A stretch of 64,000 nucleotides of DNA. It comes from an uncultured Eubacteriales bacterium. Its GTDB lineage: Bacteria; Bacillota; Clostridia; Oscillospirales; CAG-272. Made by a program: the position numbers and the translations under genes. Below, one piece after another: positions 1 to 64,000 of this stretch. A model generated the notes under the pieces. The model saw nothing but the letters and a program-made list of their open reading frames with translations, was not told the DNA's origin and did not search any database. Positions within the stretch are counted from its first letter, which is position 1. Each line of letters opens with the position of its first letter. The stretch is from assembly GCA_905187695.1 (NCBI GenBank), contig CAJJIY010000003.1, forward strand, positions 4,812-68,811, read 5' to 3'.

Positions 1-865
1 CGCAGATGGCGTTCAGCAAAGCTTCCATATCACGGTCGTCTTCATAAAAAAGCTCAATAGAGTGTTTTTTGTCGTTTTTGGTGATCTTTACTTTCCGGCC
101 AAGGCTTTCGCGGGTACGGCGTTCAAGGTCTTTGAGCCAAACACGGTTCTGCGTACTGCCTGTGATATCGGGAAGTTCCATTTCGGGTGCGGTGTTTTCA
201 CGGCGAACCAGATTTTCCACTTCGCGGACCGAAAGGCCTTTTTCCACAATGCGGCGGGCGAGCAGGGCCATATTTTCGGGATTTTTGAGCCCCAAAAGCG
301 CCCGCGCGTGTCCGGCTGAAAGGTCTCCGTTTTCCACCAACAGCAAGACTTCTTCCGGCAGATCCAGCAACCGGAGGATGTTCGTAATGGCAGGACGGGA
401 TTTTCCGACTTGCCTTGCGACCTCTTCCTGGGTCATGCCGAACCTGTCAATCAGGGCTTTATAGCCGCTTGCTTCTTCAATGACATTTAAATCCTCGCGC
501 TGCACATTCTCTATGAGTGCGATTTGGGCGGTTTTCAGGTCATCGCCGTCAAGGATAATGGCCGGAATTTCAGAAAGTCCTGCCATTTTTGCGGCGCGCC
601 AACGGCGTTCTCCAGCGATGATCTCGTAGTTCCCCTCAAAATTTTGATTGGGACGTACCAGAATCGGTTGAAGGACGCCATAGGTGGCAATGGATTCGGC
701 CAAAGCCTCCAGCGTTTCGCGTGCAAATTGTTTGCGGGGTTGATCGCTTCTTGGTTCAATGTCCGAGATCCGCAGGGTGGTAGCCGCGCCCTCCTTCATG
801 CCCATGATGTTGTCATCGAGAATCGAATAAAAATCTTTTCCCAAAGCGGTTTTTTTGGCTGCCAT
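1..865 (-). CDS. parB: Chromosome partitioning protein ParB/Spo0J; the 3' end of the gene lies outside the window
   Basis: Manual reverse translation from the ATG at 865-863 gives MAAKKTALGKDFYSILDD..LRISDIEPRSDQPRKQF..YGVLQPILVR..IIAGERRWRAAKMAGLSEIPAII, which carries the ParB-box motifs. It lies directly downstream of soj. It is absent from the ORF track because no stop codon falls inside the window. Confidence 0.9.
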   Translation of the reverse strand, partial: MAAKKTALGKDFYSILDDNIMGMKEGAATTLRISDIEPRSDQPRKQFARETLEALAESIATYGVLQPILVRPNQNFEGNYEIIAGERRWRAAKMAGLSEIPAIILDGDDLKTAQIALIENVQREDLNVIEEASGYKALIDRFGMTQEEVARQVGKSRPAITNILRLLDLPEEVLLLVENGDLSAGHARALLGLKNPENMALLARRIVEKGLSVREVENLVRRENTAPEMELPDITGSTQNRVWLKDLERRTRESLGRKVKITKNDKKHSIELFYEDDRDMEALLNAIC

Positions 866-886
866 GAAAAATCTCTCCTTTCCGAA

Positions 887-1651
887 TCAGGCCCGCGTCA
901 GCAATTCGCGGGCAAAATCGGTATATTCTTTTGCGCCTTTTGCGCTTTTATCATAGTAGTAAACAGGCATGCCGAAGCTTGGCGCCTCACAAAGCCGTAC
1001 ATTACGGGAAATGGTTGTGCGGAACAGCCTGTCCCGATAATGCTTTTCAAGTTCGGCCATGATCTGCGCGGAAAGCGACAGTCTGCCATTATACATTGTG
1101 ACAAGAATCCCCGTGGTGACAAGGCGCGGGTTAAACCGCTTTTTGACGCGCGTGACAGTCAATGTCAGCTGTGTGAGCCCTTCCAGTGCATAATACTCGC
1201 ACGGCAAAGGAATGATTACGCCGTCAGAAGCGGCCAATGCGTTGACTGTCAGCATCCCGAGCGAGGGCGGACAATCTATCAATATATAATCATAGTCGTT
1301 CCGAACGCTGCCGAGCGCTTCCGCCAGTGTCGCGCCGACCCCCTCTTCTACGCCAAGAAGATCAAATTCGGCGCCCGCCAGAGTGGCGTTGGCCGGAATC
1401 AGCGAGAGGTTCTGAAAGGAAGTGGCAAGGATTGCTTCTTTTGCCCGGCAACCGCCGGCCAATAGATCACGGACAGTATAACGCAAGCTTTTTTTAGCGA
1501 CGCCAACTCCGCCGGTTGCGCTTCCCTGAGGGTCCATATCGACCAAAAGCGTGCGATATCCGAGGATGCCCAAAGAAGCGGCGGTATTTACTGCACTGGT
1601 TGTCTTTCCAACACCGCCCTTTTGGTTCGCAAAAACCAAAATTCTGCCCAT
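887..1651 (-). CDS. soj: ParA/Soj chromosome partitioning ATPase
   Basis: 254 aa. Deviant Walker A motif in FANQKGGVGKTTSAVN, followed by LLVDMDPQGSAT. Adjacent to parB. Confidence 0.93.
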   Translation of the reverse strand: MGRILVFANQKGGVGKTTSAVNTAASLGILGYRTLLVDMDPQGSATGGVGVAKKSLRYTVRDLLAGGCRAKEAILATSFQNLSLIPANATLAGAEFDLLGVEEGVGATLAEALGSVRNDYDYILIDCPPSLGMLTVNALAASDGVIIPLPCEYYALEGLTQLTLTVTRVKKRFNPRLVTTGILVTMYNGRLSLSAQIMAELEKHYRDRLFRTTISRNVRLCEAPSFGMPVYYYDKSAKGAKEYTDFARELLTRA

Positions 1652-1950
1652 GAGCCCTCCCTTCTGCTTTCGGAGAAATGTTCCTTTGCGGGAAAGCTCA
1701 AATCTCCAAGGCCGGATGTTGCTCCTATTATATCACGATAAGCGACTTATTGCAACAGTTTCTGCTAAAAAACCGAATATTTTTGCCGAGGATTTGGCCG
1801 GACACCATGCTCGCTCGGGAAGACTTTGAGGAAAGAGCGGGTGTTCTTTCGAGGCAAGGTTTTGTAATAACGGAGAAATTTTTCGCCCTTCGTTAGTAGG
1901 CATATTGCTGCGGATATAGGGAAACGGCACAGTTTTTCGATATGCCGTAT

Positions 1951-2075
1951 TGTTTCACATGAAACATCAGAAACATCGGGGGCGTGAAAATGTTTCATGT
2001 GAAACAGAAATGACTTTAGTGATTGTTTCATGTGAAACATTGACTTGAATCGTAATGCCCGTTTCATGTGAAACA
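1951..2075. repeat. Cluster of four parS-like centromere sites
   Basis: TGTTTCACATGAAACA at 1951-1966. Its reverse complement TGTTTCATGTGAAACA at 1991-2006 and 2024-2039. A 15/16 copy cGTTTCATGTGAAACA at 2060-2075. Each is one mismatch from the Firmicute parS consensus TGTTNCACGTGAAACA. Confidence 0.8.
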
Positions 2076-2116
2076 TTTCTTACAATAGGAGAGCTTTTCC
2101 GTTTAAGTGATAAGTG

Positions 2117-3760
2117 TTATGCTTTTTCAATGTAAATGACGATGCGTGCTCCGGTAGCATCCTCTGTTTTGGAGCAGTGAACGGGGGCGCCGGTCTTTCT
2201 GAAGATGGCGAGCGTGCGCTCAATGGAATTGTATAGCGGCCTAAGATCCCGCAATGCGAATTTTCTGGGATATACGCCGTGCGAAGTTTCATTAAAATCC
2301 GATGAAAACTCATTGGCGGGGGAATCATACTCCTCCTTAAAAGGGGGGGCTTGGCGTTCCAAAGAGGCCAATGTGGCAGTTTTGGTGGACAATCCTTCGG
2401 TGATATGCTTTTCTTTTTTCCTTTCAGCGTCCGTTTCCTTGCACATGTGCACTTCTTCCGGCTCAATTGTGCCATGGGAGGAGCGGAAAGAATTTAAAGG
2501 CGGGGTCTGTGGATAAGGTTGTTCTTCTTCCGGCACTTTGCGGGGATAAGAAATAGCCGTTTTTTGCAGGATAAAAGGGCATCCGTGTGGAAATGCGGGA
2601 GATTTCGGGGGATAAGGGGTGGAATTTTGCGTATAAGCCGGCTTGGAACGCCTTTCTTGCGCATATGTATTTAATGTAGTCTGCAGAGAAGGGTCTTTTC
2701 CCTTTGATAAATCGGGTGGATCAGGAATATTTGATTTCAGAGATTCTTGCGGGCCTGAATAAGGCATTTCTTCGGAGAAATCCATGAAATCCGGCGTTTC
2801 CTCCGGTATAAATCCCGTGAAAGGTTCGCCTATGGTCTGGTGTTCCTCCGAATTTTTCGGATCTTCGTGCGCATTGGGCGTTTGCGGGAATTTTGCTTCT
2901 GCCAAGTGCGTTGCTATGGCGTTTTCTGCCGTGAAATCTACTGTTTTTCCGTTTGTTTTAATTTGCGGGGCGCTGTTTTGGGGGGCAAAATCGTTTTCGC
3001 GACAATCAAAATACCCCGCAAAGCTCATTCCCCCCATTTTAGAATCACACGGATGGGTGCCCAAATTGCTTTCCGCAGAAAGGTTAGAACACAAATTGCC
3101 GGAAGCAAGGAAATCATCAATCATTTTTTCACTGGCGGCCACATTCTTCTTTCCCTGGATGATTTTTTGCAGCAACTCTTTGCGCGCGATTGGATTTTTT
3201 ACCCGCAGAAGCGCCCGCGCGTGCCGCTCGGTGAGTCGGGCTTCGCGAATGAGCCCTTCCTCTTCTTGGCTGAATTGGAGAAGTCGCAATTTGTTGGCCA
3301 CGGTGGATTGGGAAAGATCCATGCGCCGTGAAATTTCCTCTTGCGTCAGACCGAACTCGTTTGAGAGCGCAGCAAAGGCTCTCGCCTGATCAAAAAAATG
3401 CAACGAACTTTCTTTGATCCGGGCGGCTTCCTGCCTTTCTCTTGACGCGGCGCTTTCTGCGTCGAGAACGCTGCAGGGCAACTCCTGCAGGCCAATGAGA
3501 CAGGCGGCGCGGTAACGGCGCTCGCCCTCAACCAATTCAAAGGCGGTCTGACCCTGCGAATCCCGGATGGCCCGGATCGAAAGCGGTTGTAATACGCCGT
3601 ATCTCCGGATGGATTCGGACAGGCGGATTATCTCATTGGTTTCGGCTGTTCCACCCTTCCTTTTGGGAACGCGGATCTGTTCCGGGCTGAGGAAAAGCAG
3701 CGATTCGGATGGCAAAGCGCTTGTCCGGTCGTCTTTTATAATCTGTTTCATCGTTTTCAC
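2117..3760 (-). CDS. ParB/Noc-family paralog with a long low-complexity extension (547 aa)
   Basis: The N-terminal part carries ParB N-domain and HTH motifs: YGVLQPLSIR, LVEGERRYRAACL, GLTQEEISRRMDLSQSTVANKLRLL. The remaining ~300 aa are rich in P, E, S and T, followed by a short structured C-terminus. Confidence 0.8.
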   Translation of the reverse strand: MKTMKQIIKDDRTSALPSESLLFLSPEQIRVPKRKGGTAETNEIIRLSESIRRYGVLQPLSIRAIRDSQGQTAFELVEGERRYRAACLIGLQELPCSVLDAESAASRERQEAARIKESSLHFFDQARAFAALSNEFGLTQEEISRRMDLSQSTVANKLRLLQFSQEEEGLIREARLTERHARALLRVKNPIARKELLQKIIQGKKNVAASEKMIDDFLASGNLCSNLSAESNLGTHPCDSKMGGMSFAGYFDCRENDFAPQNSAPQIKTNGKTVDFTAENAIATHLAEAKFPQTPNAHEDPKNSEEHQTIGEPFTGFIPEETPDFMDFSEEMPYSGPQESLKSNIPDPPDLSKGKDPSLQTTLNTYAQERRSKPAYTQNSTPYPPKSPAFPHGCPFILQKTAISYPRKVPEEEQPYPQTPPLNSFRSSHGTIEPEEVHMCKETDAERKKEKHITEGLSTKTATLASLERQAPPFKEEYDSPANEFSSDFNETSHGVYPRKFALRDLRPLYNSIERTLAIFRKTGAPVHCSKTEDATGARIVIYIEKA

Positions 3761-4122
3761 CTTCTTTTTTCTTTTCTTTTGCTATCATAGCAACCCGGAC
3801 GGGGAAATTTTGTCACATCCTGCAGCCTTTCAGCAGAAAAATGATTTTTCCGGGAGAGAAAGGCCGGAAAAGGTGGAGGAAGGGGGCGGCGTGATACATA
3901 AAAGCGATCGCTTGGCAAAAAAGAGGGCCTGATAAAAATGGAAACAAAAAGGAAATATTAACCATATAAATCATATTTAGTGCCAAAACGGGTTCTGAAA
4001 AATGAAAATTTTCTTTTTAAGATATGGAAAACAATCTTCTCTTTTTCTTGACAGATATAGCGAAACCAAACCATTCGGGGCGGATTGCAATTTGGCGGGC
4101 GGCAGGCGCGGCGCTATAAAAA

Positions 4123-4142
4123 AAGACGGCCGAAGCCGTCTT
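4123..4142 (-). terminator. Rho-independent terminator downstream of rsmG
   Basis: Stem aagacggc/gccgtctt with a 4-nt loop. An A-run lies on the plus strand, so the minus-strand transcript has a U-run after the hairpin. Confidence 0.5.
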
Positions 4143-4221
4143 TTGAATTTATGGGCACGGACAAATGGATTTGCGGGGACTGCGGAGGGCTACAGGGACG
4201 GAAAAGTGCGAAGAGTGGGTT

Positions 4222-4950
4222 TTATAAGGGGCTCTTGCTGATTTTTCCCCATGGGCGCGGATATATGGCAGGTGTGGGCGCTGTTTTTGCGATGCGGATA
4301 AGCATTCTGTCCTCTTTTTGCTCCCCGTCTGCCAGTTGAAAAACATGTTTCAGGGTAACGGCCCCGCCAAGGGTGCGGATGGCGTTCCGGGCCTGGGACA
4401 GTTCCTCGTCTCCTTTTTTGCTTTTCATGGCAAGGAATGCGCCGCCAACGCGTACAAGGGGCAGACAAAGTTCGCACAATTGCGGAAGAGCCGCTACGGC
4501 GCGGGCGGTGACGGCGTCAAAACGTTCCCGGAAAACCGGATTGTGCGCCAACTCCTCAGCTCGGCAAGCGCGAGCCCTGAAGTTGTCAAGCGCAAGAAAA
4601 TCTGCGCAACCTTTTACGAATGAGAGCTTTTTCTCGGTGCTGTCAATGGCGAATAAGGAGAGATCCGGGCGAGCGATGGCCAATGGTAAGCATGGAAACC
4701 CGGCGCCGCATCCGACATCCAGAACCCTGGCGCCGGCCGGCAGAAAAGAAGAAACGGTCAGGGAGTCCACGAAATGAAGCAGTAGAACTTCTCGTTCGTC
4801 CCGAATGGCGGTTAGATTCATGATTTTGTTTGCTTCCGAAAGCCGGCCCAAAAATGCGTGCAGTTTCCGGAAGGCGATTTCGTCCGGCACGGAGAGATTG
4901 TTTTTTTCAAGCAGGGACAGCAAGAGCGATGAAAATTCGGAAAATTCCAA
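4222..4950 (-). CDS. rsmG: 16S rRNA (guanine527-N7)-methyltransferase RsmG (GidB)
   Basis: 242 aa. SAM-binding motif LDVGCGAGFPCLPLAI. Conserved position between the parB paralog and mnmG. Confidence 0.9.
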   Translation of the reverse strand: MEFSEFSSLLLSLLEKNNLSVPDEIAFRKLHAFLGRLSEANKIMNLTAIRDEREVLLLHFVDSLTVSSFLPAGARVLDVGCGAGFPCLPLAIARPDLSLFAIDSTEKKLSFVKGCADFLALDNFRARACRAEELAHNPVFRERFDAVTARAVAALPQLCELCLPLVRVGGAFLAMKSKKGDEELSQARNAIRTLGGAVTLKHVFQLADGEQKEDRMLIRIAKTAPTPAIYPRPWGKISKSPL

Positions 4951-5175
4951 AAGAAGGCCTCCTGAACGCGCGGTGCGCGGGATTTGAAGAAGCGGGCGAA
5001 GGACGGGAACCGCCGAAAAAGAACAAGAGGGGAGACGGCAACGCTGTCTGAGCCGGGAACGGCGGAACGATAAGGGAGAAGGGCAAAAGACACATTTGCC
5101 GCTCGGAAAGCGGCAAAAAGGGAGCGGTGTGTGAGAGGACGGATAAAGCGTCCGGAATCGCGCCTGCCAAGGCTG

Positions 5176-7041
5176 TCAGCGCAAGCCGAGCGCGATCAGA
5201 AGCACCGAAATGTCCGCCGGACTGACGCCGCTGATCCGGGCGGCCTGCCCCACGGTATCCGGGCGGATCTGCGAAAGTTTTTGCGCGGCCTCCAGGCGGA
5301 GGCCTCTGATTTTGGAATAGTCAAGGAAGGTTGGAATCGTCCTTGACTCCAGCTTTTCCTGCCGCTCGACTTCCGAGAGCTGGCGGTCAATATATCCGCT
5401 GTATTTGATACGGACTTCTACAGAAAGCGCCTCGGTACGCGACAGTGCGGGCCTTGCATCATCCAAAGGAGCGAGCGCTTCATAGCAAAGGCCCGGACGG
5501 CGCAGAAGATCGGCCAGTGACGCGCCGCTTGAGAGTGTGGAAAGCGCCAAGGACTGCAAAAGCGGATTGGCTTTTTCGGGTGAAAGATAGGTGTGTTCCA
5601 ATCGCTTACATTCGGCCGCAATCCTCTCTTGTTTTTCTTTGAATTTCCGATAGCGTTCCGGGGGGATCAGACCTACCCGGTGCCCATATTCCGTAAGGCG
5701 TTCATCGGCGTTGTCCTGGCGCAGAAGCAGGCGGTATTCCGAGCGGGAAGTCATCATGCGGTAGGGTTCGTTTGTCCCCTTGGTGATGAGATCGTCTACC
5801 AGCGTGCCGAGATAGGAACTGGCGCGCGGCAGAATGAGTGGCTTCTCTCCTTTTACGCTCAGCGCGGCATTGATACCGGCCAGAAGTCCCTGCGCGGCGG
5901 CTTCTTCATAGCCGGAAGTGCCGTTGAACTGCCCTGCTCCGAAAAGCCCCGGAATATCTTTGAATTCCAGCGTGGCGCGGAGTTGAAGCGGATCGCAGCA
6001 ATCGTATTCAATGGCATACGCATAACGCATGATTTCAGCCTTTTCAAATCCCGGCAGGCTGTGAAGCATTTCTTCCTGCACATCGGTAGGCATGGAGGTT
6101 GAAAATCCCTGAAGATAGAGTTCTTCGGTCTGTCTCCCGAGCGGCTCCAGAAAGAGCTGATGCCGCTCCTTGTCGGCAAAACGGACGATTTTGTCTTCGA
6201 TAGAGGGGCAATACCGAGGCCCTGTCGCGTGAATGTGCCCGCCATACATGGCCGAACGACTTAAGTTTTGCCGGATGATCTCATGTGTTCCGGCATTGGT
6301 GTAAACAATGTGGCAGGGGAGTTGAGCGGCGGAATCAAGGTAGGTTTCGGGCGTATCGGCCGAGAACGGGAGCGCATGCTCTTCTCCGTCCTGCCGTTCC
6401 AGGCGGGAGAGATCGACCGAGCGCCGGTTGACGCGTGCCGGAGTGCCGGTTTTAAAACGGCGAAGCGAAACGCCCAGTTTGGAAAGCGAGGACGAAAGAC
6501 CGCGCGAGGGCAAAAATCCGTCCGGCCCGCTTTCATAGTTTCGGTCTCCCACAAAAATCCGGCTGTCGAGATAGGTGCCGGCCGCGATGATGACTGCACG
6601 GCAACGGTAAATTTCTCCCAGCCGGGTGCAAAGCGAAGCGACTCGCCCGGTTTCGTCCGGCAGAATATCGGTGACCTCTGCCTGCACAAGGCGCAGATGG
6701 GGTGTCTTTTCAAGAACCGATTTCATATAAAGGTGGTAGGCTTTCCGGTCTGCCTGCACGCGTTTGGAATGAACGGCGGCGCCTTTTCCGAGATTCAATG
6801 TGCGGGACTGCAGTGTCACGGCGTCGGCCGCCCGCCCCATTTCACCGCCGAGCGCGTCGATCTCATAGACCAGATGGCCCTTGGCCGTTCCGCCGATGGA
6901 GGGATTGCAGGGCATATTGGCTACGGATTCCAGTGAAAGAGTGAAAAGAACCGTGTCCACGCCCATACGGGCACTGGCCAGTGCCGCTTCGATACCGGCA
7001 TGACCGGCACCCACAACGGCAACAAGGGTTTCGTGAATCAT
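5176..7041 (-). CDS. mnmG: tRNA uridine 5-carboxymethylaminomethyl modification enzyme MnmG (GidA)
   Basis: 621 aa. N-terminal FAD fold VVGAGHAGIEAALASARMG. Typical GidA length and synteny with rsmG. Confidence 0.95.
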   Translation of the reverse strand: MIHETLVAVVGAGHAGIEAALASARMGVDTVLFTLSLESVANMPCNPSIGGTAKGHLVYEIDALGGEMGRAADAVTLQSRTLNLGKGAAVHSKRVQADRKAYHLYMKSVLEKTPHLRLVQAEVTDILPDETGRVASLCTRLGEIYRCRAVIIAAGTYLDSRIFVGDRNYESGPDGFLPSRGLSSSLSKLGVSLRRFKTGTPARVNRRSVDLSRLERQDGEEHALPFSADTPETYLDSAAQLPCHIVYTNAGTHEIIRQNLSRSAMYGGHIHATGPRYCPSIEDKIVRFADKERHQLFLEPLGRQTEELYLQGFSTSMPTDVQEEMLHSLPGFEKAEIMRYAYAIEYDCCDPLQLRATLEFKDIPGLFGAGQFNGTSGYEEAAAQGLLAGINAALSVKGEKPLILPRASSYLGTLVDDLITKGTNEPYRMMTSRSEYRLLLRQDNADERLTEYGHRVGLIPPERYRKFKEKQERIAAECKRLEHTYLSPEKANPLLQSLALSTLSSGASLADLLRRPGLCYEALAPLDDARPALSRTEALSVEVRIKYSGYIDRQLSEVERQEKLESRTIPTFLDYSKIRGLRLEAAQKLSQIRPDTVGQAARISGVSPADISVLLIALGLR

Positions 7042-7098
7042 AAGAACTCCTTTCCCGGAATTTTTTCGGTGCGTATCAGAGGATGTGAAGAAATTTCT

Positions 7099-7680
7099 TC
7101 AGTCGGTGGATTTTGGGGCGTTTTTGGACAAAACCGTGGCGGACGGGTTGTAATAACGGCACATCCGGCACATTTTTTCATTGGCTTCAAAATAGAAAAT
7201 AGCACGCTGTGTCTCCTTGCGCGATTTGCCTTTCAATTCAAACAGCATGAAGAAAACATGTTCGTCATGCAGGGAAGAAACGCCCGAAAACGAGCGTTCC
7301 GGCCGGAATTCCTTTGCGCGGCGATATTCTCCGTCATCCGAAAGCGGCGCAATGCGGATGGCATCGCGGAGCGACAGTTCGAAAATTTTCTTGCGGGAGC
7401 GCCCACCGTAAATTTTGGCAAATGTCAGGATACCGGAGGTGACCGAACATTCATATTCCACATTGACATAGCGCCAGGTCACAAAAATCAGGATCCAGGT
7501 GGAAATCGGAATCAACGCAAGAAGCGGCACCAGGATTCGGGTGCGAAGTCCGAAAAGGAGCCATGCGCAGACGAAAAGAACATAAAGAAGGCAAAGCCCG
7601 ATGCGGCGGAAAATCCACACCCCTTCGATTTTTTGCCGGATTGCGTATTCATAGGTTTCGTTTTCAAACATAAAAAACAC
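7099..7680 (-). CDS. Hypothetical membrane protein
   Basis: 193 aa ORF with two hydrophobic helices (GLCLLYVLFVCAWLLFGL and LVPLLALIPISTWILIFV) followed by a soluble tail. No recognisable family. Confidence 0.5.
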   Translation of the reverse strand: MFFMFENETYEYAIRQKIEGVWIFRRIGLCLLYVLFVCAWLLFGLRTRILVPLLALIPISTWILIFVTWRYVNVEYECSVTSGILTFAKIYGGRSRKKIFELSLRDAIRIAPLSDDGEYRRAKEFRPERSFSGVSSLHDEHVFFMLFELKGKSRKETQRAIFYFEANEKMCRMCRYYNPSATVLSKNAPKSTD

Positions 7681-7767
7681 CGCCTTTGCGCCTGATATGA
7701 AAAATTATAGCACACCTTCCTCTCAAAAGCAATCTTTTAAATCAAAAAAGAACTTTTTGGGAGAACC

Positions 7768-7796
7768 TTGCATTTAAAGTGAAGTTCAGCTATAAT
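7768..7796 (+). promoter_or_regulatory. Sigma-A type promoter for the ACT/UPF0210 pair
   Basis: -35 TTGCAT (7768-7773), 17-nt spacer, -10 TATAAT (7791-7796). It lies about 60 nt upstream of the ATG at 7858. Confidence 0.5.
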
Positions 7797-7857
7797 AGTA
7801 ATATATTTTTTCTGCCCGAAAGGTCAGTCGGCGCACCGCGCCGGGAAGGAGTGAAAA

Positions 7858-8127
7858 ATGAAAGCAGTCATTACGGTTACCGGGAAGGACAGCGTCGGGA
7901 TCATTGCGGGCGTATCTGCGCTTTGCGCGGAGCATGGCGCCAATATTGTGGAGATCACACAGAGCGTGCTCTCGGAATATTTTGCCATGATTATGCTGAC
8001 GGAAATTGACCGTCTGAATCTTCCTTTCGCGGATTTCGCGGCCGAACTTGCCGAAATGGGAAGAGCAAGGGGATTGGATATCCGCGCCATGCATGAAGAT
8101 ATTTTCAACACCATGCACCATGTGTAA
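7858..8127 (+). CDS. ACT domain protein (UPF0237 family)
   Basis: 89 aa. [20 protein letters not shown] fits an ACT fold. RBS AAGGAG upstream. Paired with the UPF0210 gene, as is typical. Confidence 0.8.
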
Positions 8128-8138
8128 GGGAGACGGCC

Positions 8139-9497
8139 ATGCTGAATGTAGCTGATATTCTGGAAACCATCGGAATGATCCGGGAGGAGAATCTGGACAT
8201 CCGGACGATTACCATGGGGATCTCACTTCTTGATTGCGTCAGCGAAGACCCGGGAAGGCTTTGCGACAAGATCTATGACAAGATGATGAAAAAGGCCGAA
8301 CGGCTGGTGTCGGTCGGCGTGGAAATCGAGCGGGAATATGGCGTGCCGATCGTCAACAAGCGCGTCTCCCTTACTCCGGTTTCGCTGGTCGGAGCCACAC
8401 TTTCACCGGAGGATTATGTCCGGTTGGCACAGACTCTTGAAAAGGCTGCGGGCGACCTCGGTGTCAATTTCATCGGCGGGTATTCGGCACTGGTGCATAA
8501 AGGAATGACGCCGGGGGAGAAAAATCTCATTCTTTCCATACCGGAAGCATTGGCAACGACCGAACATATCTGTTCTTCGGTCAATGTGGCCACCACCAAG
8601 GCGGGCATCAACATGGATGCGATCCGGATGCTGGGGCAGACCGTGAAGGATGCGGCCTATCTCACGCGCGACCGTTCGTCCATCGGTTGCGCCAAGCTGG
8701 TGGTGTTTGCCAATGCGCCGGAGGATAACCCCTTTATGGCCGGCGCTTTTCACGGCGTAGGAGAACCCGATACTGTCATCAATGTGGGGGTTTCCGGCCC
8801 CGGCGTGATGGCAGCCGCCATCCGGCGGGCAGGAGCGTGCGATCTTTCCGCGCTGGCCGATGTTATTAAGAAAACTGCCTTTAAAATCACACGGGTCGGG
8901 CAATTGGTGGCCGGAGAAGCGGCTTCGCGGCTTGGCGTGCCGTTCGGCATTGTCGATCTGTCCTTGGCGCCGACCCCGGCCGTGGGCGATTCGGTGGCAC
9001 GTGTATTGGAAGAAATGGGGCTTTCCTGCTGCGGCGGGCCGGGCACGACTGCGGCGCTGGCCATGCTCAATGACGCGGTGAAAAAAGGAGGCGTCATGGC
9101 CTCTTCTCATGTCGGCGGGCTTTCGGGCGCGTTTATTCCGGTTTCGGAGGATGCAGGTATGATTGAAGCGGCCGAACGGGGCGTGCTGACGCTGGAAAAA
9201 CTGGAGGCCATGACGGCGGTGTGCTCCGTTGGATTGGATATGATCGCCATACCCGGCGATACGCCGGCGGATGTCATCTGCGGAATTATTGCCGATGAGA
9301 TCTCCATCGGCGTCATTAATCAGAAGACCACGGCTGTCCGTCTTATCCCCGCCTACGGGAAGAAAGCCGGCGACACGGTGGAGTTCGGCGGACTGCTGGG
9401 GCATGCACCGGTTATGCCGGTACGGACCGAATCGCCCGCCCGGTTTGTCGGCCGCGGCGGCCGCATCCCGGCGCCGATTCATAGCCTGAAAAACTGA
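8139..9497 (+). CDS. UPF0210 (PFL4705/DUF711) family protein
   Basis: 452 aa. The N-terminus [27 protein letters not shown] is characteristic. Conserved pairing with the ACT protein. Confidence 0.8.
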
Positions 9498-9578
9498 AAA
9501 TCAACCCCGTTTGGGGACATCTTTTCTTTTTGAGCTTGTCTACAGCACCTTCCCTCAAGAATTTCCCCGTAGAAAAAA

Positions 9579-9615
9579 GCACCCCGTTCCGGCCAAAAGT
9601 GCCGGAACGGGGTGC
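9579..9615. terminator. Bidirectional rho-independent terminator
   Basis: 15-bp stem gcaccccgttccggc/gccggaacggggtgc. Flanked by an A-run upstream and a T-run downstream, between convergent genes. Confidence 0.7.
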
Positions 9616-9625
9616 TTTTTGCTTT

Positions 9626-10495
9626 TTAGAGTTCTACGCCCTCATGCCGGAGGAAGTTGAGGCTACGGGCAATACCTTCCCGGCAGTCGGCTTCTCCTTC
9701 GTATTCCACTGAAAGATAACCGTCATAACCGGCACGCCGGAGAATGGCCAGACATTGCCGTATCGGCACCATTCCGTCGCCGACGGCGCATCCGACCAAA
9801 CGGTTGGCCGCGCGGGTATAAATACCCCCGGTGAATCCGTCGCCGAACGGATGGAAATAAAAATCTTTGGCATGGGCATGAATGGCATAAGGCGCCAGAC
9901 GGGAAACGGCCTGGGGGATATCCTCATCCACACAGGCGAAATTGCCCATGTCCAGCAAAAGGCCGTAATTGTCATGGCCGACAGCAACAAAAAGCGATTC
10001 CACCCGCTGGCTGTCCTGTGCCACAAAGCCATGGTTTTCCGAACAGGTGCGCACGCCGACCGACTGCCCGTATGCGGTGACTTCCCGGATATTCCGTGCA
10101 AGCGTCGGGAGCATTCCGTAAAAACTCCGCCCCGCCCCGGCGGGCGCAAGTTTTGAGCAGACATCGTGCCGCATGAGCGGTGCGCCGAGCGCGGCGGCCA
10201 CATCCAACTGTCGGCAAAGACGGTCAATTTCGGCTTTGGCGGCGTCCCCCTCTTTAAAAAGATCCGCGCCGATGGTATAGGATACGATTTTCATACCAAG
10301 GCGATTGGCTTCGGCGCGCAGCGCCTGGGCATAGGCCAGTTGTTCTTTGAGTGTAGCGCCGGGTTTCGGTGCGAGATCGGTAAACTCAATGGCGCGAAAG
10401 CCTATATCATGAGCGGCAGAAAGAGTGTCAAACTGTGTCATTTCTCCCTTTCTGAGAGCCTGACTGAAGGAATAGGAACTGACGGATACTTTCAT
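9626..10495 (-). CDS. Sugar phosphate isomerase/epimerase (xylose isomerase-like TIM barrel)
   Basis: I start the gene at the internal ATG at 10495 (MKVSVSSYSFSQAL..GFRAIEF). The 220 codons upstream in the track ORF are low-complexity and cross a promoter region. 289 aa. Confidence 0.75.
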   Translation of the reverse strand: MKVSVSSYSFSQALRKGEMTQFDTLSAAHDIGFRAIEFTDLAPKPGATLKEQLAYAQALRAEANRLGMKIVSYTIGADLFKEGDAAKAEIDRLCRQLDVAAALGAPLMRHDVCSKLAPAGAGRSFYGMLPTLARNIREVTAYGQSVGVRTCSENHGFVAQDSQRVESLFVAVGHDNYGLLLDMGNFACVDEDIPQAVSRLAPYAIHAHAKDFYFHPFGDGFTGGIYTRAANRLVGCAVGDGMVPIRQCLAILRRAGYDGYLSVEYEGEADCREGIARSLNFLRHEGVEL

Positions 10496-10916
10496 TTTTT
10501 TACTCCTTTTTCGCGGTTGCCTGTTCGGTGGCGCAATTCTTGTCCTCATTATAACCGAGATGCACGCCGAAAGCAAGAGAAAAGAGAAAATTTGAGGGGG
10601 ATTTGAGACGGAAAACCGGAGGCTTTTCCGAAAAAGGACTTGCTTTCCGAAAACGGAAAGTGGGAAAATTTTCCCGTTTTTCACCCGAAAAAGTGCCTTT
10701 AGCCTGTGGAAAACTTTGTGGAAACTGTGTAAAACCCCTGAAAACAAGCGCTGTTGTCCGAAAACGACTTTTGATGTCGCTGTGAAAAAGTGCCGCCGCG
10801 GCAAATGCTTTTTTGCCCCCGTACTTTCTTTTATTTTTTTCCGCAGACCGAAAAATTTTCGCCCGGAATCAAAAGCGGAAAATCCGGCATAACCGGGGCG
10901 AAATCGGGAGGCGCTC

Positions 10917-10945
10917 TTGACAGATAAAATATCGAGGTGTATAAT
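10917..10945 (+). promoter_or_regulatory. Consensus sigma-A promoter of the transketolase operon
   Basis: -35 TTGACA (10917-10922), 17-nt spacer, -10 TATAAT (10940-10945). Confidence 0.55.
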
Positions 10946-10990
10946 AAATGCTGTAAATATCGGCGCGCGCGCGTCTTGGTGGAGGCAAAT

Positions 10991-11818
10991 ATGGAAAAGA
11001 CAAAAAAACAGGAGCTGGCGGCGCTTGCCGCGCAGATCCGGCTGGATATTCTGGATGAGGTCCACGCCGCTAAATCCGGACATCCGGGCGGCTCGCTTTC
11101 GATTGCGGATCTTCTGGCCTATCTTTATACTTCGGAAATGCGGGTGAATCCCCAAAATCCGAAAGATGAAAGCCGGGATCGCCTGGTTCTTTCAAAAGGA
11201 CACACCGCGCCCGCGCTCTATGCGGTTCTGGCCGAAAAGGGATTTCTGCCCCGGGCGGATCTGCTGACGCTGCGCAAGGCGGATTCTTATCTGCAGGGGC
11301 ACCCTGATATGAAACATACCCCGGGGATTGATATGAGCACCGGCTCATTGGGCCTTGGCATTTCGGCCGCCTGCGGCATGGCGCTGGCCGCCAAGTTGCG
11401 GGGAAATGACTACCGGGTGTATACCATTATCGGAGACGGCGAGAGCGAGGAAGGCCAGGTCTGGGAAGCGGCCATGTTTGCCGCGCACTACAAACTGGAC
11501 AATCTTTGCGTGATACTGGATCTCAACGGTCTGCAGATCGACGGTCCGACGGCCGAGGTCATGAACCCCGCGCCGCACGACAAAAAGTTTGAAGCATTCG
11601 GCTTTGCGGTCGAAAAAGCAGACGCGCATGATTTCGATTCGCTTGAAAAAGCCTTCCGCCGCGCCCGCGCAAACAAAGGAAAACCGACGGCCATCATTAT
11701 GAAATCAATCAAAGGCAAAGGCGTGTCCTTTATGGAAAATCAGGTCGGATGGCACGGAAAAGCGCCTAACGACGCACAGTATGAAGAAGCTGTGGCCGAG
11801 ATCAAGGCTAAGATGTGA
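10991..11818 (+). CDS. Transketolase, N-terminal (TPP-binding) subunit
   Basis: Start chosen at ATG 10991, after a GGAGG RBS. Motifs GHPGGSLS and IGDGESEEGQVWEA fit the TPP-binding domain. A split transketolase is typical of Clostridia. Confidence 0.9.
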   Translation: MEKTKKQELAALAAQIRLDILDEVHAAKSGHPGGSLSIADLLAYLYTSEMRVNPQNPKDESRDRLVLSKGHTAPALYAVLAEKGFLPRADLLTLRKADSYLQGHPDMKHTPGIDMSTGSLGLGISAACGMALAAKLRGNDYRVYTIIGDGESEEGQVWEAAMFAAHYKLDNLCVILDLNGLQIDGPTAEVMNPAPHDKKFEAFGFAVEKADAHDFDSLEKAFRRARANKGKPTAIIMKSIKGKGVSFMENQVGWHGKAPNDAQYEEAVAEIKAKM

Positions 11819-11832
11819 GGGGGGAAGAGAAA

Positions 11833-12774
11833 ATGAGCGAAAAGATCGCAACCAGAGAGGCCTACGGAAACGCGCTGGCCGAATTCGGTGACAAATATAA
11901 TTTTGTGGTGCTGGATGCCGACCTGGCCGAGGCCACCAAAACCTGCATTTTCAAAAAGAAATTCCCCAAACGCCATTTCGATTGCGGCATTGCCGAGGGA
12001 AACATGATGAGCGTGGCGGCGGGGCTCGCGGCTGCCGGCATCGTTCCCTTCGCCTCTTCTTTTGCCATGTTCGCGGCCGGAAGAGCCTTTGAGCAGATCC
12101 GGAATTCCATCGGCTATCCCCATCTCAATGTCAAGATCGGTGCCACGCACGCCGGAATCTCGGTGGGCGAGGACGGCGCCACCCATCAGTGCAACGAAGA
12201 CATTGCCCTGATGCGGACCATTCCCGGCATGGTGATCATCAATCCGGCCGACGCCGTGGAGGCCCGCGCGGCCGTGGAAGCGGCTATTCTGCACGAAGGG
12301 CCGGTTTATCTGCGCTTCGGTCGCTTACCTGTCCCGGTGTTCAACGATCGGGCCACCTACCGTTTTGAACTGGGACGCGGTGTGACGCTCAGAGAGGGGA
12401 ACGATGTGACGCTGGTTGCCACCGGGTTGATGGTGGAAAAGACGCTTGCGGCCGCCGAGTTGCTTTCTGCCGATCATATTTCGGCACGGGTGCTGAATAT
12501 TCACACCATCAAGCCGCTTGACAAAGCGCTGATCCTTTCGGCCGCGGCCGAGACCGGCGCGATTGTCACCGCGGAAGAACACAGCGTGATCGGCGGGCTT
12601 GGCTCTGCCGTGACCGAAGCCGTCTGTGAAGCCCGGCCGGTTCCGGTTCTCCGGGTCGGTATGGAAGACACCTACGGCCGTTCCGGTACGCCGGATGCGC
12701 TCATGGAGATCTACGGGCTGACGGCCGCACAGATCGCCGCCAAAGCCAAGGCCGCCATTCTTCTGAAGAAATAA
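11833..12774 (+). CDS. Transketolase, C-terminal (pyrimidine-binding) subunit
   Basis: Start chosen at ATG 11833 (MSEKIATREAYG). Contains FDCGIAEGNMMSVAAGLA. Follows the N-terminal subunit directly. Confidence 0.9.
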   Translation: MSEKIATREAYGNALAEFGDKYNFVVLDADLAEATKTCIFKKKFPKRHFDCGIAEGNMMSVAAGLAAAGIVPFASSFAMFAAGRAFEQIRNSIGYPHLNVKIGATHAGISVGEDGATHQCNEDIALMRTIPGMVIINPADAVEARAAVEAAILHEGPVYLRFGRLPVPVFNDRATYRFELGRGVTLREGNDVTLVATGLMVEKTLAAAELLSADHISARVLNIHTIKPLDKALILSAAAETGAIVTAEEHSVIGGLGSAVTEAVCEARPVPVLRVGMEDTYGRSGTPDALMEIYGLTAAQIAAKAKAAILLKK

Positions 12775-12776
12775 AG

Positions 12777-13112
12777 ATGGAGCAAAAACGATTTGTCAAG
12801 AATGACAGCGGGTTTGTCTGTGCGCATTGCAAACGGGAAGTGAAACCGCTCGGGTTCACTTCCCGCAATCACTGCCCGTTTTGCCTGTGGAGTCTTCATG
12901 TGGATGTGAATCCGGGGGACCGCGCCAATCCGTGTCAGGGGCAGATGGAGCCGATCTCGGCCGAGCCGGACCGTCGGAAAGGGTATATTATTACCCATCG
13001 CTGTACCCGGTGCGGCGCTATCCGAAGAAACCGGGCGGCACAAGAGGCCAGAATTCAACCCGACAATCTGCCGCTTCTGATTGCTTTGACGGCACACGGT
13101 GGCGGGAAATAA
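12777..13112 (+). CDS. RNHCP domain protein (Cys-rich, zinc-ribbon-like)
   Basis: 111 aa containing the literal motif SRNHCPFCLWSLHVD plus CxxC pairs. Confidence 0.7.
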   Translation: MEQKRFVKNDSGFVCAHCKREVKPLGFTSRNHCPFCLWSLHVDVNPGDRANPCQGQMEPISAEPDRRKGYIITHRCTRCGAIRRNRAAQEARIQPDNLPLLIALTAHGGGK

Positions 13113-13128
13113 CGAAAAAGGAGGTGCG

Positions 13129-14148
13129 ATGATGAAAAAGCTGTCATGGACGGCGCTTTTATCCGCGCTTCTTTTCCTTTTGTCTTCCTGCGGGCGGGGA
13201 GCGACTTATCTTTATGCGGAAGCCTCGCACACACACATTTACGGCCACTGGTATGATGTGGAATCTGTGACCTGCACGCACGAGGGCAGTCAGGTGCGCT
13301 ATTGCAAGATCTGTCGCGCCGAAGAGCTGGCTACGGTGGAGATCGACCCGGATATAGCCTTCCGCGCGCACGACTTTACCCTTACAGTTCACGCGCCGAC
13401 CGAATGTGAAGAAGGATATACCGAAAAACATTGCCAGCGTTGTGGTTATGTGGTGGCACGGGCGGATGTCCTGCCGCCGCTTTACGCGTTGCTGGTCACG
13501 GAAAATACCAAAATTACCGCGCCGGAGGGCGTTACGGCCGCCGTGATGTCGGATACGCTTACGCATACGCTTTCCTATTGTACGGCGCAAAGGACGCCGG
13601 TCGATGCCGAAGTGGCGTTCCGGCTGTTGATCTGCCTGACAGTCACGCAGGTGATGGAAGAATCGTCCGGTCTTTCAGCGGAAACGCCTGTAACGATACA
13701 GGAGGGTACGCTGGCAGGGCGGACCTATACGCTGGGTCAGCTTCTTTCGGCTTTCCTGAAGACCGGAAACCGGGGTTGCCTTTACGGGTTCTCCGCGGCG
13801 CTGGGAACAGACGACACGGGATTTTCAAAAAAAGTGGCCGAACGGGGTCAAAAACTCGGCCTTGCAGATTCGCGGCTTCAACCGTTTGAAGAGGCGGAAA
13901 ACAAGACCACCTTGCTGGACACCGGCACGCTTTTGCTGCGCGCCCTTTCCTCCCCCCTGCTTCCGGAAATCTTAAAAGAAGGGGTTCCCGAACTTTGCCA
14001 GGTGGCGGGGAAAAAGCCGGCTCTTTACCTTTCGGATGCGGCCGGAAAATTCCGCGTATCCGGATTTAATACCGGGGACGGGGTGGTTTTTCTGCTGCTT
14101 TTCGGAGAATCACTGCCGGAGGATGCGGAAGTTTATTATTACCGCTGA
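13129..14148 (+). CDS. Putative lipoprotein; Cys-rich N-terminal region and a possible degenerate D-Ala-D-Ala carboxypeptidase-like C-terminal region
   Basis: Start chosen at ATG 13129, after a GGAGG RBS. Signal peptide and lipobox MMKKLSWTALLSALLFLLSSC. The function assignment is weak. Confidence 0.55.
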   Translation: MMKKLSWTALLSALLFLLSSCGRGATYLYAEASHTHIYGHWYDVESVTCTHEGSQVRYCKICRAEELATVEIDPDIAFRAHDFTLTVHAPTECEEGYTEKHCQRCGYVVARADVLPPLYALLVTENTKITAPEGVTAAVMSDTLTHTLSYCTAQRTPVDAEVAFRLLICLTVTQVMEESSGLSAETPVTIQEGTLAGRTYTLGQLLSAFLKTGNRGCLYGFSAALGTDDTGFSKKVAERGQKLGLADSRLQPFEEAENKTTLLDTGTLLLRALSSPLLPEILKEGVPELCQVAGKKPALYLSDAAGKFRVSGFNTGDGVVFLLLFGESLPEDAEVYYYR

Positions 14149-14190
14149 AGAGAGTGACAAACTTTTTGCGCCCATCCCTTTTTTCAAATG

Positions 14191-14251
14191 AAAGAGCGCA
14201 CATTTCGGTTTCGTCTTTCCCCCAATGAGGGCGAACCGGTGTGCGCTCTTT
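14191..14251. terminator. Long hairpin between convergent genes (terminator-like)
   Basis: 12-bp arms aaagagcgcaca (14191-14202) and tgtgcgctcttt (14240-14251), followed by a T-rich run. Confidence 0.45.
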
Positions 14252-14286
14252 ATTCATTTTTTGAAGTGCATCTGCAAGGTTTCCGA

Positions 14287-15120
14287 TCAGTATTTCTTTG
14301 TTGCAAGCGCATCCAGCGTTTTTTGGATTTTCTCGTCGGCGTTTTGCGTATGACAGGTTACATAATAATAAAGGGTGTCCACAATGGCAAGCTGTGTAAT
14401 CCGGGAAGTGAGGCCAAGAATGCGGTAATTGATTTCGTCCGAGGCCGTTGCCAGAATATAGTCCGAATACTTGTAGACGGGGGATTTGTTGGCATCGGTA
14501 ATGGTAACGGTAACGGCTTTGCAGGTTTTTGCGACCTTGAGCGCGTCGATGATATCCTTTGAACTGCCGCTGTGTGTGATGGCAATGATTACGCAATGCT
14601 CGTCCAGGTGAGAAGAAGCGATGACCTGCATATGGTTGTCGGTGTAGGCCGTTGCGTCATAGCCCAGACGCAGAAGTTTATGCGCGGCGTCGGTGGCTAC
14701 CGACGAAGAATTTCCAAGGCCGAAAACCAGGATGCGCCGGGCGTGAAGGATGGCTTCGCACGCCGCTTTGAATTTTTCGTTGTTAATGAGTTTCTTGGTT
14801 TTTTCAAGGGAACAGTAAATATCATCGGTGACTTTCAGAAAAACGGCTTCCGGTGTATCGTCTGCCGAAATTTTTTCGTTGACATCCCGGTCGCCGGAAG
14901 TGCCCGCCATGGAAATTTTCAGTTGCTGAAAACCGCTCAGCCCCAGGCGGCGGGAAAAGCGGGTGATGGTGGCCTCGCTGCTGCCCGAAAGATCCGCCAG
15001 TTCGCTGATGGAAAGGGAGATGAGTTTTTCGGGATTTTTAAGGACATAATCGGCAATTCTTTTTTCGGAGCTGCCGAGTTTCGGATAGGCAATTTTAATA
15101 TCAAGCAGGATATCTTTCAT
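14287..15120 (-). CDS. RpiR/MurR family transcriptional regulator (HTH plus SIS domain)
   Basis: Start chosen at the internal ATG at 15120 (MKDILLDIKIAYPKLGSSEKRIADYVL). HTH ISELADLSGSSEATITRFSRRLG. SIS motif VFGLGNSSSVA. Divergent from the catabolic operon. Confidence 0.85.
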   Translation of the reverse strand: MKDILLDIKIAYPKLGSSEKRIADYVLKNPEKLISLSISELADLSGSSEATITRFSRRLGLSGFQQLKISMAGTSGDRDVNEKISADDTPEAVFLKVTDDIYCSLEKTKKLINNEKFKAACEAILHARRILVFGLGNSSSVATDAAHKLLRLGYDATAYTDNHMQVIASSHLDEHCVIIAITHSGSSKDIIDALKVAKTCKAVTVTITDANKSPVYKYSDYILATASDEINYRILGLTSRITQLAIVDTLYYYVTCHTQNADEKIQKTLDALATKKY

Positions 15121-15213
15121 AGGCACAGGCTCCTTTCCGGTTTCTCTCATTATAGAATTTTTATCGGAAAATGTCAAGAGATGAAAATAATTTTCACTTT
15201 TTTCGCCAAGTAC

Positions 15214-15242
15214 TTGAAAAATATTTTCGAATGTGGTATGAT
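15214..15242 (+). promoter_or_regulatory. Extended -10 promoter of the sugar catabolic operon
   Basis: -35 TTGAAA (15214-15219), 17-nt spacer, TGgTATGAT with the -10 hexamer at 15237-15242. Confidence 0.5.
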
Positions 15243-15294
15243 GTTTGGCGACAGGACATTTTGAAATAAAAATTATTTTCAATCCGGAGGGCGT

Positions 15295-16719
15295 ATGAAC
15301 GAATTCTTAATGACGCAGATTCTGACCGAACTGGAAGATGCGGTCGGCGAAGAAAACTGCTCGGTCAAAGAAGTGGACAAACTGACGCACAGCGTGGATT
15401 ATTTCTGGCTGTCGAGAATGTGGGCGGACAGGGGCAGGAGAATGCCCGAGGCGGATTTTGTGGTGTCGCCGCTCAATGCCGAAGAGACTTCCAAAGTTCT
15501 CAAAATTGCCAACTACTATAAGATTCCCGTTACGACCTGGGGCGGTGGCGGCGGCACACAGGGCGGTGCATTGCCGGTTGCGGGCGGTATTCTTCTGGAT
15601 ACCAAGCGGATGAACCGGATCTATGAAGTCAACACCGAAGGGATGTATATCGAGTGCGGCGCAGGCGCGATCTATAAACACATTGAATGGGCAGCCAACG
15701 AAAAAGGCTATGCCACCATGCACTATCCCTCTTCCCTTACCTGTTCCACGGTCGGCGGTTTTCTGGCACACCGGGGAATCGGCGTGGTCTCGACCAAGTA
15801 TGGAAAAATCGACGACATGGTGCTTTCGATGGAGGTGGTCCTCCCAAGCGGCGAGATCATTCACACTTCCAGCGCGCCCAAGCACGCCGCCGGCCCGGAT
15901 CTCAACCAGATTTTTATCGGTTCGGAGGGAACGCTGGGGGTCATTACCAAAGCGCAAATCCGGATCTATGAACAGCCGGAAGTGCGGCGTTTCAGAGGTT
16001 TTCTTTTCAAAGACATGTCCTCTGCTTTCCGGGCCAGCCGCGAGATTCTGCAAAAATTCAAGCCGTCCGTCATGCGTCTTTATGACGAGGCCGAAACGGC
16101 TTCGCTCATCAAAAAGATCGTCGGTGTGGAAAAGCCCGGCGCGTTTATGAATGTGGCCTATGAAGGCGTGAAGGAACTGGTGGATGTGGAAGAAAAGATC
16201 CTGCTGGAGACCTTCCTTCGATACGGGGCCGAGGATCTGGGCAGTGAATACGGCGAAAAGTGGTGGAAAGAAAAAATCACCTTCTTTTATCCCGGCAACA
16301 TGATGGATCTGCCGCAGATGTTCGGCACGATGGACACCATTGCGCCCTATGATAAGATCGAAAAAATTTATTATGCCATGAAGGAAAAGATTGAAAGTAC
16401 TTTCCCGCACGTCAAGTTTATCGCCCATTTTTCCCACTGGTATGAATGGGGTTGCATGGTATATGATCGGTTTATTCTTGATAAAGAGTTTGTGCCGCAA
16501 GACCCGGTCGAGGCCATGAAGCTTCATAATAAGATCTGGTCGGTGGGCGTCCGGACGGCCATTGCAAACGGCGGCGTGGTGAATGATCATCACGGCGTCG
16601 GCATCAAACTCGGCCGTTTGATGAAAGAGCAGTACGGCCCGGCCATGCAGGTCTTTGAGGGAATCAAAAAATCGCTGGATCCGAACGGGATCATGAATCC
16701 GTTTAAACTTGGATTATAA
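15295..16719 (+). CDS. FAD-linked oxidase (GlcD / D-lactate dehydrogenase / alkyl-DHAP synthase-like, PCMH-type FAD domain)
   Basis: 474 aa. FAD-binding segment TTWGGGGGTQGGALP. Length and layout are typical of the FAD_binding_4 plus FAD-oxidase_C family. Confidence 0.8.
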   Translation: MNEFLMTQILTELEDAVGEENCSVKEVDKLTHSVDYFWLSRMWADRGRRMPEADFVVSPLNAEETSKVLKIANYYKIPVTTWGGGGGTQGGALPVAGGILLDTKRMNRIYEVNTEGMYIECGAGAIYKHIEWAANEKGYATMHYPSSLTCSTVGGFLAHRGIGVVSTKYGKIDDMVLSMEVVLPSGEIIHTSSAPKHAAGPDLNQIFIGSEGTLGVITKAQIRIYEQPEVRRFRGFLFKDMSSAFRASREILQKFKPSVMRLYDEAETASLIKKIVGVEKPGAFMNVAYEGVKELVDVEEKILLETFLRYGAEDLGSEYGEKWWKEKITFFYPGNMMDLPQMFGTMDTIAPYDKIEKIYYAMKEKIESTFPHVKFIAHFSHWYEWGCMVYDRFILDKEFVPQDPVEAMKLHNKIWSVGVRTAIANGGVVNDHHGVGIKLGRLMKEQYGPAMQVFEGIKKSLDPNGIMNPFKLGL

Positions 16720-16730
16720 GGAGAAGCGTT

Positions 16731-17807
16731 ATGAATATATCTGAAAAATCCAAAAAACATATTGACAGTTGCCGTTTTTGCTGGATGTGCCGCCATATCT
16801 GCCCCATCGGAAACGCGACCGGACTGGAGAGAAACACCGCCCGTGCCCGCGCACTTTCGCTTTCAATGGTTTACCGCGGGGCAGAAAAACTGGAGGATAT
16901 GGCGGATAATCTTTTTGAATGTGCGCTGTGCGGCGCGTGCGTCAAGGAGTGCGTCACCGGGTGGGACCCGGTGAGTTTTACCGTGGAAGCCAAAACGCAG
17001 GCCAGTTTATCCGGCGTGCTGCCGGCGTATATTTTGAAGTTGGTGGAAAACTTTCAGAAATACGGCAATGTTTACGGCGCGGCGCTTCCGGAGGCGTCGG
17101 AATTCAGCGGGGAAGAGACCGACACGCTGCTGTATTTCGGTGAGACCACCCGCTATAAAAACACGGGGGCTGTCCGGGATGTTTCCGGATTGCTTCGCGC
17201 GGCGGGTGTCTCGTTTACCTCTTTGCGGGAAGAAGAGCCCAGCGGCTACTCTCTCTTTTATCTGACCGGGAAGACTGCCGAAACACGGGCACAGATGCAA
17301 AAATGCGCCGACTTGCTGAACGGATACCGGAAAGTGGTGGTCTATGACCCGGCGGATCTGAAACTGATGCTTCGCGAATACCGGGAATGGGGAGTGGAAC
17401 TCACCGCCGAAATCGTTTCTTTCCACACTTTTTTGAAAGAACTTCTGAAAAGCGGCGCGCTGAAAGTAAAAAGATCCGAAAGAATCTATACGCCGCAGGA
17501 TAATTTCAACTACAGCCGTGAACTTGAAGATGTGACCACTCTCCGGGAAATACTCGGCGCGGTCGGCACGGTCAGGGAGATGTTGCTGTCCGGCCGGGAT
17601 ACCATGTTTGCCGGGAGTCTTTTGATGAATGAATATATGCCGGATGTGATGAGAAAAGTGGCAATGGACCGCTGGGAAAATATGAGGGGCATGGGGCTTG
17701 ACTGCATTGTGACCGAAAGCTCGGACGAACAGGTTCTGCTCCGGGAAACGGCTCCGGCGGGATGCCGCGTTTTGTCCGCAGAACAGGCGATTCTTGAGAA
17801 CAGATAA
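16731..17807 (+). CDS. (Fe-S)-binding protein, GlcF-like, with apparently Cys-less CCG-type domains
   Basis: 358 aa. Two ferredoxin-type motifs, CRFCWMCRHICP and CALCGACVKEC. The rest resembles GlcF/HdrD-type proteins. Confidence 0.65.
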   Translation: MNISEKSKKHIDSCRFCWMCRHICPIGNATGLERNTARARALSLSMVYRGAEKLEDMADNLFECALCGACVKECVTGWDPVSFTVEAKTQASLSGVLPAYILKLVENFQKYGNVYGAALPEASEFSGEETDTLLYFGETTRYKNTGAVRDVSGLLRAAGVSFTSLREEEPSGYSLFYLTGKTAETRAQMQKCADLLNGYRKVVVYDPADLKLMLREYREWGVELTAEIVSFHTFLKELLKSGALKVKRSERIYTPQDNFNYSRELEDVTTLREILGAVGTVREMLLSGRDTMFAGSLLMNEYMPDVMRKVAMDRWENMRGMGLDCIVTESSDEQVLLRETAPAGCRVLSAEQAILENR

Positions 17808-17820
17808 GGGGGATATAAAA

Positions 17821-18612
17821 ATGAATCTGAAAAAAATCTGCCCGGACAGTTATGGATATCAGCGTGTGGTGACCAGCCGGAACAGCACGCTTACTTTTGA
17901 GGAAATGGATGTGCTGAAACTGCGCCGGGACGGTTCCTTCACGGTGAGAGAACAGGGCAAGGAATTTGCATTGGTGGTTCTCTGGGGTACCGTCACAGTG
18001 AAGGGAAAAGATTTTTGCTTTGAGCGTGTCGGCACCCGGAAATCGGTGTTTGACGGCGTGGGGGAGGCGGTATATGTCGGGCTGGATACCGAATTCACCG
18101 TAGAGGCCACGGGCGGCGAGGCAAAAGTCGTGATCGGGAAAGCGCCTGCCACCGTTTTTTATCCGCCCCAGGTCGCCCGGAGCGGCGATATTCAGAAAAA
18201 AGAACTCGGCAAGGGAGCTTACACACGGCTGGCCGCCTTCAATGTAGCTGAAAATATACGCGCGCAACGCATCTATATCGGGGAATTTTGGGTGGAGGAT
18301 GGCAACTGGGCCAGTTTTCCGCCGCACAAACACGATGTGCAGGATCTGCCCACGGAGGGTTTTTCGGACGAGATCTATTATTTTGAATTTGATAAGCCGC
18401 AGGGCTTTGGCGTGCAGATGGTATATACCAAAGAAGGAGATATCGAGGAGGCATACCGGGTCAAAAGCGGCGAATTGGTGGAAGTGCCGAAGGGATATCA
18501 TCCGTTTACGGTAGCGCCCGGATATAAAAACTATTGCCTGTGGCTGATGGCCGGCGATTCCAGAGGCCTTTTCCCCACGGTGGAGGAAGATCACCGGTGG
18601 ATCAACCGGTAA
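17821..18612 (+). CDS. iolB: 5-deoxy-glucuronate isomerase (IolB family cupin)
   Basis: Start chosen at ATG 17821. NWASFPPHKHD..EIYYFEF..GFGVQMVYT..VPKGYHP closely mirrors B. subtilis IolB (NWSSYPPHKHD..ETYYHEL..VPAGYHP). Confidence 0.75.
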   Translation: MNLKKICPDSYGYQRVVTSRNSTLTFEEMDVLKLRRDGSFTVREQGKEFALVVLWGTVTVKGKDFCFERVGTRKSVFDGVGEAVYVGLDTEFTVEATGGEAKVVIGKAPATVFYPPQVARSGDIQKKELGKGAYTRLAAFNVAENIRAQRIYIGEFWVEDGNWASFPPHKHDVQDLPTEGFSDEIYYFEFDKPQGFGVQMVYTKEGDIEEAYRVKSGELVEVPKGYHPFTVAPGYKNYCLWLMAGDSRGLFPTVEEDHRWINR

Positions 18613-18630
18613 ACGGGTGAGCGGTCGGTT

Positions 18631-20094
18631 ATGAAATATGTGCTTGGCATAGATTTCGGCGGCGGCGCCAGCAAGGCCACGCTTCTGGACGAAACGGGAA
18701 GCGTCGCGGCCACCTCCACAAAGGAATACCCCACCGTCTGCGTGGGGAGCGACGGCAGGGAACAAGACCCCGGCGATTGGCTTTCCGCCACCGTTTTTAA
18801 TATTGAAAACGTTCTGAAAACATCCGGTGTTTCCGGACTTGATGTGGAGGCGGTTTCCTTTGACGCCGCCACGCACACAGCGGTTCTTATGGACGAAAAT
18901 TTCAGAGTGCTCCGGCGTTCCATTTACTGGACAGATACGCGCTGCGTCCGGGAAAAAGAGTTTCTGAAAAATCGTTACGGTTCGGACATTTTTGAAAAAT
19001 TCAAACACGAAATTGATACCGTCTGGACACTTCCGGAACTGTTGTGGGTGAAAAACAACGAACCGGAAATCTGGCAAAAGGTAAAAAAGATCACCTTTGC
19101 CAAGGATTTTGTAAGGCACTATTTTACCGGAGATCATGTAACCGATTATATTGAAGCGCAGGGCAGTCTGTTTTTTGATTTTGACCGGCACGAATGGTCC
19201 GCGGAATATCTGGAACTTTTGGGGATAGAAAAATCCTATCTGCCCCGGGTTGTTTCCCCTGATACGGTGGTGTCGGCCATTCTGCCCGATGTGGCGGCCC
19301 GGCTTGGCTTGAATCCCGAAACAAAGATCGTCTGCGGATCCACCGACACGGCCCTGGAGGTGTTTGCCGCCGGCGCTGTAAAAAAGGGACAAACCACCAT
19401 TAAATTGGCGACCGCAGGGCGCATTTGCGTGGTTTCGGATCACCTCACGCCAGACCCTAATATGATTAACTATTCCCACCTGGTCAAAGGACTGTATTAT
19501 CCCGGAACAGCCACAAAATCCTGCGCCGCCTCGCTTCGATGGTTCCGTGATACCTTCGGCGGGGAATATCGCGCGCTGGACGAAGCGGCCGAAAAGATTG
19601 CGGTCGGCGCGGATGGTCTGCTTTTTCATCCCTATTTGAGCGGGGAGTTGACTCCTTGTGCCGATCCGCTTTTGAGGGGCAGTTTTCTCGGAATCAGCGG
19701 CGCGCACACCAAAGCGCATTTTGTCCGGGCCGTGCTGGAAGGCGTGGCGCTTTCCATGCGGGACTGCAAAGAATATCTGGAAAACAAAGGCGTGACCCTT
19801 CACTCGGCCTTTTTGCTTGGCGGCGGCGCGAAAAGCCGGCTGTGGGCACAGATCCTTTCGGATTGTCTGGGGATTGAACTGATTCTCACGGAGCAAAACG
19901 ACAGTTCTTTCGGTTCCGCCATGCTGGCCGGCATTGCCGCAGGATTTTTCAGGGACGAACAGGATGCGCTTTCCAGATGCTCGCATATCACGGGGCGTAT
20001 CACTCCGCGCAGGGAAAACCGGGAGGCCTATGACCGGCTGTTTGAAAAATATAAACGCATTCAAAAAATGCTGACGACGGTGTATCATGCGTAA
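18631..20094 (+). CDS. FGGY-family carbohydrate kinase (xylulokinase-like)
   Basis: 487 aa. N-terminus YVLGIDFGGGASKATLLD. C-terminal FGGY motif LLGGGAKSRLWAQILSD. Confidence 0.85.
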   Translation: MKYVLGIDFGGGASKATLLDETGSVAATSTKEYPTVCVGSDGREQDPGDWLSATVFNIENVLKTSGVSGLDVEAVSFDAATHTAVLMDENFRVLRRSIYWTDTRCVREKEFLKNRYGSDIFEKFKHEIDTVWTLPELLWVKNNEPEIWQKVKKITFAKDFVRHYFTGDHVTDYIEAQGSLFFDFDRHEWSAEYLELLGIEKSYLPRVVSPDTVVSAILPDVAARLGLNPETKIVCGSTDTALEVFAAGAVKKGQTTIKLATAGRICVVSDHLTPDPNMINYSHLVKGLYYPGTATKSCAASLRWFRDTFGGEYRALDEAAEKIAVGADGLLFHPYLSGELTPCADPLLRGSFLGISGAHTKAHFVRAVLEGVALSMRDCKEYLENKGVTLHSAFLLGGGAKSRLWAQILSDCLGIELILTEQNDSSFGSAMLAGIAAGFFRDEQDALSRCSHITGRITPRRENREAYDRLFEKYKRIQKMLTTVYHA

Positions 20095-21463
20095 GGCGGC
20101 CGTCCTTTTCAAGTTTTATGGGGGAGAGATCAGTCCGTTTGATGAAAGCGCGCTGGAATGTGCGCTTTTGGCAGGATTGGAAACAACGGTTTTTGCATTG
20201 GCTCCCGAAAGCGCGCTGGAAAAGTTAAGATATTACACAAGACTGGGTGTGCATGCCGTGTTGGTGAGCGATCCGGCTTTCGCCGGCTCGGATACACTGG
20301 TGACGGCCCGGGTTCTTGCAAGAGCGCTGAGAGAGGACGAATTTGACCTTGTTTTGTGTGGGCGGCAGAGTCTGAACGGGGACACTGCGCAGGTCCCTGC
20401 GGAGGTGGCGGCGCTGCTGGGGTATGATTTTATCCCGTATGTCACCGGATTTTCCGTGACCAACCCGGTTACACGCCTGGGTGGGAGAACCGTCCGGGGC
20501 AAAACCGTGATGAGTCTGGAACGCATCAAAGTCCTGCGCCCGGCCAGTCTTTTTTCACGTGCGGAAGAGGTGCGCGTTCTCTCCTGCGCCCGGCTTGGTT
20601 TTTCGCCGGAGGAGGTGGGGAGCGCGGGGTCTCCCACCAGGGTGATAAAAACTTACGAACGCAAAAAACCCCGCAAACGGTGTGTGTTTATTCCCCCCGA
20701 ACAGCTTTTGCGCGTTCTTCGGGAATCCCTGGAACGGCAGGAAACGCCAACAGCGAAGCGTGTGACTGATGCACAAAAATGTCAGTTGGCGCACTATGTC
20801 GGTCAAAGCGTTCGGCCACAGGCCGAGAATATTGCAAAGCGGGTGCTTGAAATTGACACAGGCACCAATCTGAGTATCAAGGAAAAAGCTGCGCGGGTGA
20901 TCGCCTATTGCCGGGAAAATCCGGTTTCCGTTTTGCTGATGCCGGCCACGCCGGAATACCGGGCCGTTGCGCCTTTGGCAGCCGCCGGACTCGGTATCGG
21001 GCTATGTGCCGACTGCACGGCGCTCCGTATAGAGAACGACAGACTGGTGATGACGCGTCCGGCGCTTTCGGGCAGTACCTATGCGGAAATCGTCAGTCGC
21101 AGCGCCATTCAGGCCGCCACTGTGCGGACGCGCAGTCAAAGCGGCGAACTGGTGTTCGGGATCGGATACGGCGCAAAAGATTTTATAAAAGAAATTACCG
21201 ATTTCGCCGCAGTCTGCGGCGCGGAAGTGGTGGCTTCCCGGAAAATGGTGGACGCCGGGCGGATGCCTTATGAAAATCAGGTGGGTCTCACGGGGCGGAA
21301 CATTGCGCCGAAAGTTTACGTGGCCTTCGGTGTCAGCGGCGCCGTCCAGCACATGGTGGGTGTTGAAAACGCGCAAACAATCATTGCCGTGAATTCGGAC
21401 AAGGACGCGCCGATATTCGGTTTTTCGGATTACGGAGTATTGCTGAAAGGACGAACTGTCTGA
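20087..21463 (+). CDS. Fused electron-transfer flavoprotein (EtfB-like N-terminal half, EtfA-like C-terminal half)
   Basis: 458 aa. The N-terminal half has INP-like and DLVLCGRQSLNGDTAQVPAEVAALLGY segments typical of EtfB. The C-terminal half ends with the EtfA FAD-domain motif YVAFGVSGAVQHMVGVENAQTIIAVNSDKDAPIF. Confidence 0.7.
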   Translation: MRKAAVLFKFYGGEISPFDESALECALLAGLETTVFALAPESALEKLRYYTRLGVHAVLVSDPAFAGSDTLVTARVLARALREDEFDLVLCGRQSLNGDTAQVPAEVAALLGYDFIPYVTGFSVTNPVTRLGGRTVRGKTVMSLERIKVLRPASLFSRAEEVRVLSCARLGFSPEEVGSAGSPTRVIKTYERKKPRKRCVFIPPEQLLRVLRESLERQETPTAKRVTDAQKCQLAHYVGQSVRPQAENIAKRVLEIDTGTNLSIKEKAARVIAYCRENPVSVLLMPATPEYRAVAPLAAAGLGIGLCADCTALRIENDRLVMTRPALSGSTYAEIVSRSAIQAATVRTRSQSGELVFGIGYGAKDFIKEITDFAAVCGAEVVASRKMVDAGRMPYENQVGLTGRNIAPKVYVAFGVSGAVQHMVGVENAQTIIAVNSDKDAPIFGFSDYGVLLKGRTV

Positions 21464-21477
21464 TGAAAGGAGAAAAT

Positions 21478-22311
21478 ATGCTGATTTCTTTTGAAAAGAT
21501 TCTGAAGATGGCCGAGGAGGGCGGCTACTGCGTGCCGGCCTTCAATGTCTATAACATCGAGACCGCCCGCGGCGCATTGAATGCGGCCATGGCGCGGCGT
21601 TCCCCGGTGATTTTACAGTTTTATTCGCGCCTGGTTACCAGCGGTGTGGCCGAGGATGTTGCGCCTGCGGTGCGGGATATGGCTCAAAGGGCCGATGTGC
21701 CGGTTTGCTTTCATCTGGATCACGGTGCGGGGGAAAAAGAGGTTGTCCGTTCTTTGCGCCTGGGAATGACGGGCATTATGTTTGACGCTTCCACAAGACC
21801 GTTGGAAGAAAACATCCGGGAGACCCGGCGCGTGGTGGAGCTGTGTTCTTTTGCCGGCGTGGGCGTTGAGGGGGAATTGGGCCATGTCGGAAAAGCCGCC
21901 GACGGCGATGAGACCACCGCGGAATATACCCATCCGGATGAGGCTGCGCGGTATGTGAAGGAAACCGGCGTGGTAGCGCTGGCCGTGATGGTCGGAACGG
22001 CACATGGCCGGTACAAAAAGGCCCCGGTGCTGGACATCGGGCGGATTCGGGAAATCAAAAATCGGACGGGTGTGGCGTTGGTCCTGCACGGTGGCAGCGG
22101 TGTTCCGGATGATCAGATCCGGGCGGCCATTTCCGCCGGCATCCGGAAAATGAATTTTTCCACCGATCTGTGCTATGCGTTTCTGGACGGATGCCGTGAA
22201 CGCGACCCGGGGATTATTGGGATTGATCTGTTTATGACCGAGCCGATTGAACGCGTCAGGGCGTTTTGTGAAAGCAAAATCTGTGTGCTGGGTGCGGAGA
22301 ACCGGGTATGA
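21478..22311 (+). CDS. Class II fructose/tagatose-bisphosphate aldolase family protein (IolJ/KbaY-like)
   Basis: Start chosen at ATG 21478, after an AAAGGAG RBS. Motifs VPAFNVYNIE, HLDHG and LVLHGGSG. Confidence 0.85.
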   Translation: MLISFEKILKMAEEGGYCVPAFNVYNIETARGALNAAMARRSPVILQFYSRLVTSGVAEDVAPAVRDMAQRADVPVCFHLDHGAGEKEVVRSLRLGMTGIMFDASTRPLEENIRETRRVVELCSFAGVGVEGELGHVGKAADGDETTAEYTHPDEAARYVKETGVVALAVMVGTAHGRYKKAPVLDIGRIREIKNRTGVALVLHGGSGVPDDQIRAAISAGIRKMNFSTDLCYAFLDGCRERDPGIIGIDLFMTEPIERVRAFCESKICVLGAENRV

Positions 22312-23213
22312 AGGCAATCGTAGCGGGACTGGGTGCGTGTGTATATGACACGCTGATCAGGTGTGCCGCCTATCCCGAAGAGGACAAGAAGGTAAGGGCG
22401 GACGGGGTTTTCCGCTCGGGCGGCGGACCGGTGGGGAATGCACTGGTCGTTATGAGTAAATTGGGCCTTCCCGTGAAGGTACTGGGCGCTTTTGCCAAGG
22501 ATGAGGCGGCGGATTTCCTGCTTTCCGATTTTCAAAAATACGGCGTTGCCACCGATGAAGTGAAGAGATTGGACGGGACGCGTTCTTTCACTTCTTATAT
22601 CCTGCTTTCCGAGCGCGGCAAAACACGCACCTGCGTGTTTGATCAGGGAACCGTGCCGGATGAGGAATCTTCCGTCCGTCTGTCCGCTTTGCAGGGCATC
22701 AGGGTGCTTCACCTGGACGGAAATTATCTTCATGCCGCGCTCAGGTGCGCGAAGTATTGCCGGGAAAACGGCGTAAAAGTCAGTCTGGATGCGGGAGGGC
22801 TGTATCCGGATATTGAAAAACTGCTCCCGTTTGTGGATATTCTCATCCCGTCCCGGGACTTTGCCTGTCAGTTTACGGGGAAAGAGGAAATCGGAGAGGC
22901 GATGCTTGCGCTGGATCGGGCCTATCACCCCGAGGTACTGGCTGTGACCGACGGAGAAAACGGCGGTTATTATCTGGAGAACGGAAGAGCTGAAAAATTC
23001 AATGGTATCAAGGTGGAGGCCGTTGACACAAACGGCGCCGGCGATACTTTCCACGGGGCCTTCCTCGTGGCCTATCTTGCCGGAAAAAATGTACGGGAGT
23101 GCGCGGCATACGCAGCGGCGGTGGCGGCCTATAAATGTATGCACTTCGGCGCGCGCGACTATGAACTGAGTCAGGAGCGGATCCGGACCTTTTTGCCGGA
23201 AAGGAAAAAATAA
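22308..23213 (+). CDS. PfkB-family sugar kinase (IolC/ribokinase-like)
   Basis: 301 aa. The motif DTNGAGDTFHGAF is the PfkB signature 2. Confidence 0.85.
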   Translation: MKAIVAGLGACVYDTLIRCAAYPEEDKKVRADGVFRSGGGPVGNALVVMSKLGLPVKVLGAFAKDEAADFLLSDFQKYGVATDEVKRLDGTRSFTSYILLSERGKTRTCVFDQGTVPDEESSVRLSALQGIRVLHLDGNYLHAALRCAKYCRENGVKVSLDAGGLYPDIEKLLPFVDILIPSRDFACQFTGKEEIGEAMLALDRAYHPEVLAVTDGENGGYYLENGRAEKFNGIKVEAVDTNGAGDTFHGAFLVAYLAGKNVRECAAYAAAVAAYKCMHFGARDYELSQERIRTFLPERKK

Positions 23214-23269
23214 ACGGCGGGAGAACTGCCGTCATTTTAAAAATCAAAACGCTAACGGAGGATGAAAAA

Positions 23270-24121
23270 ATGGAGAACATTTACACGATGCCTATCGAAG
23301 AATTGGTGAAGAACAGTAAAATCAAGCTGGACATTTGCGATGTCGAGGTGGATATGTACTGGAAAGTCGCCATGGAGGTGCTGCGGATCATTGAGGAAAA
23401 CAACAAAAAGGGCAAAACCACTTTTATGATTGTTCCTTACGGACCGCTCGGCCCCTATGCAAGGATCGTCTATTTGGTAAACAAACACGGCATTTCGCTC
23501 AAAAACTGCGTGTTCTGCAACATGGACGAGTATCTGACCGATGACAAAAAATACATTGCCAAGAACGACCCGCTCTCCTTCCGCGGCGGCATGGAGCGCA
23601 TTTTCTACTCGCAGGTCCGGGAAGAACTGAATGTCCTGCCGGAAAACCGGTATTTCCCCGATCCCGAAGATCCGGATGCGGTGTTGCGCCTGATCGATCA
23701 ATACGGCACGCCGGATCTGGTCTTCGGCGGTGTGGGTATTAACGGTCATTATGCTTTCAACGAGCCGCCTTACGGGGACGAAAAATGTACGAACGAAGAA
23801 TTTCTGAACCGTCAGACCCGCGTGTTGGAAGTTTCCCGCGAAACCCGCACCATCAACGGGTTTATGAATGCGGGCGGGAATTTCAACGCCATCCCGAAAT
23901 ATTGCATTACCGTGGGTATGAAAGAAATGTTCTGCGCGAAAAAGATCATCATGTGTATGCCGCGGGATTGGAATGCGGGTGCGCTCCGTCCGGTGCTTTC
24001 CGGTGTGGTGGATTGCCATGTGCCCTGTTCGCTGTTCCAGCTGCATCCCGATGCCACGCTGTTTGCCACACGGGAAGCGCTGGTCGCGCCGGTGCCGAAG
24101 ATCCGGGTCTACAATAAATAA
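23270..24121 (+). CDS. Glucosamine-6-phosphate deaminase/isomerase-like protein (NagB superfamily)
   Basis: 283 aa. MDEYL and GVGINGHYAFNEP motifs resemble NagB. The N-terminal region is atypical. Confidence 0.65.
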   Translation: MENIYTMPIEELVKNSKIKLDICDVEVDMYWKVAMEVLRIIEENNKKGKTTFMIVPYGPLGPYARIVYLVNKHGISLKNCVFCNMDEYLTDDKKYIAKNDPLSFRGGMERIFYSQVREELNVLPENRYFPDPEDPDAVLRLIDQYGTPDLVFGGVGINGHYAFNEPPYGDEKCTNEEFLNRQTRVLEVSRETRTINGFMNAGGNFNAIPKYCITVGMKEMFCAKKIIMCMPRDWNAGALRPVLSGVVDCHVPCSLFQLHPDATLFATREALVAPVPKIRVYNK

Positions 24122-24130
24122 TAAGCGCGG

Positions 24131-25312
24131 ATGATCACGATTTTTAAGGGTGCCGCCGTTGTCCTGGAAAATGGTACCGAGAAATGTGATGTGGCGGTTC
24201 GGAACGGCAGGATCTGTGACATATCAAAGGATATGGAGACCCGTGGCGCCAAAGTGATAGATTGTGAGGGGAAATATCTCTTTGCAGGGTTTATCGATCT
24301 TCATGTGGACGGCGGAGGCGGGGCGGATTTTATGGACGGCACGCAAAAAGCCATGGAAACGGCTGTCCGCGCGCACCTGATACACGGTACGACCACCCTT
24401 TATCCCACCACCATGTCAAGCGAATTTGAAAACATCCGGCACACGGTCGGCACCTATCGCGCGTTCCGGGAAAGCGGTCGTTCCCCGGCAACGCTTGGCG
24501 GGCTTCATCTGGAGGGGCCGTTTATCAGTCCCGCGATGTGCGGTGCACAGCGAAGGGATCTGGTCTATGCGCCCGGCGCGGAACACCTTTCTTTTCTTCG
24601 GGAAAATGCGGATGTCATTGCACGGATTTCCTGCGCGCCGGAGGTGCCCGGGGTGCTCGAAATGGCCAAGGCTCTTCTGCCACTGGGTATTCGCTTTTCC
24701 ATGGGGCACACCAACGCCACCTATGAACAGGCACAGGAGGCTTTTGAGGCCGGCTTTGGTTCGGTGACGCATCTTTACAGTGCGACTTCCGGGTTTCACA
24801 AAGTCAACCAGCGCGTACACATCGGCGTGACGCAGGCGGCTTATGGATTGGAGGACCTTTATGCCGAACTTATCGGCGACGGGCGTCATGTACCCAAGGA
24901 GCTTCTGCGGCTGGTGGTCCGCTTCAAAGGGATCGGGCGGGTGTGCCTGGTAACGGACGCCATGCGGGCTGCCGGAACGGATCTGCATGAAAGCTATCTT
25001 GGCGCCGTCTGCCCCGAAAACCGGGTCATCATCGAGGACGGAGTGGCCAAACTGCCCGACCGCTCCTCCTTTGCGGGAAGCATCGGAACGATGGATCGGG
25101 CGCTGAAATTTGCCATTTGCGAGGGCGGGTTGCGGCCCTTTGAAGCTTCACGCCTGGCCAGTCTCACCCCTGCGACCCTGATGGGGATCGACAATCGGAA
25201 AGGAAGTATCCGCATCGGAAAAGATGCCGACTTTGTTCTGACAGACGAACACTTTGACCTGTGCGGCGTTTTTGTCGGGGGCGAAGACGCGTTTGAAGGA
25301 GCGGCCCGTTAA
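24131..25312 (+). CDS. nagA: N-acetylglucosamine-6-phosphate deacetylase
   Basis: 393 aa. Metal-binding motif GFIDLHVDGGGGADFMD plus HLEGPF and THLY motifs. Confidence 0.85.
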   Translation: MITIFKGAAVVLENGTEKCDVAVRNGRICDISKDMETRGAKVIDCEGKYLFAGFIDLHVDGGGGADFMDGTQKAMETAVRAHLIHGTTTLYPTTMSSEFENIRHTVGTYRAFRESGRSPATLGGLHLEGPFISPAMCGAQRRDLVYAPGAEHLSFLRENADVIARISCAPEVPGVLEMAKALLPLGIRFSMGHTNATYEQAQEAFEAGFGSVTHLYSATSGFHKVNQRVHIGVTQAAYGLEDLYAELIGDGRHVPKELLRLVVRFKGIGRVCLVTDAMRAAGTDLHESYLGAVCPENRVIIEDGVAKLPDRSSFAGSIGTMDRALKFAICEGGLRPFEASRLASLTPATLMGIDNRKGSIRIGKDADFVLTDEHFDLCGVFVGGEDAFEGAAR

Positions 25313-25321
25313 AATCAAAAA

Positions 25322-25347
25322 ATCCGGCGACTTTCAAGTCGCCGGAT
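25322..25347. terminator. Bidirectional rho-independent terminator
   Basis: 10-bp stem atccggcgac/gtcgccggat. A-run upstream and T-run downstream, between convergent genes. Confidence 0.7.
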
Positions 25348-25372
25348 TTTTTGTCTGTCGGAAAAACCGGTC

Positions 25373-25978
25373 TTAAAGATTTTTTAATTTTTCGCGGTAT
25401 CCTTCCCGGGTGGTCAGAATGTTGAGCGCCGAAAGCAGTGCGTTGGGGGTCATGCCGGGCGGCAGGGAAAAGGCGGCCGCCAGTGCATCCCGACGAAGAG
25501 CCGCATTCTTTTGCCCGGTCAGCCCATCTTCAAAAAAATCGGCTTTGGTAATGGGTGTGCAAGCGTTGTTTTTTGCTTTTTGATTCTGATTGTCCGGTGC
25601 GCAAAGGGAAAAAGGCGCAAGCAGACGCCAAAGCGTTTCGCGTTCCTGCCCTTCCACACCCAGCAGGCCGGCGGCAGAGGGAGCGCTTTTGCGTTTTTCT
25701 TTGCCCGGCAGAGCGGGGACATAAAGCGGAATCACCCGGTCCTTGGGCAGGATCCCGGACAGATGTGCGCGAATCAGTGTGCCGGCGCCGTCCGGATCGG
25801 TCAGGACGATGATTTTTGTCCGGGCGGCCAGCGCCCGGAAGAGTGTGGCTTTTTCGTTTTTTTTGAAAAGGCCGAAGCCGTCGGTGGTGAGAACGGTGCC
25901 GTCCATCACCGACAGAAGCCGCAGTCGGTCGTATTTTCCCTCCACAATGACGGGGTAGGGGATTTTGAGTTTATCCAT
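25373..25978 (-). CDS. Toprim domain protein (RNase M5-like / DUF4093-like)
   Basis: 201 aa. IVEGKYDRLRL and IIVLTDPDGAGTLIR resemble Toprim E and DxD motifs. Confidence 0.6.
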   Translation of the reverse strand: MDKLKIPYPVIVEGKYDRLRLLSVMDGTVLTTDGFGLFKKNEKATLFRALAARTKIIVLTDPDGAGTLIRAHLSGILPKDRVIPLYVPALPGKEKRKSAPSAAGLLGVEGQERETLWRLLAPFSLCAPDNQNQKAKNNACTPITKADFFEDGLTGQKNAALRRDALAAAFSLPPGMTPNALLSALNILTTREGYREKLKNL

Positions 25979-26011
25979 ACAGTATCCTGCCTTTTTAACT
26001 TCAAATCAGGT

Positions 26012-26821
26012 TTAAATCAGGAAAATCAACACGGCCACACCCAACAAGATCCGATAGATGCCGAAAGGGAGAAAGGAGTGCCGGCGCACAAAGGAGAGCA
26101 GAAAGCGGATGACCGCGAGCGAGGACAGGAAGGCCACGGCAGAGCCGACCAGGAGCAGCAGGCCTTCCTCGCCGGAAAGGCGGCCGCCTTTCATGAAAAA
26201 CGCAAGGGATTTATAGGCTCCCGCTCCCGCCATAGTCGGAATGGCCAGAAAAAAGGAAAACGAGGTGGCCGCCGGGCGGGAAAGCCCCAACCGTGTGCCG
26301 CCGAACAGCGTGGCACCCGAACGGGAAGTGCCCGGAATCAGGGCCAGCGCCTGGAAAAAGCCGATGCCAAGAGCGCGCCCGGCCGAAAGATCCCGAAGAT
26401 CCTCAATGGCCGGAGCGCGGCGGACGGGCAGCAGAAACAGCACTCCGTAAAATAGAAGCGAAACTGCCACCGTCTGGGGGTTAAAAAGATATTTTTCCAA
26501 AAATCCGTCCAACAACGCCCCCAGTATGGCCGCCGGAAGGAAGGCCAGAAGAATGAGTCCCCACAACCGGAAAACGCCGGCTCTTTCCGGCTGACTTTTT
26601 TCTTTTCCAAACGGGAAAAGCGTTCCCCGGAAAGTGACAAGCACGGCAAGGATCGCACCCAGTTGGATGACGACCTCAAACAGCGAAAAAAAGGAGGCGT
26701 CAAAGGGGGATCCGAGAAAACGGTCAAGGAGAATGAGATGTCCGGTGGAGGAAATGGGCAACCATTCGGTCAACCCTTCCAGAAGGCCGAAAAAGACGGC
26801 AAGCAATAAGCGGTAGGCCAA
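26012..26821 (-). CDS. uppP: Undecaprenyl-diphosphate phosphatase
   Basis: 269 aa polytopic membrane protein with the BacA signature EGLTEWLPISSTGHLIL. Confidence 0.9.
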   Translation of the reverse strand: MAYRLLLAVFFGLLEGLTEWLPISSTGHLILLDRFLGSPFDASFFSLFEVVIQLGAILAVLVTFRGTLFPFGKEKSQPERAGVFRLWGLILLAFLPAAILGALLDGFLEKYLFNPQTVAVSLLFYGVLFLLPVRRAPAIEDLRDLSAGRALGIGFFQALALIPGTSRSGATLFGGTRLGLSRPAATSFSFFLAIPTMAGAGAYKSLAFFMKGGRLSGEEGLLLLVGSAVAFLSSLAVIRFLLSFVRRHSFLPFGIYRILLGVAVLIFLI

Positions 26822-26852
26822 AATGCCCCTCCTTTTGGGGCAAGCGCCCCCG

Positions 26853-28112
26853 TTACTTTTTCAACTTCCCGCCTTCACGGTGGATCGTGTCGGCATAGGC
26901 CTTGGCGGCCTGTTCGGTTTTGCTGTCACCGAAAGTGAAATAGTGACGGTCGCGAAGATCATCCGGGAGATATTGCTGCGGCACGTAGTGCGCACTGTAA
27001 TCGTGCGGGTAGCGGTATCCGCGGTAAAGCGGCGCGCGCAGATGTTCCGGTACGGTCACGCCGAGACCTTTGGCAAGATCGGCCTCGGCGGCGGACAGCG
27101 CCAGATAGGCGGCGTTGGATTTCGGCGCGGTCGCCAACAAAAGCGCGGCATGGATCAGGGGGATCTTGGCTTCCGGAAAGCCGAGCGCAAGCGCAGACTG
27201 ACAGCAGGCATATACAATGGCGGCGGCCTGCGGATAGGCCAAACCGATATCCTCGCTGGCGATAACCTGAAGACGGCGGCAAAGCGAAATGAGTTCTCCC
27301 GCCGCCACCAGCCGCGCAACATAAAAAGCGGTAGCGTCCGGGTCGGATCCCCGTATGGATTTTTGCAGGCAGGATAGCAGATCAAAGTGAGTGTCGGCCG
27401 AAAAATCACCCACGCCGGTTCGGAAAGTGTCCACTTCCTCGCGCCCGATTTCGCCTTCTCCTTTTTGGCCGTTCTTTCCTTCCGAGGCGAAGAAGGCATT
27501 TTCCAGCAATCCGATGGCCCGGCGGACATCCCCGCCCGCAAGCGATCCGATGTAGGTGAGCATTTCTTCGGTGGCGGTGACATGATCGCCGTTTTCCCGG
27601 TTGAGATAATCCAGCGCCCGCCGGAGCGCCGGCACACATTCCGCGGCGCTGACTTTCCGGAATTCAAAAAGCGAAGAGCGCGAAATGATGGCGTTATAGA
27701 CATAAAAATGGGGGTTTTCGGTGGTGGAGGCAATGAGCGTAATGCGCCCGTCTTCCATATATTCCAGGAGGCTTTGCTGTTGTTTGCGGTTGAAATACTG
27801 AATTTCATCCAGATAAAGCAGAATACCGCCCGCACCAAACACATTGGCCGTTTCCGAAAGAATCTCTTTGACCTGCGCGAGACTGGCCGAGGTGCAGTTG
27901 AGACGCCGGAAAGTCATGCCCGATTGCTTTGCGATGATGGAGGCGGCCGTGGTTTTCCCCGTGCCGGGCGGGCCGAAGAAAATCATGTTGGTTACGCGGC
28001 CGTTTTCGATCATACGGCGTACCACGCCGCGCGGACCGAAAAGATGGGACTGACCCACGATCTCGTCAAAGGTGGTGGGGCGGAGCAGATCCGCCAGTTG
28101 TTCGTTTTTCAT
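26853..28112 (-). CDS. rarA: Replication-associated recombination protein A (AAA+ ATPase RarA/MgsA)
   Basis: 419 aa. Walker A FFGPPGTGKTT, Walker B LYLDEIQ, and a MgsA C-terminal domain. Confidence 0.9.
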   Translation of the reverse strand: MKNEQLADLLRPTTFDEIVGQSHLFGPRGVVRRMIENGRVTNMIFFGPPGTGKTTAASIIAKQSGMTFRRLNCTSASLAQVKEILSETANVFGAGGILLYLDEIQYFNRKQQQSLLEYMEDGRITLIASTTENPHFYVYNAIISRSSLFEFRKVSAAECVPALRRALDYLNRENGDHVTATEEMLTYIGSLAGGDVRRAIGLLENAFFASEGKNGQKGEGEIGREEVDTFRTGVGDFSADTHFDLLSCLQKSIRGSDPDATAFYVARLVAAGELISLCRRLQVIASEDIGLAYPQAAAIVYACCQSALALGFPEAKIPLIHAALLLATAPKSNAAYLALSAAEADLAKGLGVTVPEHLRAPLYRGYRYPHDYSAHYVPQQYLPDDLRDRHYFTFGDSKTEQAAKAYADTIHREGGKLKK

Positions 28113-29383
28113 GGCGTCTCCTTATTGTATGCGTCCTCCCCGGCTCTTAGAATATCGCCGGGAGCGGCAAATTGCGGCAGGCGTGCGTAAAAGATCATTT
28201 TAGGGTGCGGTACGGCGGAGATCGGCGTGCCGTCCGGGGCATACATTTCGCTCACGGTAAAAGGAAATCCAACCCGTCCGGGGGCTAAAAGTTCCACGGA
28301 GTCGCCCACAGCAAATTTGTTGCGTTGGGCAAGGCGGCAAAGACGGCCGCCCGCCGTGAGCGGCGGAAGTTCAGGCGGCAGTTCCTCCGGTTCTTCCACG
28401 GTGGCCAGATAGGCTTTTTCCCGCAGATAACCCGGGGAAGTGCAGAGCTGTGCGTTTTTTTGCACTTCGTCAAAGAAAAATCCGGTGGCGTATTCCCGGT
28501 GGGAAACGCTTTCCACCTCGCGGTACAGTTTCGGGTCAAAACGATACCCGTCAGGGTCCTTTTCATAAGCGTCCAGCGCCATGCGGTAGGCGTTTGTTAC
28601 TACTGCGGTATAATAAGCGCTCTTCATGCGCCCTTCGATTTTAAAGGATTCCACGCCGGCACGGATGAGTTCCGGCAGATGTGGCAACATACAAAGGTCG
28701 CGCGAGGAGAGAAGGAAAGTGCCGTTTTCATTCTCAAGAACCGGAAGCGGCTCTCCCGGCCGTTTTTCTTCCACCAGGGTATAGTTCCAACGGCAGGGTT
28801 GCGTGCAGGCGCCCCGGTTGGCATCCCGCCCGGTAAAGTGGTTGGAGAGCAGGCACCGCCCGCTGTAAGAAACGCACATCGAACCGTGCACAAAGGCCTC
28901 CAGTGAGACCGAGGGCGGGAGTGAATCCCGGATCTCCCGGATCTCGGCAAGCGTCAGCTCTCTGGCCAGAACCAGCCGCGTCGCGCCCAGAGCCGCATAA
29001 GCGCGGGCGGCGGCAGGGCTGACGATGCTGGCCTGCGTGGAAATGTGAATCGGCATTTCCGGCAACAGTTCGCGTGCCAGCGAAAGCACACCCAGATCGC
29101 TGACGATAAGTGCGTCCGGCCGATCACCGGTTTGAAAAGAAGAAAGGAAAGCGCGCAGGCGCGGATATTCCGAGCCGTGCGGCAGGGTGTTGACGGTCAG
29201 ATAGAGTTTTTTGCCCCGTTCATGTACATAGGAAAGTGCCGCCAAAAGTTCCGTATCACTGAAATTGTCGGCGGCCGAGCGCATACCGAAGCACTGCCCC
29301 GCCAGATACACCGCGTCCGCGCCGAAACGGAGCGCCGCTTTCATTTTTTCAAAATTGCCCGCGGGCGATAAAAGTTCGGTCAA
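28109..29383 (-). CDS. Peptidase U32 family protein
   Basis: I start the gene at the in-frame TTG at 29383, which has a GGAGG RBS 6 nt upstream and a TATAAT further upstream. This gives M-TELLSPAGNFEKMKAAL, the usual U32 N-terminus. It overlaps the rarA start by 4 nt. Confidence 0.8.
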   Translation of the reverse strand: MTELLSPAGNFEKMKAALRFGADAVYLAGQCFGMRSAADNFSDTELLAALSYVHERGKKLYLTVNTLPHGSEYPRLRAFLSSFQTGDRPDALIVSDLGVLSLARELLPEMPIHISTQASIVSPAAARAYAALGATRLVLARELTLAEIREIRDSLPPSVSLEAFVHGSMCVSYSGRCLLSNHFTGRDANRGACTQPCRWNYTLVEEKRPGEPLPVLENENGTFLLSSRDLCMLPHLPELIRAGVESFKIEGRMKSAYYTAVVTNAYRMALDAYEKDPDGYRFDPKLYREVESVSHREYATGFFFDEVQKNAQLCTSPGYLREKAYLATVEEPEELPPELPPLTAGGRLCRLAQRNKFAVGDSVELLAPGRVGFPFTVSEMYAPDGTPISAVPHPKMIFYARLPQFAAPGDILRAGEDAYNKETP

Positions 29384-29520
29384 AATCTGCCTCCGGATAG
29401 CGATTTTCGGCACACGGCCGCTGTTTGTTTTTATTATAGCCTTTTTCCCTGTCCCTGTCAAGAAAAGCGCGGGAAAAAGAAGCGCCGCGCACGATGCGCG
29501 GCACTTTTATCATTTTGGTT

Positions 29521-29916
29521 TCAGGCAATTTCTTCGTTTCGCAGTTTCAGGGCGGAAAGGCCGCCTTTGTGGAGGAGATACGCGCCGGCAAAGAGCGCAC
29601 CCTGTCCCACGGTATTTACACCCTGTGCCACCCAGTTTAAAGAGGCCTTTGTAAAATCGCGCGAGGAAAGGTAACCCATGCACAGCGAGCAGAGAAAGGC
29701 CAACACAAAAAACGCGATGAGGGGAGATTTCTTCAGCCGGACGGCCAGCACGCAAAGCGAGCCGCAAAGAAGCCCCAGGCCGGTCACCATCAGTCCCACA
29801 AAAAGGAACACGCCCGAAAAAAGGGCGGGGCAGTTGCGGCCAGCGGCTTTTCGCCCTGCCGATGGCAGAGCATGGCCAGAATGCCGATGCCCGCAAGCAG
29901 AACTTTCATACAGCAT
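29521..29916 (-). CDS. Small hydrophobic membrane protein; its 5' end is possibly frameshifted at an A6/T6 run
   Basis: The ORF encodes 3 or more TM-like segments. A better-placed ATG at 29909 with a GGGAGA RBS opens a different frame that terminates after 39 codons. Confidence 0.35.
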   Translation of the reverse strand: MLYESSACGHRHSGHALPSAGRKAAGRNCPALFSGVFLFVGLMVTGLGLLCGSLCVLAVRLKKSPLIAFFVLAFLCSLCMGYLSSRDFTKASLNWVAQGVNTVGQGALFAGAYLLHKGGLSALKLRNEEIA

Positions 29917-29922
29917 TCTCCC

Positions 29923-30849
29923 TTATTTCTTGCTTTTTTCTTTTGCGCGTTTGTCGTTGATGATCTTCATGTGTTCGGCCGTAATCAGTTCCACGCCGTT
30001 TTCTTTGGCCCATTTGACGCAGCCCTTCAGCACAACGGGCAGGAACACGCGCGGCACGCCGAGAATGGTTTCCAGCGCATCATCGGTAAATTTCACCTTG
30101 TCATCGGCGCGGTCGGCCGCATAACGGATCGAGGAAAGCGAGGCTTTGCGGACCTGCAGGAGTTCGGCGCGCAGACGGCGTTTGCGGTGGAACCAGAAGT
30201 TTTTGGAGTCCCGATAGCCGTAATCCACCGGCAAAGGCGGAAAGTCCTTGGCGCGCACACCGTTGATAATGGCATCACTGTATTTTTTCTTCATGAGAAT
30301 CTTGTCTACGCGCAGAATAAAATGCGCGCCGAATTTGCTAGTAATGCCGTTGAAATCGTGGTAGGGGCCTTCGTAACCGTCCAGTTTCCCGGGTTCGTCC
30401 CGGTCGGCGCCGTCCAGCGCGCGCATCCAGGTACATTCGATGGCTTCAATCGCGTCGCTCATCACCATGGGGCGTTTTTCACCGGTTTCTTCTTCGATCA
30501 GGCTTTTTTCCAGGCGGAAATTGCATCGGGGCATCTTTTCACTTGGCTTGTCGCCCGGCCAGGAAAGTTTCACGGCTTCTTTGAAGGTTTTAGGGTCGTC
30601 ATTCACAAAGTTCAGGGTGCATTTGCCGGTGCGCAGGATGTTTTGCGCCGTGTTGGAAGAATTGCGGCAACAAAGCAACATGGCGTAGTAATCTTTCCCG
30701 GCCACATAATAGGGCTGTACCAATGAATAGGGCCCCAGGTTGGTGCTTCCGTCCTCGCACAGCGTGCTGATAAGCACGGTGGGCATGGGAAAGAACAAAG
30801 AAGTCTGATAGAAATTGTCTACAATGCGAAGGTTTTCAAAACTGCTCAT
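29923..30849 (-). CDS. Flavin reductase-like (FMN-binding split-barrel) domain protein
   Basis: 308 aa. The N-terminal part (PMPTVLISTLCEDGSTNLGPYS) resembles the flavin reductase-like domain. The C-terminal half is unassigned. Confidence 0.5.
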   Translation of the reverse strand: MSSFENLRIVDNFYQTSLFFPMPTVLISTLCEDGSTNLGPYSLVQPYYVAGKDYYAMLLCCRNSSNTAQNILRTGKCTLNFVNDDPKTFKEAVKLSWPGDKPSEKMPRCNFRLEKSLIEEETGEKRPMVMSDAIEAIECTWMRALDGADRDEPGKLDGYEGPYHDFNGITSKFGAHFILRVDKILMKKKYSDAIINGVRAKDFPPLPVDYGYRDSKNFWFHRKRRLRAELLQVRKASLSSIRYAADRADDKVKFTDDALETILGVPRVFLPVVLKGCVKWAKENGVELITAEHMKIINDKRAKEKSKK

Positions 30850-30888
30850 AAAAGCACTCCTTTTATTTATAATTTGAGTCGCTTGGAT

Positions 30889-31410
30889 TTAATTTATGAG
30901 TTTTTTCATGGCCGCGTACAGCCACGGGAAAGGTGTGCCTTCCAGCGTGAAGGCCAGTACCGATTCGGCAATCAGCCGGGAAAGGAAGTCGCGTTCTTCC
31001 GCGTTGGCATGTTGGCACAGCGGCAAAAACAGCGCGGCCAGTTGACCGCAAAGTTGCCGATGGCGCTCCTGAAAAACAGAAGAAAAGGTTTTGGTGGCGG
31101 CAGGATCGGAAAAAAGCGCGTGGTGCCGTGCGGCAAAACCGGAGATCTCCTGATAAACACAGAAAAAGAACGGCTCTGTGTCCTCGGTCGGGCAGGCCGC
31201 GATCTTTTGGATGCAATTTTGCCAGTCCGCGGCCATAAAGGACGCAATCAACAGATCTTTGGATTTGAAATAGTTGTAAACCGTCCCCACCGCCAGGCCG
31301 CATTCTCTGGCGACAGAGCGGATGGTGGTGGCGGCATAGCCGCGTTCGGCAATTTGTTTTTGAGCGGTGGCAAGCAGTTGCTCACGGGCATTTTGAATGA
31401 TTTTCGGCAT
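30889..31410 (-). CDS. TetR/AcrR family transcriptional regulator
   Basis: 173 aa. HTH GYAATTIRSVARECGLAVGTVYNYFKSKD. Confidence 0.9.
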   Translation of the reverse strand: MPKIIQNAREQLLATAQKQIAERGYAATTIRSVARECGLAVGTVYNYFKSKDLLIASFMAADWQNCIQKIAACPTEDTEPFFFCVYQEISGFAARHHALFSDPAATKTFSSVFQERHRQLCGQLAALFLPLCQHANAEERDFLSRLIAESVLAFTLEGTPFPWLYAAMKKLIN

Positions 31411-31609
31411 TTCGGGCCTCCGGTTTGCTTTGGAAAGGGTTGAAATTTTGCAGGACGGGTTTTATGAACCCGTTCATTTTGAGTATATAACGATTCCGAA
31501 ACTTTGTCAAGCATTTAACAAAAATTTCGGAAAATATTTTTGCAAGAGGATTGCAGGGGCAAAAGCCCTCTCGTATTTTAAAATTAGCCGGCAAAAAAGC
31601 GCGAAAGCC

Positions 31610-31638
31610 TTGAAAAGCGGAAACGGGTATGCTATAAT
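31610..31638 (+). promoter_or_regulatory. Sigma-A type promoter upstream of the membrane glycosyltransferase gene
   Basis: -35 TTGAAA (31610-31615), 17-nt spacer, -10 TATAAT (31633-31638). Confidence 0.5.
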
Positions 31639-31837
31639 AACCAATAATAAAGACCGGTGCCGGGTTCTCCGGCTCCTAGCGCCTTTTGTTCAGAAAAAAG
31701 ATGATGGTTGCATCCGGGTTTTCCGGATCGCGTATAAATATGTAGATAAAATGGAAAATCTGTTGATGTCCGACGGCGGGTCTGCCCATGGCGGATTGGC
31801 CGATCGCCGCGCATGCGGAAATAAGGGAGGTGACACC

Positions 31838-33538
31838 TTGATAAAGCGCCTTTTTAGAGATGAAAGAAAACGGCGCCTGTTTTCGGAGGGTGTTTTTTCG
31901 GCCTGCCTTTTTCTTGCGGCGCTCTTTTTTGTTTACCGGATGGCGGTGGTGGATTTTGACCCGCACCATTCCGGGCTTATGTATAAATCCGCATTGGATG
32001 TGGCGCACGGCAAGGTGCTGTTTCTTGAAACATTCACACAGTACGGCGCATTGGTCACCTATCTGCAGTCGCTTGCCATTCTGGTACTGGGCGAGCGGGT
32101 GCGTTCCATCCTTTTTTCCACCGCCTTTTTCTATGCGGCGGACTATTTGCTCTTTTATCTTTTTTCACGGCGCTTTCTGCCCCGTCTGCCCTCGTTTCTG
32201 GCCACATTGACGCTGTTGTTTCTGGCTCCTTATTACACCTGGCCTTTTCAGCCCTGGTCGTCGGTCTATGCGCTTTTCTTCTTTTTCCTTTGCATTTTTT
32301 TTACCCTGCGTGCGCTGGAGCGGATTTCTCCGCTTTACGGATTTTTGGCGGGAGCGGCGGCCATGCTTTGCTTCTGGTGCCGGCAACCGGTCGGATTGGT
32401 CACCTTACTGGGGGTGCTGATCTGTTTCTCCCTTCCGCTTTTCTTTGCGCCGCGGGCCTGCCGGAATCGCGGGGGAGAACGGTTTGCCCTTTGCTTTTTT
32501 GCTCTTTGCGGGGCGGTGCTTGCCTTTGCCGCAATCTTCCTTCCAATCTATCTTTCCGGTGCGGCCGGTGATTTTTATCAGCAGAGTATCAAAGGGATGC
32601 TTACTTTTGCCGTTTCTTCCCGACCGGAAGAAGGATCGGCTTTTCTGAATGTTTTCTACCGGCTGATTGTGGCGCCTTTCACCGAGCGGGGCATGCCCTT
32701 TTTGGGAACGGTGTGGCTCTTTTTGCCGCTGTGCTCGCTGGCTCTTTTTGCGGGCGGCGTCCGCGCTTACCGCCGTGCGCTCCGGGAGGGCGGAGAAAAG
32801 GCGGCGTGCCGGGCTCTGCTTCTTTCGGCTTTTGCGGTGCTTGCGGTATCGGCCTGGCATCAATACTATCCGGTCTCCTGCTACCGCCATTGGTATTGGG
32901 GCGCGTTTCCCTCGGTTTTCAGCGCCTTTTATCTGGGCTTCCGTTTCCTCCCGATCCTTTCCGGAAAGACGGGAACGGGGAAAAAGCCCCGCGCTGCGGC
33001 GGCGCTTTTCCTGCTTTGCGCGGTGGTGATTCTCGGCTCCAATGCCAGTTACCGGTTTTATATGAGCGGGGTAAAAATTGTCCGCAGTGAACAGGCGGGG
33101 AAATTCAGTCATCCGGTCTATACGCACCTGGACGGGCTTTACCTGGACAAAGATGTCGCGCTTTATTATAAATCGCTGTTTGATTATGTGAACAATCTGC
33201 AGACGGTCTTTCCGGAGCGCAACATCATCAATACTACCGAAAACGGTCTTTATGCCGTGTTCGGGCAGGAGAATATCGGCCCGCTTTTCAACAATGCCGG
33301 TAATTTTTATTATGAAAATTATACGACCAGTCTGGCTGAGTATATCCGCATCCGACGGCCGATCGTCATCGGCTCGGAGCCGCCCGGTGAAAACTATGTT
33401 TTTCTCTACGAGCCCCCCGGGGATCATGCCGATCCCTGCCCGGAATATCATCATCTGCCCGCGCGCATCTGGCTACCTGCGGAACTGTATGCGCAATGGC
33501 TCCATGCCGGCGCGGTTGTAAAGGAACAGGCACCATGA
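31838..33538 (+). CDS. Polytopic membrane protein, ArnT/PMT (GT-C, GT39-like) glycosyltransferase candidate
   Basis: Start set at TTG 31838, 7 nt after a GGGAGG RBS; ATG 31751 is an alternative. It has more than 10 hydrophobic helices followed by a soluble C-terminal domain. The family call is tentative. Confidence 0.5.
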   Translation: MIKRLFRDERKRRLFSEGVFSACLFLAALFFVYRMAVVDFDPHHSGLMYKSALDVAHGKVLFLETFTQYGALVTYLQSLAILVLGERVRSILFSTAFFYAADYLLFYLFSRRFLPRLPSFLATLTLLFLAPYYTWPFQPWSSVYALFFFFLCIFFTLRALERISPLYGFLAGAAAMLCFWCRQPVGLVTLLGVLICFSLPLFFAPRACRNRGGERFALCFFALCGAVLAFAAIFLPIYLSGAAGDFYQQSIKGMLTFAVSSRPEEGSAFLNVFYRLIVAPFTERGMPFLGTVWLFLPLCSLALFAGGVRAYRRALREGGEKAACRALLLSAFAVLAVSAWHQYYPVSCYRHWYWGAFPSVFSAFYLGFRFLPILSGKTGTGKKPRAAAALFLLCAVVILGSNASYRFYMSGVKIVRSEQAGKFSHPVYTHLDGLYLDKDVALYYKSLFDYVNNLQTVFPERNIINTTENGLYAVFGQENIGPLFNNAGNFYYENYTTSLAEYIRIRRPIVIGSEPPGENYVFLYEPPGDHADPCPEYHHLPARIWLPAELYAQWLHAGAVVKEQAP

Positions 33539-34434
33539 GCATAAAATACGAAAAATGGAGACAAAAGAACCTGACGGATCTGCGCGGAATGCGCGTGGTG
33601 ATTACCGGCGCCAACAGCGGCATCGGGTTTGAGACGGCGAGAGGGTTCCTTTTCGGCGGCGCGGCGGTCCTTCTGGCCTGCCGGAATCCTTTGCGCGCAA
33701 AAGAGGCCGCCGACCGACTTCTCGCGGAATTTCCGGGGGCCAATGTCGCTGTTTCGCAGCTGGATCTGGCCTCTTTTGAAAGCATTGATGCTTTTGCCGG
33801 GGCGCTTTGCAAAGGCCCGAAGATCAATATTTTTGTGCATTGCGCGGGCATTTACTATCCAAAAGACAGCCGGACAAAAGACGGGCTTCCCGCCACGGTC
33901 GGGGTCAATTATATCGGCACTCTGCGTTTGGCGCTGGCAGTCTTGCCCGCGCTTTCTCCGGATGCCCGCATGGTCTTTACCACCAGCCTGGTGGATCGCT
34001 TCGGCCGTGTGAAGGACGGCGGCGTGACCGCGCCGGATTCAAGCGAAGGCTATGCCGCCTATGCACGCAGCAAATATCTGCTCTCGGCAGCGGCCCGCCA
34101 GCTGGCGCTCCGTTCGGCCTCGGCAAACGGCCCTGCAATTCTGGCCGCGCATCCCGGGATTACCGCCACCAATATTCTTGCGCCGGAAAAGACCCGGCAC
34201 AAGCCGAGCTTTTCCCGTGCAGGACACGCCTTTTTATATCTTTTTACGCACTCGCCCGAAAAGGCCTCGCTCTCCTTGCTGATGGCCGCGGCGGGAAAAA
34301 ACACCAAAAACGGGGAGATCATCGGCCCGCGCGGTCTTTTCGGGATCAGCGGCTATCCGCACATCACCCGTTATTGCCGGCGGGTACGCCATGCGCCCGT
34401 GGGAGAACAGATTTTTTCCGGGAATACCCGGTGA
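33535..34434 (+). CDS. Short-chain dehydrogenase/reductase (SDR)
   Basis: Start at ATG 33535, which overlaps the upstream stop codon (ATGA). Contains VVITGANSGIGFE (TGxxxGxG) and YARSK (YxxxK). Confidence 0.85.
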   Translation: MSIKYEKWRQKNLTDLRGMRVVITGANSGIGFETARGFLFGGAAVLLACRNPLRAKEAADRLLAEFPGANVAVSQLDLASFESIDAFAGALCKGPKINIFVHCAGIYYPKDSRTKDGLPATVGVNYIGTLRLALAVLPALSPDARMVFTTSLVDRFGRVKDGGVTAPDSSEGYAAYARSKYLLSAAARQLALRSASANGPAILAAHPGITATNILAPEKTRHKPSFSRAGHAFLYLFTHSPEKASLSLLMAAAGKNTKNGEIIGPRGLFGISGYPHITRYCRRVRHAPVGEQIFSGNTR

Positions 34435-34450
34435 AAAGAAGGAGGAAAAA

Positions 34451-35809
34451 ATGCTGAAAAAAGAAAATGCACTGGAACTGTTCGACATTTACCCCAAAGT
34501 CGTTCCGGTGGGAAAACCCGTCAGTTTCACTTTGCAGGCACTGGATCCGGATATTTTCTTCGGAACGGTTACGCATCTGGATGTGATTGCCGTAAACGGT
34601 GCGACGGACAGCAACCGAACCTACTTTGCGCAAAACATTGCCACCACGCCGCTGGAGCCCCCCATGCACGGGTTTCGTTTTACGCTGACCCTGCCCGCGG
34701 AGGATGAATATCAGATCCATCTGGTTTTTGAAGAGACCGGCATAAAACGCCCGAAAGCGGTGTTGACAGTGGCGGCTGTAGAGGACGACCTGCTTTACCG
34801 CAGTCCGCTGGTGGGCGATTTCCATGCCCACACTTATTTCTCAGACGGAAACGAGGGGCCGGCATTTGTGGCGGCGCGCTACCGCCGGAGCGGATATGAC
34901 TTTCTTGCGGTGACCGATCACCGCCGCCGGGCGCCGTCGCTTCGCGCCATTGCGGCATATGAGGGCCTGAATTTGCCTTTCCGCCTTTATCCCGGAGAGG
35001 AAGTGCACCCGAACAAAGCTTATGTACACATTGTCAATTTTGCTTCCGACAAGAGCGCCAACGCTTTTGCGCTCCGCGAAAAGGACGCGGCCACCTGGCG
35101 GAATGCCGACCCCACGCCGGAATATGAAGAAGAATTGCGCCGCGTCATGGCCGAACTGCCCGAGCCGCTGCCGCACGAGGATATGCGCCGCGAAATCGCC
35201 AGCGCGGTGATCGTGGCCCGGATCATCCGGGAGGGCGGCGGTTTGGCGATTCTGGCGCACCCGCATTGGCATTATCCCGGCCAAAATGTGCCGGACGCCA
35301 TGTACCGCTATTTCTTTGAACATCACATTTTCGATGCGTTGGAACTGCAGGGTGGTCTTCTCTGGTACGAGAACCAGACGCAGAACGCACTGTGGGAAGA
35401 GTTGCGTGCGCAGGGACATCAGCTTCCGGTGGTCGGCTCCAGTGATGAACACGGTGTGTTACCGAAACATCTTAAAGCGGACATTGAGTATTTTACCGAA
35501 GAACGCACCCTGCTTCTGGCCAAGGAAAATACCCGGGAAGGCATTATCGAGGCCGTGAAGAATCTTTATTCGGTGGCTATGCAAAAGGACGAAGGAAGCA
35601 ACCCGGTCCTTTGCGGCGGAAATTACCGTCTGCGCCGTTATATGGTCTTCCTCCTGCGCAACTACTTCCCCATCCGGGACGAAGTATATTTTGAACAGGG
35701 ACGGCTGATGCACGCTTTTGCGGCGGGCACGCCCGGCGCAAAGGAAAAACTGCTTCGCTGTGTGGCGGACAGCGCCGATTTTGAATCCAAGTATTTCTAC
35801 CGGCCCTGA
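34451..35809 (+). CDS. PHP-domain metal-dependent phosphoesterase-like protein
   Basis: Start at ATG 34451, after a GGAGG RBS. GDFHAHTYFSDG and AVTDH fit PHP motifs. Confidence 0.6.
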   Translation: MLKKENALELFDIYPKVVPVGKPVSFTLQALDPDIFFGTVTHLDVIAVNGATDSNRTYFAQNIATTPLEPPMHGFRFTLTLPAEDEYQIHLVFEETGIKRPKAVLTVAAVEDDLLYRSPLVGDFHAHTYFSDGNEGPAFVAARYRRSGYDFLAVTDHRRRAPSLRAIAAYEGLNLPFRLYPGEEVHPNKAYVHIVNFASDKSANAFALREKDAATWRNADPTPEYEEELRRVMAELPEPLPHEDMRREIASAVIVARIIREGGGLAILAHPHWHYPGQNVPDAMYRYFFEHHIFDALELQGGLLWYENQTQNALWEELRAQGHQLPVVGSSDEHGVLPKHLKADIEYFTEERTLLLAKENTREGIIEAVKNLYSVAMQKDEGSNPVLCGGNYRLRRYMVFLLRNYFPIRDEVYFEQGRLMHAFAAGTPGAKEKLLRCVADSADFESKYFYRP

Positions 35810-35820
35810 GACCGGAAAAA

Positions 35821-35849
35821 AACAGGCCGGGGCTTTTGCCCGGCCTGTT
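35821..35849 (+). terminator. Rho-independent terminator
   Basis: 11-bp stem aacaggccggg/cccggcctgtt with a 7-nt loop, followed by a T-run. Confidence 0.8.
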
Positions 35850-35908
35850 TTATAAAAGCGGAAGAAAAAAGGCAAGGCGATTGCCGCCTTTGCCTGAAAG
35901 GATAAAAT

Positions 35909-36610
35909 ATGGAAGAAATCATTTCTCCCCAGATCCGGGAAATACTTAAAACAGTGGATCATACGCTGCTCTCTCCGACCGCGACCGAGTCGGAGGTCCG
36001 CCAACTCTGCCGGGACGGATTGCGTTTCCGGACAGCCAGTGTGTGCGTGGCCCCGGCGTTTGTGCATATGTCCCGGGATTTTTGCGGAAAAGACCTCCCG
36101 GTCTGTACGGTCATCGGATTTCCGAACGGCTACGCGACCTCCCCGGTCAAATGCTTTGAAACCGCAGATGCCATCCGAAACGGTGCCGATGAGGTGGACA
36201 TGGTGGTGAATCTCGGTTGGGTCAAGGAAGGAAAATATGAGGCGGTCCTGGAAGAAATCAACGCAGTCAAGGAAGCTGCCGAGGGGCGGATCCTGAAAGT
36301 GATCGTTGAGACCTGCCTTCTGACCGAGGCGGAAAAGATCCGGATGTGCGAGGTGGTTTCGGCATCGGACGCCGATTTCATCAAAACCTCTACCGGGTTT
36401 TCAAAAGGCGGCGCCACAAGAGCCGATATTGCGCTTTTCCGTGCCCATATGACCGGTAAAAAGAAGATCAAGGCCGCCGGCGGCATTGCCTCGCTCTCGG
36501 ACGCGCGCGATTTTTTGGCGCTCGGCGCAGACCGGCTCGGAACCAGCCGGATCGTCAGATTGGTCAAGGAAGGTATTGAAAAAGCGCAAAGGGAGTCAGG
36601 GAAGTTCTGA
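35909..36610 (+). CDS. deoC: Deoxyribose-phosphate aldolase
   Basis: 233 aa. DHTLL, VCV, and IKTSTGF containing the Schiff-base lysine. Confidence 0.9.
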   Translation: MEEIISPQIREILKTVDHTLLSPTATESEVRQLCRDGLRFRTASVCVAPAFVHMSRDFCGKDLPVCTVIGFPNGYATSPVKCFETADAIRNGADEVDMVVNLGWVKEGKYEAVLEEINAVKEAAEGRILKVIVETCLLTEAEKIRMCEVVSASDADFIKTSTGFSKGGATRADIALFRAHMTGKKKIKAAGGIASLSDARDFLALGADRLGTSRIVRLVKEGIEKAQRESGKF

Positions 36611-36695
36611 CCGGCCGCCGAGTCAAGAAAGTTACACAAGAAGCCCCGCGGAAGGCCGCGGGGAAAAGCCGGATTTCCGGCGGGAAGGAGCCTAT

Positions 36696-37442
36696 ATGGG
36701 AAATCTTTATCCAACGCCGCACATTGACGCTGCGCCCGGAGACTTTGCCAAAACCGTGCTGATGCCGGGCGACCCTCTTCGTTCCAGACTGATTGCCGAA
36801 AAATTTCTTACCGACGCGCGTCCGGTCAATAATGTGCGCGGTGTGCAGGGGTATACCGGCACTTATAACGGACATCCGGTATCGGTCATGGCCAGCGGCA
36901 TGGGGATGCCATCCATCGGCATTTACGCGCACGAACTCTATACGGTTTTCGGCGTGGAAAACATTTTGCGCGTCGGGTCGGCGGGCGGAATGCGCCCGGA
37001 GGTCCGGGTGCGCGATCTGGTAATCGGGATGGGCGCCTGTACGGATTCGGATTTCGCCCGGCAATATCACCTGCCCGGTACTTTTGCGCCGATTGGCGAT
37101 TATCGCATGCTGGAGACTTTTGTGTCCCGTGCCAGGGCGCGTGGCTCCCGCTTCCATGTGGGCAATCTTTTTTCATCGGATCATTTTTACCGTGATGAGG
37201 CCGATTTGCCCGAAACCTTCCGGGCCACGCCCGCTTTTTCCAAAATGGGTGTGCTGGCCGTGGAAATGGAGGCCGCGGCGCTGTATATGACGGCGGCGCG
37301 AAACGGCAGGCGGGCGCTTGCCGTGTGCACCGTGTCGGACCATCTGCTGACCGGAGAGGCGCTCCCGGCCGCTGAACGGCAGAATTCTTTCACGGAAATG
37401 ATAGAATTGGCACTGGAAACGGCGGTGGCATTGGATGACTGA
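36696..37442 (+). CDS. deoD: Purine nucleoside phosphorylase, DeoD type
   Basis: Start at ATG 36696 (MGNLYPTPHIDAAPGDFAKTVLMPGDPLR). Contains the MEAAAL motif. Confidence 0.9.
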   Translation: MGNLYPTPHIDAAPGDFAKTVLMPGDPLRSRLIAEKFLTDARPVNNVRGVQGYTGTYNGHPVSVMASGMGMPSIGIYAHELYTVFGVENILRVGSAGGMRPEVRVRDLVIGMGACTDSDFARQYHLPGTFAPIGDYRMLETFVSRARARGSRFHVGNLFSSDHFYRDEADLPETFRATPAFSKMGVLAVEMEAAALYMTAARNGRRALAVCTVSDHLLTGEALPAAERQNSFTEMIELALETAVALDD

Positions 37443-38634
37443 GCAAAATAAAAAAAGAGCAGACGGCCGCCGGGTCTTTCTCGTGGTTCTGGATTCCTGC
37501 GGCGCGGGAGAAATGCCGGACGCGGCTGAATTCGGAGACCGAGATTGCAACACGCTCCGGCGCATCTCGGAAAACGCGGCTTTTTCCTGTGAGAATACCC
37601 GCAAAATGGGGCTTGGAAATATTGACGGGCTCTCTTTTCTCGGAATCATCCCGCGGCCGACCGGCGCCTTCGGGAAATTGGCGGAGCGCTCCCGCGGAAA
37701 GGATACCACCACCGGACACTGGGAAATTGCCGGGGTGGTCTCACCCCGACCGATGCCCACTTTCCCGCAGGGTTTCCCGGCGGAGGTGCTGGAGGCGTTT
37801 TCCGCCAAAACCGGGCGGGGCGTACTCTGCAATCGCCCGTACTCCGGCACCCAGGTCATTAAAGACTATGGAGAAGAACATTTGCGCACCGGCAAACTGA
37901 TCGTTTATACCTCGGCGGACAGCGTGTTTCAGGTGGCGGCGCACGAATCGTTGGTGCCGCTTTCCGAGTTGTACGCGGATTGCCGCGCGGCGCGGGAGAT
38001 CTTACAGGGGCCGTATGGCGTCGGTCGGGTGATCGCCCGCCCTTTCACCGGAGAAGCGCCGGATTTTGTCCGCACGCCGAACCGCCGCGACTTTTCACTG
38101 GAACCGCCGGAAGAGACTCTGCTGGACGCAGTGAAAAAAAGTGGGCAAACGGTATGGGCAATCGGAAAAATCTCGGATATTTTCGCGGGGCGCGGTGTGA
38201 CGCGCTCGGTTCTGACGCACGGAAACGCCGAGGGGATGAGAGAAATTCTCCGGGCACAGGCGGCCGATTTTTCGGGCCTTTGTTTTCTGAATCTGGTGGA
38301 TTTTGATATGCTTTACGGTCACCGACAGGATGTGCCGGGTTATGCCGCGGCTTTTGCCGCCTTCGATCGTTGGCTGCCTTCTTTTCTCGCGCAGATGCGG
38401 CAGGACGATCTTTTGATAATCACCGCCGATCACGGATGTGATCCCGGAGACGCGCACACCGACCACACCCGGGAATACATTCCGCTTTTGGTCTATGGCG
38501 CAGGCGTCGTACCGGTCAATCTCGGTGTGCGTCCGACTTTCGCCGATATCGGCGCCACAGTGGCCGATTATCTCGGCGTGCCGTTTACCGGCGCGGGTGA
38601 AAGTTTCTGGTCGCTCATAAAGCAAAAAAATTAA
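37435..38634 (+). CDS. deoB: Phosphopentomutase
   Basis: 399 aa. VLDSCGAGEMPDA, and ITADHGCDP at the metal site. Confidence 0.9.
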   Translation: MTEQNKKRADGRRVFLVVLDSCGAGEMPDAAEFGDRDCNTLRRISENAAFSCENTRKMGLGNIDGLSFLGIIPRPTGAFGKLAERSRGKDTTTGHWEIAGVVSPRPMPTFPQGFPAEVLEAFSAKTGRGVLCNRPYSGTQVIKDYGEEHLRTGKLIVYTSADSVFQVAAHESLVPLSELYADCRAAREILQGPYGVGRVIARPFTGEAPDFVRTPNRRDFSLEPPEETLLDAVKKSGQTVWAIGKISDIFAGRGVTRSVLTHGNAEGMREILRAQAADFSGLCFLNLVDFDMLYGHRQDVPGYAAAFAAFDRWLPSFLAQMRQDDLLIITADHGCDPGDAHTDHTREYIPLLVYGAGVVPVNLGVRPTFADIGATVADYLGVPFTGAGESFWSLIKQKN

Positions 38635-38694
38635 AATACCCGCCAAACGGGTAAACTTTTTGTGCTATAAAATATCAATAAGGAGGATTTCGGC

Positions 38695-39129
38695 ATGACC
38701 GACAAAGAATTGTGTCTGACCGCGGCCGCCGCACGGCGCCGGGCTTACGCGCCTTACTCGCGTTTTGCGGTCGGGGCGGCGTTGCTCACGGAAACGGGAA
38801 AAGTTTTCACCGGTGCGAATATTGAAAATGCGGCCTTTACCCCCACAATCTGCGCCGAACGGGTGGCATTTTTCCGGGCGCTTTCGGAAGGAGAACGGCG
38901 TTTTTCGGCCATTGCCATCTGCGGCGGACAAATCGGAGAAAAAGGCGAAAAAACCGCACCGTGTGGGGTCTGCCGGCAGGTGATGCGGGAATTTTGCACA
39001 CCGGATTTCAGAATATTACTGACAGATGAGCAGGGCTTTTTCGACGAATATCCGTTGTCCTCGCTGCTGCCGCTTTCTTTTGGACCGCAAACGCTGAAAA
39101 AGGGGGAAAAGAAAGATGCGGATGTATGA
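38695..39129 (+). CDS. cdd: Cytidine deaminase
   Basis: 144 aa. Zinc motifs CAERVA and PCGVCRQVM. Confidence 0.9.
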   Translation: MTDKELCLTAAAARRRAYAPYSRFAVGAALLTETGKVFTGANIENAAFTPTICAERVAFFRALSEGERRFSAIAICGGQIGEKGEKTAPCGVCRQVMREFCTPDFRILLTDEQGFFDEYPLSSLLPLSFGPQTLKKGEKKDADV

Positions 39130-40420
39130 TATCATTTCCAAAAAACGCGATGGGGGTGTGCTTTCCGAAGAGGAAATCTCCTTCTTTGTGTCGGGATATG
39201 TTTCCGGGAATATTCCGGATTATCAGGCGGCGGCCCTGACCATGGCGCTCTTCCTTCGGGGCATGAATCATGAGGAAACGGTCACGTTGACCGAAAAAAT
39301 GGCCGCCTCCGGCGATCAATTGGATCTGAGCCGGTTTGGCGATGTCACGGTCGATAAGCACAGCACCGGCGGAGTGGGAGATAAGACCACGCTGGTCGTG
39401 GCGCCGGTCGCGGCCGCTATGGGCGCTACGGTTGCCAAACTCTCCGGCCGGGGACTGGGACATACCGGCGGAACTGTGGATAAGCTGGAATCCGTTCCGG
39501 GTTTTCGCACGGCGCTTTCCCCCGAAGAATTCCTTGAAGAGGTGAAAGAAATCGGCCTTTCGGTAGCCGGTCAAAGCGGAAATCTGGTCCCGGCTGATAA
39601 AAAGCTTTATGCGCTCCGGGACAGTACCGCTACCGTGGAGAGCCTGCCGCTGATCGCTTCCAGCATCATGAGTAAAAAACTGGCCGCAGGTTCCCGTTCC
39701 ATTGTGTTGGATGTCAAGACCGGCCGCGGCGCTTTTATGAAAACCAAAGAAGAGGCGCGCGCACTTGCGCGGATGATGGTGGAGATCGGCCGGGCCCAGG
39801 GGCGCCGGATGAGCGCGTTGCTCACCGATATGGACGCGCCGCTGGGGCGCAAGGTCGGAAATTCCCTGGAAATGCAGGAAGCGTTGGATATTTTACAGGG
39901 AAAAGTGACCGCCGGTCGGCTGTATGACCTTTGCGTGGCGTTGGCCGCGCAGATGGGAAAACTTGCGCTTCATTTGCCTTCGGACGAAGCGGATGCGGCC
40001 GCGCGGAGAGCAATCTCTTCGGGGGCGGCCTTTGAAAAACTCACCCGTATGGTGGCTTATCAGGGCGGAGATGTATCTTATCTGGAGCATCCGGAACGGT
40101 TCCCGAAGGCACCGTTTGTAAAAGAAATCCGTGCGCCTGAAAGCGGCTATCTCACCCTGATGGACGCGCAGACCGTTGGCCGGACCTGCGTATTGTTGGG
40201 CGCCGGCCGGGAAAAGAAAGACGCGACGATCGATTATACGGCCGGTGTGGTGCTGTTGGCCGAACGCGGCAATCTTCTCCGGCGGGGGGATCCGATAGCG
40301 CTTCTTTGTACCTCGGATGCTGACCGCCTGACGGCGGCGGCCGAAACTTTTTCGTCCGCACTTGCATGGAGCGCGGAGAAGCCGGGACTTTCCCCGGTGG
40401 TGCTGGAAGAACTGGCTTGA
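39116..40420 (+). CDS. pdp: Pyrimidine-nucleoside (thymidine) phosphorylase
   Basis: 434 aa. MYDIISKKRDGG..DKHSTGGVGDKTTL..GHTGGTVDKLES. Confidence 0.9.
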   Translation: MRMYDIISKKRDGGVLSEEEISFFVSGYVSGNIPDYQAAALTMALFLRGMNHEETVTLTEKMAASGDQLDLSRFGDVTVDKHSTGGVGDKTTLVVAPVAAAMGATVAKLSGRGLGHTGGTVDKLESVPGFRTALSPEEFLEEVKEIGLSVAGQSGNLVPADKKLYALRDSTATVESLPLIASSIMSKKLAAGSRSIVLDVKTGRGAFMKTKEEARALARMMVEIGRAQGRRMSALLTDMDAPLGRKVGNSLEMQEALDILQGKVTAGRLYDLCVALAAQMGKLALHLPSDEADAAARRAISSGAAFEKLTRMVAYQGGDVSYLEHPERFPKAPFVKEIRAPESGYLTLMDAQTVGRTCVLLGAGREKKDATIDYTAGVVLLAERGNLLRRGDPIALLCTSDADRLTAAAETFSSALAWSAEKPGLSPVVLEELA

Positions 40421-40434
40421 TTCCTGCAAACCGA

Positions 40435-40471
40435 AAACAGGCGGCGGGCACTCTGCGCCCGCCGCCTGTTT
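40435..40471. terminator. Rho-independent terminator between convergent genes
   Basis: 15-bp stem aaacaggcggcgggc/gcccgccgcctgttt with a 7-nt loop and T-rich sequence after it. Confidence 0.8.
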
Positions 40472-40509
40472 AATTTTTACGGTCATTATGAAAGAACAGC
40501 CGCTCGCAG

Positions 40510-42051
40510 TTATCCCAGAGCGAAAGAAAGGATTTCTTTGTGCTCAGGTAAGCCCTCGTTCATCTTCTCAATAAAAGCCGAGAGTGCATCGGTAAGATCG
40601 GAAAGGGTATAATCTTTTCCCAATATCCGGTAAGCCGCAAGGGGATCCGGCGTGATCAGCGCCGCCATTTCGGGCGGCTTCTGGTTGCCACGCGGCAGGG
40701 CAAAGATTTTGACTTTCCGGCAAAGCGGACAGGCCAGCAGTCGCTGGGAGAGTTCTTCCGGGCAGACCCATCGGCCGTCCGGAAACCGGATGGCCGATGC
40801 GGTGCGCCCCAGAATCAAGAGCCGCCCGTCCGGAGAGAGCGTGCCGACATCGCCGGTATAAAACCACCCGTCCCGCAGGTTACGGGCATTCTCCGGATTT
40901 TTCAGATAGTTTTTCACAACAAAGTCTCCGCGAAAGCGGATTTCCCCGCATCCGTCCGGCCCGGGATCAAACACATCCGCACTGAGTCCGGGGAGCGGAG
41001 TTCCGACATCGCCGGTACGGGAGGGTATGCCGACGGCCATGGCGCCCGCACATTCGGCCGCGCCGTAAAGCGAGAAAATTTCAAGCCCCCGTTTTTGCAG
41101 TTCTCTTGAAACCGAAAAGGGAAGCGAAGCGCCGACCGAACAGATCTCCGTCAGCGCCCCTCCCCATGCGGCAGTCATTTTTCGGCGGGTCCGCACCGGC
41201 AGGGCGCGGGCGGAAAGCGCGGTGCTTCTTTTCTTTTCCGGCATTTCGGAAAGCAGATCCGACACGGCAAAGGGGGGCAGGATCAATCGCGTGGGCGCCA
41301 ATAACCGTGCGTCTTTTTTAAAGTCGGTCAAAGCGGCGGAAACCGGCACCGCCGCGCCGGTGGAAAGCGGAGCCAGGAGTCCTGCCGTCAATACCGGCGA
41401 CAGGCAAAAGGAAAGCATGGAAAGAACCCGCGTGCCGGGTCTTTGCGGCAGGCGGTCGGCAAGAGACTGCGCGGCCGCCGTCAGTTGGGCGGCCGGAAGC
41501 ATCAGCGTTTTAGGCGCGCCGGTGTGACCCGCTGTGGCAAAAATCGCCGCGCCTTCGCGGTTGTCCGAAAGATATAGCGGAGAAGGTACGCCGCAGAGTA
41601 TCGCCTCCCGTCCTTCCCGGAGCAGAGCGGGAAAGGCGGAAAAAGGAATACACCGTTCGGGCGGCATTTTCAAAAGCGGGATCCGTTTGGTTTCTTCTTC
41701 GCCGTAAAGCACCGCTCCGGCGCCGGTATCCTGGCAAAGCGCCTTCAATTCATCGGCGTGCAATCCCGGATCGGCCGGTACGGCCACCCCCGCACCTACC
41801 AGAAGCGCCAGCAGGGAAAGCACCTGAAAATAGCTGTTTTTACCCAGCACCAGCACACGGGTGCCGGCCGGGAATCGCGCTTTCAATGCCACAGCCAGAG
41901 CGGCCGTATCCCGCTCCAGGCGCGCATAGGAAAAAGAAACGGCGCGCGTCTTGTCCGGGACCACTACGGCCGGCTCGCGACCGAAGCGGGATGCGCTGTG
42001 CCGGAGCAATTCTCCCACCGTCCGTGCGGGAATTTGCAGATCGTTCTCCAT
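40510..42051 (-). CDS. AMP-dependent synthetase/ligase (acyl-CoA ligase-like)
   Basis: 513 aa. AMP-binding motifs TAGHTGAPK, WFYTGDVG and GR. Confidence 0.8.
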   Translation of the reverse strand: MENDLQIPARTVGELLRHSASRFGREPAVVVPDKTRAVSFSYARLERDTAALAVALKARFPAGTRVLVLGKNSYFQVLSLLALLVGAGVAVPADPGLHADELKALCQDTGAGAVLYGEEETKRIPLLKMPPERCIPFSAFPALLREGREAILCGVPSPLYLSDNREGAAIFATAGHTGAPKTLMLPAAQLTAAAQSLADRLPQRPGTRVLSMLSFCLSPVLTAGLLAPLSTGAAVPVSAALTDFKKDARLLAPTRLILPPFAVSDLLSEMPEKKRSTALSARALPVRTRRKMTAAWGGALTEICSVGASLPFSVSRELQKRGLEIFSLYGAAECAGAMAVGIPSRTGDVGTPLPGLSADVFDPGPDGCGEIRFRGDFVVKNYLKNPENARNLRDGWFYTGDVGTLSPDGRLLILGRTASAIRFPDGRWVCPEELSQRLLACPLCRKVKIFALPRGNQKPPEMAALITPDPLAAYRILGKDYTLSDLTDALSAFIEKMNEGLPEHKEILSFALG

Positions 42052-42095
42052 GGTTTTTCCTTTCTCCCCGGAGGGGGTGAATGTCGGGCAGACGC

Positions 42096-43523
42096 TCAGA
42101 CTTCCGGATTCATGCCGGACAGCATTTCACGCCCGGCGAGCAACGGATCCACGGTTTCTTTGATAAAGCGTTCCACCTGTTCGGGCGCGCGTCCCACATA
42201 GGCGGCAGGGTCAAGATGCGCCATGATTTCCGCTTCGCTCAGACCGAAACGGCTGTCGCCCGCAATCCGGGAGAGCAGATCATTGGGAGCGCCTTCCTCT
42301 TTTACGCGTTTTCCGGCCGCCATGGCGTGGGTGCGAATGGCCTCATGCAGGGTCTGCCGGTCGCCTCCGCGCTTGACCGCCTCCATCAGGATGTTTTCGG
42401 AGGCCATGAAGGGCAGTTCGGCGCGAAGCCGCGCTTCCACCACTTTCGGATAGACCACCAGTCCGTTGGTCACATTGATGTAAAGGTTGAGCACCGCGTC
42501 CACGCCCAGGAAGGCCTCGGAAATGGAAATGCGGCGGTTGGCACTGTCATCCAGCGTACGCTCCATCCACTGGGTGGAGGCGGTAATGGCCGTGTTGGTC
42601 ATTTCGGCGATCACCGCGCGGGACAGCGCGCTTATGCGCTCGCAACGCATGGGGTTGCGTTTATAGGGCATGGCCGAAGAGCCGACCTGATTCTTTTCAA
42701 AAGGTTCTTCCATCTCTTTGAAAGACTGAAGAATCCGCAGATCGCCGGAGAATTTATAGGCGCTTTGGGCAATACCGGAAAGCACATTCATCACCCGCGC
42801 GTCAAATTTCCGGGTATAGGTCTGCCCGCTGACCGGAACCACCCGGTCAAAGCCGAATTTTTCGGCAATATACCGTTCGATCCCGTCAATTTTTTCGCCG
42901 TCACCCGAAAGCAGTTCCATAAAACTGGCCTGTGTGCCGGTGGTTCCTTTGGAGCCGAGCAATGCCAGTGAATCGCGCACATAGGTAAGATCCTGCAGAT
43001 CCAGTACCAGGTCGTAGAGCCAAAGGGAGGCGCGTTTTCCGACCGTTATCGGCTGGGCGGGTTGAAGATGCGTATAGCCAAGCGCTGGCAGATCCTTATA
43101 GCGCAGGGCAAAATCGCGCAGATTCCGCATGACATGGCAGAGTTTTCCCTCCACCAGCGACAGCGCTTCTTTCATGATGAGCATATCGGTGTTGTCACCG
43201 ACATAGCAGGAGGTGGCGCCCAGATGAATGATGGGGCGGGCTTTGGGGCAGGCGTCTCCGAATGCGTGAATGTGCGCCATCACATCGTGGCGGAGCTCTT
43301 TCTCGTAGGCGGCGGCCTTTTCGTAGTCCACTTCATCGGTGTGCGCCTTCATTTCCTCAATCTGCTCATCGGAAATCGGCAGGCCGGCGCGCTGTTCGGC
43401 TTCGGCCAGGGCAATCCAGAAAGCGTGCCAGGTGCGGAATTTTTTGTCTGCAGAGAAGAGATACTGCATTTCGGGAGAGGCATACCGGGTGGAGAAGGGC
43501 GAGACATAACGGCTGTTTTCCAT
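42096..43523 (-). CDS. purB: Adenylosuccinate lyase
   Basis: Start at the internal ATG at 43523 (MENSRYVSPFSTRYASPEMQYLFS). Contains the fumarate-lyase signature GSSAMPYKRNP. Confidence 0.9.
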   Translation of the reverse strand: MENSRYVSPFSTRYASPEMQYLFSADKKFRTWHAFWIALAEAEQRAGLPISDEQIEEMKAHTDEVDYEKAAAYEKELRHDVMAHIHAFGDACPKARPIIHLGATSCYVGDNTDMLIMKEALSLVEGKLCHVMRNLRDFALRYKDLPALGYTHLQPAQPITVGKRASLWLYDLVLDLQDLTYVRDSLALLGSKGTTGTQASFMELLSGDGEKIDGIERYIAEKFGFDRVVPVSGQTYTRKFDARVMNVLSGIAQSAYKFSGDLRILQSFKEMEEPFEKNQVGSSAMPYKRNPMRCERISALSRAVIAEMTNTAITASTQWMERTLDDSANRRISISEAFLGVDAVLNLYINVTNGLVVYPKVVEARLRAELPFMASENILMEAVKRGGDRQTLHEAIRTHAMAAGKRVKEEGAPNDLLSRIAGDSRFGLSEAEIMAHLDPAAYVGRAPEQVERFIKETVDPLLAGREMLSGMNPEV

Positions 43524-43539
43524 GTGGGGGTTCCTTTCG

Positions 43540-45078
43540 TCAGAGAAAATCATATTTTTTATCCAGACTTCGCAATTGAATAGCTTCGGCAATGTGTTCC
43601 GCCCGGACGCCTTCGCTACCGTGAAGGTCGGCTACCGTGCGGGCCACCCGCAAAAGGCGGTCATAACCGCGTGCCGAAAGCCCGAGTTTTTCATAGGCGG
43701 CCGAGAGCAACGCGCGGCCTGCCGCGTCCGGCATACAGCACCGGCGGATGCCAGCGCTGTCCAACCGGGCGTTGAGCGATACGCCGACGGCCTCTTTCCG
43801 GGCGGCGGCAAAGGCTCTGGCCGCAACCACCCGTTCCCGGACTGTTTCGGAATGTTCCGCGTGGGCATTGTCTCCGGACATCTGCTCAAAAGAGAGGGCC
43901 GGCATTTCCACCTGAATGTCAATGCGGTCGAAAAGCGGACCGCTTACACGGCGCAGGTAACGCCGCACATCGCCGGGGGCGCAGGTGCATTTCCGGGTGG
44001 GATGGCCGTAGTAACCGCATCGGCAGGGGTTCATAGCCGCTACCAGCATAAACGAAGAAGGGAAAGTGACCCGTCCCGCCGCGCGCGTGACGGTCACGCG
44101 GTGATCTTCCAACGGCTGGCGGAGCGAATCGGTCACGGATTTCGGAAATTCCGGCAATTCATCCAGAAAGAGCACACCGTTGTGCGCCAGTGAGATTTCT
44201 CCCGGTCGGGGGTTGGCTCCGCCGCCGACCAGACTCACCGCCGAAAGCGTATGATGAGGGGAGCGAAACGGCCGCACGGTCATCAGCGAGGCGTCGGCGG
44301 GGAGCATTCCGGCCGCCGAATAGATTTTGGTGGTTTCCACCGATTCTTCGTAGGTGAGCGGAGGCAGAATGGAAGGCAGACATTTGGCCAACATGGATTT
44401 ACCTGTGCCGGGCGGGCCGATGAACAGCAGATTGTGACCGCCTGCGGCGGCCACTTCCAACGCCCTTTTGGCCAGCATCTGGCCCCGGACATAAAAAAGG
44501 TCGGGCAGCGCGGCGTCTGAATGCCCGGCCGAAAAAGAAAGAGCCGGTGTGACCGGGAGGGTTTCCAATCCTGTAAGATGCGACAAAAGCGCGGAAAGAT
44601 CGGGCACGCCGTACACGGAAATCCCCTCGATGGCGGCGGCTTCTTTGGCGTTTTCGGCGGGCAGATACAGCTCGGGAAAGCCGGCACAAACCGCCGCGGC
44701 AGCCATGGAGATGGCGCCCTTTATAGGTCGCAGTTTCCCGGAAAAAGAAAGCTCGCCAAGAAAAACGGCGTTTTGCATCGGTCGGGTCGGCCGGAGCAGG
44801 CCGCCCGCGCCGAGGACCGAGAGCAAAATGGCCAGATCCAGTGCGCTCCCTTCTTTTTTTCGGTCGGCCGGGGCCAGATTGACCGTGAAAAAGGCGGGCG
44901 GCAATTTCAATCGGCAATTCCGCGCGGCGGCCAGCACCCGTTCGCGGGCTTCCTTGACTGCAAGATCGGGCAGGCCGACAATTTCAAGGCCGGGCAATTT
45001 CTGGCTGGCATCGCATTCTACCTGCACGGGAAAACCGTCGATTCCCTGAAGCGCGGCTGAAAACACGGTGAAAAGCAT
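43540..45078 (-). CDS. comM: YifB/ComM family Mg-chelatase-like ATPase
   Basis: 512 aa. Walker A GPPGTGKSM plus NGVLFLDELPEF and the C-terminal ChlI domain. Confidence 0.9.
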   Translation of the reverse strand: MLFTVFSAALQGIDGFPVQVECDASQKLPGLEIVGLPDLAVKEARERVLAAARNCRLKLPPAFFTVNLAPADRKKEGSALDLAILLSVLGAGGLLRPTRPMQNAVFLGELSFSGKLRPIKGAISMAAAAVCAGFPELYLPAENAKEAAAIEGISVYGVPDLSALLSHLTGLETLPVTPALSFSAGHSDAALPDLFYVRGQMLAKRALEVAAAGGHNLLFIGPPGTGKSMLAKCLPSILPPLTYEESVETTKIYSAAGMLPADASLMTVRPFRSPHHTLSAVSLVGGGANPRPGEISLAHNGVLFLDELPEFPKSVTDSLRQPLEDHRVTVTRAAGRVTFPSSFMLVAAMNPCRCGYYGHPTRKCTCAPGDVRRYLRRVSGPLFDRIDIQVEMPALSFEQMSGDNAHAEHSETVRERVVAARAFAAARKEAVGVSLNARLDSAGIRRCCMPDAAGRALLSAAYEKLGLSARGYDRLLRVARTVADLHGSEGVRAEHIAEAIQLRSLDKKYDFL

Positions 45079-45176
45079 GAAATGTCTCCTTTATCATAAT
45101 GCGCTTTGCACGAGATACGGCAGACCGTTTTCGGTCCGGAGTGTCCCGTGCGGTTTTTTGTTCTGTAAGGACGGAA

Positions 45177-46466
45177 TCAACGACCCTTTTTCACCTTTGT
45201 CAGCGCACTGCCGATTGTCTTGAGCAGGGTGGCATTGGCGGTCGGATCGGAAAGCGTCACGCTTTTTCCGTCCGTATCCGAGAAATTCTGCGGGTCAAGA
45301 AACGCCACCCGGATCAGTGCTTCACAGCCGGAAAAAGCCGTGCCGCCAAGATATTCAAGCGTAGCGGGGAAAGTCACATTAGTAAGCGCCGTGCAATCCT
45401 TGAAGGCCGCACTGCCGACCGTGGTCAGGCCGGCGGGCAGGACGAGCGCGATTAACCCCGAGCATCCGGCAAAAGCACCGTTTGAAATTTCGGTGAGTGT
45501 GGCCGGGAACGCGATCTGCGTCAGTGCCGTACAGCCCGAAAAAGCATAGGCCGGGATTCTTGTCAGACCTTCCGGCAGGGTGACGGCCGCCAGAGACCGG
45601 CAACCGGCAAAAGCATAGGAAACAATAATTTTTGTACTCTCATCAAAGACCAGCCGGGTCAGTTTTTCTTTGTCGGCCGGGCCGAGCGCCACCAGATAGG
45701 GGGCGTCTTCTGTGCCGAGATAGCGGACTCCGTCCTTTTCCACACCCGAAAGTGCGTCACAGCCGGAAAGGGCATCGTCTTCAATGCCGGTCAGCGACCG
45801 GGGCAGCGTCAGCGCGGTCAGTTTTTCGCATCCGGCAAAACATTCGCTTTCAATGATTGAAAGAAGGGGCGGCAGCGCGGCGCTTCCCAAAAGCGGGCAC
45901 ATCGAAAAAGCCGCTTTTCCGATCCGGGTGCATTCGCTCTTTTCGCTAAAAGTTACCGATGTGAGATTTTTGCAGTTGAAAAAGGCGCGGGCACCCACTT
46001 CACGCACACAATCCGGGAAAGAAACGGTGATCAGTTGGGTGTTGTTTTCAAAGGCCCCGTCCGAAACGCCCAGCACCGGCAGATTTTTATAGGTGGCCGG
46101 AACGGTTACATAAGCCGCGCTGCAGTTGCCCATGCCGGTTATGGTGTAACCGCTTGTCCCGTCCGGCAGAGTCACCGGTTCATAGACCAGATACTGCTCG
46201 TCGTATTTGGGCAGGCCGCACATTTTGCAGATGTTGTTTTCGTACTGATGTCCGATTCTGTATTCTTCGCTGACCAGTTCTTTGCCGCATTGCGTACATT
46301 CGCGGTGACGAAGACCTTTTTGCTGGCAGGTGGCCGCTTTATCAATGATCCAGTTGCTTTCGGTGTGTTCGTGTCCGGACAGTTGCTCGTCCCCGCAGGA
46401 CGCAAAAAAAAGCGGCAGACAGATGCAGATACAAAGAAGAAAAGCACATGACAGGATTTTTTTCAT
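45177..46466 (-). CDS. BspA-type leucine-rich-repeat lipoprotein
   Basis: Start at ATG 46466, with an AGGAGA RBS. Lipobox LPLFFASC. Repeated IP..V..IG..AF..C..L units typical of the LRR_5/BspA family. Confidence 0.7.
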   Translation of the reverse strand: MKKILSCAFLLCICICLPLFFASCGDEQLSGHEHTESNWIIDKAATCQQKGLRHRECTQCGKELVSEEYRIGHQYENNICKMCGLPKYDEQYLVYEPVTLPDGTSGYTITGMGNCSAAYVTVPATYKNLPVLGVSDGAFENNTQLITVSFPDCVREVGARAFFNCKNLTSVTFSEKSECTRIGKAAFSMCPLLGSAALPPLLSIIESECFAGCEKLTALTLPRSLTGIEDDALSGCDALSGVEKDGVRYLGTEDAPYLVALGPADKEKLTRLVFDESTKIIVSYAFAGCRSLAAVTLPEGLTRIPAYAFSGCTALTQIAFPATLTEISNGAFAGCSGLIALVLPAGLTTVGSAAFKDCTALTNVTFPATLEYLGGTAFSGCEALIRVAFLDPQNFSDTDGKSVTLSDPTANATLLKTIGSALTKVKKGR

Positions 46467-46669
46467 GAATTCTCCTTTCGGGTATCCGGCAGTCGGATAT
46501 TCTACCCTTATATTATAATATCCGCACGGAAAAAAGTCAACCCCGGCGCAGGGTTTCCTGTCTTCCTTCTTATTCCGGACAAAAGAAAAAATGCCGGGCG
46601 CACCGGATATCAAACCCAAGGGAAAAATTCCCGGCGCCGGGAAAAAAAGCTGTTTTTTCATGGAAAATG

Positions 46670-46698
46670 TTGAAATATGTCAGAAAATGAGATATAAT
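46670..46698 (+). promoter_or_regulatory. Sigma-A type promoter
   Basis: -35 TTGAAA (46670-46675), 17-nt spacer, -10 TATAAT (46693-46698). It lies 29 nt upstream of the ATG at 46727. Confidence 0.5.
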
Positions 46699-46726
46699 AA
46701 GAACGAACGGTAAAGGAGGTGAGCGC

Positions 46727-47572
46727 ATGGCAGAGAAGCCGAAAATGGAAGAGATCAAAGAATATATCGGGAGCAACGGATGTTCCGATACCGAACGGAT
46801 GATCGAGGCTCATTTTTTGGGTCTCAGGTCCGCCCCGTCTCTTTCTCTTGAGGACAGCCCGAAAACGTGCGTCTGCCCTCTTCCTTTAACCATCCCGGAA
46901 GCGTTTTCAAATGAAAAAATCCTTATAAACCGTACCGATACGGTAAATTGGGGACTTTTTGATGTATTGGTCGGTTCGGTGCGGAACGAGGCGCAATACC
47001 GTCATTGCCTTGCGGAAAACTATTATTATGTCCCCGCGAAATATCTGACAGACCGGCAGGATCCGATCCGTTATGTAGCCATGTATCATGCGTTGCGTTT
47101 CGGAGATCCCGGCATTCGTTATTACGGCAAAGTGATCCGGCGGGAATGCGTGCCGCGCCGGCAGGTGCCGTTTCCGGCCGCCCGTGCCAACGGCGAGGAG
47201 CCTTATGAAGTTTTCACGGTAAAAAGTTGGGAAGAACTGCCCCAAAAAATAAAGCCCTGCGGTCAGTCGGTATATGAGCCGCGGTTCACCAATCTTTTCT
47301 TGCTTCTGAATGTGCCGCGCACTTATGCACTTTTTATGATCAGAAGTGCGGAACAGTATGAAATTTTAAAGGAGTTGCGCCGCGCGGCAGCCAATCCGGG
47401 ACAGCTCGACGGTATCCGCCCGGTCGGCGCACGGCTGTGGGCACGGACCGCAGGCGGGTTCTTTGAACTGACGGATCGGACAGGGCGACCGCTTTGCCGT
47501 GTTTCGCTGGCGGAATTCCGCCGTGCCCCCGCCCGCGTCCTGCGCCGGATCTTTTCGACCCTTTCCGAATGA
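46727..47572 (+). CDS. Hypothetical protein
   Basis: 281 aa ORF with an AAGGAGG RBS and host-like G+C. No recognisable motifs. Confidence 0.5.
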   Translation: MAEKPKMEEIKEYIGSNGCSDTERMIEAHFLGLRSAPSLSLEDSPKTCVCPLPLTIPEAFSNEKILINRTDTVNWGLFDVLVGSVRNEAQYRHCLAENYYYVPAKYLTDRQDPIRYVAMYHALRFGDPGIRYYGKVIRRECVPRRQVPFPAARANGEEPYEVFTVKSWEELPQKIKPCGQSVYEPRFTNLFLLLNVPRTYALFMIRSAEQYEILKELRRAAANPGQLDGIRPVGARLWARTAGGFFELTDRTGRPLCRVSLAEFRRAPARVLRRIFSTLSE

Positions 47573-47594
47573 AAAAAGCCGCCGGGAAAGCGGA

Positions 47595-47612
47595 CTTCTC
47601 ATAAGGATGTTA
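47595..47612. repeat. Left terminal inverted repeat of the element
   Basis: CTTCTCATAAGGATGTTA, the exact reverse complement of 63902-63919. Preceded by GA at 47593-47594. Confidence 0.8.
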
Positions 47613-47827
47613 GAAAATATCCAATGAAAAGCCGATTGAGAGTGCCTAACGAAGAAAATCCATCATGGACAGTAGGTCTGTGATGGATTTTCTTTTTTCA
47701 TCCTTCAAAATTTGCGTCGGGGGAAACAAAGAATAGGCGCGGTGAAAAAATATTTTTATTTTTGAAAAAAGTCTGGACTTCTGCAACCTTCTGTGGTATT
47801 GTTGTGTGCTAACAGGAGGTACAGCCT

Positions 47828-48091
47828 ATGAAAAGCATTATTAACGAACTGTGGCACGGTAACATCATTCCGCAAGAGGACAGCCGAACAAATTCCAATG
47901 AGATGAAGCAACTCCTCAACTATATGGCAAGACATCACGAGGATCTCGAAAAGAGCTTCACGGACAATCAGAAGGAAGCATTCGAAAAGTTCCACGATTG
48001 CTTCAGCGAGTACATGGGCCTCGCTGAAGCTGCCATATTCGAATATGCCTTCAAATTCGGAATTCAAATTGTCGTAAACGCTCTATTGTAA
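47828..48091 (+). CDS. Small helical protein of unknown function (resembles small ORFs common on clostridial mobile elements)
   Basis: 87 aa with an AGGAGG RBS. MKSIINELWHGNIIPQED..; followed by a terminator. Confidence 0.5.
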   Translation: MKSIINELWHGNIIPQEDSRTNSNEMKQLLNYMARHHEDLEKSFTDNQKEAFEKFHDCFSEYMGLAEAAIFEYAFKFGIQIVVNALL

Positions 48092-48097
48092 AGCAAA

Positions 48098-48137
48098 AGC
48101 AAACCAACACGGATTACATAGTCTGTGTTGGCTTGCT
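48098..48137. terminator. Bidirectional terminator between convergent genes
   Basis: 13-bp arms agcaaaccaacac/gtgttggcttgct (12/13 paired), followed by TTTT. Confidence 0.6.
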
Positions 48138-48156
48138 TTTCTAATTTATACTTTGA

Positions 48157-49344
48157 TCAATCAATATTGCCCATCAAATTCACGCAATCGATGATTGCTT
48201 TACCACAAAAATCGAGATTACCATATGCCGTATGCCTTTGAGCTATGATTATAATATCACTATTTTGTATTACCACATTGACATCCATATTAGGAATATC
48301 TGAAATCATGTTCAGCGGAGAATTCACCTCATTAGCTAAAATACGATAGCCTTGATGTTGCAAATATTTGCATAGTGTGATACCACTACTTTCTCTGCAA
48401 TCCTCGCAGTTAGCTTTATAGCTAAGACCTAAAACGCCAATTATCTTCGAACTGTCTTCGCCAATCATCTGAATTGCTTTTTTGGCGATATAAATGGGTT
48501 TATAGTTATTGGCATCACGAGATGCCTTGATAAGAGAGGCATCGTCTCCAAATCTTTCAATTAAAAAATATGGGTCTACAGCTATGCAATGACCGCCGAC
48601 CCCACTTCCCGGTTGGAGAAGATTGCATCTTGGATGACGGTTAGCTATTTCAATCACTCGAAATGGATCAACGCCTTCTCGATCACACATGATGGAAAGT
48701 TGGTTGACAAATGCAAGTTCGACATCTCGATGAGCATTTTGAGTAAGCTTAACAAATTCTGCCGTTGAAATATCTGTTAATTCTTTTCTGCCAGTGTTAA
48801 TAAAATCATATATTTCCTTCGCTTTTTGAGCTGCAATTGGCGTCTTGCCTCCAAGAACGCGCGAGTTCGTTGCAATTTCGTGGAATATATTGCCCGGTAA
48901 AATAGATTCGGGGCAATAGCAATATAAAAAATCAACGCTTTCAGGCACCAAACATCTTAAAAGCTTGTAAAAGTTTTTGTTTGAGCCTATCGGAACTGTG
49001 GATTCCAAAATCACAAGATCTCCGTTTTTGATATGAGGCGCGAGTTCTGTCAGTGCCTTTTCCACAAAAGAATTGTCGGAAGAATAATCTGGATTTACGG
49101 GAGTTTGAACGGTGACGATGTATGTATCAGAATCAGTTATACTATCGGATACGAACAGTGTTTTTCCGAGAACATCATCAAGCGTTGCATCAAGTTCCGG
49201 CTCGGTATATGAATACTTCTTTTGCGTTAAAGTGTTAATCAATGATGGATTTTTATCTACACCAAATACTGTTACACCCGACTTGGCAAATGCACAAGCA
49301 ACGGGCAAACCAACATAGCCAAGACCTATTACGGATATATTCAT
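48157..49344 (-). CDS. wecC: UDP-N-acetyl-D-mannosamine (nucleotide-sugar) dehydrogenase, WecC/Cap5O-like
   Basis: 395 aa. NAD fold ISVIGLGYVGLPVA, plus ESTVPIGS and GGHCIAVDPYF. Confidence 0.85.
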   Translation of the reverse strand: MNISVIGLGYVGLPVACAFAKSGVTVFGVDKNPSLINTLTQKKYSYTEPELDATLDDVLGKTLFVSDSITDSDTYIVTVQTPVNPDYSSDNSFVEKALTELAPHIKNGDLVILESTVPIGSNKNFYKLLRCLVPESVDFLYCYCPESILPGNIFHEIATNSRVLGGKTPIAAQKAKEIYDFINTGRKELTDISTAEFVKLTQNAHRDVELAFVNQLSIMCDREGVDPFRVIEIANRHPRCNLLQPGSGVGGHCIAVDPYFLIERFGDDASLIKASRDANNYKPIYIAKKAIQMIGEDSSKIIGVLGLSYKANCEDCRESSGITLCKYLQHQGYRILANEVNSPLNMISDIPNMDVNVVIQNSDIIIIAQRHTAYGNLDFCGKAIIDCVNLMGNID

Positions 49345-50393
49345 GATTCACCTTCTTTCAAAATTACTTGCACGATTTGCTGCGCCGCATCTCCCTTGCC
49401 GTAATAATCAACATCCATATGTGTGGTTTGACGGCTTAGAAGTGATTTGAATTTACAGCAAAACTCTTCCGTCGGAGAAACAAGCTCCATAAAATCAAAG
49501 TTCGCTTTCCGTTCACTGACTTTACGAACTATCAACAGCTTTTTGGCGTTCAAAATACACTCTTCCTGGACTCCGCCGCTATCGGATATAACAATCTCAG
49601 ATGCAAGAAGCTGCTTGTAAAATTCATCCGAAGGAAGCGGGTTGCAAAGAACAACATTTGCGATACTGCCGAGGTATTTTTGTGCAAGCTTAGTTATAAC
49701 TGGGTTAGGATGTACTGGGAAAAGCCAATTGTAATCAGGATAGTCCTTCGCAAGCTCGGAGATCTGACCTAAGATTTTTTTGAGGTACGGAAGGTTCTCT
49801 CGCCTATGTAAAGTAATCAAAACCTGCTTCTTAACAGTGGATACAAAAGGTTTGTTTTGTGTTCTATAATCAACAAATGTGTTTCCCACAACGTGAATAC
49901 CGTTATCGGAAAAACCTTCTGCTAACAAATTGCGTTTTTCGTCTTCTGATGGACAAAAATGCAATGACGTCATCACAGATATCATACGGCGAAAGCTTTC
50001 TTCAGGATAAGGATTGCTTAAATCATATGTACGCATTCCGGCTTCAACGTGATAGACGGGAATTTGCCTCATGAATCCATATTCCGCTCCTGCCAAAGCA
50101 CTTAATGTATCGCCTTGAACAATCACGGCAAAATAGATGTTTTTTCCAAGAGCTGTATTCATTTGACTGAGCATCGCCGCTTTAGTATCTATCAAATCTT
50201 TGTATTGGCCACAGATGCACAATCTGTAATCAGGCTTAATATCTTCTGTGGTGAGCAGATCGTCGAGGATTGCATCGTGCTGATTTGTGTTCAACAAATC
50301 ATAGGGTATATTGTGATGCTTTAATTCCCTCATAACAGGGATCAATTTAATTGCTTCTGGACGCGTACCGAAAACAACGAGTATTTTGTTCAT
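49341..50393 (-). CDS. wecB: UDP-N-acetylglucosamine 2-epimerase (non-hydrolysing)
   Basis: 350 aa. The N-terminus KILVVFGTRPEAIKLIPV is the WecB signature. 4-nt overlap with wecC. Confidence 0.9.
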   Translation of the reverse strand: MNKILVVFGTRPEAIKLIPVMRELKHHNIPYDLLNTNQHDAILDDLLTTEDIKPDYRLCICGQYKDLIDTKAAMLSQMNTALGKNIYFAVIVQGDTLSALAGAEYGFMRQIPVYHVEAGMRTYDLSNPYPEESFRRMISVMTSLHFCPSEDEKRNLLAEGFSDNGIHVVGNTFVDYRTQNKPFVSTVKKQVLITLHRRENLPYLKKILGQISELAKDYPDYNWLFPVHPNPVITKLAQKYLGSIANVVLCNPLPSDEFYKQLLASEIVISDSGGVQEECILNAKKLLIVRKVSERKANFDFMELVSPTEEFCCKFKSLLSRQTTHMDVDYYGKGDAAQQIVQVILKEGES

Positions 50394-51517
50394 AGTAATT
50401 CCCTAATAAGTCTTTTTTGCTCGTGTGCCTCGGATAAGTAATCGACACTTCGAATTGCTTTTCTTGCTTGCACACTATAATAATCATGGGCTGTACAAAG
50501 CTCTATTAACTTTGATAAAAACGCTTCATGGTTTAAAACAAAGCTGATACCTTCGCCATCCGTTACATACTGCTTTACACATTCGAGATGATCAAAAACA
50601 ACAGTAGGAAGGCCACCTGCCATTCCTTCAAAAATACCTCTGCCATACGTTTCCCAATTGGAAACAGAAATATTGATATGTGCTCTGGCTATGAGTGCGG
50701 CAAGTTCTTTTTGCGGTAGAACACCGTGAAAAATTACTTTTTCGGATAATCCGTTAGCTGTAATATAAGTATGGCAGTCCGAAAGAACAGAATCATTTTG
50801 ATAGCTACCGGCAAGATGTAATCGTACGTCTATTGCGTGTTCAGATAACTCCTTAAGCAAAACAATAGCTTCTTTCGTGTTCTTTTGCTCCTTAATGGAT
50901 GCAATATAAAGTAATTCGATTGGAAAATGTGTTTGTTTTACGACAGGCTTAATATAAGATGAATAACCCCTTGGAATAACCTTGATCTTGTTTTCATCAA
51001 TTCCAAAAACACGAATCATATCCTGTTTTTCCGAATCACTCGGAGTTAAGATCTTGCCTGCGGAACAAAGAGCGCTGCACTCTTCTGCTATGTATTCATC
51101 AGGAGGATATTCTCCCGAGCGCTTATACGATGGAGAAAGATACATTGGAAACAGAACAATCTTGCTTCTTTCTTCTGCCGACAACCGTTCGATTCCAAAG
51201 GCTTTGCTGCAATGAGTTATAATAACCGTGTCATATGCAGCAATCTCTTTTCTCAGGCGTGAAAATAACTGCTCCTTGTTTGCGAGTCTGCGAGCAAACT
51301 TGTCGCTTAAATGATGCTCGTATGTTTCAAAAGAAACCTTTCGAACGCCCTCGATGACTTCAAATCCCTTGCGAGGTGTTCGGGTGAAAATAACATCTAA
51401 AATACAGTTGTATTTTAATGCCTGAATTAAGCTATATATTAAAATGCTTCCGCCGTCGGTATCATCACCAAAGCTTGGGAATTTACCCGTAAAAAGCAGT
51501 ACCTTTTTTAATTCCAT
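50390..51517 (-). CDS. Glycosyltransferase family 4 (GT-B)
   Basis: 375 aa. C-terminal motif ETYGRGIFEGMAGGLPTVVFD. Confidence 0.8.
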   Translation of the reverse strand: MELKKVLLFTGKFPSFGDDTDGGSILIYSLIQALKYNCILDVIFTRTPRKGFEVIEGVRKVSFETYEHHLSDKFARRLANKEQLFSRLRKEIAAYDTVIITHCSKAFGIERLSAEERSKIVLFPMYLSPSYKRSGEYPPDEYIAEECSALCSAGKILTPSDSEKQDMIRVFGIDENKIKVIPRGYSSYIKPVVKQTHFPIELLYIASIKEQKNTKEAIVLLKELSEHAIDVRLHLAGSYQNDSVLSDCHTYITANGLSEKVIFHGVLPQKELAALIARAHINISVSNWETYGRGIFEGMAGGLPTVVFDHLECVKQYVTDGEGISFVLNHEAFLSKLIELCTAHDYYSVQARKAIRSVDYLSEAHEQKRLIRELL

Positions 51518-52602
51518 AACAAAATATATTCCTCAAAAATTCGATCGAAAGAATACATAGTGATGTATTTTTCCGTATTTTGAATCAAAAGTTGTTTTTT
51601 GTTCAGCAGAGTATCAACAGCAACTGCCATCTCTTCTTCCGTATTAACGAGTGCGCCGTTCTCAGCACCGATATATTCGCTGACAGCTCCGCAATTTGTA
51701 ACAACTACAGGAACACCCGAACAGATAGATTCGAGCAGACTTCTTCCCATGCCTTCCGTGTGTATATAGCTTCCGCCCGGCACAGCCTTTTCGAGATCTG
51801 TGCTTGCCTGTGCATAAACATCCGCCGCCGCAATCAAAGCAACCGCATCCTTTTGCGCAAGATTGCCGAGAAAACGAATAGAATAAGGTTGGCTGTTAGC
51901 AAGCTCCTTCATCTCTGCTTCAAGCGGTCCATCACCTGCCAAAAGCAAAGTTACCGTGGCATTACATTTTGCGAGAGAGCGAATCAAAAAATCAGTTCTT
52001 TTATATGGAACAAATCTTGCGCAGCTGACACACAAATAGTCGGACGGTCCAATGCCATATTGTTTGCGAGTATCAGAGCGTTTTGCAATCGCTTCACGAA
52101 TTGTGTAAGGATCAATTCCACCAGCCACATGACGAAGAATAGATTGTTTGATGCCGAACTCAAGCAGCCTCCTGTCGGTAAAGTCACTATTGGTAATTAG
52201 ATAATCAATTGTGTTGTTGATTGCTTCACGCCAATACGCTTTCCTTTCGGCATAAACGGGTATATCAATGGTAAGCGGTGATTGAATAATCTCGTTACCG
52301 CCTGTGCGATAGGTCATTATGGCCGAGGGGAGCAATTCCCGAATGCGGTGCAATTTCTCAATCCAACGACCGCTATTAAAGAACAATACAGTTTTGTCGT
52401 TCTTGAATTTTGGTAAAAAGTCTTCAAGAGTAATATGTTTGATATATTGATAATCGGTATTTAACAAGATGTCTTTCCCATCAAGACGAGAAATGATATG
52501 TAATTCGTATTTGTTCTTGAAATACTGTGCGAAATAATGCGCGTGTGTTTCCATACCGCCTATTAACGGTGGAAGCCTGTCCGCAAAAAGGATTATTTTC
52601 AT
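51508..52602 (-). CDS. Glycosyltransferase family 4 (GT-B; MshA/BshA-like N-terminus)
   Basis: Start at ATG 52602 (MKIILFADRLPPLIGGMETHAHYF). Contains EGMGRSLLESICSGVPVVV. Confidence 0.8.
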   Translation of the reverse strand: MKIILFADRLPPLIGGMETHAHYFAQYFKNKYELHIISRLDGKDILLNTDYQYIKHITLEDFLPKFKNDKTVLFFNSGRWIEKLHRIRELLPSAIMTYRTGGNEIIQSPLTIDIPVYAERKAYWREAINNTIDYLITNSDFTDRRLLEFGIKQSILRHVAGGIDPYTIREAIAKRSDTRKQYGIGPSDYLCVSCARFVPYKRTDFLIRSLAKCNATVTLLLAGDGPLEAEMKELANSQPYSIRFLGNLAQKDAVALIAAADVYAQASTDLEKAVPGGSYIHTEGMGRSLLESICSGVPVVVTNCGAVSEYIGAENGALVNTEEEMAVAVDTLLNKKQLLIQNTEKYITMYSFDRIFEEYILLWN

Positions 52603-53273
52603 AATATCTCCAATTTTCTGAGTGCTACAGAGATTCCGTCCTCTCCGGCAGTCGTTGTAGTGATTGTGGCAACGGCGCAAACCTCTTTGGGCGCGCCTCC
52701 CATTGCTACGGAAATATCGGCACTCTTGAGCATCTCTATATCGTTATATCCATCGCCAAAAGCGATTATGTTTTTTGTGGAAATACCCAATTCGCGGCAT
52801 ACGATACCAAGTCCGTTGGGTTTAGTAATATTTTTAGGTGTAATGTCTATGTTGCCGCTTTGCTCCCATATATACGATTGGTATGCATCGTTAACAACAA
52901 ATCGCTCCTTCGCACAAGGCAACTCCAAAGCATAAATTGTTCCGTCATAAGAATAATCAACCACAGAAACACCGCACGTCTTTGCTTGATGCTTAATATC
53001 TGCGACTATATTTGGGTGGAGAGGTTGCGAAAATACGACACAATCTCCTATTTTTACGAGTCCGCCATTCATTAAAACGAGAAAGTCAAATTGAAATTGA
53101 GCGAGAATCGGCGCAAGCATTTCCTCGGTACGCAATGTGGAAAGCCCGAGAATATAACCTTTTTCTCTCAATGCGTTCAAATCGGAAAGGACTTGATTCG
53201 AAATGAAAATACCGCGCTTTGTTTCAATCAATGTGTTTCCTACGTCAAATACGATTAGCTTTTTGTTTCTCAT
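52599..53273 (-). CDS. HAD-IIB (Cof-like) hydrolase with an atypical motif I
   Basis: 224 aa. IVFDVGNTL occupies the DxDGT position. The C-terminus AFGDGYNDIEML is the Cof-type motif IV. Confidence 0.7.
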   Translation of the reverse strand: MRNKKLIVFDVGNTLIETKRGIFISNQVLSDLNALREKGYILGLSTLRTEEMLAPILAQFQFDFLVLMNGGLVKIGDCVVFSQPLHPNIVADIKHQAKTCGVSVVDYSYDGTIYALELPCAKERFVVNDAYQSYIWEQSGNIDITPKNITKPNGLGIVCRELGISTKNIIAFGDGYNDIEMLKSADISVAMGGAPKEVCAVATITTTTAGEDGISVALRKLEIL

Positions 53274-53976
53274 AGTACTGCTTCAAATTCAAAAATTCAA
53301 TGTTGTTTTTATTTGCGTATGAGATAAGCTCTCCGAGAAAATCCGCCACACCATATGCATTGTTACGTAACTTACGAGCGTCTTCTGCAGAAAGCATACT
53401 GTATCGGGTTGCCGACATAGAATCCTTCAAACGGCGTATTGTTGAAAAATCACAGGAATTTAATACAAGGTGAATTGGATGAAAATTAAACACATAGACA
53501 GCATCTCTATGCATCCTTTTCAAAATATCGTCAAGCCTTGGTACTCCGTGATACTTTAAATATCCTCCGTCTTCAAAGAAAATAGGTATCTGCAAAATAC
53601 CGCATCTATCCCAAAATGGAGCAATGCTTACAAGATCTGTGCAAATATTTGATGCATAGGAAAAGCCACGATTGGCGAATTCCTCCTCAATGTCGTTAGA
53701 AGAATAATATTTATGGCATCTGAATCCAACGGCATCCCCGTAAAATTGTTCAATGGTGGAAAAAACCTCGCTCATGGAACCACCATGCGTGCTTTGAGCG
53801 CAAAAATTAGGGTGAGGTTCAGTCTCCCACCAAGTATTCTCGCACACTGCTTTATCAAGATATTCCGACCTTCCCGTCATGAAAATTGTAAGGGGGAGTT
53901 CTTTTAACGGACGGTATGCAATATCCAAAAAATCATCACTGACAAAATCCACATCCGAGGTTAAAATAAAAGTCAT
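53245..53976 (-). CDS. Putative polysaccharide deacetylase-like (WbmS-like) protein
   Basis: 243 aa. The N-terminus ILTSDVDFVSDDF and overall size recall deacetylase-like proteins of O-antigen loci. The assignment is weak. Confidence 0.35.
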   Translation of the reverse strand: MTFILTSDVDFVSDDFLDIAYRPLKELPLTIFMTGRSEYLDKAVCENTWWETEPHPNFCAQSTHGGSMSEVFSTIEQFYGDAVGFRCHKYYSSNDIEEEFANRGFSYASNICTDLVSIAPFWDRCGILQIPIFFEDGGYLKYHGVPRLDDILKRMHRDAVYVFNFHPIHLVLNSCDFSTIRRLKDSMSATRYSMLSAEDARKLRNNAYGVADFLGELISYANKNNIEFLNLKQYYEKQKANRI

Positions 53977-54884
53977 ACAGTGCCTCCGATGGAATGATAT
54001 TTATCAATCATAGCACGGTCTATTGCGCATTTTTCGGCAAGCTCGTCCCAACCGCAGTAATTGGTTAAAATATCGCTAAGATGCCTTGTGCGCACACCGT
54101 TTTCGATAGTGAAATATTCTATTTTGCCGCTGTGAAGAAGATTAAACATTGTGTCTGTCATTAGCTTGTTATCTTTGAAGGAAAGTTCAATATCAGTATC
54201 CGACAATGCTATGCGAATTTTGTCAGCAATAGCAAAATACTTGTCATCTTCAATGGCATAAACCAAATCCTTTTCAGGTTGACCGTAAGTCATATATTGA
54301 TAGAACTTCCATCTTGACACACGGAATTCCTTGCAGCTTGCGATGTACTCGGCAAGCGGAACAAGACTGTCATAATTCACGGGAGTGATTACGCTGTGCA
54401 ACTTAAGATCAAAGCCTTTAGCAGTGAAATCCGCAAAGCGTTCGCGGAAACGGGAAACATAGTCGCGATACGGCCCCGTATTTCTTCCAATTTTACTTAG
54501 CACCGTCTCGTCAAGTGAATCGAGCGTAATGGTAATTCTATCAACAACGCCAACCAATTGCTCGGTAATATCAGGTGTCAGATTTACAGCATTTGAAAGC
54601 AACTCAACGCGAAGGTTATCTTCCTTGCTCTCGGATTTGAATTGTCGCAAATGACGGATAAGCTCCAAAAAATTCGTATTCTTAACTCCCCCAAGAACGG
54701 TGGGCTCTCCACCCGATATTGTGAGCTTTCTTACATGAAATTTCTCATAAAGATGCGTTACAAGCTCTTTAATCTTTTTCACAGGAAGCTCGGATGCAAT
54801 CGATTCAGGTGTCGTATCACGGAAGCAATAGCCGCAATTCAAGATGCATCTCGGAGTTGTCATATAATAGATGGAATAATACAT
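53973..54884 (-). CDS. Viperin-like radical SAM enzyme (pVip-like)
   Basis: 303 aa. CILNCGYCF is a CxxxCxxC cluster. Segment-by-segment resemblance to viperin/RSAD2: LTISGGEP vs [24 protein letters not shown] vs [27 protein letters not shown] vs [19 protein letters not shown] vs [16 protein letters not shown] vs SNQKMKDS. Confidence 0.65.
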   Translation of the reverse strand: [303 protein letters not shown]

Positions 54885-54892
54885 TTTTACCT

Positions 54893-55462
54893 CTAATCCT
54901 CGATATACAAGTCACAGATCTCACGCATCTGTGCCTTTCTTTCTTCTGTGTGATGATCATTAACGCCGATCACAGTTGCATTCGCCAATTTAGCCGCGAT
55001 GCAATGTTTATAATTGTCGTCTATTAACAAAAGCAAAGGTTGTGAGTAATAAGCCTCATCCTTTCGCTCGTCACCGACAGTAATGATCTCATCAAAAATA
55101 TTGATGTTATAATGTGAAAGCCACTGCCGAACAAGCTCACTTGGTTCTCGGGTGATAATAGTTATTTTACTACCGATAGGCAAAGAGCGAACAGTTGACA
55201 ATACGAGTTCTTTTGGAGCATGCTTGACGTATGCGAGTTTAGCACACTCTAACAGTTCGTTAGCGCATTCTCCAAGTTGGGAGTTGATAAGTCCTTGCCA
55301 TTCTGCAAAGGTACATTTATCGAATGAATCAATTGTTGATACAGAGGGCTGCTGTTTTTTTCGTTCACACAAAAGCAGATATGCCTCTATCCAACAACCA
55401 TTGGAGTCTATGAGCGTGCCGTCGAAATCGACAAGCGTTGTTTTTATGTGTGTTGATATCAT
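54893..55462 (-). CDS. HAD-superfamily phosphatase (canonical DxDGT)
   Basis: 189 aa. Motif I LVDFDGTLIDS and a late LLLIDD motif. Confidence 0.75.
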   Translation of the reverse strand: MISTHIKTTLVDFDGTLIDSNGCWIEAYLLLCERKKQQPSVSTIDSFDKCTFAEWQGLINSQLGECANELLECAKLAYVKHAPKELVLSTVRSLPIGSKITIITREPSELVRQWLSHYNINIFDEIITVGDERKDEAYYSQPLLLLIDDNYKHCIAAKLANATVIGVNDHHTEERKAQMREICDLYIED

Positions 55463-55794
55463 AATTCAACCACCGTAACACCGTTATTGCACACACGCAT
55501 GAGCTGTTCAAGCTCTTGATACTTGTTTTTTAACTCCAAAGCCTTGAAATTAAAGAGAGTAAAGTCCTCACCAAAGATTACGGTCTTGACCTTGCCGTTC
55601 CGCTCCTGTGCTTTCAACCATTGACGGGCTTTTTCGCATATAGCACCGCCTTTTCCGGTGCTTCCGTAGCCATGTATAATTAACACGCACTGACACTTGT
55701 CTCGTTTAAGCTTCACAATAGAATCTTGTAAATATCTCATAGCATCCGCAACCAAAGGCATATCTTGCTTAATATTGATTTCAGTATATTTCAT
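55459..55794 (-). CDS. Smr-like domain protein
   Basis: Start at ATG 55794, 5 nt after a GGAGG RBS. VLIIHGYGSTGKGG and the C-terminal NNGVTVVEL match Smr motifs. The N-terminal LDLHG motif is not conserved. Confidence 0.55.
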   Translation of the reverse strand: MKYTEINIKQDMPLVADAMRYLQDSIVKLKRDKCQCVLIIHGYGSTGKGGAICEKARQWLKAQERNGKVKTVIFGEDFTLFNFKALELKNKYQELEQLMRVCNNGVTVVEL

Positions 55795-55845
55795 AATATC
55801 CTCCGCCAAATCGTATTTGCTTCGGGATACAAATATCCATTAAAA

Positions 55846-55874
55846 ATTATATCACAAAATTATTAACAAATCAA
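55846..55874 (-). promoter_or_regulatory. Extended -10 consensus promoter of the 9-gene cargo operon
   Basis: Minus strand: -35 TTGATT (55874-55869), 17-nt spacer, TGaTATAAT with the -10 hexamer at 55851-55846. Confidence 0.55.
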
Positions 55875-55889
55875 TGTATTTCACAATAC

Positions 55890-55918
55890 TTGACAAATTT
55901 TGCAAAAGGTGCTATAAT
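55890..55918 (+). promoter_or_regulatory. Perfect consensus sigma-A promoter, divergent from the cargo operon promoter
   Basis: -35 TTGACA (55890-55895), 17-nt spacer, -10 TATAAT (55913-55918). Confidence 0.6.
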
Positions 55919-56138
55919 AATCGGCGAGCCATTTGAAGCATCCTTGGCAACAGGGATAGCACGGTGCGTTTTAACGCAGCGCATCGAGCCATTCGGATGG
56001 TGAAATTGAATATTTTCATAAAATCAGATGACCGCTAAAAGCGGTAAAGTAGGTCAATGCGGGGATCTTTGACCGAAACTGTATGTCTCTTAAACAGAGG
56101 TTTTTGTAAAATGTATGAAGAAAGAAATGAGGTACATT

Positions 56139-56462
56139 ATGACACAAAACCGCACCGATTTAGGAAAAGTTGTAGGGGCAAATTTAAGGCGTCTGATTAA
56201 AGGGTCAGCGTACCGTACGCAAGCGGAATTTGCCTATGCATTCGGCGTCGACGAGCGAACCGTCAGAAGATGGGTGAGCAGTGGGATCGAAAAGGTCTAC
56301 ATCATCGACGAAATCGCGCACTTCTTTAAGATAGACCGCATGAACCTCCTCTCAGAACGAGAGGAGGTTTCTCCTTTTTATAGGACAAAACGTGTCCTAA
56401 CACTTTCTCATAATATCTGCTATAATGTTATTCGTCAAAGGCGTTCATTGAAAATAGAATAG
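56139..56462 (+). CDS. XRE-family helix-turn-helix regulator
   Basis: Start at ATG 56139, after a GAGG RBS. LRRLIKGSAYRTQAEFAYAFGVDERTVRRWVSSG fits an HTH_XRE fold. The C-terminal third is doubtful because a terminator-like hairpin lies inside it. Confidence 0.6.
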   Translation: MTQNRTDLGKVVGANLRRLIKGSAYRTQAEFAYAFGVDERTVRRWVSSGIEKVYIIDEIAHFFKIDRMNLLSEREEVSPFYRTKRVLTLSHNICYNVIRQRRSLKIE

Positions 56463-56475
56463 TCGAAGGAGGAGC

Positions 56476-57288
56476 GTGGAATCGACGGATTCCTTTGACA
56501 AAATGTATTATGAGAAAGGAAAAAGATGTATGACAAATAGCAAATATTACAGAGTTGGAGCATTTTTTAGAAGCGAGGATAGCAAGCAGATTATCATTCA
56601 GGTTCATGACCGTAAGGAGGCAGAAGCATGGGTGCCTCGAGTCAAGGAGATGCTCTATCCCGGCGAGAACACAGAAAATTACAGAGTGAGCATTTTTGAG
56701 TTCAAGTTGCAGATAAATCTGAGCAATCTGAACCATTATCGAATCACCGTTGAACGCCCAGTAAAACGCGAGTTTAAGAATTGGGAAGAAGAAAACATCT
56801 ACGATAACTCACTTGCCTTTGATGGCATTGTAGAAGCTGAAGATGAGGAAAGCGCCAAGAGTAAATTTATCGAAGAATGGTTCGAGTTTTATTCACTTGG
56901 TAAAAAGCCGGAAGAGTATGACCTGTATGTAGATGAAGTTCCGGTGAAGGAACTGATTGAAAAGGAGCAAAGAATGCTTCGTCAAAGGCTCATAAGCAGC
57001 TATGCTCGTGATCGTTACGGCGATATGCCGGTTCGAGAATTCTGCAAAATGATGAGGCAGGATGAATCTCCCGAGAAGGATAAGATGTTTTATGAAGAAC
57101 TCAAAAATCATCTGCATCGCCTCCGCATCGTGGAATATCTTGAAAAAAGGTTAGACCTTGAACGGATCACGCACGCAGAGTTCAATCGAATTTGTGACGA
57201 GTTGTGTGCGGCAAAAGTTGGTGACGAATTTGAAAGAATTAAGCGTGCCGCAACTGAGAAATACGGAAAGGAAGGTATAACCGATTGA
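56476..57288 (+). CDS. Hypothetical protein (acidic, helical, no recognised domain)
   Basis: 270 aa ORF with a GTG start after an AGGAGG RBS. Alternative ATG starts at 56503 and 56530. Confidence 0.45.
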   Translation: MESTDSFDKMYYEKGKRCMTNSKYYRVGAFFRSEDSKQIIIQVHDRKEAEAWVPRVKEMLYPGENTENYRVSIFEFKLQINLSNLNHYRITVERPVKREFKNWEEENIYDNSLAFDGIVEAEDEESAKSKFIEEWFEFYSLGKKPEEYDLYVDEVPVKELIEKEQRMLRQRLISSYARDRYGDMPVREFCKMMRQDESPEKDKMFYEELKNHLHRLRIVEYLEKRLDLERITHAEFNRICDELCAAKVGDEFERIKRAATEKYGKEGITD

Positions 57289-57315
57289 AATATTTATTTT
57301 TTGATATAGAGTGTG

Positions 57316-57340
57316 CAGATGGTGGTAAAGCCACCATCTG
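57316..57340 (+). terminator. Hairpin terminator abutting the IS insertion
   Basis: 10-bp stem cagatggtgg/ccaccatctg with a 5-nt loop. The downstream T-run is probably displaced by the IS. Confidence 0.45.
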
Positions 57341-57341
57341 T

Positions 57342-58931
57342 CAGTCTGTCGAAAAACGGTCATCAAGGGAAAGTCGAGAAGGGATTTTTGGAAAATAGAC
57401 GAGAGAAAAAGGAGAAAAAAGCAAAGAAATCGGAGGGATGGTTATCTCTCCACTTTCTTTTTGCGAATTTTTTGAGATTCATGGCAGCAAATTTAAGCCT
57501 TACCCAATTAGAGACTTGGGCGAGGCCGCGGTAGGGTGTATAACGCATCGCGTGTTTTTCTTTTGCATCCGCAAAGACCCGTTCAATGGTTTCTTTGCGT
57601 TGCTTGTAAAGGTCGGCATACTTGGGAGTATAGCGTGCGTCATCGGCAAGCTCTTCGTAATCCTTCCAAATATGCCTTTGTACGACCTTCACAGAATCCT
57701 TGGAATGTGTGCAAAGATGTCTTTTCGGGCAATTCTTACATATTTCGGGATTGCTCTTGTATTCTCTGTATCCGTCTCGATTGGTCGTACTGTATGTAAG
57801 CGTATGGTACTCAGGACAAATGATGCAATCGTAATACTCATCGTATTCGTACTTCCACCATTCGTGTCCGCCGTCCATTGTTTGAGGTCTTTTGTATGCC
57901 GTACTGAGAACACGATTGTTATCAAATACCTTTTTGCAAATATGGGGAGTTTTGTAAGCACTGTCTGCTACAATGGTTTCTACCTCGGGAAACCTTTCGG
58001 TCACTTTTTCATATACGTCATCAAATGCTACGCTATCATGTACGTTGCCGGGAGTTATTATGGTTTCCAGTATATATCCGTGCTTATCACATGCGGTGTG
58101 TGCTTCGTATGCGAATTGTCTTTTGTGGTCGCCTTTTACGAAAAGTCCGCTGTCGGGGTCAGTTACACTTTGGATAACTGTCTTCATCTTTTTGCGGCGA
58201 GCTAATTTCTTCTTTGATGTATTCTTATTCGGCTTTGAGGGTTTGGGAGGCTCATTGTTGTGATGCTCGTCCTCAAACGGCTTTTTGCCGTGCTCCTCTC
58301 GGTCGGCATTGACCTCTTCCATCAGTTCCTTTGCATATCTTTTCGATGCTACGGGTACTTCTGCTTGTATCTTCTTTTTGTTGTTTGCGTTTGCCTTGAT
58401 GTGTGTGCCGTCGATGAATACCGCTGTGGGCGACAGATATCCCGCTTCCGCTATTTCGTTCAAGATCCAAGAAAATATCTGATCCACCGTTTCGCTTGTA
58501 AATCTGTGCCTGAAATTGTAGCTGAGTGTGGAAAAATGAGGCGTTTCATCCTGTAATCCATGCCCCAGAAACCAACGGTACGCCATATTCACTTTTACCT
58601 CTGATGCCGTTCTTCTCAGCGAAGGCAATCCGTACAGATGCTGGATCAACACCATTTTGACCGGCACTACGGGATCAATACTCGGTCTGCCATTGTCTTC
58701 ACTATACAGATCTTCTACCATCCCATAGAGCTTGTCAAAATCTACTGCAGCTTCAATCTTCCTGAGCAGATGATCCTTCGGTACAAGGTCTTCCAATCAT
58801 ACCATTGCCATGATATCTCTTCCGTTTTGCCCCTTGCTTAACATTTCTTCACCGCCTGTCTTTTCTCTCCTCTATTTTACCATATTCTAAGCAAAAAAGC
58901 CACCTTATATGGTGACTTTTTCGACAGTCTG
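57342..58931 (-). mobile_element. IS1182-family insertion sequence (about 1.6 kb)
   Basis: Terminal inverted repeats CAGTCTGTCGAAAAA (57342-57356) and TTTTTCGACAGTCTG (58917-58931) match at 14/15 positions and enclose a single DDE transposase gene. Confidence 0.8.
57363..58796 (-). CDS. IS1182-family DDE transposase (N-terminus interrupted by an in-frame TGA)
   Basis: 477 aa from TTG 58796. LEDLVPKDHLLRKIEAAVDF..RPSIDPVV..YGLPSLRR is the typical IS1182 N-terminal region. 15 further in-frame codons, MLSKGQNGRDIMAMV, lie upstream of the TGA at 58799-58797. Confidence 0.85.
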   Translation of the reverse strand: MEDLVPKDHLLRKIEAAVDFDKLYGMVEDLYSEDNGRPSIDPVVPVKMVLIQHLYGLPSLRRTASEVKVNMAYRWFLGHGLQDETPHFSTLSYNFRHRFTSETVDQIFSWILNEIAEAGYLSPTAVFIDGTHIKANANNKKKIQAEVPVASKRYAKELMEEVNADREEHGKKPFEDEHHNNEPPKPSKPNKNTSKKKLARRKKMKTVIQSVTDPDSGLFVKGDHKRQFAYEAHTACDKHGYILETIITPGNVHDSVAFDDVYEKVTERFPEVETIVADSAYKTPHICKKVFDNNRVLSTAYKRPQTMDGGHEWWKYEYDEYYDCIICPEYHTLTYSTTNRDGYREYKSNPEICKNCPKRHLCTHSKDSVKVVQRHIWKDYEELADDARYTPKYADLYKQRKETIERVFADAKEKHAMRYTPYRGLAQVSNWVRLKFAAMNLKKFAKRKWRDNHPSDFFAFFSFFSRLFSKNPFSTFP

Positions 58932-59103
58932 AGGGTGGGGTTTTTCCCCCAGCCTACTTTTTAAACGAATCTAACATCTCTATGCGGTCTGGATCAAATC
59001 ATCCCAGCCCACTTTTTTGTGTGATTTGGTTGTGGCCCCAAGGGCCACGACCACATTAAAAGTCGAAACATTATGGGCGCTCAAAAAAATTTTGCAAAAA
59101 TAT

Positions 59104-59176
59104 GAAACATTTTGTTCCAAACCTATTGACAAGAGGAAAATCCTGTGTTATAATGTCGAATGGAACAATTTGTTCC
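59104..59176 (+). promoter_or_regulatory. Consensus promoter flanked by two 15-bp palindromic operator candidates
   Basis: GAAACATTTTGTTCC (59104-59118); -35 TTGACA (59126-59131); 17-nt spacer; -10 TATAAT (59149-59154); GGAACAATTTGTTCC (59162-59176, a 7+1+7 palindrome). Confidence 0.6.
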
Positions 59177-59187
59177 AAGGAGAAGCG

Positions 59188-59808
59188 ATGAGTAGAACTG
59201 CCGATTCGAAAAAGCAGATCATCCTTGACTTCATCAACGAATACTACGGAAGCTGCGGTGAAACGCCCACAGTGCGTGACATCGCAGCAGGGACAGGTAT
59301 TGCCGTTACGAGCGTACATCGTTATCTTTCTGCCATGAAAGAAGACGGCGAGCTGGAATACAACGGTCGCCGTTCCGTCAGCACTCGCCGCATGGAGATG
59401 GAGCAGGTCGCTCACGCCATGCCCGTGCTTGGCTACGTAGCCTGCGGAGAAGGTCAGGAAGAAACCGAGCAGGTCATCGAATACATTCGCATGCCCGAAT
59501 CCTTGGTTGGCAAGGGCGAATTCTTTGCGCTGATTGCAAAGGGCGAATCGATGATCGACGCAGGGATTCATCCCGGCGATTACGTGATGATCCGCAAGCA
59601 GAACACCGCAGAGATCGGTGACATTGTCGTTGCACTTGATGGGGGACTCAACAACCTGAAAGTCCTCGGCTTCAACAATGCCAAGGGCAGATATTTCCTC
59701 CGCTCCTGCAACGAGGACAAAGAACGCTATGGTGACATCTATCCCAAAGAACTCCGGATCCAGGGCGTTGCCGTTTGTGTTGCACACAGGCTCAAAAAGA
59801 CGCTGTAA
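59188..59808 (+). CDS. LexA-like S24 autopeptidase repressor
   Basis: Start at ATG 59188. The N-terminal winged helix resembles LexA (KKQIILDFINEYYG..PTVRDIAAGTGIAVTSVHRYL). PVLGYVACGEG is the cleavage region. GESMIDAGIHPGDYVMI carries the Ser and NNLKVLG the Lys. Confidence 0.8.
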   Translation: MSRTADSKKQIILDFINEYYGSCGETPTVRDIAAGTGIAVTSVHRYLSAMKEDGELEYNGRRSVSTRRMEMEQVAHAMPVLGYVACGEGQEETEQVIEYIRMPESLVGKGEFFALIAKGESMIDAGIHPGDYVMIRKQNTAEIGDIVVALDGGLNNLKVLGFNNAKGRYFLRSCNEDKERYGDIYPKELRIQGVAVCVAHRLKKTL

Positions 59809-59915
59809 CCTTACCTTTCACATAACAGCATCTTTGCCGATTCACAATTGAATATTTCTTTATCTATCGCGCAAAAAACACGATTCATCCTCCCGACCTC
59901 TTAACCGGGAATCAA

Positions 59916-60006
59916 GGGTAGGTATCTGTTGCGTTAGAGTGTACATAGGAAAACCATAAGTTTTGGCTTATGTTTTTTCGTTATGCTCTGCAACAGATGC
60001 CTACCC
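59916..60006 (+). terminator. Large compound hairpin followed by a T-run (terminator or structured RNA)
   Basis: Outer 17-bp arms gggtaggtatctgttgc/gcaacagatgcctaccc (16/17 paired). Inner hairpin cataag/cttatg. Followed by TTTTTTGTGTTTTC. Confidence 0.5.
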
Positions 60007-60469
60007 TTTTTTGTGTTTTCAAAAATAAGGCAGAAGAAAAGCAGAGCCACATATCGGGAAACGAGGTGACAGGCTCATTTCTCAAACAAAAATCTATTTA
60101 GGAAAGGAGGTTTGAAAAAGAACGCTTCCACGCCGAAGATTGAGCAGGGTTGTTGAAGCGCAGCCAATGCATGGGGCAACCGTCCGCTCCACCCTCATTC
60201 AACTGGAGATACCCCACATCGATCAAGGGCGCGAGAGCATCAGAATCCGCGATACACGCCCCATGTATCGAGTGCCTCAAGTGACTCTGTTTCTTCTGCT
60301 CTTACAGATTCCGTCCCTTTCGTCCCTTGCGTTCCTGCACAGGATGTCGGATGAAGCGTTTATCGCGCGCCAGTTTCGCCTTTGTATTACGACCGCCGAT
60401 TTCGGCGGCCGCAAAGGCATCGGGCTAAGCCCATACCCCTATTATATTTTACAAGAAAGGAGTCCTTGA

Positions 60470-60790
60470 ATGGACAATCAAGACACTAAAAGTTCAATCA
60501 TTGCATTCAGAGTCACGCCCGAGGAAAGAGCGTGGATCGAGAAATATTCCTACGGTAATTATCGCGTCATCAGCGATTTTGTTCGGGATTGTATCTTCGA
60601 AAAAGACATCGTTATCGTCAAAGGCCTCGATGAATTCTCAAATGAATTACGGCGCATCGGGAACAATCTCAACCAGCTCACACGAACTGTCAACGCAGGG
60701 TACGTCCGCGCTGTTGACCTCACCGAAACCAAGGAGGAGGTGGAAAAACTGTGGCAATCGTTAAATTCGTTACTGCGCGATGCCCTATGA
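60470..60790 (+). CDS. mobC: MobC-family relaxosome accessory protein
   Basis: 106 aa. Hallmark ELRRIGNNLNQLTRTVN. N-terminal RHH-like segment. Confidence 0.8.
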   Translation: MDNQDTKSSIIAFRVTPEERAWIEKYSYGNYRVISDFVRDCIFEKDIVIVKGLDEFSNELRRIGNNLNQLTRTVNAGYVRAVDLTETKEEVEKLWQSLNSLLRDAL

Positions 60791-61737
60791 ATAATATCTT
60801 TCCGTATGTGATGAATCCCAAGAAAACGGATGGCGGTGTCCTCGTCTCAGGCATCAATTGTATGCCCGAAACCGCGCTGAATGAATTCCGTTTTGTCAAA
60901 AATAAATTCGGCAAGACAGACGGCAGACAGTACTATCATATCGTGCAATCCTTCAGTCCGGACGATAATCTTGACGCTGAAACCGCCCATGAGATTGGTC
61001 TGAAGTTTGCCGAATTCTTTCCCGGATATCAGATTGTAGTCGCCAGCCATTGCAATACTTCACACCTCCACAACCACATCATAATGAACTCCGTGAACAT
61101 GGAAAACGGCAAAAAGTTTCACCAAACAGCACGCGAGCTGGCGCGGGTAAAGGAATATTCCAACAAGCTTTGTCAGGAGTATGGGCTCTCGGTTACCGAG
61201 GTGAAATCCTCCGCTCAGCTGTACCACAAGTGGAAGGATATGCTTATCAGAAAGGCCTTTTTCATTGCCAATCGCACACGTTCCAAGGAAGAATTCATCT
61301 GGGAGATGGAGATGCACGGCTACAAGGTTGACTGGAAGGACAACCATAAGTATATCACTTTAACCACGCCCGACGGTCATAAATGCCGTGACAACAAGCT
61401 CTTTGCAGAGCAGCTCCTGCGAAAGAATCTGGAGATCTACTATCTCCTCGGCGGTTGTGAATCGGGGCTTGCGGATCAGTACAAGTCGTATGTCAACGAC
61501 CTTCGACCTGAACACAGCTACACGGTGGGCGACGGACTCTTCAATCTTTTGAAAAATCTGCTCGAAACCATGCCCTACGATGAATTATTCACCCCGCCGG
61601 TTGAAGACCATCAGCTCGACAAAATGACTGTGATGATGCTGGAGATGATGGGCATCAAGGTCGAGCCTAAAGCTCTCATTTACTATTCCGCTAATAATCA
61701 GCAGGAGGAAGAACAAGGCTATGGACTTTGGATGTAA
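60751..61737 (+). CDS. Relaxase/mobilisation nuclease (MobA/VirD2-type)
   Basis: 328 aa. QYYHIVQSFSPDD and the histidine triad HCNTSHLHNHIIMNSV. Overlaps mobC. Confidence 0.85.
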   Translation: MAIVKFVTARCPMNNIFPYVMNPKKTDGGVLVSGINCMPETALNEFRFVKNKFGKTDGRQYYHIVQSFSPDDNLDAETAHEIGLKFAEFFPGYQIVVASHCNTSHLHNHIIMNSVNMENGKKFHQTARELARVKEYSNKLCQEYGLSVTEVKSSAQLYHKWKDMLIRKAFFIANRTRSKEEFIWEMEMHGYKVDWKDNHKYITLTTPDGHKCRDNKLFAEQLLRKNLEIYYLLGGCESGLADQYKSYVNDLRPEHSYTVGDGLFNLLKNLLETMPYDELFTPPVEDHQLDKMTVMMLEMMGIKVEPKALIYYSANNQQEEEQGYGLWM

Positions 61738-61788
61738 TCAAATATTGCGCCGCAAAACAAAGAAAAAGACAATTTAGGAAGGAATTTA

Positions 61789-62052
61789 ATGACAGAAGAA
61801 AAAAAGACAAATCAACAGGAAATCGACACTGGCTTCCGCACGCCCGATGGCGATTATCAGAGAAGCATTGACAAGCACTTGACTCGTCTTTCCTTAGTGA
61901 AGGTTACGGAAAACGAAACATCCCTCACACGCAAATACAGCGTGGGCAGTATGAATTATACCGTACGTTCAGTATTTCCTCGCGCGGATAAGCCGACCAT
62001 CGAGGATAGCCTCAAGCATCTTATGACTCGGGAGGTAGAAAATGTCTCGTAA
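61789..62052 (+). CDS. Small protein, possibly TnpW-like
   Basis: 87 aa ORF with an AGGAAGG RBS, located between the relaxase and the serine recombinase, as in Tn4451-type elements. The sequence-level assignment is unverified. Confidence 0.35.
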   Translation: MTEEKKTNQQEIDTGFRTPDGDYQRSIDKHLTRLSLVKVTENETSLTRKYSVGSMNYTVRSVFPRADKPTIEDSLKHLMTREVENVS

Positions 62053-62144
62053 GTTAACAAAAAGTTATCTGGACTTTCAAACCCAGTTGGAGTATACTTG
62101 GATTGCGGAAATCTGTATCCGCACCCAACTCTCAATCGGTTTGA

Positions 62145-63830
<1,686 letters not shown>

Positions 63831-63846
63831 ATCCAAGCAACAGAAA

Positions 63847-63875
63847 AGGACAGACGACCTTAAATCGTCTGTCCT
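63847..63875 (+). terminator. Hairpin downstream of the recombinase gene
   Basis: 11-bp stem aggacagacga/tcgtctgtcct with a 7-nt loop. The T-tract is weak. Confidence 0.5.
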
Positions 63876-63901
63876 TGTCTGAAAAGTACGCCTTTACGCT
63901 A

Positions 63902-63919
63902 TAACATCCTTATGAGAAG
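63902..63919. repeat. Right terminal inverted repeat of the element
   Basis: TAACATCCTTATGAGAAG, the exact reverse complement of 47595-47612. Followed by GA at 63920-63921. Confidence 0.8.
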
Positions 63920-63947
63920 GAGCGTAAACCGGCGGCTTTTTTGTGGG

Positions 63948-64000
63948 TCAATGGCTGTGCCTGATCAGGCCGAAGGCCTTGGAAAGCTCCATCACAAGGA
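63948..64000 (-). CDS. 3' end of a host gene running off the window (unknown product)
   Basis: The reverse strand reads ..ELSKAFGLIRHSH followed by a stop (TCA at 63948-63950). G+C is host-like. It lies just outside the reconstituted terminator. Only 17 codons are visible. Confidence 0.25.
   Translation of the reverse strand, partial: LVMELSKAFGLIRHSH

What the first reader, a model, noticed from the sequence alone, without database searches (positions are those of the whole stretch)
48157..55794. Element-borne 9-gene operon coupling a viperin-like radical SAM enzyme to HAD phosphatases, glycosyltransferases and UDP-ManNAcA synthesis, with no export machinery
**Composition, in minus-strand order:**
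1. Smr-like protein
2. HAD phosphatase
3. viperin-like radical SAM enzyme
4. deacetylase-like protein
5. Cof-type HAD
6. GT4
7. GT4
8. WecB
9. WecC

Seven of the eight junctions overlap by 4-29 nt and the other is an 8-nt gap, so the genes look translationally coupled. They are driven by one extended -10 promoter.

**What is missing.** There is no Wzx/Wzy, ABC exporter, priming phosphotransferase, chain-length regulator or any membrane protein. This argues against an ordinary capsule or O-antigen locus and for a soluble product or an intracellular target.

**Known chemistry.** Prokaryotic viperins make 3'-deoxy-3',4'-didehydro (ddh) nucleotides that act as chain terminators against phage. A GT, a phosphatase and a deacetylase together are also the logic of mycothiol, bacillithiol and aminoglycoside pseudo-disaccharide assembly.

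**Hypotheses (inference only).**
- A pathway makes a glycosylated or dephosphorylated ddh-nucleoside, or a ddh-modified nucleotide sugar. It could be an antiviral or antimicrobial small molecule, or a self-protection or storage form of one.
- The nucleic acid itself is glycosylated.

I am not aware of this gene combination having been described.
Basis: inference. Interest (0 to 1): 0.9.

Follow-up and report, generated by a model that had tools for sequence, protein, structure and literature searches.

The report
Viperin-like sugar-nucleotide operon on mobile element
A small mobile DNA element in a gut Clostridia bacterium carries one tightly packed nine-gene operon that joins a relative of the antiviral enzyme viperin to sugar-activating, sugar-transferring and phosphate-removing enzymes; the same enzyme set recurs next to known anti-phage genes in other gut bacteria and next to an exporter in intracellular symbionts, so it probably makes an undescribed sugar-decorated small molecule, possibly an antiviral nucleoside.

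Summary
Nine minus-strand ORFs (48157-55794) have the stated domains and junctions (overlaps of 4, 4, 10, 4, 29, 4 and 4 nt, and one 8-nt gap). None has a membrane segment. An extended -10 promoter match sits upstream and a hairpin terminator sits downstream.

The operon is the only cargo of a 16.3-kb integrative mobilizable element (47590-63925). Empty-site genomes and a natural deletion derivative fix its borders.

The radical SAM protein is viperin-like by fold (TM 0.77-0.80) and aligned basic residues. It belongs to a small separate clade below NCBI's viperin cut-off.

A core of rSAM, WbmS-like hydrolase, two GT4s, a Cof-type HAD and WecB/WecC is conserved across phyla, with repeated gene fusions. 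A second phosphatase comes from three unrelated folds.

Context differs by lineage:
- In Firmicutes and Mollicutes the block sits beside type I RM, Wadjet, Cas9, NACHT or recombinase genes.
- In about 35 Gram-negative species, mostly intracellular symbionts, it sits with a ComB-like phosphatase (34/35) and often an MsbA-type exporter (13/35).

Best reading: a cytoplasmic pathway to a glycosylated, dephosphorylated, probably nucleotide-derived small molecule, used for defence here. This is inferred, not shown. I found no published description. Interest 0.78; new variant of a known kind.

The parts
47590..63925 (.). Integrative mobilizable element, about 16.3 kb, GC 43.0% against 54.9% in the host. 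It is inserted into the loop of an intergenic terminator hairpin (attB GCCGCCGGGAAA|CCGGCGGC). The nine-gene operon is its only cargo.
   Evidence: Empty sites in L067, L068 and L071 have 99.3% identical flanks. An identical element is found in L070. L069 is a deletion derivative lacking window 48993-60612.
47595..47612 (.). Left terminal inverted repeat of the element, CTTCTCATAAGGATGTTA (attL side).
   Evidence: Sequence comparison of both junctions with the empty site.
63901..63918 (.). Right terminal inverted repeat, TAACATCCTTATGAGAAG (attR side).
48104..48131 (-). Hairpin terminator after the last gene of the operon. It is bidirectional, shared with a convergent 87-aa DUF6809 ORF.
48157..49344 (-). 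NDP-sugar 6-dehydrogenase, WecC-like (probable UDP-ManNAc to UDP-ManNAcA). The GGHC active-site motif with its Cys is present.
   Evidence: Pfam UDPG_MGDP_dh N, central and C domains. TIGR03026 at 328 bits, above cut-off. UDP-ManNAc dehydrogenase equivalog at 306 bits, below its cut-off of 459.
49341..50393 (-). Non-hydrolysing UDP-GlcNAc 2-epimerase (WecB).
   Evidence: TIGR00236 at 251 bits, above the cut-off of 210; PF02350.
50390..51517 (-). GT4 glycosyltransferase 'GT4b'. This is the GT4 that stays with the rSAM in the most reduced variant. In the Gram-negative (symbiont) clade it is fused to a C-terminal HAD phosphatase.
51508..52602 (-). GT4 glycosyltransferase 'GT4a'. Its best solved relative is PimB'. 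In Mollicutes-type loci it is fused to an N-terminal Cof-HAD.
52599..53273 (-). Cof-type HAD-IIB phosphatase with an atypical motif I, DVGNTL (Asp+2 replaced by Gly).
   Evidence: PF08282 at 129 bits; motif census.
53245..53976 (-). WbmS-like CE4-related metal hydrolase (putative de-N-acetylase). It immediately follows the rSAM gene in every ManNAcA-type locus.
   Evidence: PF22537. Invariant D8, D10, H55, R86, H88, E135, D136, H166 and H169 in 45/45 sequences. AF2 model pLDDT 91.7; Foldseek match to WbmS (3hft) at TM 0.75.
53973..54884 (-). Viperin-like radical SAM enzyme (C13-x3-C17-x2-C20), member of a small distinct clade.
54893..55462 (-). HAD_2 phosphatase with canonical DFDGTL motif. 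It acts as the 'second phosphatase' of the Clostridial subclade.
   Evidence: In-frame HAD_2::rSAM fusion in one MAG (P0003 / L014).
55459..55794 (-). Small stand-alone Smr-domain protein (HGxG motif present). It is an accessory, found only in some Clostridial loci.
55846..55874 (-). Extended -10 sigma-70-type promoter match for the operon.
55890..55918 (+). Divergent promoter with a perfect 12/12 consensus plus TG, driving the 115-aa and 270-aa ORFs.
56115..56462 (+). 115-aa ORF with weak HTH-regulator similarity, transcribed divergently from the operon. It is a possible regulator and is not conserved with the cassette elsewhere.
   Evidence: PHROG regulator families, E about 5e-4; absent in L001.
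57363..58796 (-). IS transposase (DUF772 plus DDE_Tnp_1_6) inside the element.
59017..59808 (+). HTH plus S24 peptidase (LexA/CI-like) repressor of the element.
60470..61737 (+). MobC/NikA-like accessory protein (60470-60790) and MobA/VirD2-type relaxase (60751-61737).
62166..63830 (+). Large serine recombinase (Resolvase, Recombinase, Zn_ribbon_recom, DUF4368) at the right end of the element.
   Evidence: border mapping.

Best explanation
**What it is.** The nine genes are a single operon and the only cargo of a 16.3-kb integrative mobilizable element in a human-gut Clostridia bacterium. The operon is the Clostridial version of a cassette conserved across phyla. The cassette contains:
- a viperin-like radical SAM enzyme
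- a WbmS-like hydrolase
- two GT4 glycosyltransferases
- a Cof-type HAD phosphatase
- WecB and WecC
- a second phosphatase

**Proposed pathway.** All steps are inferred.
1. WecB and WecC make UDP-ManNAcA from UDP-GlcNAc.
2. The viperin-like enzyme performs a radical (dehydration-type) modification of a phosphate-bearing substrate, most likely a nucleoside triphosphate, as viperins do.
3. HAD_2 trims phosphates. In other lineages a ComB-like or a Y_phosphatase3 enzyme takes this role.
4. GT4b glycosylates the still-phosphorylated product, and the Cof-type HAD removes the remaining phosphate. This follows the logic of sucrose-phosphate or mycothiol synthesis.
5. GT4a adds a second sugar.
6. The WbmS-like enzyme de-N-acetylates the aminouronic acid.

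The product would be a soluble glycosylated nucleoside-type small molecule made in the cytoplasm.

**Proposed role.** In Firmicutes and Mollicutes the cassette behaves like a defence gene set, so its most likely role here is protection of the host and element against phages or rival elements by a nucleoside analogue. In Gram-negative intracellular symbionts the same core is linked to an ABC exporter, so the product is probably released there.
For: **Shown**
- Operon anatomy is confirmed and none of the nine proteins has a membrane segment.
- Element borders, empty sites and a deletion derivative are mapped.
- The rSAM model (pLDDT 91) has viperins as its first 18 PDB hits, with TM 0.77-0.80 to mouse viperin bound to CTP.
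- The columns of viperin's IGR, K-x-N and WK motifs stay basic and are invariant: R134, K161 and K193 in 45/45 family members.
- Its nearest out-family neighbours are viperin-like proteins scoring 117-166 bits on NF038283.
- The core cassette is conserved in more than 45 loci from Clostridia, Mollicutes, Chlamydiae, Rickettsiales, Holosporales, Cardinium, Mycoavidus, Legionellaceae, Francisellaceae, Myxococcota and Longimicrobium.
- Fusions link the enzymes into one pathway. These are Cof::GT4a, GT4b::HAD, GT4a::GT4b and a Cof-GT4a-GT4b-WecB giant protein.
- One HAD_2::rSAM fusion also exists.
- A second phosphatase is supplied by three unrelated folds: HAD_2, ComB-like in 34/35 Gram-negative (symbiont-clade) loci, and Y_phosphatase3.
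- A variant swaps the sugar (UDP-Galp mutase). It keeps the rSAM, GT4b and a phosphatase, and adds an AAA_18/33 kinase, the kind of partner pVips have.

**Defence or mobile-element context (Firmicutes and Mollicutes loci)**
- Type I RM in three independent loci.
- Wadjet.
- Cas9.
- NACHT protein.
- Helicase-nuclease genes.
- A WYL regulator.
- Recombinases directly adjacent.

**Argument from distribution.** Lineages with entirely different envelopes, including organisms labelled Mollicutes and Acholeplasma, which as a class lack a cell wall (my knowledge, not checked for these MAGs), share the cassette. This points to a universal soluble acceptor.
Against: - No product, substrate or phenotype is known for any member.
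- The rSAM falls below NCBI's viperin cut-off (83 against 180 bits). It replaces viperin's N-x-H motif with Y-x-M and Asn222 with His (viperin residue numbers are from my memory of the mouse sequence). A different substrate, such as a UDP-sugar as with DesII, or a different reaction is therefore quite possible.
- The defence association is anecdotal: about 12 independent loci, with no background statistics.
- In the Gram-negative clade, the one locus with annotated neighbours (L010) sits among housekeeping genes.
- PADLOC recognises nothing but the rSAM.
- The Cof-HAD of this clade lacks the usual Asp+2 general acid.
- The HAD_2::rSAM fusion is seen in a single MAG and could be an assembly error.
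- WecC is below the equivalog cut-off for UDP-ManNAc dehydrogenase.
- Every enzyme class present, except the rSAM and the phosphatases, is also typical of envelope-glycan loci.
Confidence: 0.42

Rival explanations
1. The chemistry is the same or similar, but the role differs. The cassette makes a nucleoside- or aminoglycoside-like antibiotic or host-directed metabolite that is released and acts on other cells (competitors, or the eukaryotic host of symbionts). It would not be an intracellular anti-phage defence.
For: - An MsbA-type ABC exporter flanks the cassette in 13/35 Gram-negative loci.
- The distribution is dominated by intracellular symbionts and predatory Myxococcota, which rely on secreted molecules.
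- The combination of rSAM, GT, deacetylase and phosphatase recalls nucleoside-antibiotic pathways such as tunicamycin and polyoxin/nikkomycin, with their cryptic phosphorylation (my knowledge, not tested).
Against: - No Firmicutes or Mollicutes locus, including this one, has an exporter or resistance gene.
- Those loci sit in defence islands.
- A self-toxic antibiotic with no immunity gene on a small mobile element would be surprising.
Confidence: 0.22
2. The element modifies an envelope glycan or glycolipid. The cytoplasmic GT4s would add a (modified) ManNAcA-containing branch to a host wall polysaccharide, teichuronic or teichoic acid, or membrane glycolipid precursor, which host machinery then exports. 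This would change phage receptors or serotype, as prophage-encoded glycosylation modules such as TarP or Gtr do.
For: - WecB, WecC, GT4 and WbmS-like enzymes are classical O-antigen and teichuronic-acid components.
- The best solved relative of GT4a is the lipid-acceptor enzyme PimB'.
- MsbA-type transporters, which can flip lipid-linked glycans, lie next to Gram-negative versions.
- Mobile elements often carry receptor-modifying genes.
Against: - None of about 60 loci has a priming transferase, flippase, polymerase, ligase or other membrane protein inside the cassette.
- HAD phosphatase domains fused to the GT4s point to soluble sugar-phosphate-type acceptors.
- The identical core occurs in lineages with unrelated envelopes and in organisms labelled Mollicutes and Acholeplasma, a class that lacks a cell wall.
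- A viperin-like rSAM and two phosphatases have no role in known envelope-glycan pathways.
Confidence: 0.18
3. The pathway glycosylates a macromolecule. Candidates are the element's or host's DNA or RNA (self-marking or anti-restriction) or a protein, with the Smr nuclease domain as a nucleic-acid-binding partner.
For: - Phage GT-epimerase pairs install HexNAc and HexA on DNA bases (bioRxiv 10.1101/2023.12.21.572611).
- GT4b shows weak similarity to the protein O-glycosyltransferases SdgA and SdgB.
- The cassette often lies next to RM systems.
- An Smr-domain gene opens the operon.
Against: - No methyltransferase/TET, ThyS-like or other enzyme that creates a hydroxymethyl acceptor is present.
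- Smr is absent from most loci.
- Two dedicated phosphatases and the HAD-GT fusions are not explained.
- No homologue was found in 50,697 phage records.
Confidence: 0.07
4. The rSAM is an ordinary stand-alone pVip making ddhNTP, and the sugar genes next to it are unrelated neighbours.
For: The rSAM matches PADLOC pVip models at 89 bits.
Against: - The rSAM co-occurs with the same partners, with translational coupling and fusions, in more than 45 loci across phyla and in rearranged gene orders.
- The family is a separate clade, with a score gap from 328 to 140 bits to the next proteins.
Confidence: 0.03

Closest known systems
Prokaryotic viperins (pVips) and eukaryotic viperin (RSAD2): radical-SAM NTP 3'-dehydratases that make ddhCTP, ddhUTP or ddhGTP chain terminators
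   Same: - Same fold, including the C-terminal extension (Foldseek TM 0.77-0.80; the first 18 hits are all viperins).
- Same CxxxCxxC(F) cluster and GGEP SAM motif.
- Same basic residues at the IGR, K-x-N and WK positions.
- Found in defence islands in Firmicutes relatives.
- One variant carries a neighbouring P-loop kinase, as many pVips do.
   Different: - Separate small clade: only about five full-length 50%-identity clusters among 1.84 billion representatives, scoring 83 bits on NF038283 against a cut-off of 180.
- N-x-H before the cluster is replaced by an invariant Y-x-M, and K-x-N by K-x-H. The C-terminal region also differs.
- Always embedded in a multi-enzyme glycosylation and phosphatase cassette, which pVips are not.
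GT4-plus-phosphatase(-plus-deacetylase) small-molecule pathways: mycothiol (MshA, MshA2, MshB), bacillithiol (BshA, BshB), sucrose-phosphate synthase/phosphatase
   Same: - A retaining GT4 acts on a (phospho)acceptor, followed by a dedicated phosphatase and an N-deacetylase.
- GT4-HAD fusion, as in SPS-SPP.
- The Cof protein gives weak S6PP matches.
   Different: - No cysteine ligase, inositol-phosphate synthase or LmbE-type deacetylase.
- The donor is probably UDP-ManNAcA.
- A radical SAM enzyme is an obligatory member.
Nucleoside and aminoglycoside antibiotic pathways that use a radical SAM enzyme (tunicamycin TunB/TunD/TunE, polyoxin/nikkomycin PolH/PolJ, blasticidin BlsE, apramycin AprD4, desosamine DesII). 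The pathway compositions are recalled from knowledge.
   Same: - The combination of rSAM, GT, deacetylase and phosphatase(s) acting on nucleotide or UDP-sugar substrates, with transient phosphorylation.
- BlsE and DesII appear as weaker structural hits.
   Different: - None of the pathway-specific enzymes (TunA exo-glycal synthase, DOI synthase, aminotransferases, acyltransferases) is present.
- The rSAM is closer to viperin than to any of these.
- The Rickettsia buchneri aminoglycoside-like cluster is a different gene set (PMC8770908).
O-antigen and teichuronic-acid loci containing WecB, WecC and WbmS (for example the Bordetella wbm locus)
   Same: WecB and WecC, GT4s and a WbmS-family protein (3hft is the only solved relative).
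   Different: No priming transferase, Wzx/Wzy, Wzm/Wzt, ligase or any membrane protein. HAD phosphatases and a viperin-like rSAM are present instead.
Integrative mobilizable elements of Firmicutes with a large serine recombinase
   Same: - Serine recombinase with DUF4368 at one end.
- MobC plus MobA/VirD2 relaxase, with no T4SS.
- CI/LexA-like repressor.
- Precise insertion with terminal inverted repeats.
   Different: Nothing unusual, except that the cargo is this cassette rather than a resistance gene.

Membership tests
Viperin / pVip (radical-SAM nucleotide dehydratase) | CxxxCxxC [4Fe-4S] motif and GGEP SAM-binding motif | tested here: met
   C13, C17 and C20 and G58-G59-E60 are conserved in 43/45 family members (both exceptions are fragmented ORFs). 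PF04055 scores 66 bits.
Viperin / pVip (radical-SAM nucleotide dehydratase) | Viperin fold, including the C-terminal extension that closes over the nucleotide | tested here: met
   AF2 model with pLDDT 91.2. Foldseek ranks 1-18 are all viperins, with 6q2p at TM 0.77/0.80 over 300 columns. MoaA, BlsE and DesII reach only TM 0.50-0.54 (up to 0.60 for one DesII chain).
Viperin / pVip (radical-SAM nucleotide dehydratase) | Score above the curated family threshold (NCBIfam NF038283 viperin_w_prok, 180 bits) | tested here: not met
   83 bits for the window protein and 104 bits for P0066 of the same family. The PADLOC pVip model gives 89 bits, with no cut-off supplied.
Viperin / pVip (radical-SAM nucleotide dehydratase) | Basic residues that bind the triphosphate (mouse K120, R194, K220, K247; numbering from my memory of the mouse sequence) | tested here: met
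   K/R53, R134, K161 and K193 occupy the aligned columns. R134, K161 and K193 are invariant in 45/45. R245 corresponds to a variable R/K/C/A position.
Viperin / pVip (radical-SAM nucleotide dehydratase) | N-x-H (eukaryotic) or W-N-x-T (prokaryotic) motif just before the cluster, and Asn of the K-x-N motif | tested here: not met
   The family has Y6-x-M8 (M8 invariant in A1) and K161-x-H163 (invariant).
Viperin / pVip (radical-SAM nucleotide dehydratase) | Makes a 3'-deoxy-3',4'-didehydro-NTP and protects against phage | not testable with these tools
   Needs enzyme assays, LC-MS and plaque assays.
Capsule / O-antigen / teichuronic-acid biosynthetic locus | Priming phosphoglycosyl transferase, flippase or ABC-2 exporter, polymerase or chain-length regulator | tested here: not met
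   None is present in the operon or element, and there is no TM segment. None occurs inside the cassette in related loci. An MsbA-type exporter lies next to 13/35 Gram-negative versions.
Mycothiol/bacillithiol-type thiol pathway | GT4, (phosphatase), LmbE-type deacetylase and Cys ligase | tested here: not met
   GT4 and phosphatase are present. The deacetylase is WbmS-type, not LmbE. There is no ligase. BshA and MshA models score only 19-43 bits, far below their cut-offs.
2-deoxystreptamine aminoglycoside cluster | DOI synthase and aminotransferases | tested here: not met
   Absent from the operon and from all related loci. The R. buchneri cluster is different.
Phage-type DNA glycosylation module | An enzyme that creates the 5-hydroxymethylpyrimidine acceptor (MT plus TET, or ThyS homologue) next to the GT | tested here: not met
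   None in the element. Requirement as described in 10.1101/2023.12.21.572611.
Defence-island resident (guilt by association) | Homologues recurrently within about 10 kb of known defence systems | tested here: inconclusive
   Met in most Firmicutes and Mollicutes loci: type I RM three times, plus Wadjet, Cas9, NACHT and helicase-nucleases. There is no background statistic. In the Gram-negative clade the one locus with annotated neighbours (L010, and its copies L011 and L012) sits among housekeeping genes, and no defence gene stood out in the ORF clustering of the others.
Integrative mobilizable element (large serine recombinase type) | Site-specific recombinase, relaxase without T4SS, and a precise insertion with an empty site elsewhere | tested here: met

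The most novel reading that the evidence does not exclude
The cassette would define a new class of immune or protective metabolite: a viperin-type modified nucleoside that is glycosylated with an aminouronic acid rather than used as a bare ddh-NTP. Gut Firmicutes would carry it on mobile elements as an anti-phage system. Obligate intracellular symbionts (environmental Chlamydiae, Rickettsiales, Holosporales, Cardinium, Mycoavidus) would export it through the adjacent ABC transporter into their eukaryotic host cell. There it could act against viruses or competing microbes, giving a chemical basis for defensive symbiosis.
Probability: 0.15. Interest if true: 0.95.

Novelty: new variant of a known kind. 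Interest (0 to 1): 0.78.

Why it matters
Known viperins work alone, or with a kinase, and release a bare chain-terminating nucleotide. Here a viperin relative is locked into a conserved seven-enzyme pathway with sugar activation, two glycosyl transfers, deacetylation and two dephosphorylations.

This pathway travels on mobile elements and sits in defence islands in gut bacteria. It is also kept, with an exporter, by many intracellular symbionts of amoebae, insects and fungi.

If the product is a glycosylated nucleoside analogue, three things would follow:
- It would be a new natural antiviral or antimicrobial scaffold.
- It would extend the chemistry known for viperin-type immunity.
- It would give a testable molecular candidate for symbiont-mediated protection.

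The system is compact (7.6 kb, soluble enzymes only). Natural isogenic controls also exist: strains with the empty site, the full element, and a deletion derivative. It is therefore directly testable.

Tried and rejected
**DNA-level searches**
- Megablast of the block against E. coli genomes, PLSDB plasmids and GenBank phages gave no match.
- tblastn of the rSAM against plasmids and phages gave no match.
- IMG/VR holds a single relative, and it sits beside two serine recombinases.

**Defence and RNA annotation**
- PADLOC recognised only the rSAM, as pVip-like, and nothing else.
- An Rfam gathering scan of 46-64 kb found nothing.

**Candidate known clusters**
- The Rickettsia buchneri 'aminoglycoside' cluster was considered as the known identity of the Gram-negative (symbiont-clade) cassette and rejected. 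It is a different gene set, with PIG-L, KanB and BtrC-like genes.
- The viperin evolution preprint (10.1101/2023.09.13.557418) mentions no glycosyltransferases or phosphatases.
- The phage DNA-glycosylation preprint needs 5hmC-forming enzymes that are absent here.

**Literature**
Seven bore on this gene combination and none found a description; some searches were look-ups of viperin papers.
- The papers listing viperin's CTP-binding residues (PMC7920147, PMC8672371) are not held. The residue correspondence therefore rests on tool alignments plus numbering from my memory of the mouse viperin sequence.

**Readings rejected on evidence**
- Capsule or O-antigen locus.
- Mycothiol-like thiol pathway.
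- 2-DOS aminoglycoside cluster.
- 'Plain pVip with unrelated neighbours'.

Full report
**1. The observation**

The region 48157-55809 holds nine consecutive minus-strand ORFs.
- WecC-like NDP-sugar dehydrogenase (48157-49344)
- WecB (49341-50393, above the TIGR00236 cut-off)
- two GT4 glycosyltransferases (50390-51517, here 'GT4b'; 51508-52602, 'GT4a')
- a Cof-type HAD-IIB (52599-53273)
- a WbmS-like PF22537 protein (53245-53976)
- a radical SAM protein (53973-54884)
- a HAD_2 phosphatase (54893-55462)
- a small Smr-domain protein (55459-55794)

Further checks:
- The junctions are overlaps of 4, 4, 10, 4, 29, 4 and 4 nt plus one 8-nt gap.
- No protein has a hydrophobic stretch compatible with a membrane helix.
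- A TTGATT-17-TGnTATAAT promoter match lies 52 nt upstream of the Smr ATG, which has a GGAGG ribosome-binding site.
- A hairpin followed by a T-rich tail lies 26 nt after the last stop codon.

The promoter is a positional consensus match only. The region as a whole has no excess of such matches over shuffles.

**2. It is cargo of a precisely delimited mobile element**

The block lies in a stretch of about 40% GC within a host region of 55-60% GC. The low-GC segment also encodes an IS transposase, a CI/LexA-like repressor, MobC, a MobA/VirD2 relaxase and a large serine recombinase.

Looking up the host gene just left of the segment returned three kinds of contig with the same host synteny:
- Some lack the whole segment (L067, L068, L071).
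- One is 99.99% identical to the window (L070, from a human-gut metagenome).
- One is a deletion derivative (L069).

Alignment places the element at about 47590-63925, giving 16.3 kb at GC 43.0% against 54.9% in the host. It is inserted in the loop of an intergenic terminator hairpin (GCCGCCGGGAAA|CCGGCGGC) and has imperfect 18-bp terminal inverted repeats. L069 lacks window 48993-60612, that is, the operon, the IS, the repressor and MobC.

There is no T4SS, so this is an integrative mobilizable element. The nine-gene operon makes up 47% of it and is its only cargo.

**3. The operon is a variant of a cassette conserved across phyla**

The rSAM has only 65 clusters of relatives among 5.8 billion proteins. 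A full HMM scan of 1.84 billion representatives found about five full-length 50%-identity clusters at 328-457 bits, and then a gap down to 140 bits.

Contexts and a species-level genome scan give more than 45 loci. A phmmer census of the nine components shows a conserved core:
- rSAM followed directly by the WbmS-like gene
- GT4a and GT4b
- a Cof-type HAD
- usually WecB and WecC

Smr and HAD_2 occur only in a Clostridial subclade.

The core is found in Clostridia (Oscillospiraceae, Ruminiclostridium) and Mollicutes/Acholeplasma, with the rSAM at 46-99% identity. At 33-38% identity it is found in about 35 Gram-negative species:
- environmental Chlamydiae
- Rickettsiaceae
- Holosporales, Caedibacter and Paracaedibacter
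- Cardinium
- Mycoavidus
- Legionellaceae and Francisellaceae
- Myxococcota
- Longimicrobium
- one Rhodocyclaceae

Gene fusions tie the enzymes into one pathway:
- Cof::GT4a (L004, L007, L017, L061)
- GT4b::HAD, in nearly all full-length loci of the Gram-negative clade
- GT4a::GT4b (L006)
- a 1,300-residue Cof-GT4a-GT4b-WecB protein (L016, L060, L062, L065)
- one HAD_2::rSAM fusion (P0003 / L014; a single MAG, so it needs caution)

A second phosphatase is supplied by three unrelated folds:
- HAD_2 in Clostridia
- a ComB-like PF04029 protein, encoded convergently right after the WbmS-like gene in 34 of 35 Gram-negative loci
- Y_phosphatase3 in L058, L062 and L065

A reduced variant (L058/L059) keeps the rSAM, GT4b and a phosphatase. 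It replaces WecB and WecC with a UDP-galactopyranose mutase, and it adds an AAA_18/33 kinase, a Citrate_ly_lig-family protein and a WYL regulator.

**4. The radical SAM enzyme**

- Its best NCBIfam match is viperin_w_prok at 83 bits (cut-off 180). MoaA follows at 59 bits.
- PADLOC pVip models give 81-89 bits.
- The best PDB sequence hits are fungal, cnidarian and mouse viperins.
- An AlphaFold model (pLDDT 91.2) has viperins as its first 18 Foldseek hits, with TM 0.77/0.80 to mouse viperin bound to CTP. SuiB, SkfB, NifB, DesII, MoaA and BlsE follow at TM 0.50-0.64.
- The nearest proteins outside the family all have viperin_w_prok as their best model, at 117-166 bits.
- Alignment with those neighbours and with solved viperins shows the cluster cysteines, GGE, N98 and D122.
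- It also shows R134 (in IGRNTG), K161 (in KLHSV) and W192-K193 (in WKFYQ) in the same columns as viperin's IGRGQG, FKINSV and RWKVFQ. R134, K161 and K193 are invariant in 45/45 family members.

By my recollection of the mouse sequence these correspond to R194, K220 and K247, residues that hold the triphosphate. That attribution is from memory, because the structural papers were not available.

Family-specific differences are Y6-x-M8 in place of N-x-H, H163 in place of Asn, and a different C-terminal region.

Conclusion: this is a viperin-like enzyme that very probably binds a phosphate-rich, nucleotide-type substrate. It is not a member of the curated pVip family, and its reaction is unknown.

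**5. The other enzymes**

- The WbmS-like protein keeps an invariant D-x-D, His, R-x-H, E-D, H-x-x-H constellation in 45/45 sequences.
- Its model (pLDDT 91.7) matches WbmS (3hft) at TM 0.75. It matches CE4 polysaccharide and chitin de-N-acetylases more weakly.
- WbmS itself is only a putative deacetylase from a locus that builds an N-acetylated aminouronic-acid polymer (my knowledge). That fits a ManNAcA substrate.
- HAD_2 has the canonical DFDGTL motif.
- The Cof-HAD of the Firmicutes and Mollicutes clade has D(V/I)GNTL, so it lacks the Asp+2 general acid. The fused HAD of the Gram-negative clade has the canonical SD(F/Y)DGTL.

**6. Genomic company**

*Firmicutes and Mollicutes loci.* The cassette sits:
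- beside a tyrosine integrase, an SMC/AAA_21 ATPase, HsdR and a Macro-domain gene (L001)
- between a DUF4011 helicase-nuclease and a type I RM system (L004, L005, L017)
- after a type I RM system and a UvrD-like helicase (L006)
- before Cas9 (L057)
- after a complete Wadjet JetABCD plus RelB (L060, L016)
- after a NACHT protein (L015)
- among helicases, methyltransferases and PDDEXK proteins (L062)
- directly next to serine recombinases (L058, L061)

Two loci show nothing telling (L064, L065).

*Gram-negative clade.*
- The one locus whose neighbours were annotated (L010, with its copies L011 and L012) sits among housekeeping genes.
- The flanks of the other loci were compared only by ORF clustering.
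- An MsbA-type ABC exporter (ABC_membrane plus ABC_tran, about 590 aa) lies within 4 kb in 13 of 35 loci.

None of these loci places the cassette inside a capsule, O-antigen or teichoic-acid locus.

**7. How it most likely works**

*Shown:*
- the gene set
- its coupling, conservation and fusions
- the viperin-like fold
- the element borders and the neighbourhoods

*Inferred, from three lines of argument:*
- The same core works in organisms with unrelated envelopes, including lineages labelled Mollicutes and Acholeplasma, a class that lacks a cell wall (my knowledge). The acceptor must therefore be a universal soluble metabolite.
- HAD domains are fused to GT4s in both orders, and a second phosphatase has been recruited three times. 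This points to a substrate that carries more than one phosphate and is glycosylated while still phosphorylated.
- The rSAM keeps viperin's phosphate-binding residues. It stays with GT4b even when the sugar pathway is swapped and a kinase is added.

The simplest scheme that fits all three is:

NTP → (rSAM) modified, ddh-type nucleotide → (HAD_2, ComB-like or Y_phosphatase3) trimmed nucleotide → (GT4b, then HAD) glycosyl-nucleoside → (GT4a with UDP-ManNAcA from WecB and WecC) → (WbmS-like enzyme) de-N-acetylated product.

An alternative order has the WbmS-like enzyme deacetylating UDP-ManNAcA, and the rSAM then performing a DesII- or AprD4-like radical elimination on the amino sugar. This cannot be excluded, though the WbmS-less variant argues against it as the general rule.

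On biological role, the mobile-element cargo position and the defence-island company in Firmicutes make anti-phage or anti-element defence the best guess here. The exporter in symbionts suggests release of the product there.

**8. Comparison with what is known, and novelty**

The system works like a viperin pathway extended by a mycothiol- or sucrose-phosphate-type GT4-phosphatase-deacetylase module. It recalls rSAM-containing nucleoside and aminoglycoside antibiotic pathways. It fails the membership tests for each of the following:
- pVip
- envelope-glycan loci
- thiol pathways
- 2-DOS aminoglycosides
- phage DNA glycosylation

Seven bore on this gene combination, and none found a description of it. 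The library lacks most subscription journals, so absence of a description is not proof. I rate it a new variant of a known kind.

**9. Limits**

- There is no experimental evidence for any member.
- The defence association has no statistical background.
- The substrate assignment rests on homology and gene-fusion logic.
- The residue numbering for viperin is from memory.
- One of the fusions is seen in a single MAG.
- The host is known only as an uncultured human-gut Clostridia bacterium (L013, L070).

Noticed in passing
window 47578-47612 and 63901-63936; loci L067, L068, L071 (empty sites): The element integrated into the loop of a bidirectional intergenic terminator hairpin, between a 281-aa gene and a P-type ATPase gene. 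This splits the hairpin. The two arms are now 16.3 kb apart, so termination of both flanking host genes may be altered.
   Followed up: partly
L069 compared with window 48993-60612: A natural derivative of the same element, at the same site, has lost 11.6 kb. The loss runs from inside WecC to just before the relaxase and leaves a truncated WecC. The cargo is therefore dispensable for maintaining the element, and natural isogenic controls exist. I did not examine the deletion end points for repeats.
   Followed up: partly
window 55890-55918 (+), 56115-56462 (+), 56476-57288 (+): A perfect 12/12 sigma-70 consensus promoter with a TG extension lies back-to-back with the operon promoter. It drives a 115-aa ORF with weak HTH-regulator similarity and a 270-aa ORF with no detectable family. 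This may be a regulator pair for the operon. It is not conserved with the cassette in other elements.
   Followed up: partly
window 52599-53273; loci L001-L017: The Cof-type HAD of the whole Firmicutes and Mollicutes clade has motif I D(V/I)GNTL, with Gly in place of the Asp+2 general acid/base. The homologous fused HAD of the Gram-negative clade is canonical (DxDGTL). The substitution is conserved, so it is selected. It may indicate a substrate with a good leaving group, or a non-phosphatase role.
   Followed up: partly
L057 8762-9985; L064 2234-3454: Some Clostridial versions carry a second, unrelated radical SAM gene (406-407 aa, with only a weak PF04055 match) inserted between HAD_2 and the viperin-like rSAM. 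This suggests further chemical diversification of the product.
   Followed up: no
L058 and L059: A reduced variant cassette contains a UDP-galactopyranose mutase, the rSAM, GT4b, a 127-aa unknown protein and Y_phosphatase3. Upstream lie a Citrate_ly_lig-family protein (692 aa), an AAA_18/33 kinase, a truncated NDP-sugar dehydrogenase and a WYL/WCX regulator. The whole set sits next to a serine recombinase.
   Followed up: partly
L010-L012 (3848-4942 in L010), L049 12342-13715: In one chlamydia-like lineage a TagF-type CDP-glycerol glycerophosphotransferase gene directly precedes the cassette. In a Legionellaceae MAG a second UDP-glucose-type dehydrogenase sits between the ComB-like gene and the ABC exporter. 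Neither is conserved across the clade.
   Followed up: no
L006 and L062 (fused GT4 proteins): The precomputed Pfam annotation lists weak hits to PF20706 'GT4-conflict' for the fused GT4s of two loci. By its name this is a GT4 family defined from biological-conflict systems. The window's own GT4s do not reach E 0.01 for it.
   Followed up: no
window 36486-40420: The host chromosome about 7 kb left of the element encodes a nucleoside-salvage (deo-like) cluster: purine nucleoside phosphorylase, phosphopentomutase, cytidine deaminase and pyrimidine-nucleoside phosphorylase. It is present in empty-site genomes too, so its proximity to a putative nucleoside pathway is probably coincidental.
   Followed up: partly
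window 45177-46661: A BspA-type leucine-rich-repeat protein gene is listed as a 494-aa ORF here but called as 429 aa in the related contigs. This is probably only a start-codon choice.
   Followed up: no

Follow-up and report, generated by a model that had tools for sequence, protein, structure and literature searches.

Gene content and setting of the locus

The window, i.e., the whole stretch of 64,000 nucleotides that was analyzed, encodes on its minus strand a radical SAM (rSAM) enzyme with the viperin fold (53973-54884; 303 aa, ATG to stop), whose sequence contains C13-x3-C17-x2-C20 and S57-G-G-E60. The earlier note on this DNA, which gave no strand for the open reading frame, had placed it in an operon of sugar-nucleotide and glycosyltransferase genes, and the rSAM gene does lie within a co-directional operon together with the genes for WecB, WecC, two GT4 glycosyltransferases, two HAD phosphatases, and a WbmS-like protein. 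A promoter-like site (TTGATT-17-TATAAT with TG; 55846-55874, minus strand) is found directly upstream of the first gene; it is a consensus match only, and such sites are no more numerous in the region than expected from shuffled sequence. The first gene itself (55459-55809, minus strand) encodes an Smr-domain protein of 116 aa with a TTG start (Pfam Smr, 2.9e-7), which adjoins the cassette only in the closest relatives (loci L001, L002, and L009) and represents a lineage-specific accessory. Its stop overlaps by 4 nt with the start of the following gene for a HAD_2-type phosphatase (54893-55462, minus strand; 189 aa, Pfam HAD_2) with a canonical DFDGT motif.

All genes downstream of the rSAM gene are likewise located on the minus strand. 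The first of them, whose start overlaps the rSAM stop by 4 nt, encodes the WbmS-like protein (PF22537), a CE4-related protein with a metal-hydrolase fold (53245-53976; 243 aa, Pfam 2.2e-26). It is followed by a Cof-type protein with a HAD-IIB phosphatase fold (52599-53273; 224 aa, Pfam Hydrolase_3 3.5e-37, NCBIfam Cof subfamily), whose catalytic motif is the variant F-D-V-G-N-T-L with Gly in place of Asp+2. The two GT4 glycosyltransferases, in the following termed GT4a (51508-52602; 364 aa, Pfam Glycos_transf_1) and GT4b (50390-51517; 375 aa, Pfam Glycos_transf_1 and Glyco_transf_4), come next; for GT4a the ATG at 52602 was taken as the start, and the TTG at 52680 listed for the open reading frame is probably too far upstream. 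The operon ends with WecB, a nonhydrolyzing UDP-GlcNAc 2-epimerase (49341-50393; 350 aa, TIGR00236 with 250.8 bits, above the cutoff of 210), and a WecC-like UDP-ManNAc (NDP-sugar) 6-dehydrogenase (48157-49344; 395 aa), which scores 328 bits with TIGR03026, above the cutoff, and 306 bits with the model for UDP-ManNAc dehydrogenase, below the equivalog cutoff. Overlaps of 4 nt recur at the gene junctions of the cassette, and a 12-bp inverted repeat shortly after the WecC stop (48104-48131) is a possible operon terminator. None of the nine cassette proteins of the window has a hydrophobic segment of transmembrane grade, no riboswitch was found by an Rfam search over positions 47000-59000, and a tRNA search over the whole window revealed no integration site.

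The cassette is low-GC cargo beside mobile-element genes. The GC content is 0.40-0.42 over positions 48000-58000 versus 0.56-0.60 to the left, and this island is flanked by a mobile-element module (57363-63830) comprising an IS1182 transposase (57363-58796, minus strand), a LexA-like S24 repressor (59017-59808), MobC (60470-60790), a MobA/VirD2 relaxase (60751-61737), and a large serine recombinase (62166-63830). No near-identical DNA was detected in Escherichia coli genomes, and the protein had no match in plasmid and phage collections, from which, as annotated, the cassette is thus missing.

Relationship of the radical SAM enzyme to viperin

The enzyme is truly homologous to viperin along its entire length. 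The resemblance had been noticed from eight segments set against human viperin; all eight are present in the 303-aa translation in the claimed order, the viperin segments quoted in the earlier note agree with the actual viperin sequences retrieved, and the length is, as had been proposed, similar to that of viperins (about 300 aa). The similarity is far above chance, since BLASTP aligned Nematostella viperin with 25% identity over 219 aa (E = 1e-10), a single-sequence phmmer query matched PDB viperins at 1e-9 to 3e-6, and hhalign against 20 canonical viperins gave a probability of 99.95% and an E value of 5.5e-38 over 269 aligned columns, covering residues 3-298. The BLASTP and profile comparisons recommended in the earlier note thus produced significant alignments, and it was viperin rather than an unrelated rSAM family that was the top match in NCBIfam, PADLOC, the PDB sequence search, the profile-profile comparison, and the fold search. 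The PADLOC models for prokaryotic viperins (pVips) match at 1e-23 to 1e-26, and Pfam Radical_SAM matches at 5.6e-18. The AF2 model (pLDDT of 91) retrieved only viperins at Foldseek ranks 1-18 (TM of 0.69-0.84, with TMq of 0.67-0.76 and TMt up to 0.84, about 260-310 columns). AF2, Foldseek, and hhalign together show the viperin fold over the full length, C-terminal extension included, which in viperins closes over the nucleotide. The rSAM core is complete: C13, C17, Y19, C20, and S57-G58-G59-E60 are invariant among 40 family members and provide the CxxxCxxC loop, the aromatic residue before the third Cys, and the GGE SAM-binding motif.

The runner-up in NCBIfam and the PDB was MoaA (59.5 bits; 48 bits with a profile), many SPASM models match weakly, and the JGI annotation names some members "MoaA," but a MoaA-type cofactor enzyme or a SPASM/twitch peptide maturase is extremely improbable. 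The only conserved Cys residues are the three of CxxxCxxC, hence there is no second cluster, and all of these matches lie far below the cutoffs and are restricted to the N-terminal rSAM core (MoaA, 59.5 versus 284 bits, residues 10-202 only; SPASM models, at most 40 bits versus cutoffs of 265-650). In the same fold search MoaA reached a TM score of 0.53 versus about 0.75 for viperin, neither Moa genes nor precursor peptides were found nearby, and no peptide gene is conserved in the 50 loci that were compared.

With respect to the proposal of a prokaryotic viperin in an atypical context, homology and fold were borne out, but membership among the viperins was not. The enzyme scores 83.0 bits with the prokaryotic viperin model NF038283 (cutoff of 180 bits) and 38.0 bits with TIGR04278 (cutoff of 450 bits). 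With an HMM that we built from 13 mostly eukaryotic viperins, the family reaches 35-80 bits, E. coli MoaA 36 bits, and true pVips 150-266 bits. Placement in the viperin clade relative to a MoaA outgroup is the criterion applied by Shomar et al. (10.1101/2023.09.13.557418) and in PMC10732462. In the phylogeny that the earlier note had called for, a neighbor-joining tree of 129 sequences, the rSAM family was monophyletic in 60/60 bootstraps and fell within the most recent common ancestor of canonical viperins in 0/60, although its basal position in this distance tree with a single MoaA outgroup may reflect long-branch attraction. The family is rare and sharply bounded, with about five full-length 50%-identity clusters scoring 325-463 bits and the next sequence at no more than 140 bits among 1.84 billion representatives. 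The score gap, the 60/60 monophyly, and the 83 versus 180 bits speak for a separate family, for which we propose a threshold of at least about 325 bits to profile A1, the signature Y-x-M before the cluster loop, K-x-H-S-V, W-K-F-x-Q-Y, and F-K-D-N-K-x-M, and a WbmS-like gene immediately after the rSAM gene, all of which apply to the 303-aa protein. We regard it as a sister family that shares a common ancestor with the viperins and has kept the whole fold. The nearest outgroup sequence, P0196, is located on a short contig with unannotated neighbors.

The hallmark residues, which were derived empirically from 32 canonical viperins and are numbered according to mouse viperin, are conserved in 91-100% of those sequences but replaced in the rSAM family (N77→Y, H79→M, N222→H, E293→K, Y302→M/L, and R347→Y). 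Of the N-x-H motif, all of 20 canonical viperins have H79 and at least 90% of them N77; the family has Y6-Y7-M8 instead (Tyr 88%, Met 88%). E293, Y302, and R347, each 100% conserved in the 32 canonical sequences, correspond to K237 (an invariant Lys), M246 (Leu/Met), and Y296, and the equivalent of N222 is the invariant His163. R194, K220, W246, K247, Q250, M298, and S301 are kept, and R134, K161, W192, K193, and Q196, which belong to the phosphate cradle and the RWKxxQ motif, vary little or not at all; the equivalent of K120 (K53) is Lys in 59% of the family, and that of R245 (position 191) is R/K. The substrate pocket hence appears to have been rebuilt with partial retention of the phosphate-binding cradle. 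Being below the cutoffs, in a clade of its own, and devoid of hallmark residues, the enzyme is not a strict viperin, and because the missing residues are catalytic ones and the gene sits in a sugar cassette, it is probably a relative of the antiviral enzyme that has taken on another task, rather than an antiviral viperin itself. R194, K220, and K247, and in part K120 and R245, presumably bind the nucleoside triphosphate in the viperin and MoaA structures; since the retained basic residues are these NTP-binding ones, a free NTP substrate, or even the formation of ddhNTP, is conceivable.

Conservation and spread of the cassette

The gene neighborhood had been described as atypical for a viperin. 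Rather than a peculiarity of this genome, it is a conserved and defining feature of the separate family, since the same neighbors recur in about 48 of 50 loci: the rSAM gene is located next to the WbmS-like gene, together with GT4a, GT4b, and the HAD-IIB phosphatase, and WecB/WecC are usual members. GT4a is present in 48 and GT4b in 49 of the 50 loci, followed by WecB (33), a ComB-like phosphatase (32), and WecC (24); WecB/WecC are absent from the sequenced flanks in about a third to a half of the loci. Beyond these cassette genes none recurs in more than 14 of the 50 loci, and an MsbA-like ABC exporter is encoded in 13-14. A second phosphatase, either HAD_2 or ComB-like, is common. HAD_2 is conserved in nine type-A loci and never shares a locus with the ComB-like phosphatase, which belongs to type B. 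In HAD-IIB proteins of type A the Asp+2 general acid is missing, so their role as phosphatases is uncertain, and type-B GT4b proteins are about 550 aa long with a fused HAD-IIB domain. Further fusions join the rSAM enzyme to HAD_2 (P0003) or HAD-IIB (P0194), HAD-IIB to GT4a (L004), and GT4 to GT4 (L062). A solitary antiviral pVip lying by chance beside unrelated sugar genes is therefore effectively refuted: the PADLOC pVip models do match well, but the neighbors are the same in about 48/50 loci from many phyla, with two gene orders and several fusions, the curated viperin thresholds and residue tests are failed, and no kinase is present in the cassette, so that the solitary or kinase-linked context of the PADLOC model classes does not apply.

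The most tightly linked partner of the rSAM gene is the WbmS-like gene, which adjoins it in 48/50 loci, at about +0.8 kb in most of them and at about +1.5 kb where HAD_2 intervenes. Its product has the invariant residues D8, D10, H55, H64, H88, E135, D136, H166, and H169, and its sole PDB match is 3HFT. WbmS-like paralogues of about 36% identity have no rSAM neighbor and occur in ordinary polysaccharide loci with amino-sugar enzymes, which speaks for a sugar pathway.

The cassette is spread over many bacterial phyla plus one DPANN archaeon and moves horizontally between phyla as a self-contained unit. It is common in obligate intracellular bacteria and is also found on mobile elements, the carriers including Chlamydiae, Rickettsiales, Holosporales, Cardinium, Mycoavidus, and Legionellales as well as mobile elements of gut Firmicutes; it has also entered Mollicutes, which lack a cell wall, and the reduced genomes of endosymbionts. 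Several type-A loci adjoin restriction-modification (R-M) systems and helicases, with which a defense role would also fit, and R-M systems or helicases are neighbors of the cassette in L001, L004, L062, and L038. Adjacency to R-M systems holds for only four independent loci, and a defense-island context is thus not a general or defining feature of the cassette. PADLOC gave zero matches for all partner proteins; the cassette is hence not a cataloged defense system, and the defense reading is disfavored.

A literature search combining viperin-like enzymes with glycosyltransferases, WbmS, or ComB together with rSAM, glycosyltransferase, and epimerase retrieved no description of the cassette. The "aminoglycoside" cluster of Rickettsia buchneri was considered as its known identity and rejected because the gene content differs, that cluster comprising a 2-deoxy-scyllo-inosose synthase, aminotransferases, and a PIG-L deacetylase (PMC8770908).

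Proposed pathway and comparison with known systems

Overall, the best explanation, to which we assign a probability of about one half on the basis of sequence and context, is that an active single-cluster rSAM enzyme from a sister family of the viperins represents the signature enzyme of a mobile glycoconjugate cassette whose proteins work in one pathway. For its substrate, reaction, and product we infer the following scheme. WecB and WecC would make UDP-ManNAc(A), and the rSAM enzyme, which most likely modifies a sugar intermediate that is nucleotide linked or phosphorylated, would act on such an amino-sugar intermediate together with its translationally coupled WbmS-like partner, a putative de-N-acetylase or hydrolase. 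The reaction may be of the viperin type, in which a 5'-deoxyadenosyl radical would take a hydrogen adjacent to a hydroxyl and the substrate would then be dehydrated, deoxygenated, or epimerized. The two GT4 enzymes would build a di-glycoside on a phosphorylated acceptor, to be dephosphorylated by the HAD-IIB and the HAD_2 or ComB-like phosphatases. The predicted product is a small glycoconjugate, soluble or lipid anchored, that could be exported via the MsbA-like ABC transporter in some lineages. A cytoplasmic pathway is suggested by the lack of membrane segments in the nine proteins and by the lack of a conserved Wzx, Wzy, or initiating transferase nearby.

An ordinary surface-polysaccharide or glycolipid locus of the O-antigen, teichuronic acid, or ECA type, in which the rSAM enzyme makes an unusual sugar and completion and export are encoded elsewhere or accomplished by the MsbA-like protein, appears rather unlikely. 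UDP-ManNAcA, which WecB/WecC would supply, is well known as a building block for ECA and teichuronic acid, the best PDB relative of GT4a is the lipid-glycosylating PimB' (3OKA, 63 bits), TuaC and GlcNAc-phosphatidylglycerol synthase models of NCBIfam match weakly, WbmS is named from an O-antigen locus, and the MsbA-like exporters would suit such a role. Around the cassette, however, the 50 loci conserve neither a flippase nor a polymerase, chain-length regulator, or initiating phosphoglycosyltransferase, and the compact unit resides on mobile elements and reaches organisms without a cell wall and reduced endosymbiont genomes; fusions of HAD-IIB with glycosyltransferases are moreover characteristic of pathways to soluble glycosides rather than of polymer synthesis.

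Doubtful, too, is a very divergent viperin that is still a ddhNTP synthase, with the phosphatases and GT4 enzymes yielding a glycosylated ddh-nucleoside or -nucleotide with ManNAcA-type sugars, antibiotic-like, for export or storage and with antiviral or antimicrobial activity. The top rank of viperin in every search, the retained phosphate-cradle residues, the mobile setting of the cassette, and the proximity of L001, L004, L062, and L038 to R-M systems or helicases would agree with it; two phosphatases per cassette and the ABC exporter would suit the conversion of nucleotides to nucleosides and their export, and a fungal viperin-like enzyme naturally lacking the equivalent of His79 was crystallized with CTP (PDB 9DFN; F40H variant, 9DFU). 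Against this, N77, H79, E293, Y302, and R347 are all replaced, E293 even by an invariant Lys, the family scores about like MoaA on the viperin HMM, the most tightly linked neighbor is a sugar-type WbmS-like protein instead of a kinase or nucleotidase, and HAD phosphatases hydrolyze monoesters while an NTP pyrophosphatase is not present. Distinctly less likely still is a mobile system in which the rSAM enzyme would perform a viperin-type 3',4'-dehydration on a nucleotide or UDP-sugar, from which the phosphatases, GT4 enzymes, and WbmS-like protein would make a glycosylated, exportable ddh-nucleoside, i.e., a secreted or stored chain-terminator pro-drug guarding intracellular symbionts, mobile elements of gut Firmicutes, or the host cell against viruses or competitors.

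With the rSAM family at the center of a conserved route to a glycoside or glycoconjugate, the known use of the viperin scaffold would extend beyond the canonical solitary or kinase-linked antiviral setting. As an outgroup with which to root the viperin tree, the family is much closer than MoaA, and it allows one to ask if a biosynthetic enzyme gave rise to antiviral ddhNTP synthesis; the family may even be the closest living outgroup of the viperins and keep a metabolic role ancestral to the antiviral ones. The PADLOC match of 1e-26 implies that automated defense annotation may call such proteins viperins, which residue and context criteria can filter. The compactness of the cassette, the absence of membrane proteins in the window, the spread across phyla, and the abundance in intracellular bacteria and on mobile elements suggest a selectable, portable product.

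The closest known systems are the viperins and pVips (RSAD2; NF038283, TIGR04278; PDB 5VSL, 6Q2P, 7N7H, and 7N7I), with which the enzyme shares full-length homology, the partial beta-barrel, a single [4Fe-4S] cluster bound by CxxxCxxC, the GGE SAM motif, W246-K247-x-x-Q250, M298, and S301. It differs from them by an identity of only about 20-25%, its separate clade, scores below the curated cutoffs, and linkage to GT4, HAD, and WbmS-like genes in about 48/50 loci, in contrast to solitary or kinase-linked pVips. The best PDB match, at 1e-9 for the single sequence and 1.3e-15 for a profile, is 9DFN, a second viperin-like enzyme from Trichoderma virens, which naturally has Phe for the His of N-x-H, a His that is also missing from the rSAM family; that enzyme is eukaryotic, clusters with the viperins by sequence, and has no known sugar cassette. 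MoaA (GTP 3',8-cyclase), the customary viperin outgroup, has the rSAM core and the basic residues equivalent to K120, K220, and K247, by which a nucleotide triphosphate is bound, in common with the enzyme, but possesses a second, C-terminal Fe-S cluster and a Moa operon, neither of which is found here.

For the individual steps, partners and analogues are known from sugar metabolism. The only solved relative of the WbmS-like partner is WbmS of Bordetella bronchiseptica (BB0128; PDB 3HFT; TM score of 0.76, 24% identity), which sits in an O-antigen locus and has only a putative activity. DesII, AprD4, and BlsE are rSAM enzymes of glycoside or nucleoside pathways whose removal of a hydrogen adjacent to a hydroxyl or amine leads to the dehydration, deamination, or decarboxylation of a sugar. 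The analogy is functional only, as they are not close homologues and have other domain architectures and pathway partners; DesII is a weak fold match (TMq of 0.54-0.59). Sucrose-phosphate synthase/phosphatase and MshA/MshA2 offer a parallel for GT4 paired with HAD-IIB. In these pathways, and in those of mycothiol (MshA/MshA2/MshB) and bacillithiol (BshA/BshB), a retaining GT4 enzyme that uses a phosphorylated or small acceptor is followed by a HAD phosphatase and a deacetylase-type step, with glycosyltransferase-phosphatase fusions and cytoplasmic components as in the cassette, which differs by its probable UDP-ManNAc(A) donor, a deacetylase-like protein of the WbmS fold instead of LmbE, and the added rSAM enzyme.

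Viperin homology and family boundary

The open reading frame (ORF) at 53973-54884, which the earlier note had described as a viperin-like (RSAD2/pVip) radical SAM protein, was recovered exactly in the ORF listing and translation (ATG start, 303 aa, minus strand; many stops in the plus-strand reading), and all eight peptide segments that the note had set against human viperin were found in the same order. The protein, here called the rSAM, carries the cluster motif C13-x3-C17-x2-C20 together with S57-G-G-E60, both hallmarks of radical SAM enzymes (Pfam Radical_SAM, 5.6e-18). Viperin was its best match by every method tried, i.e., in NCBIfam (NF038283 'viperin_w_prok', 2e-23), PADLOC (pVip models, 9.6e-26 and 3.3e-23), and a PDB sequence search (fungal viperin-like enzyme 9DFN, 1e-9; mouse viperin, 2e-6; Nematostella viperin, 3e-6; MoaA, 1e-4). 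With a profile of 40 family members, the viperin matches rose to about 1e-15 (MoaA, 7e-12), and hhalign profile-profile comparison with 20 canonical viperins gave a probability of 99.95% (E 5.5e-38, 22% identity) over 269 columns, covering rSAM residues 3-298. The AlphaFold model built from the family alignment (pLDDT 91, pTM 0.88) had only viperins and viperin-like enzymes as its best 18 PDB fold matches (TM 0.69-0.84, about 260-310 columns). Since viperin, and not an unrelated radical SAM family, came top in sequence, profile, and fold searches, the resemblance is real. Only three cysteines are conserved in the 40-member alignment, and a second cluster of the MoaA or SPASM type is therefore absent; with a TM of 0.53 to the MoaA fold, a MoaA/SPASM enzyme is effectively excluded.

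Viperin identity thus held for homology and fold, but not for strict membership: scores, tree position, and signature residues show that the rSAM is not a viperin in the strict sense. It reached 83 bits on NF038283 (cutoff, 180) and 38 bits on TIGR04278 (cutoff, 450), and an in-house model of 13 mostly eukaryotic viperins scored family members at 35-80 bits, Escherichia coli MoaA at 36, and genuine pVips at 150-266. A neighbor-joining tree of 129 sequences and 276 columns, rooted on E. coli MoaA, comprised besides this root 17 family members, 79 viperin-like proteins from outside the family ("halo"), and 32 canonical viperins. In it, the family was monophyletic in 60/60 bootstraps, lay within the canonical-viperin clade in 0/60, and branched below all canonical viperins, a placement by a distance method with a single outgroup and possible long-branch attraction.

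The family is a rare, sharply bounded sister of the viperins. A word-based homologue search returned only 65 relatives, none informatively named, and 47 family loci were detected when 185,579 species genomes were scanned. Its edge is sharp among 1.84 billion representative proteins searched exhaustively with the family profile (hmmsearch): about five full-length clusters at 325-463 bits were followed by two proteins at 140 and 120 bits and a continuum at or below 110 bits, with 935 proteins at E ≤ 1e-10. Of ten continuum members scanned, nine were halo proteins, whose viperin-model scores of 117-166 bits fall below the curated cutoff, and the tenth was a true viperin (271 bits). In 79 halo sequences, Cys replaces N77 in 70%, and E293 lacks conservation. 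The halo (P0196-P0332) probably represents further unexplored viperin-like families.

The substrate pocket

The family was checked at those columns that are at least 85% conserved among 32 canonical viperins, and the independent hhalign alignment agreed (mouse viperin numbering first, rSAM second). Retained are the three Cys, GGE, N158, D182, R194 (R134), K220 (K161), V224, N229, W246-K247 (W192-K193), Q250 (Q196), M298, and S301, with K120 and R245 kept in part. Replaced are N77→Y6, H79→M8, N222→H163 (His invariant in the family), E293→K237 (Lys invariant, charge reversed), Y302→M246 (Leu/Met across the family), and R347→Y296; of the replaced residues, H79, E293, Y302, and R347 do not vary at all among the 20 aligned viperins. 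The retained basic residues presumably form the triphosphate cradle common to viperin and MoaA, and the replaced ones, as we take it, surround the ribose and the C-terminal lid of viperin. The viperin fold is fully conserved and the pocket rebuilt, and the residue pattern suggests that a substrate with a phosphate or nucleotide is still bound while the site of chemistry has been remodeled. One main rival reading, in which the rSAM still makes ddhNTP and the neighboring enzymes dephosphorylate and glycosylate it, seems unlikely. As a speculation, K237, the invariant Lys found where viperins have Glu293, could make room for an anionic group, e.g., a uronate carboxylate.

A mobile sugar cassette

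Fifty loci from species genomes and metagenomic contigs were analyzed by tblastn and de novo clustering of flanking ORFs. GT4b was present in 49, and GT4a, a WbmS-like protein, and the rSAM in 48 each; all missing core genes lay at contig ends or in broken ORFs. WecB occurred in 33 loci, a ComB-like 2-phosphosulfolactate-phosphatase family protein (PF04029) in 32, WecC in 24, a separate Cof-HAD in 10, and HAD_2 in 9. The sugar/glycosyltransferase operon that the earlier note had considered atypical exists, but it is not peculiar to one genome; the cassette context is the defining feature of the rSAM family, and with partner genes recurring in 48-49 of 50 loci a solitary pVip is effectively excluded.

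Two arrangements were found. Type A (rSAM, optional HAD_2, WbmS-like, HAD-IIB, GT4a, GT4b, WecB, optional WecC) occurs in Firmicutes, Mollicutes, Bacteroidota, Thiomargarita/Parabeggiatoa, and one Pacearchaeota. Type B (optional WecC and WecB, GT4a, GT4b fused to HAD-IIB, rSAM, WbmS-like, then convergent ComB-like) occurs in Chlamydiae, Rickettsiales, Holosporales, Legionellales, Mycoavidus, Cardinium, Myxococcota, Longimicrobium, and others, with the ComB-like gene (L014-L054) on the strand opposite to the rSAM, at about +1.45 kb, and housekeeping genes as cassette neighbors. No locus has both HAD_2 and a ComB-like gene, a pattern suggestive of non-orthologous displacement at one phosphatase step. 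Every type-A Cof-type HAD-IIB (window, L001, L004, L009-L011, L013, L019, L039, L045-L047, L055) has the motif F/L-D-[VI]-G-N-T-L, in which the nucleophile Asp is kept and the Asp+2 general acid is Gly, whereas the fused type-B domain is canonical (S-D-[FY]-D-G-T-L in 27/34); the type-A protein may have altered chemistry, or the phosphatase role may have moved to HAD_2. Gene fusions attest physical or functional coupling of cassette parts, i.e., HAD_2-rSAM (P0003, 496 aa), HAD-IIB-rSAM (P0194), HAD-IIB-GT4a (L004, 619 aa), GT4b-HAD-IIB (about 550 aa, most type-B loci), and GT4-GT4 (L062, 12324-14510, 728 aa). The last has a weak precomputed match to PF20706 'GT4-conflict', and its locus has HsdR/M/S and a UvrD-like helicase of 948 aa on the flanks; restriction-modification systems or helicases adjoin four independent loci (L001, L004/5, L062, L038).

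The WbmS-like protein matched solely Bordetella WbmS (3HFT; sequence E 1e-7, fold TM 0.76), with remote similarity to CE4 deacetylases (TM 0.4-0.48), and is probably a metal-dependent hydrolase because its Asp/His/Glu constellation (D8, D10, H55, H64, H88, E135, D136, H166, H169) is invariant. Its paralogues (about 36% identity) lie without an rSAM in conventional polysaccharide loci, beside DegT aminotransferases, epimerases, GT2/GT4, and acetyltransferases, so that amino-sugar or nucleotide-sugar chemistry is the normal role of this fold. That the cassette itself is a surface polysaccharide or glycolipid locus with export machinery encoded elsewhere is doubtful: beyond the genes listed above and an MsbA-like ABC exporter, none was found near it in more than four of the 50 loci, and Wzx, Wzy, Wzz, and an initiating transferase did not recur. 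The MsbA-like exporter, a half-transporter (ABC_membrane plus ABC_tran, about 587 aa), occupies variable positions in 13-14 loci. The nearest solved relatives are PimB' (63 bits) and then BshA for GT4a, and SdgB for GT4b.

In the window, the tightly packed minus-strand operon comprises Smr (55809-55459), HAD_2 (55462-54893), the rSAM (54884-53973), the WbmS-like protein (PF22537, 53976-53245), Cof-type HAD-IIB (53273-52599), GT4a (52602-51508), GT4b (51517-50390), WecB (50393-49341), and a WecC-like dehydrogenase (49344-48157), with 4-nt ATGA overlaps at five junctions, a promoter-like site upstream of the Smr gene, and a 12-bp hairpin downstream of wecC. The rSAM is obligatorily part of a compact mobile cassette, and none of the nine operon proteins has a transmembrane-grade hydrophobic segment. 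The small Smr gene (TTG start) heads the operon and is translationally coupled to HAD_2; apart from the closest relatives (L001, L002, L009), no other cassette is accompanied by it. L009 is a 5.3-kb contig, 99% identical, labelled 'uncultured Clostridia bacterium'.

The operon lies in a low-GC island, with a GC content of 0.40-0.42 over about 48-58 kb and 0.56-0.60 in the host flank. To the right (57363-63830) lie an IS1182-family transposase (408 bits), a LexA-like S24 peptidase/HTH repressor, MobC/NikA, a MobA/VirD2 relaxase, and a large serine recombinase with DUF4368, and to the left ordinary host genes (BspA-LRR protein, ComM-like Mg-chelatase, adenylosuccinate lyase, pyrimidine-nucleoside phosphorylase); this setting makes the cassette a probable cargo of an integrative mobilizable element within a Clostridia genome. 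The right-hand end of this element module lies beyond the window. The BspA-type gene (45177-46661, minus; LRR_5, 8.7e-55) marks the host side of the drop in GC, and two adjoining ORFs without matches (46727-47572, plus; 47756-48067, minus) span the left boundary. At 55890-56462 (plus), a perfect sigma-70 consensus (TTGACA-17-TATAAT with TG extension, 12/12) is directed away from the operon, and a strong terminator-like hairpin (56342-56370) follows about 420 nt later within ORF 56115-56462. This ORF and 56476-57288 had no Pfam, NCBIfam, or PADLOC match and the region no Rfam match; it could encode a small transcript or an island regulator.

Thiomargarita and archaeal copies share gene order and partner identities with the Bacteroidota type, which indicates transfer across phyla; L055 from Pacearchaeota, a DPANN archaeon, is such a Bacteroidota-type cassette. 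Roughly 23 of 37 type-B loci belong to obligate or facultative intracellular lineages. L015-L054 are strongly skewed to obligate intracellular or endosymbiotic bacteria (12 Chlamydiae, 6 Rickettsiales/Holosporales/Caedibacter-type, 2 Mycoavidus, Cardinium, Legionellaceae, Francisellaceae). The rSAM was not found in plasmid, phage, and E. coli collections, and the partner proteins matched no PADLOC model.

Proposed pathway and known systems

Searches of the accessible literature found no description of this cassette; the aminoglycoside cluster of R. buchneri is a different system. Published viperin surveys define the family by MoaA-rooted trees (10.1101/2023.09.13.557418; PMC10732462), and the portions of these two surveys that were consulted do not mention a sugar-cassette relative. 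We classify the rSAM as a viperin-fold enzyme that either was recruited to a putative glycoside pathway or is ancestral to its present role there. The family offers a closer outgroup for viperin evolution and is at risk of mis-annotation as pVip, and the unusual taxonomic pattern and evidently portable product make the cassette notable.

The pathway that we propose, with a probability of about one half, would begin with UDP-ManNAc(A) supplied by WecB and WecC. The rSAM and WbmS-like pair would tailor a nucleotide-linked or phosphorylated amino-sugar, the rSAM by viperin-type radical chemistry in which a hydrogen adjacent to a hydroxyl is abstracted and dehydration, deoxygenation, or epimerization then ensues. 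The putative product is a small glycoconjugate, which may be exported in some lineages. Its di-glycoside would be built by the GT4 enzymes on a phosphorylated acceptor and then dephosphorylated, following the logic of sucrose-phosphate synthase/phosphatase or MshA/MshA2/MshB.
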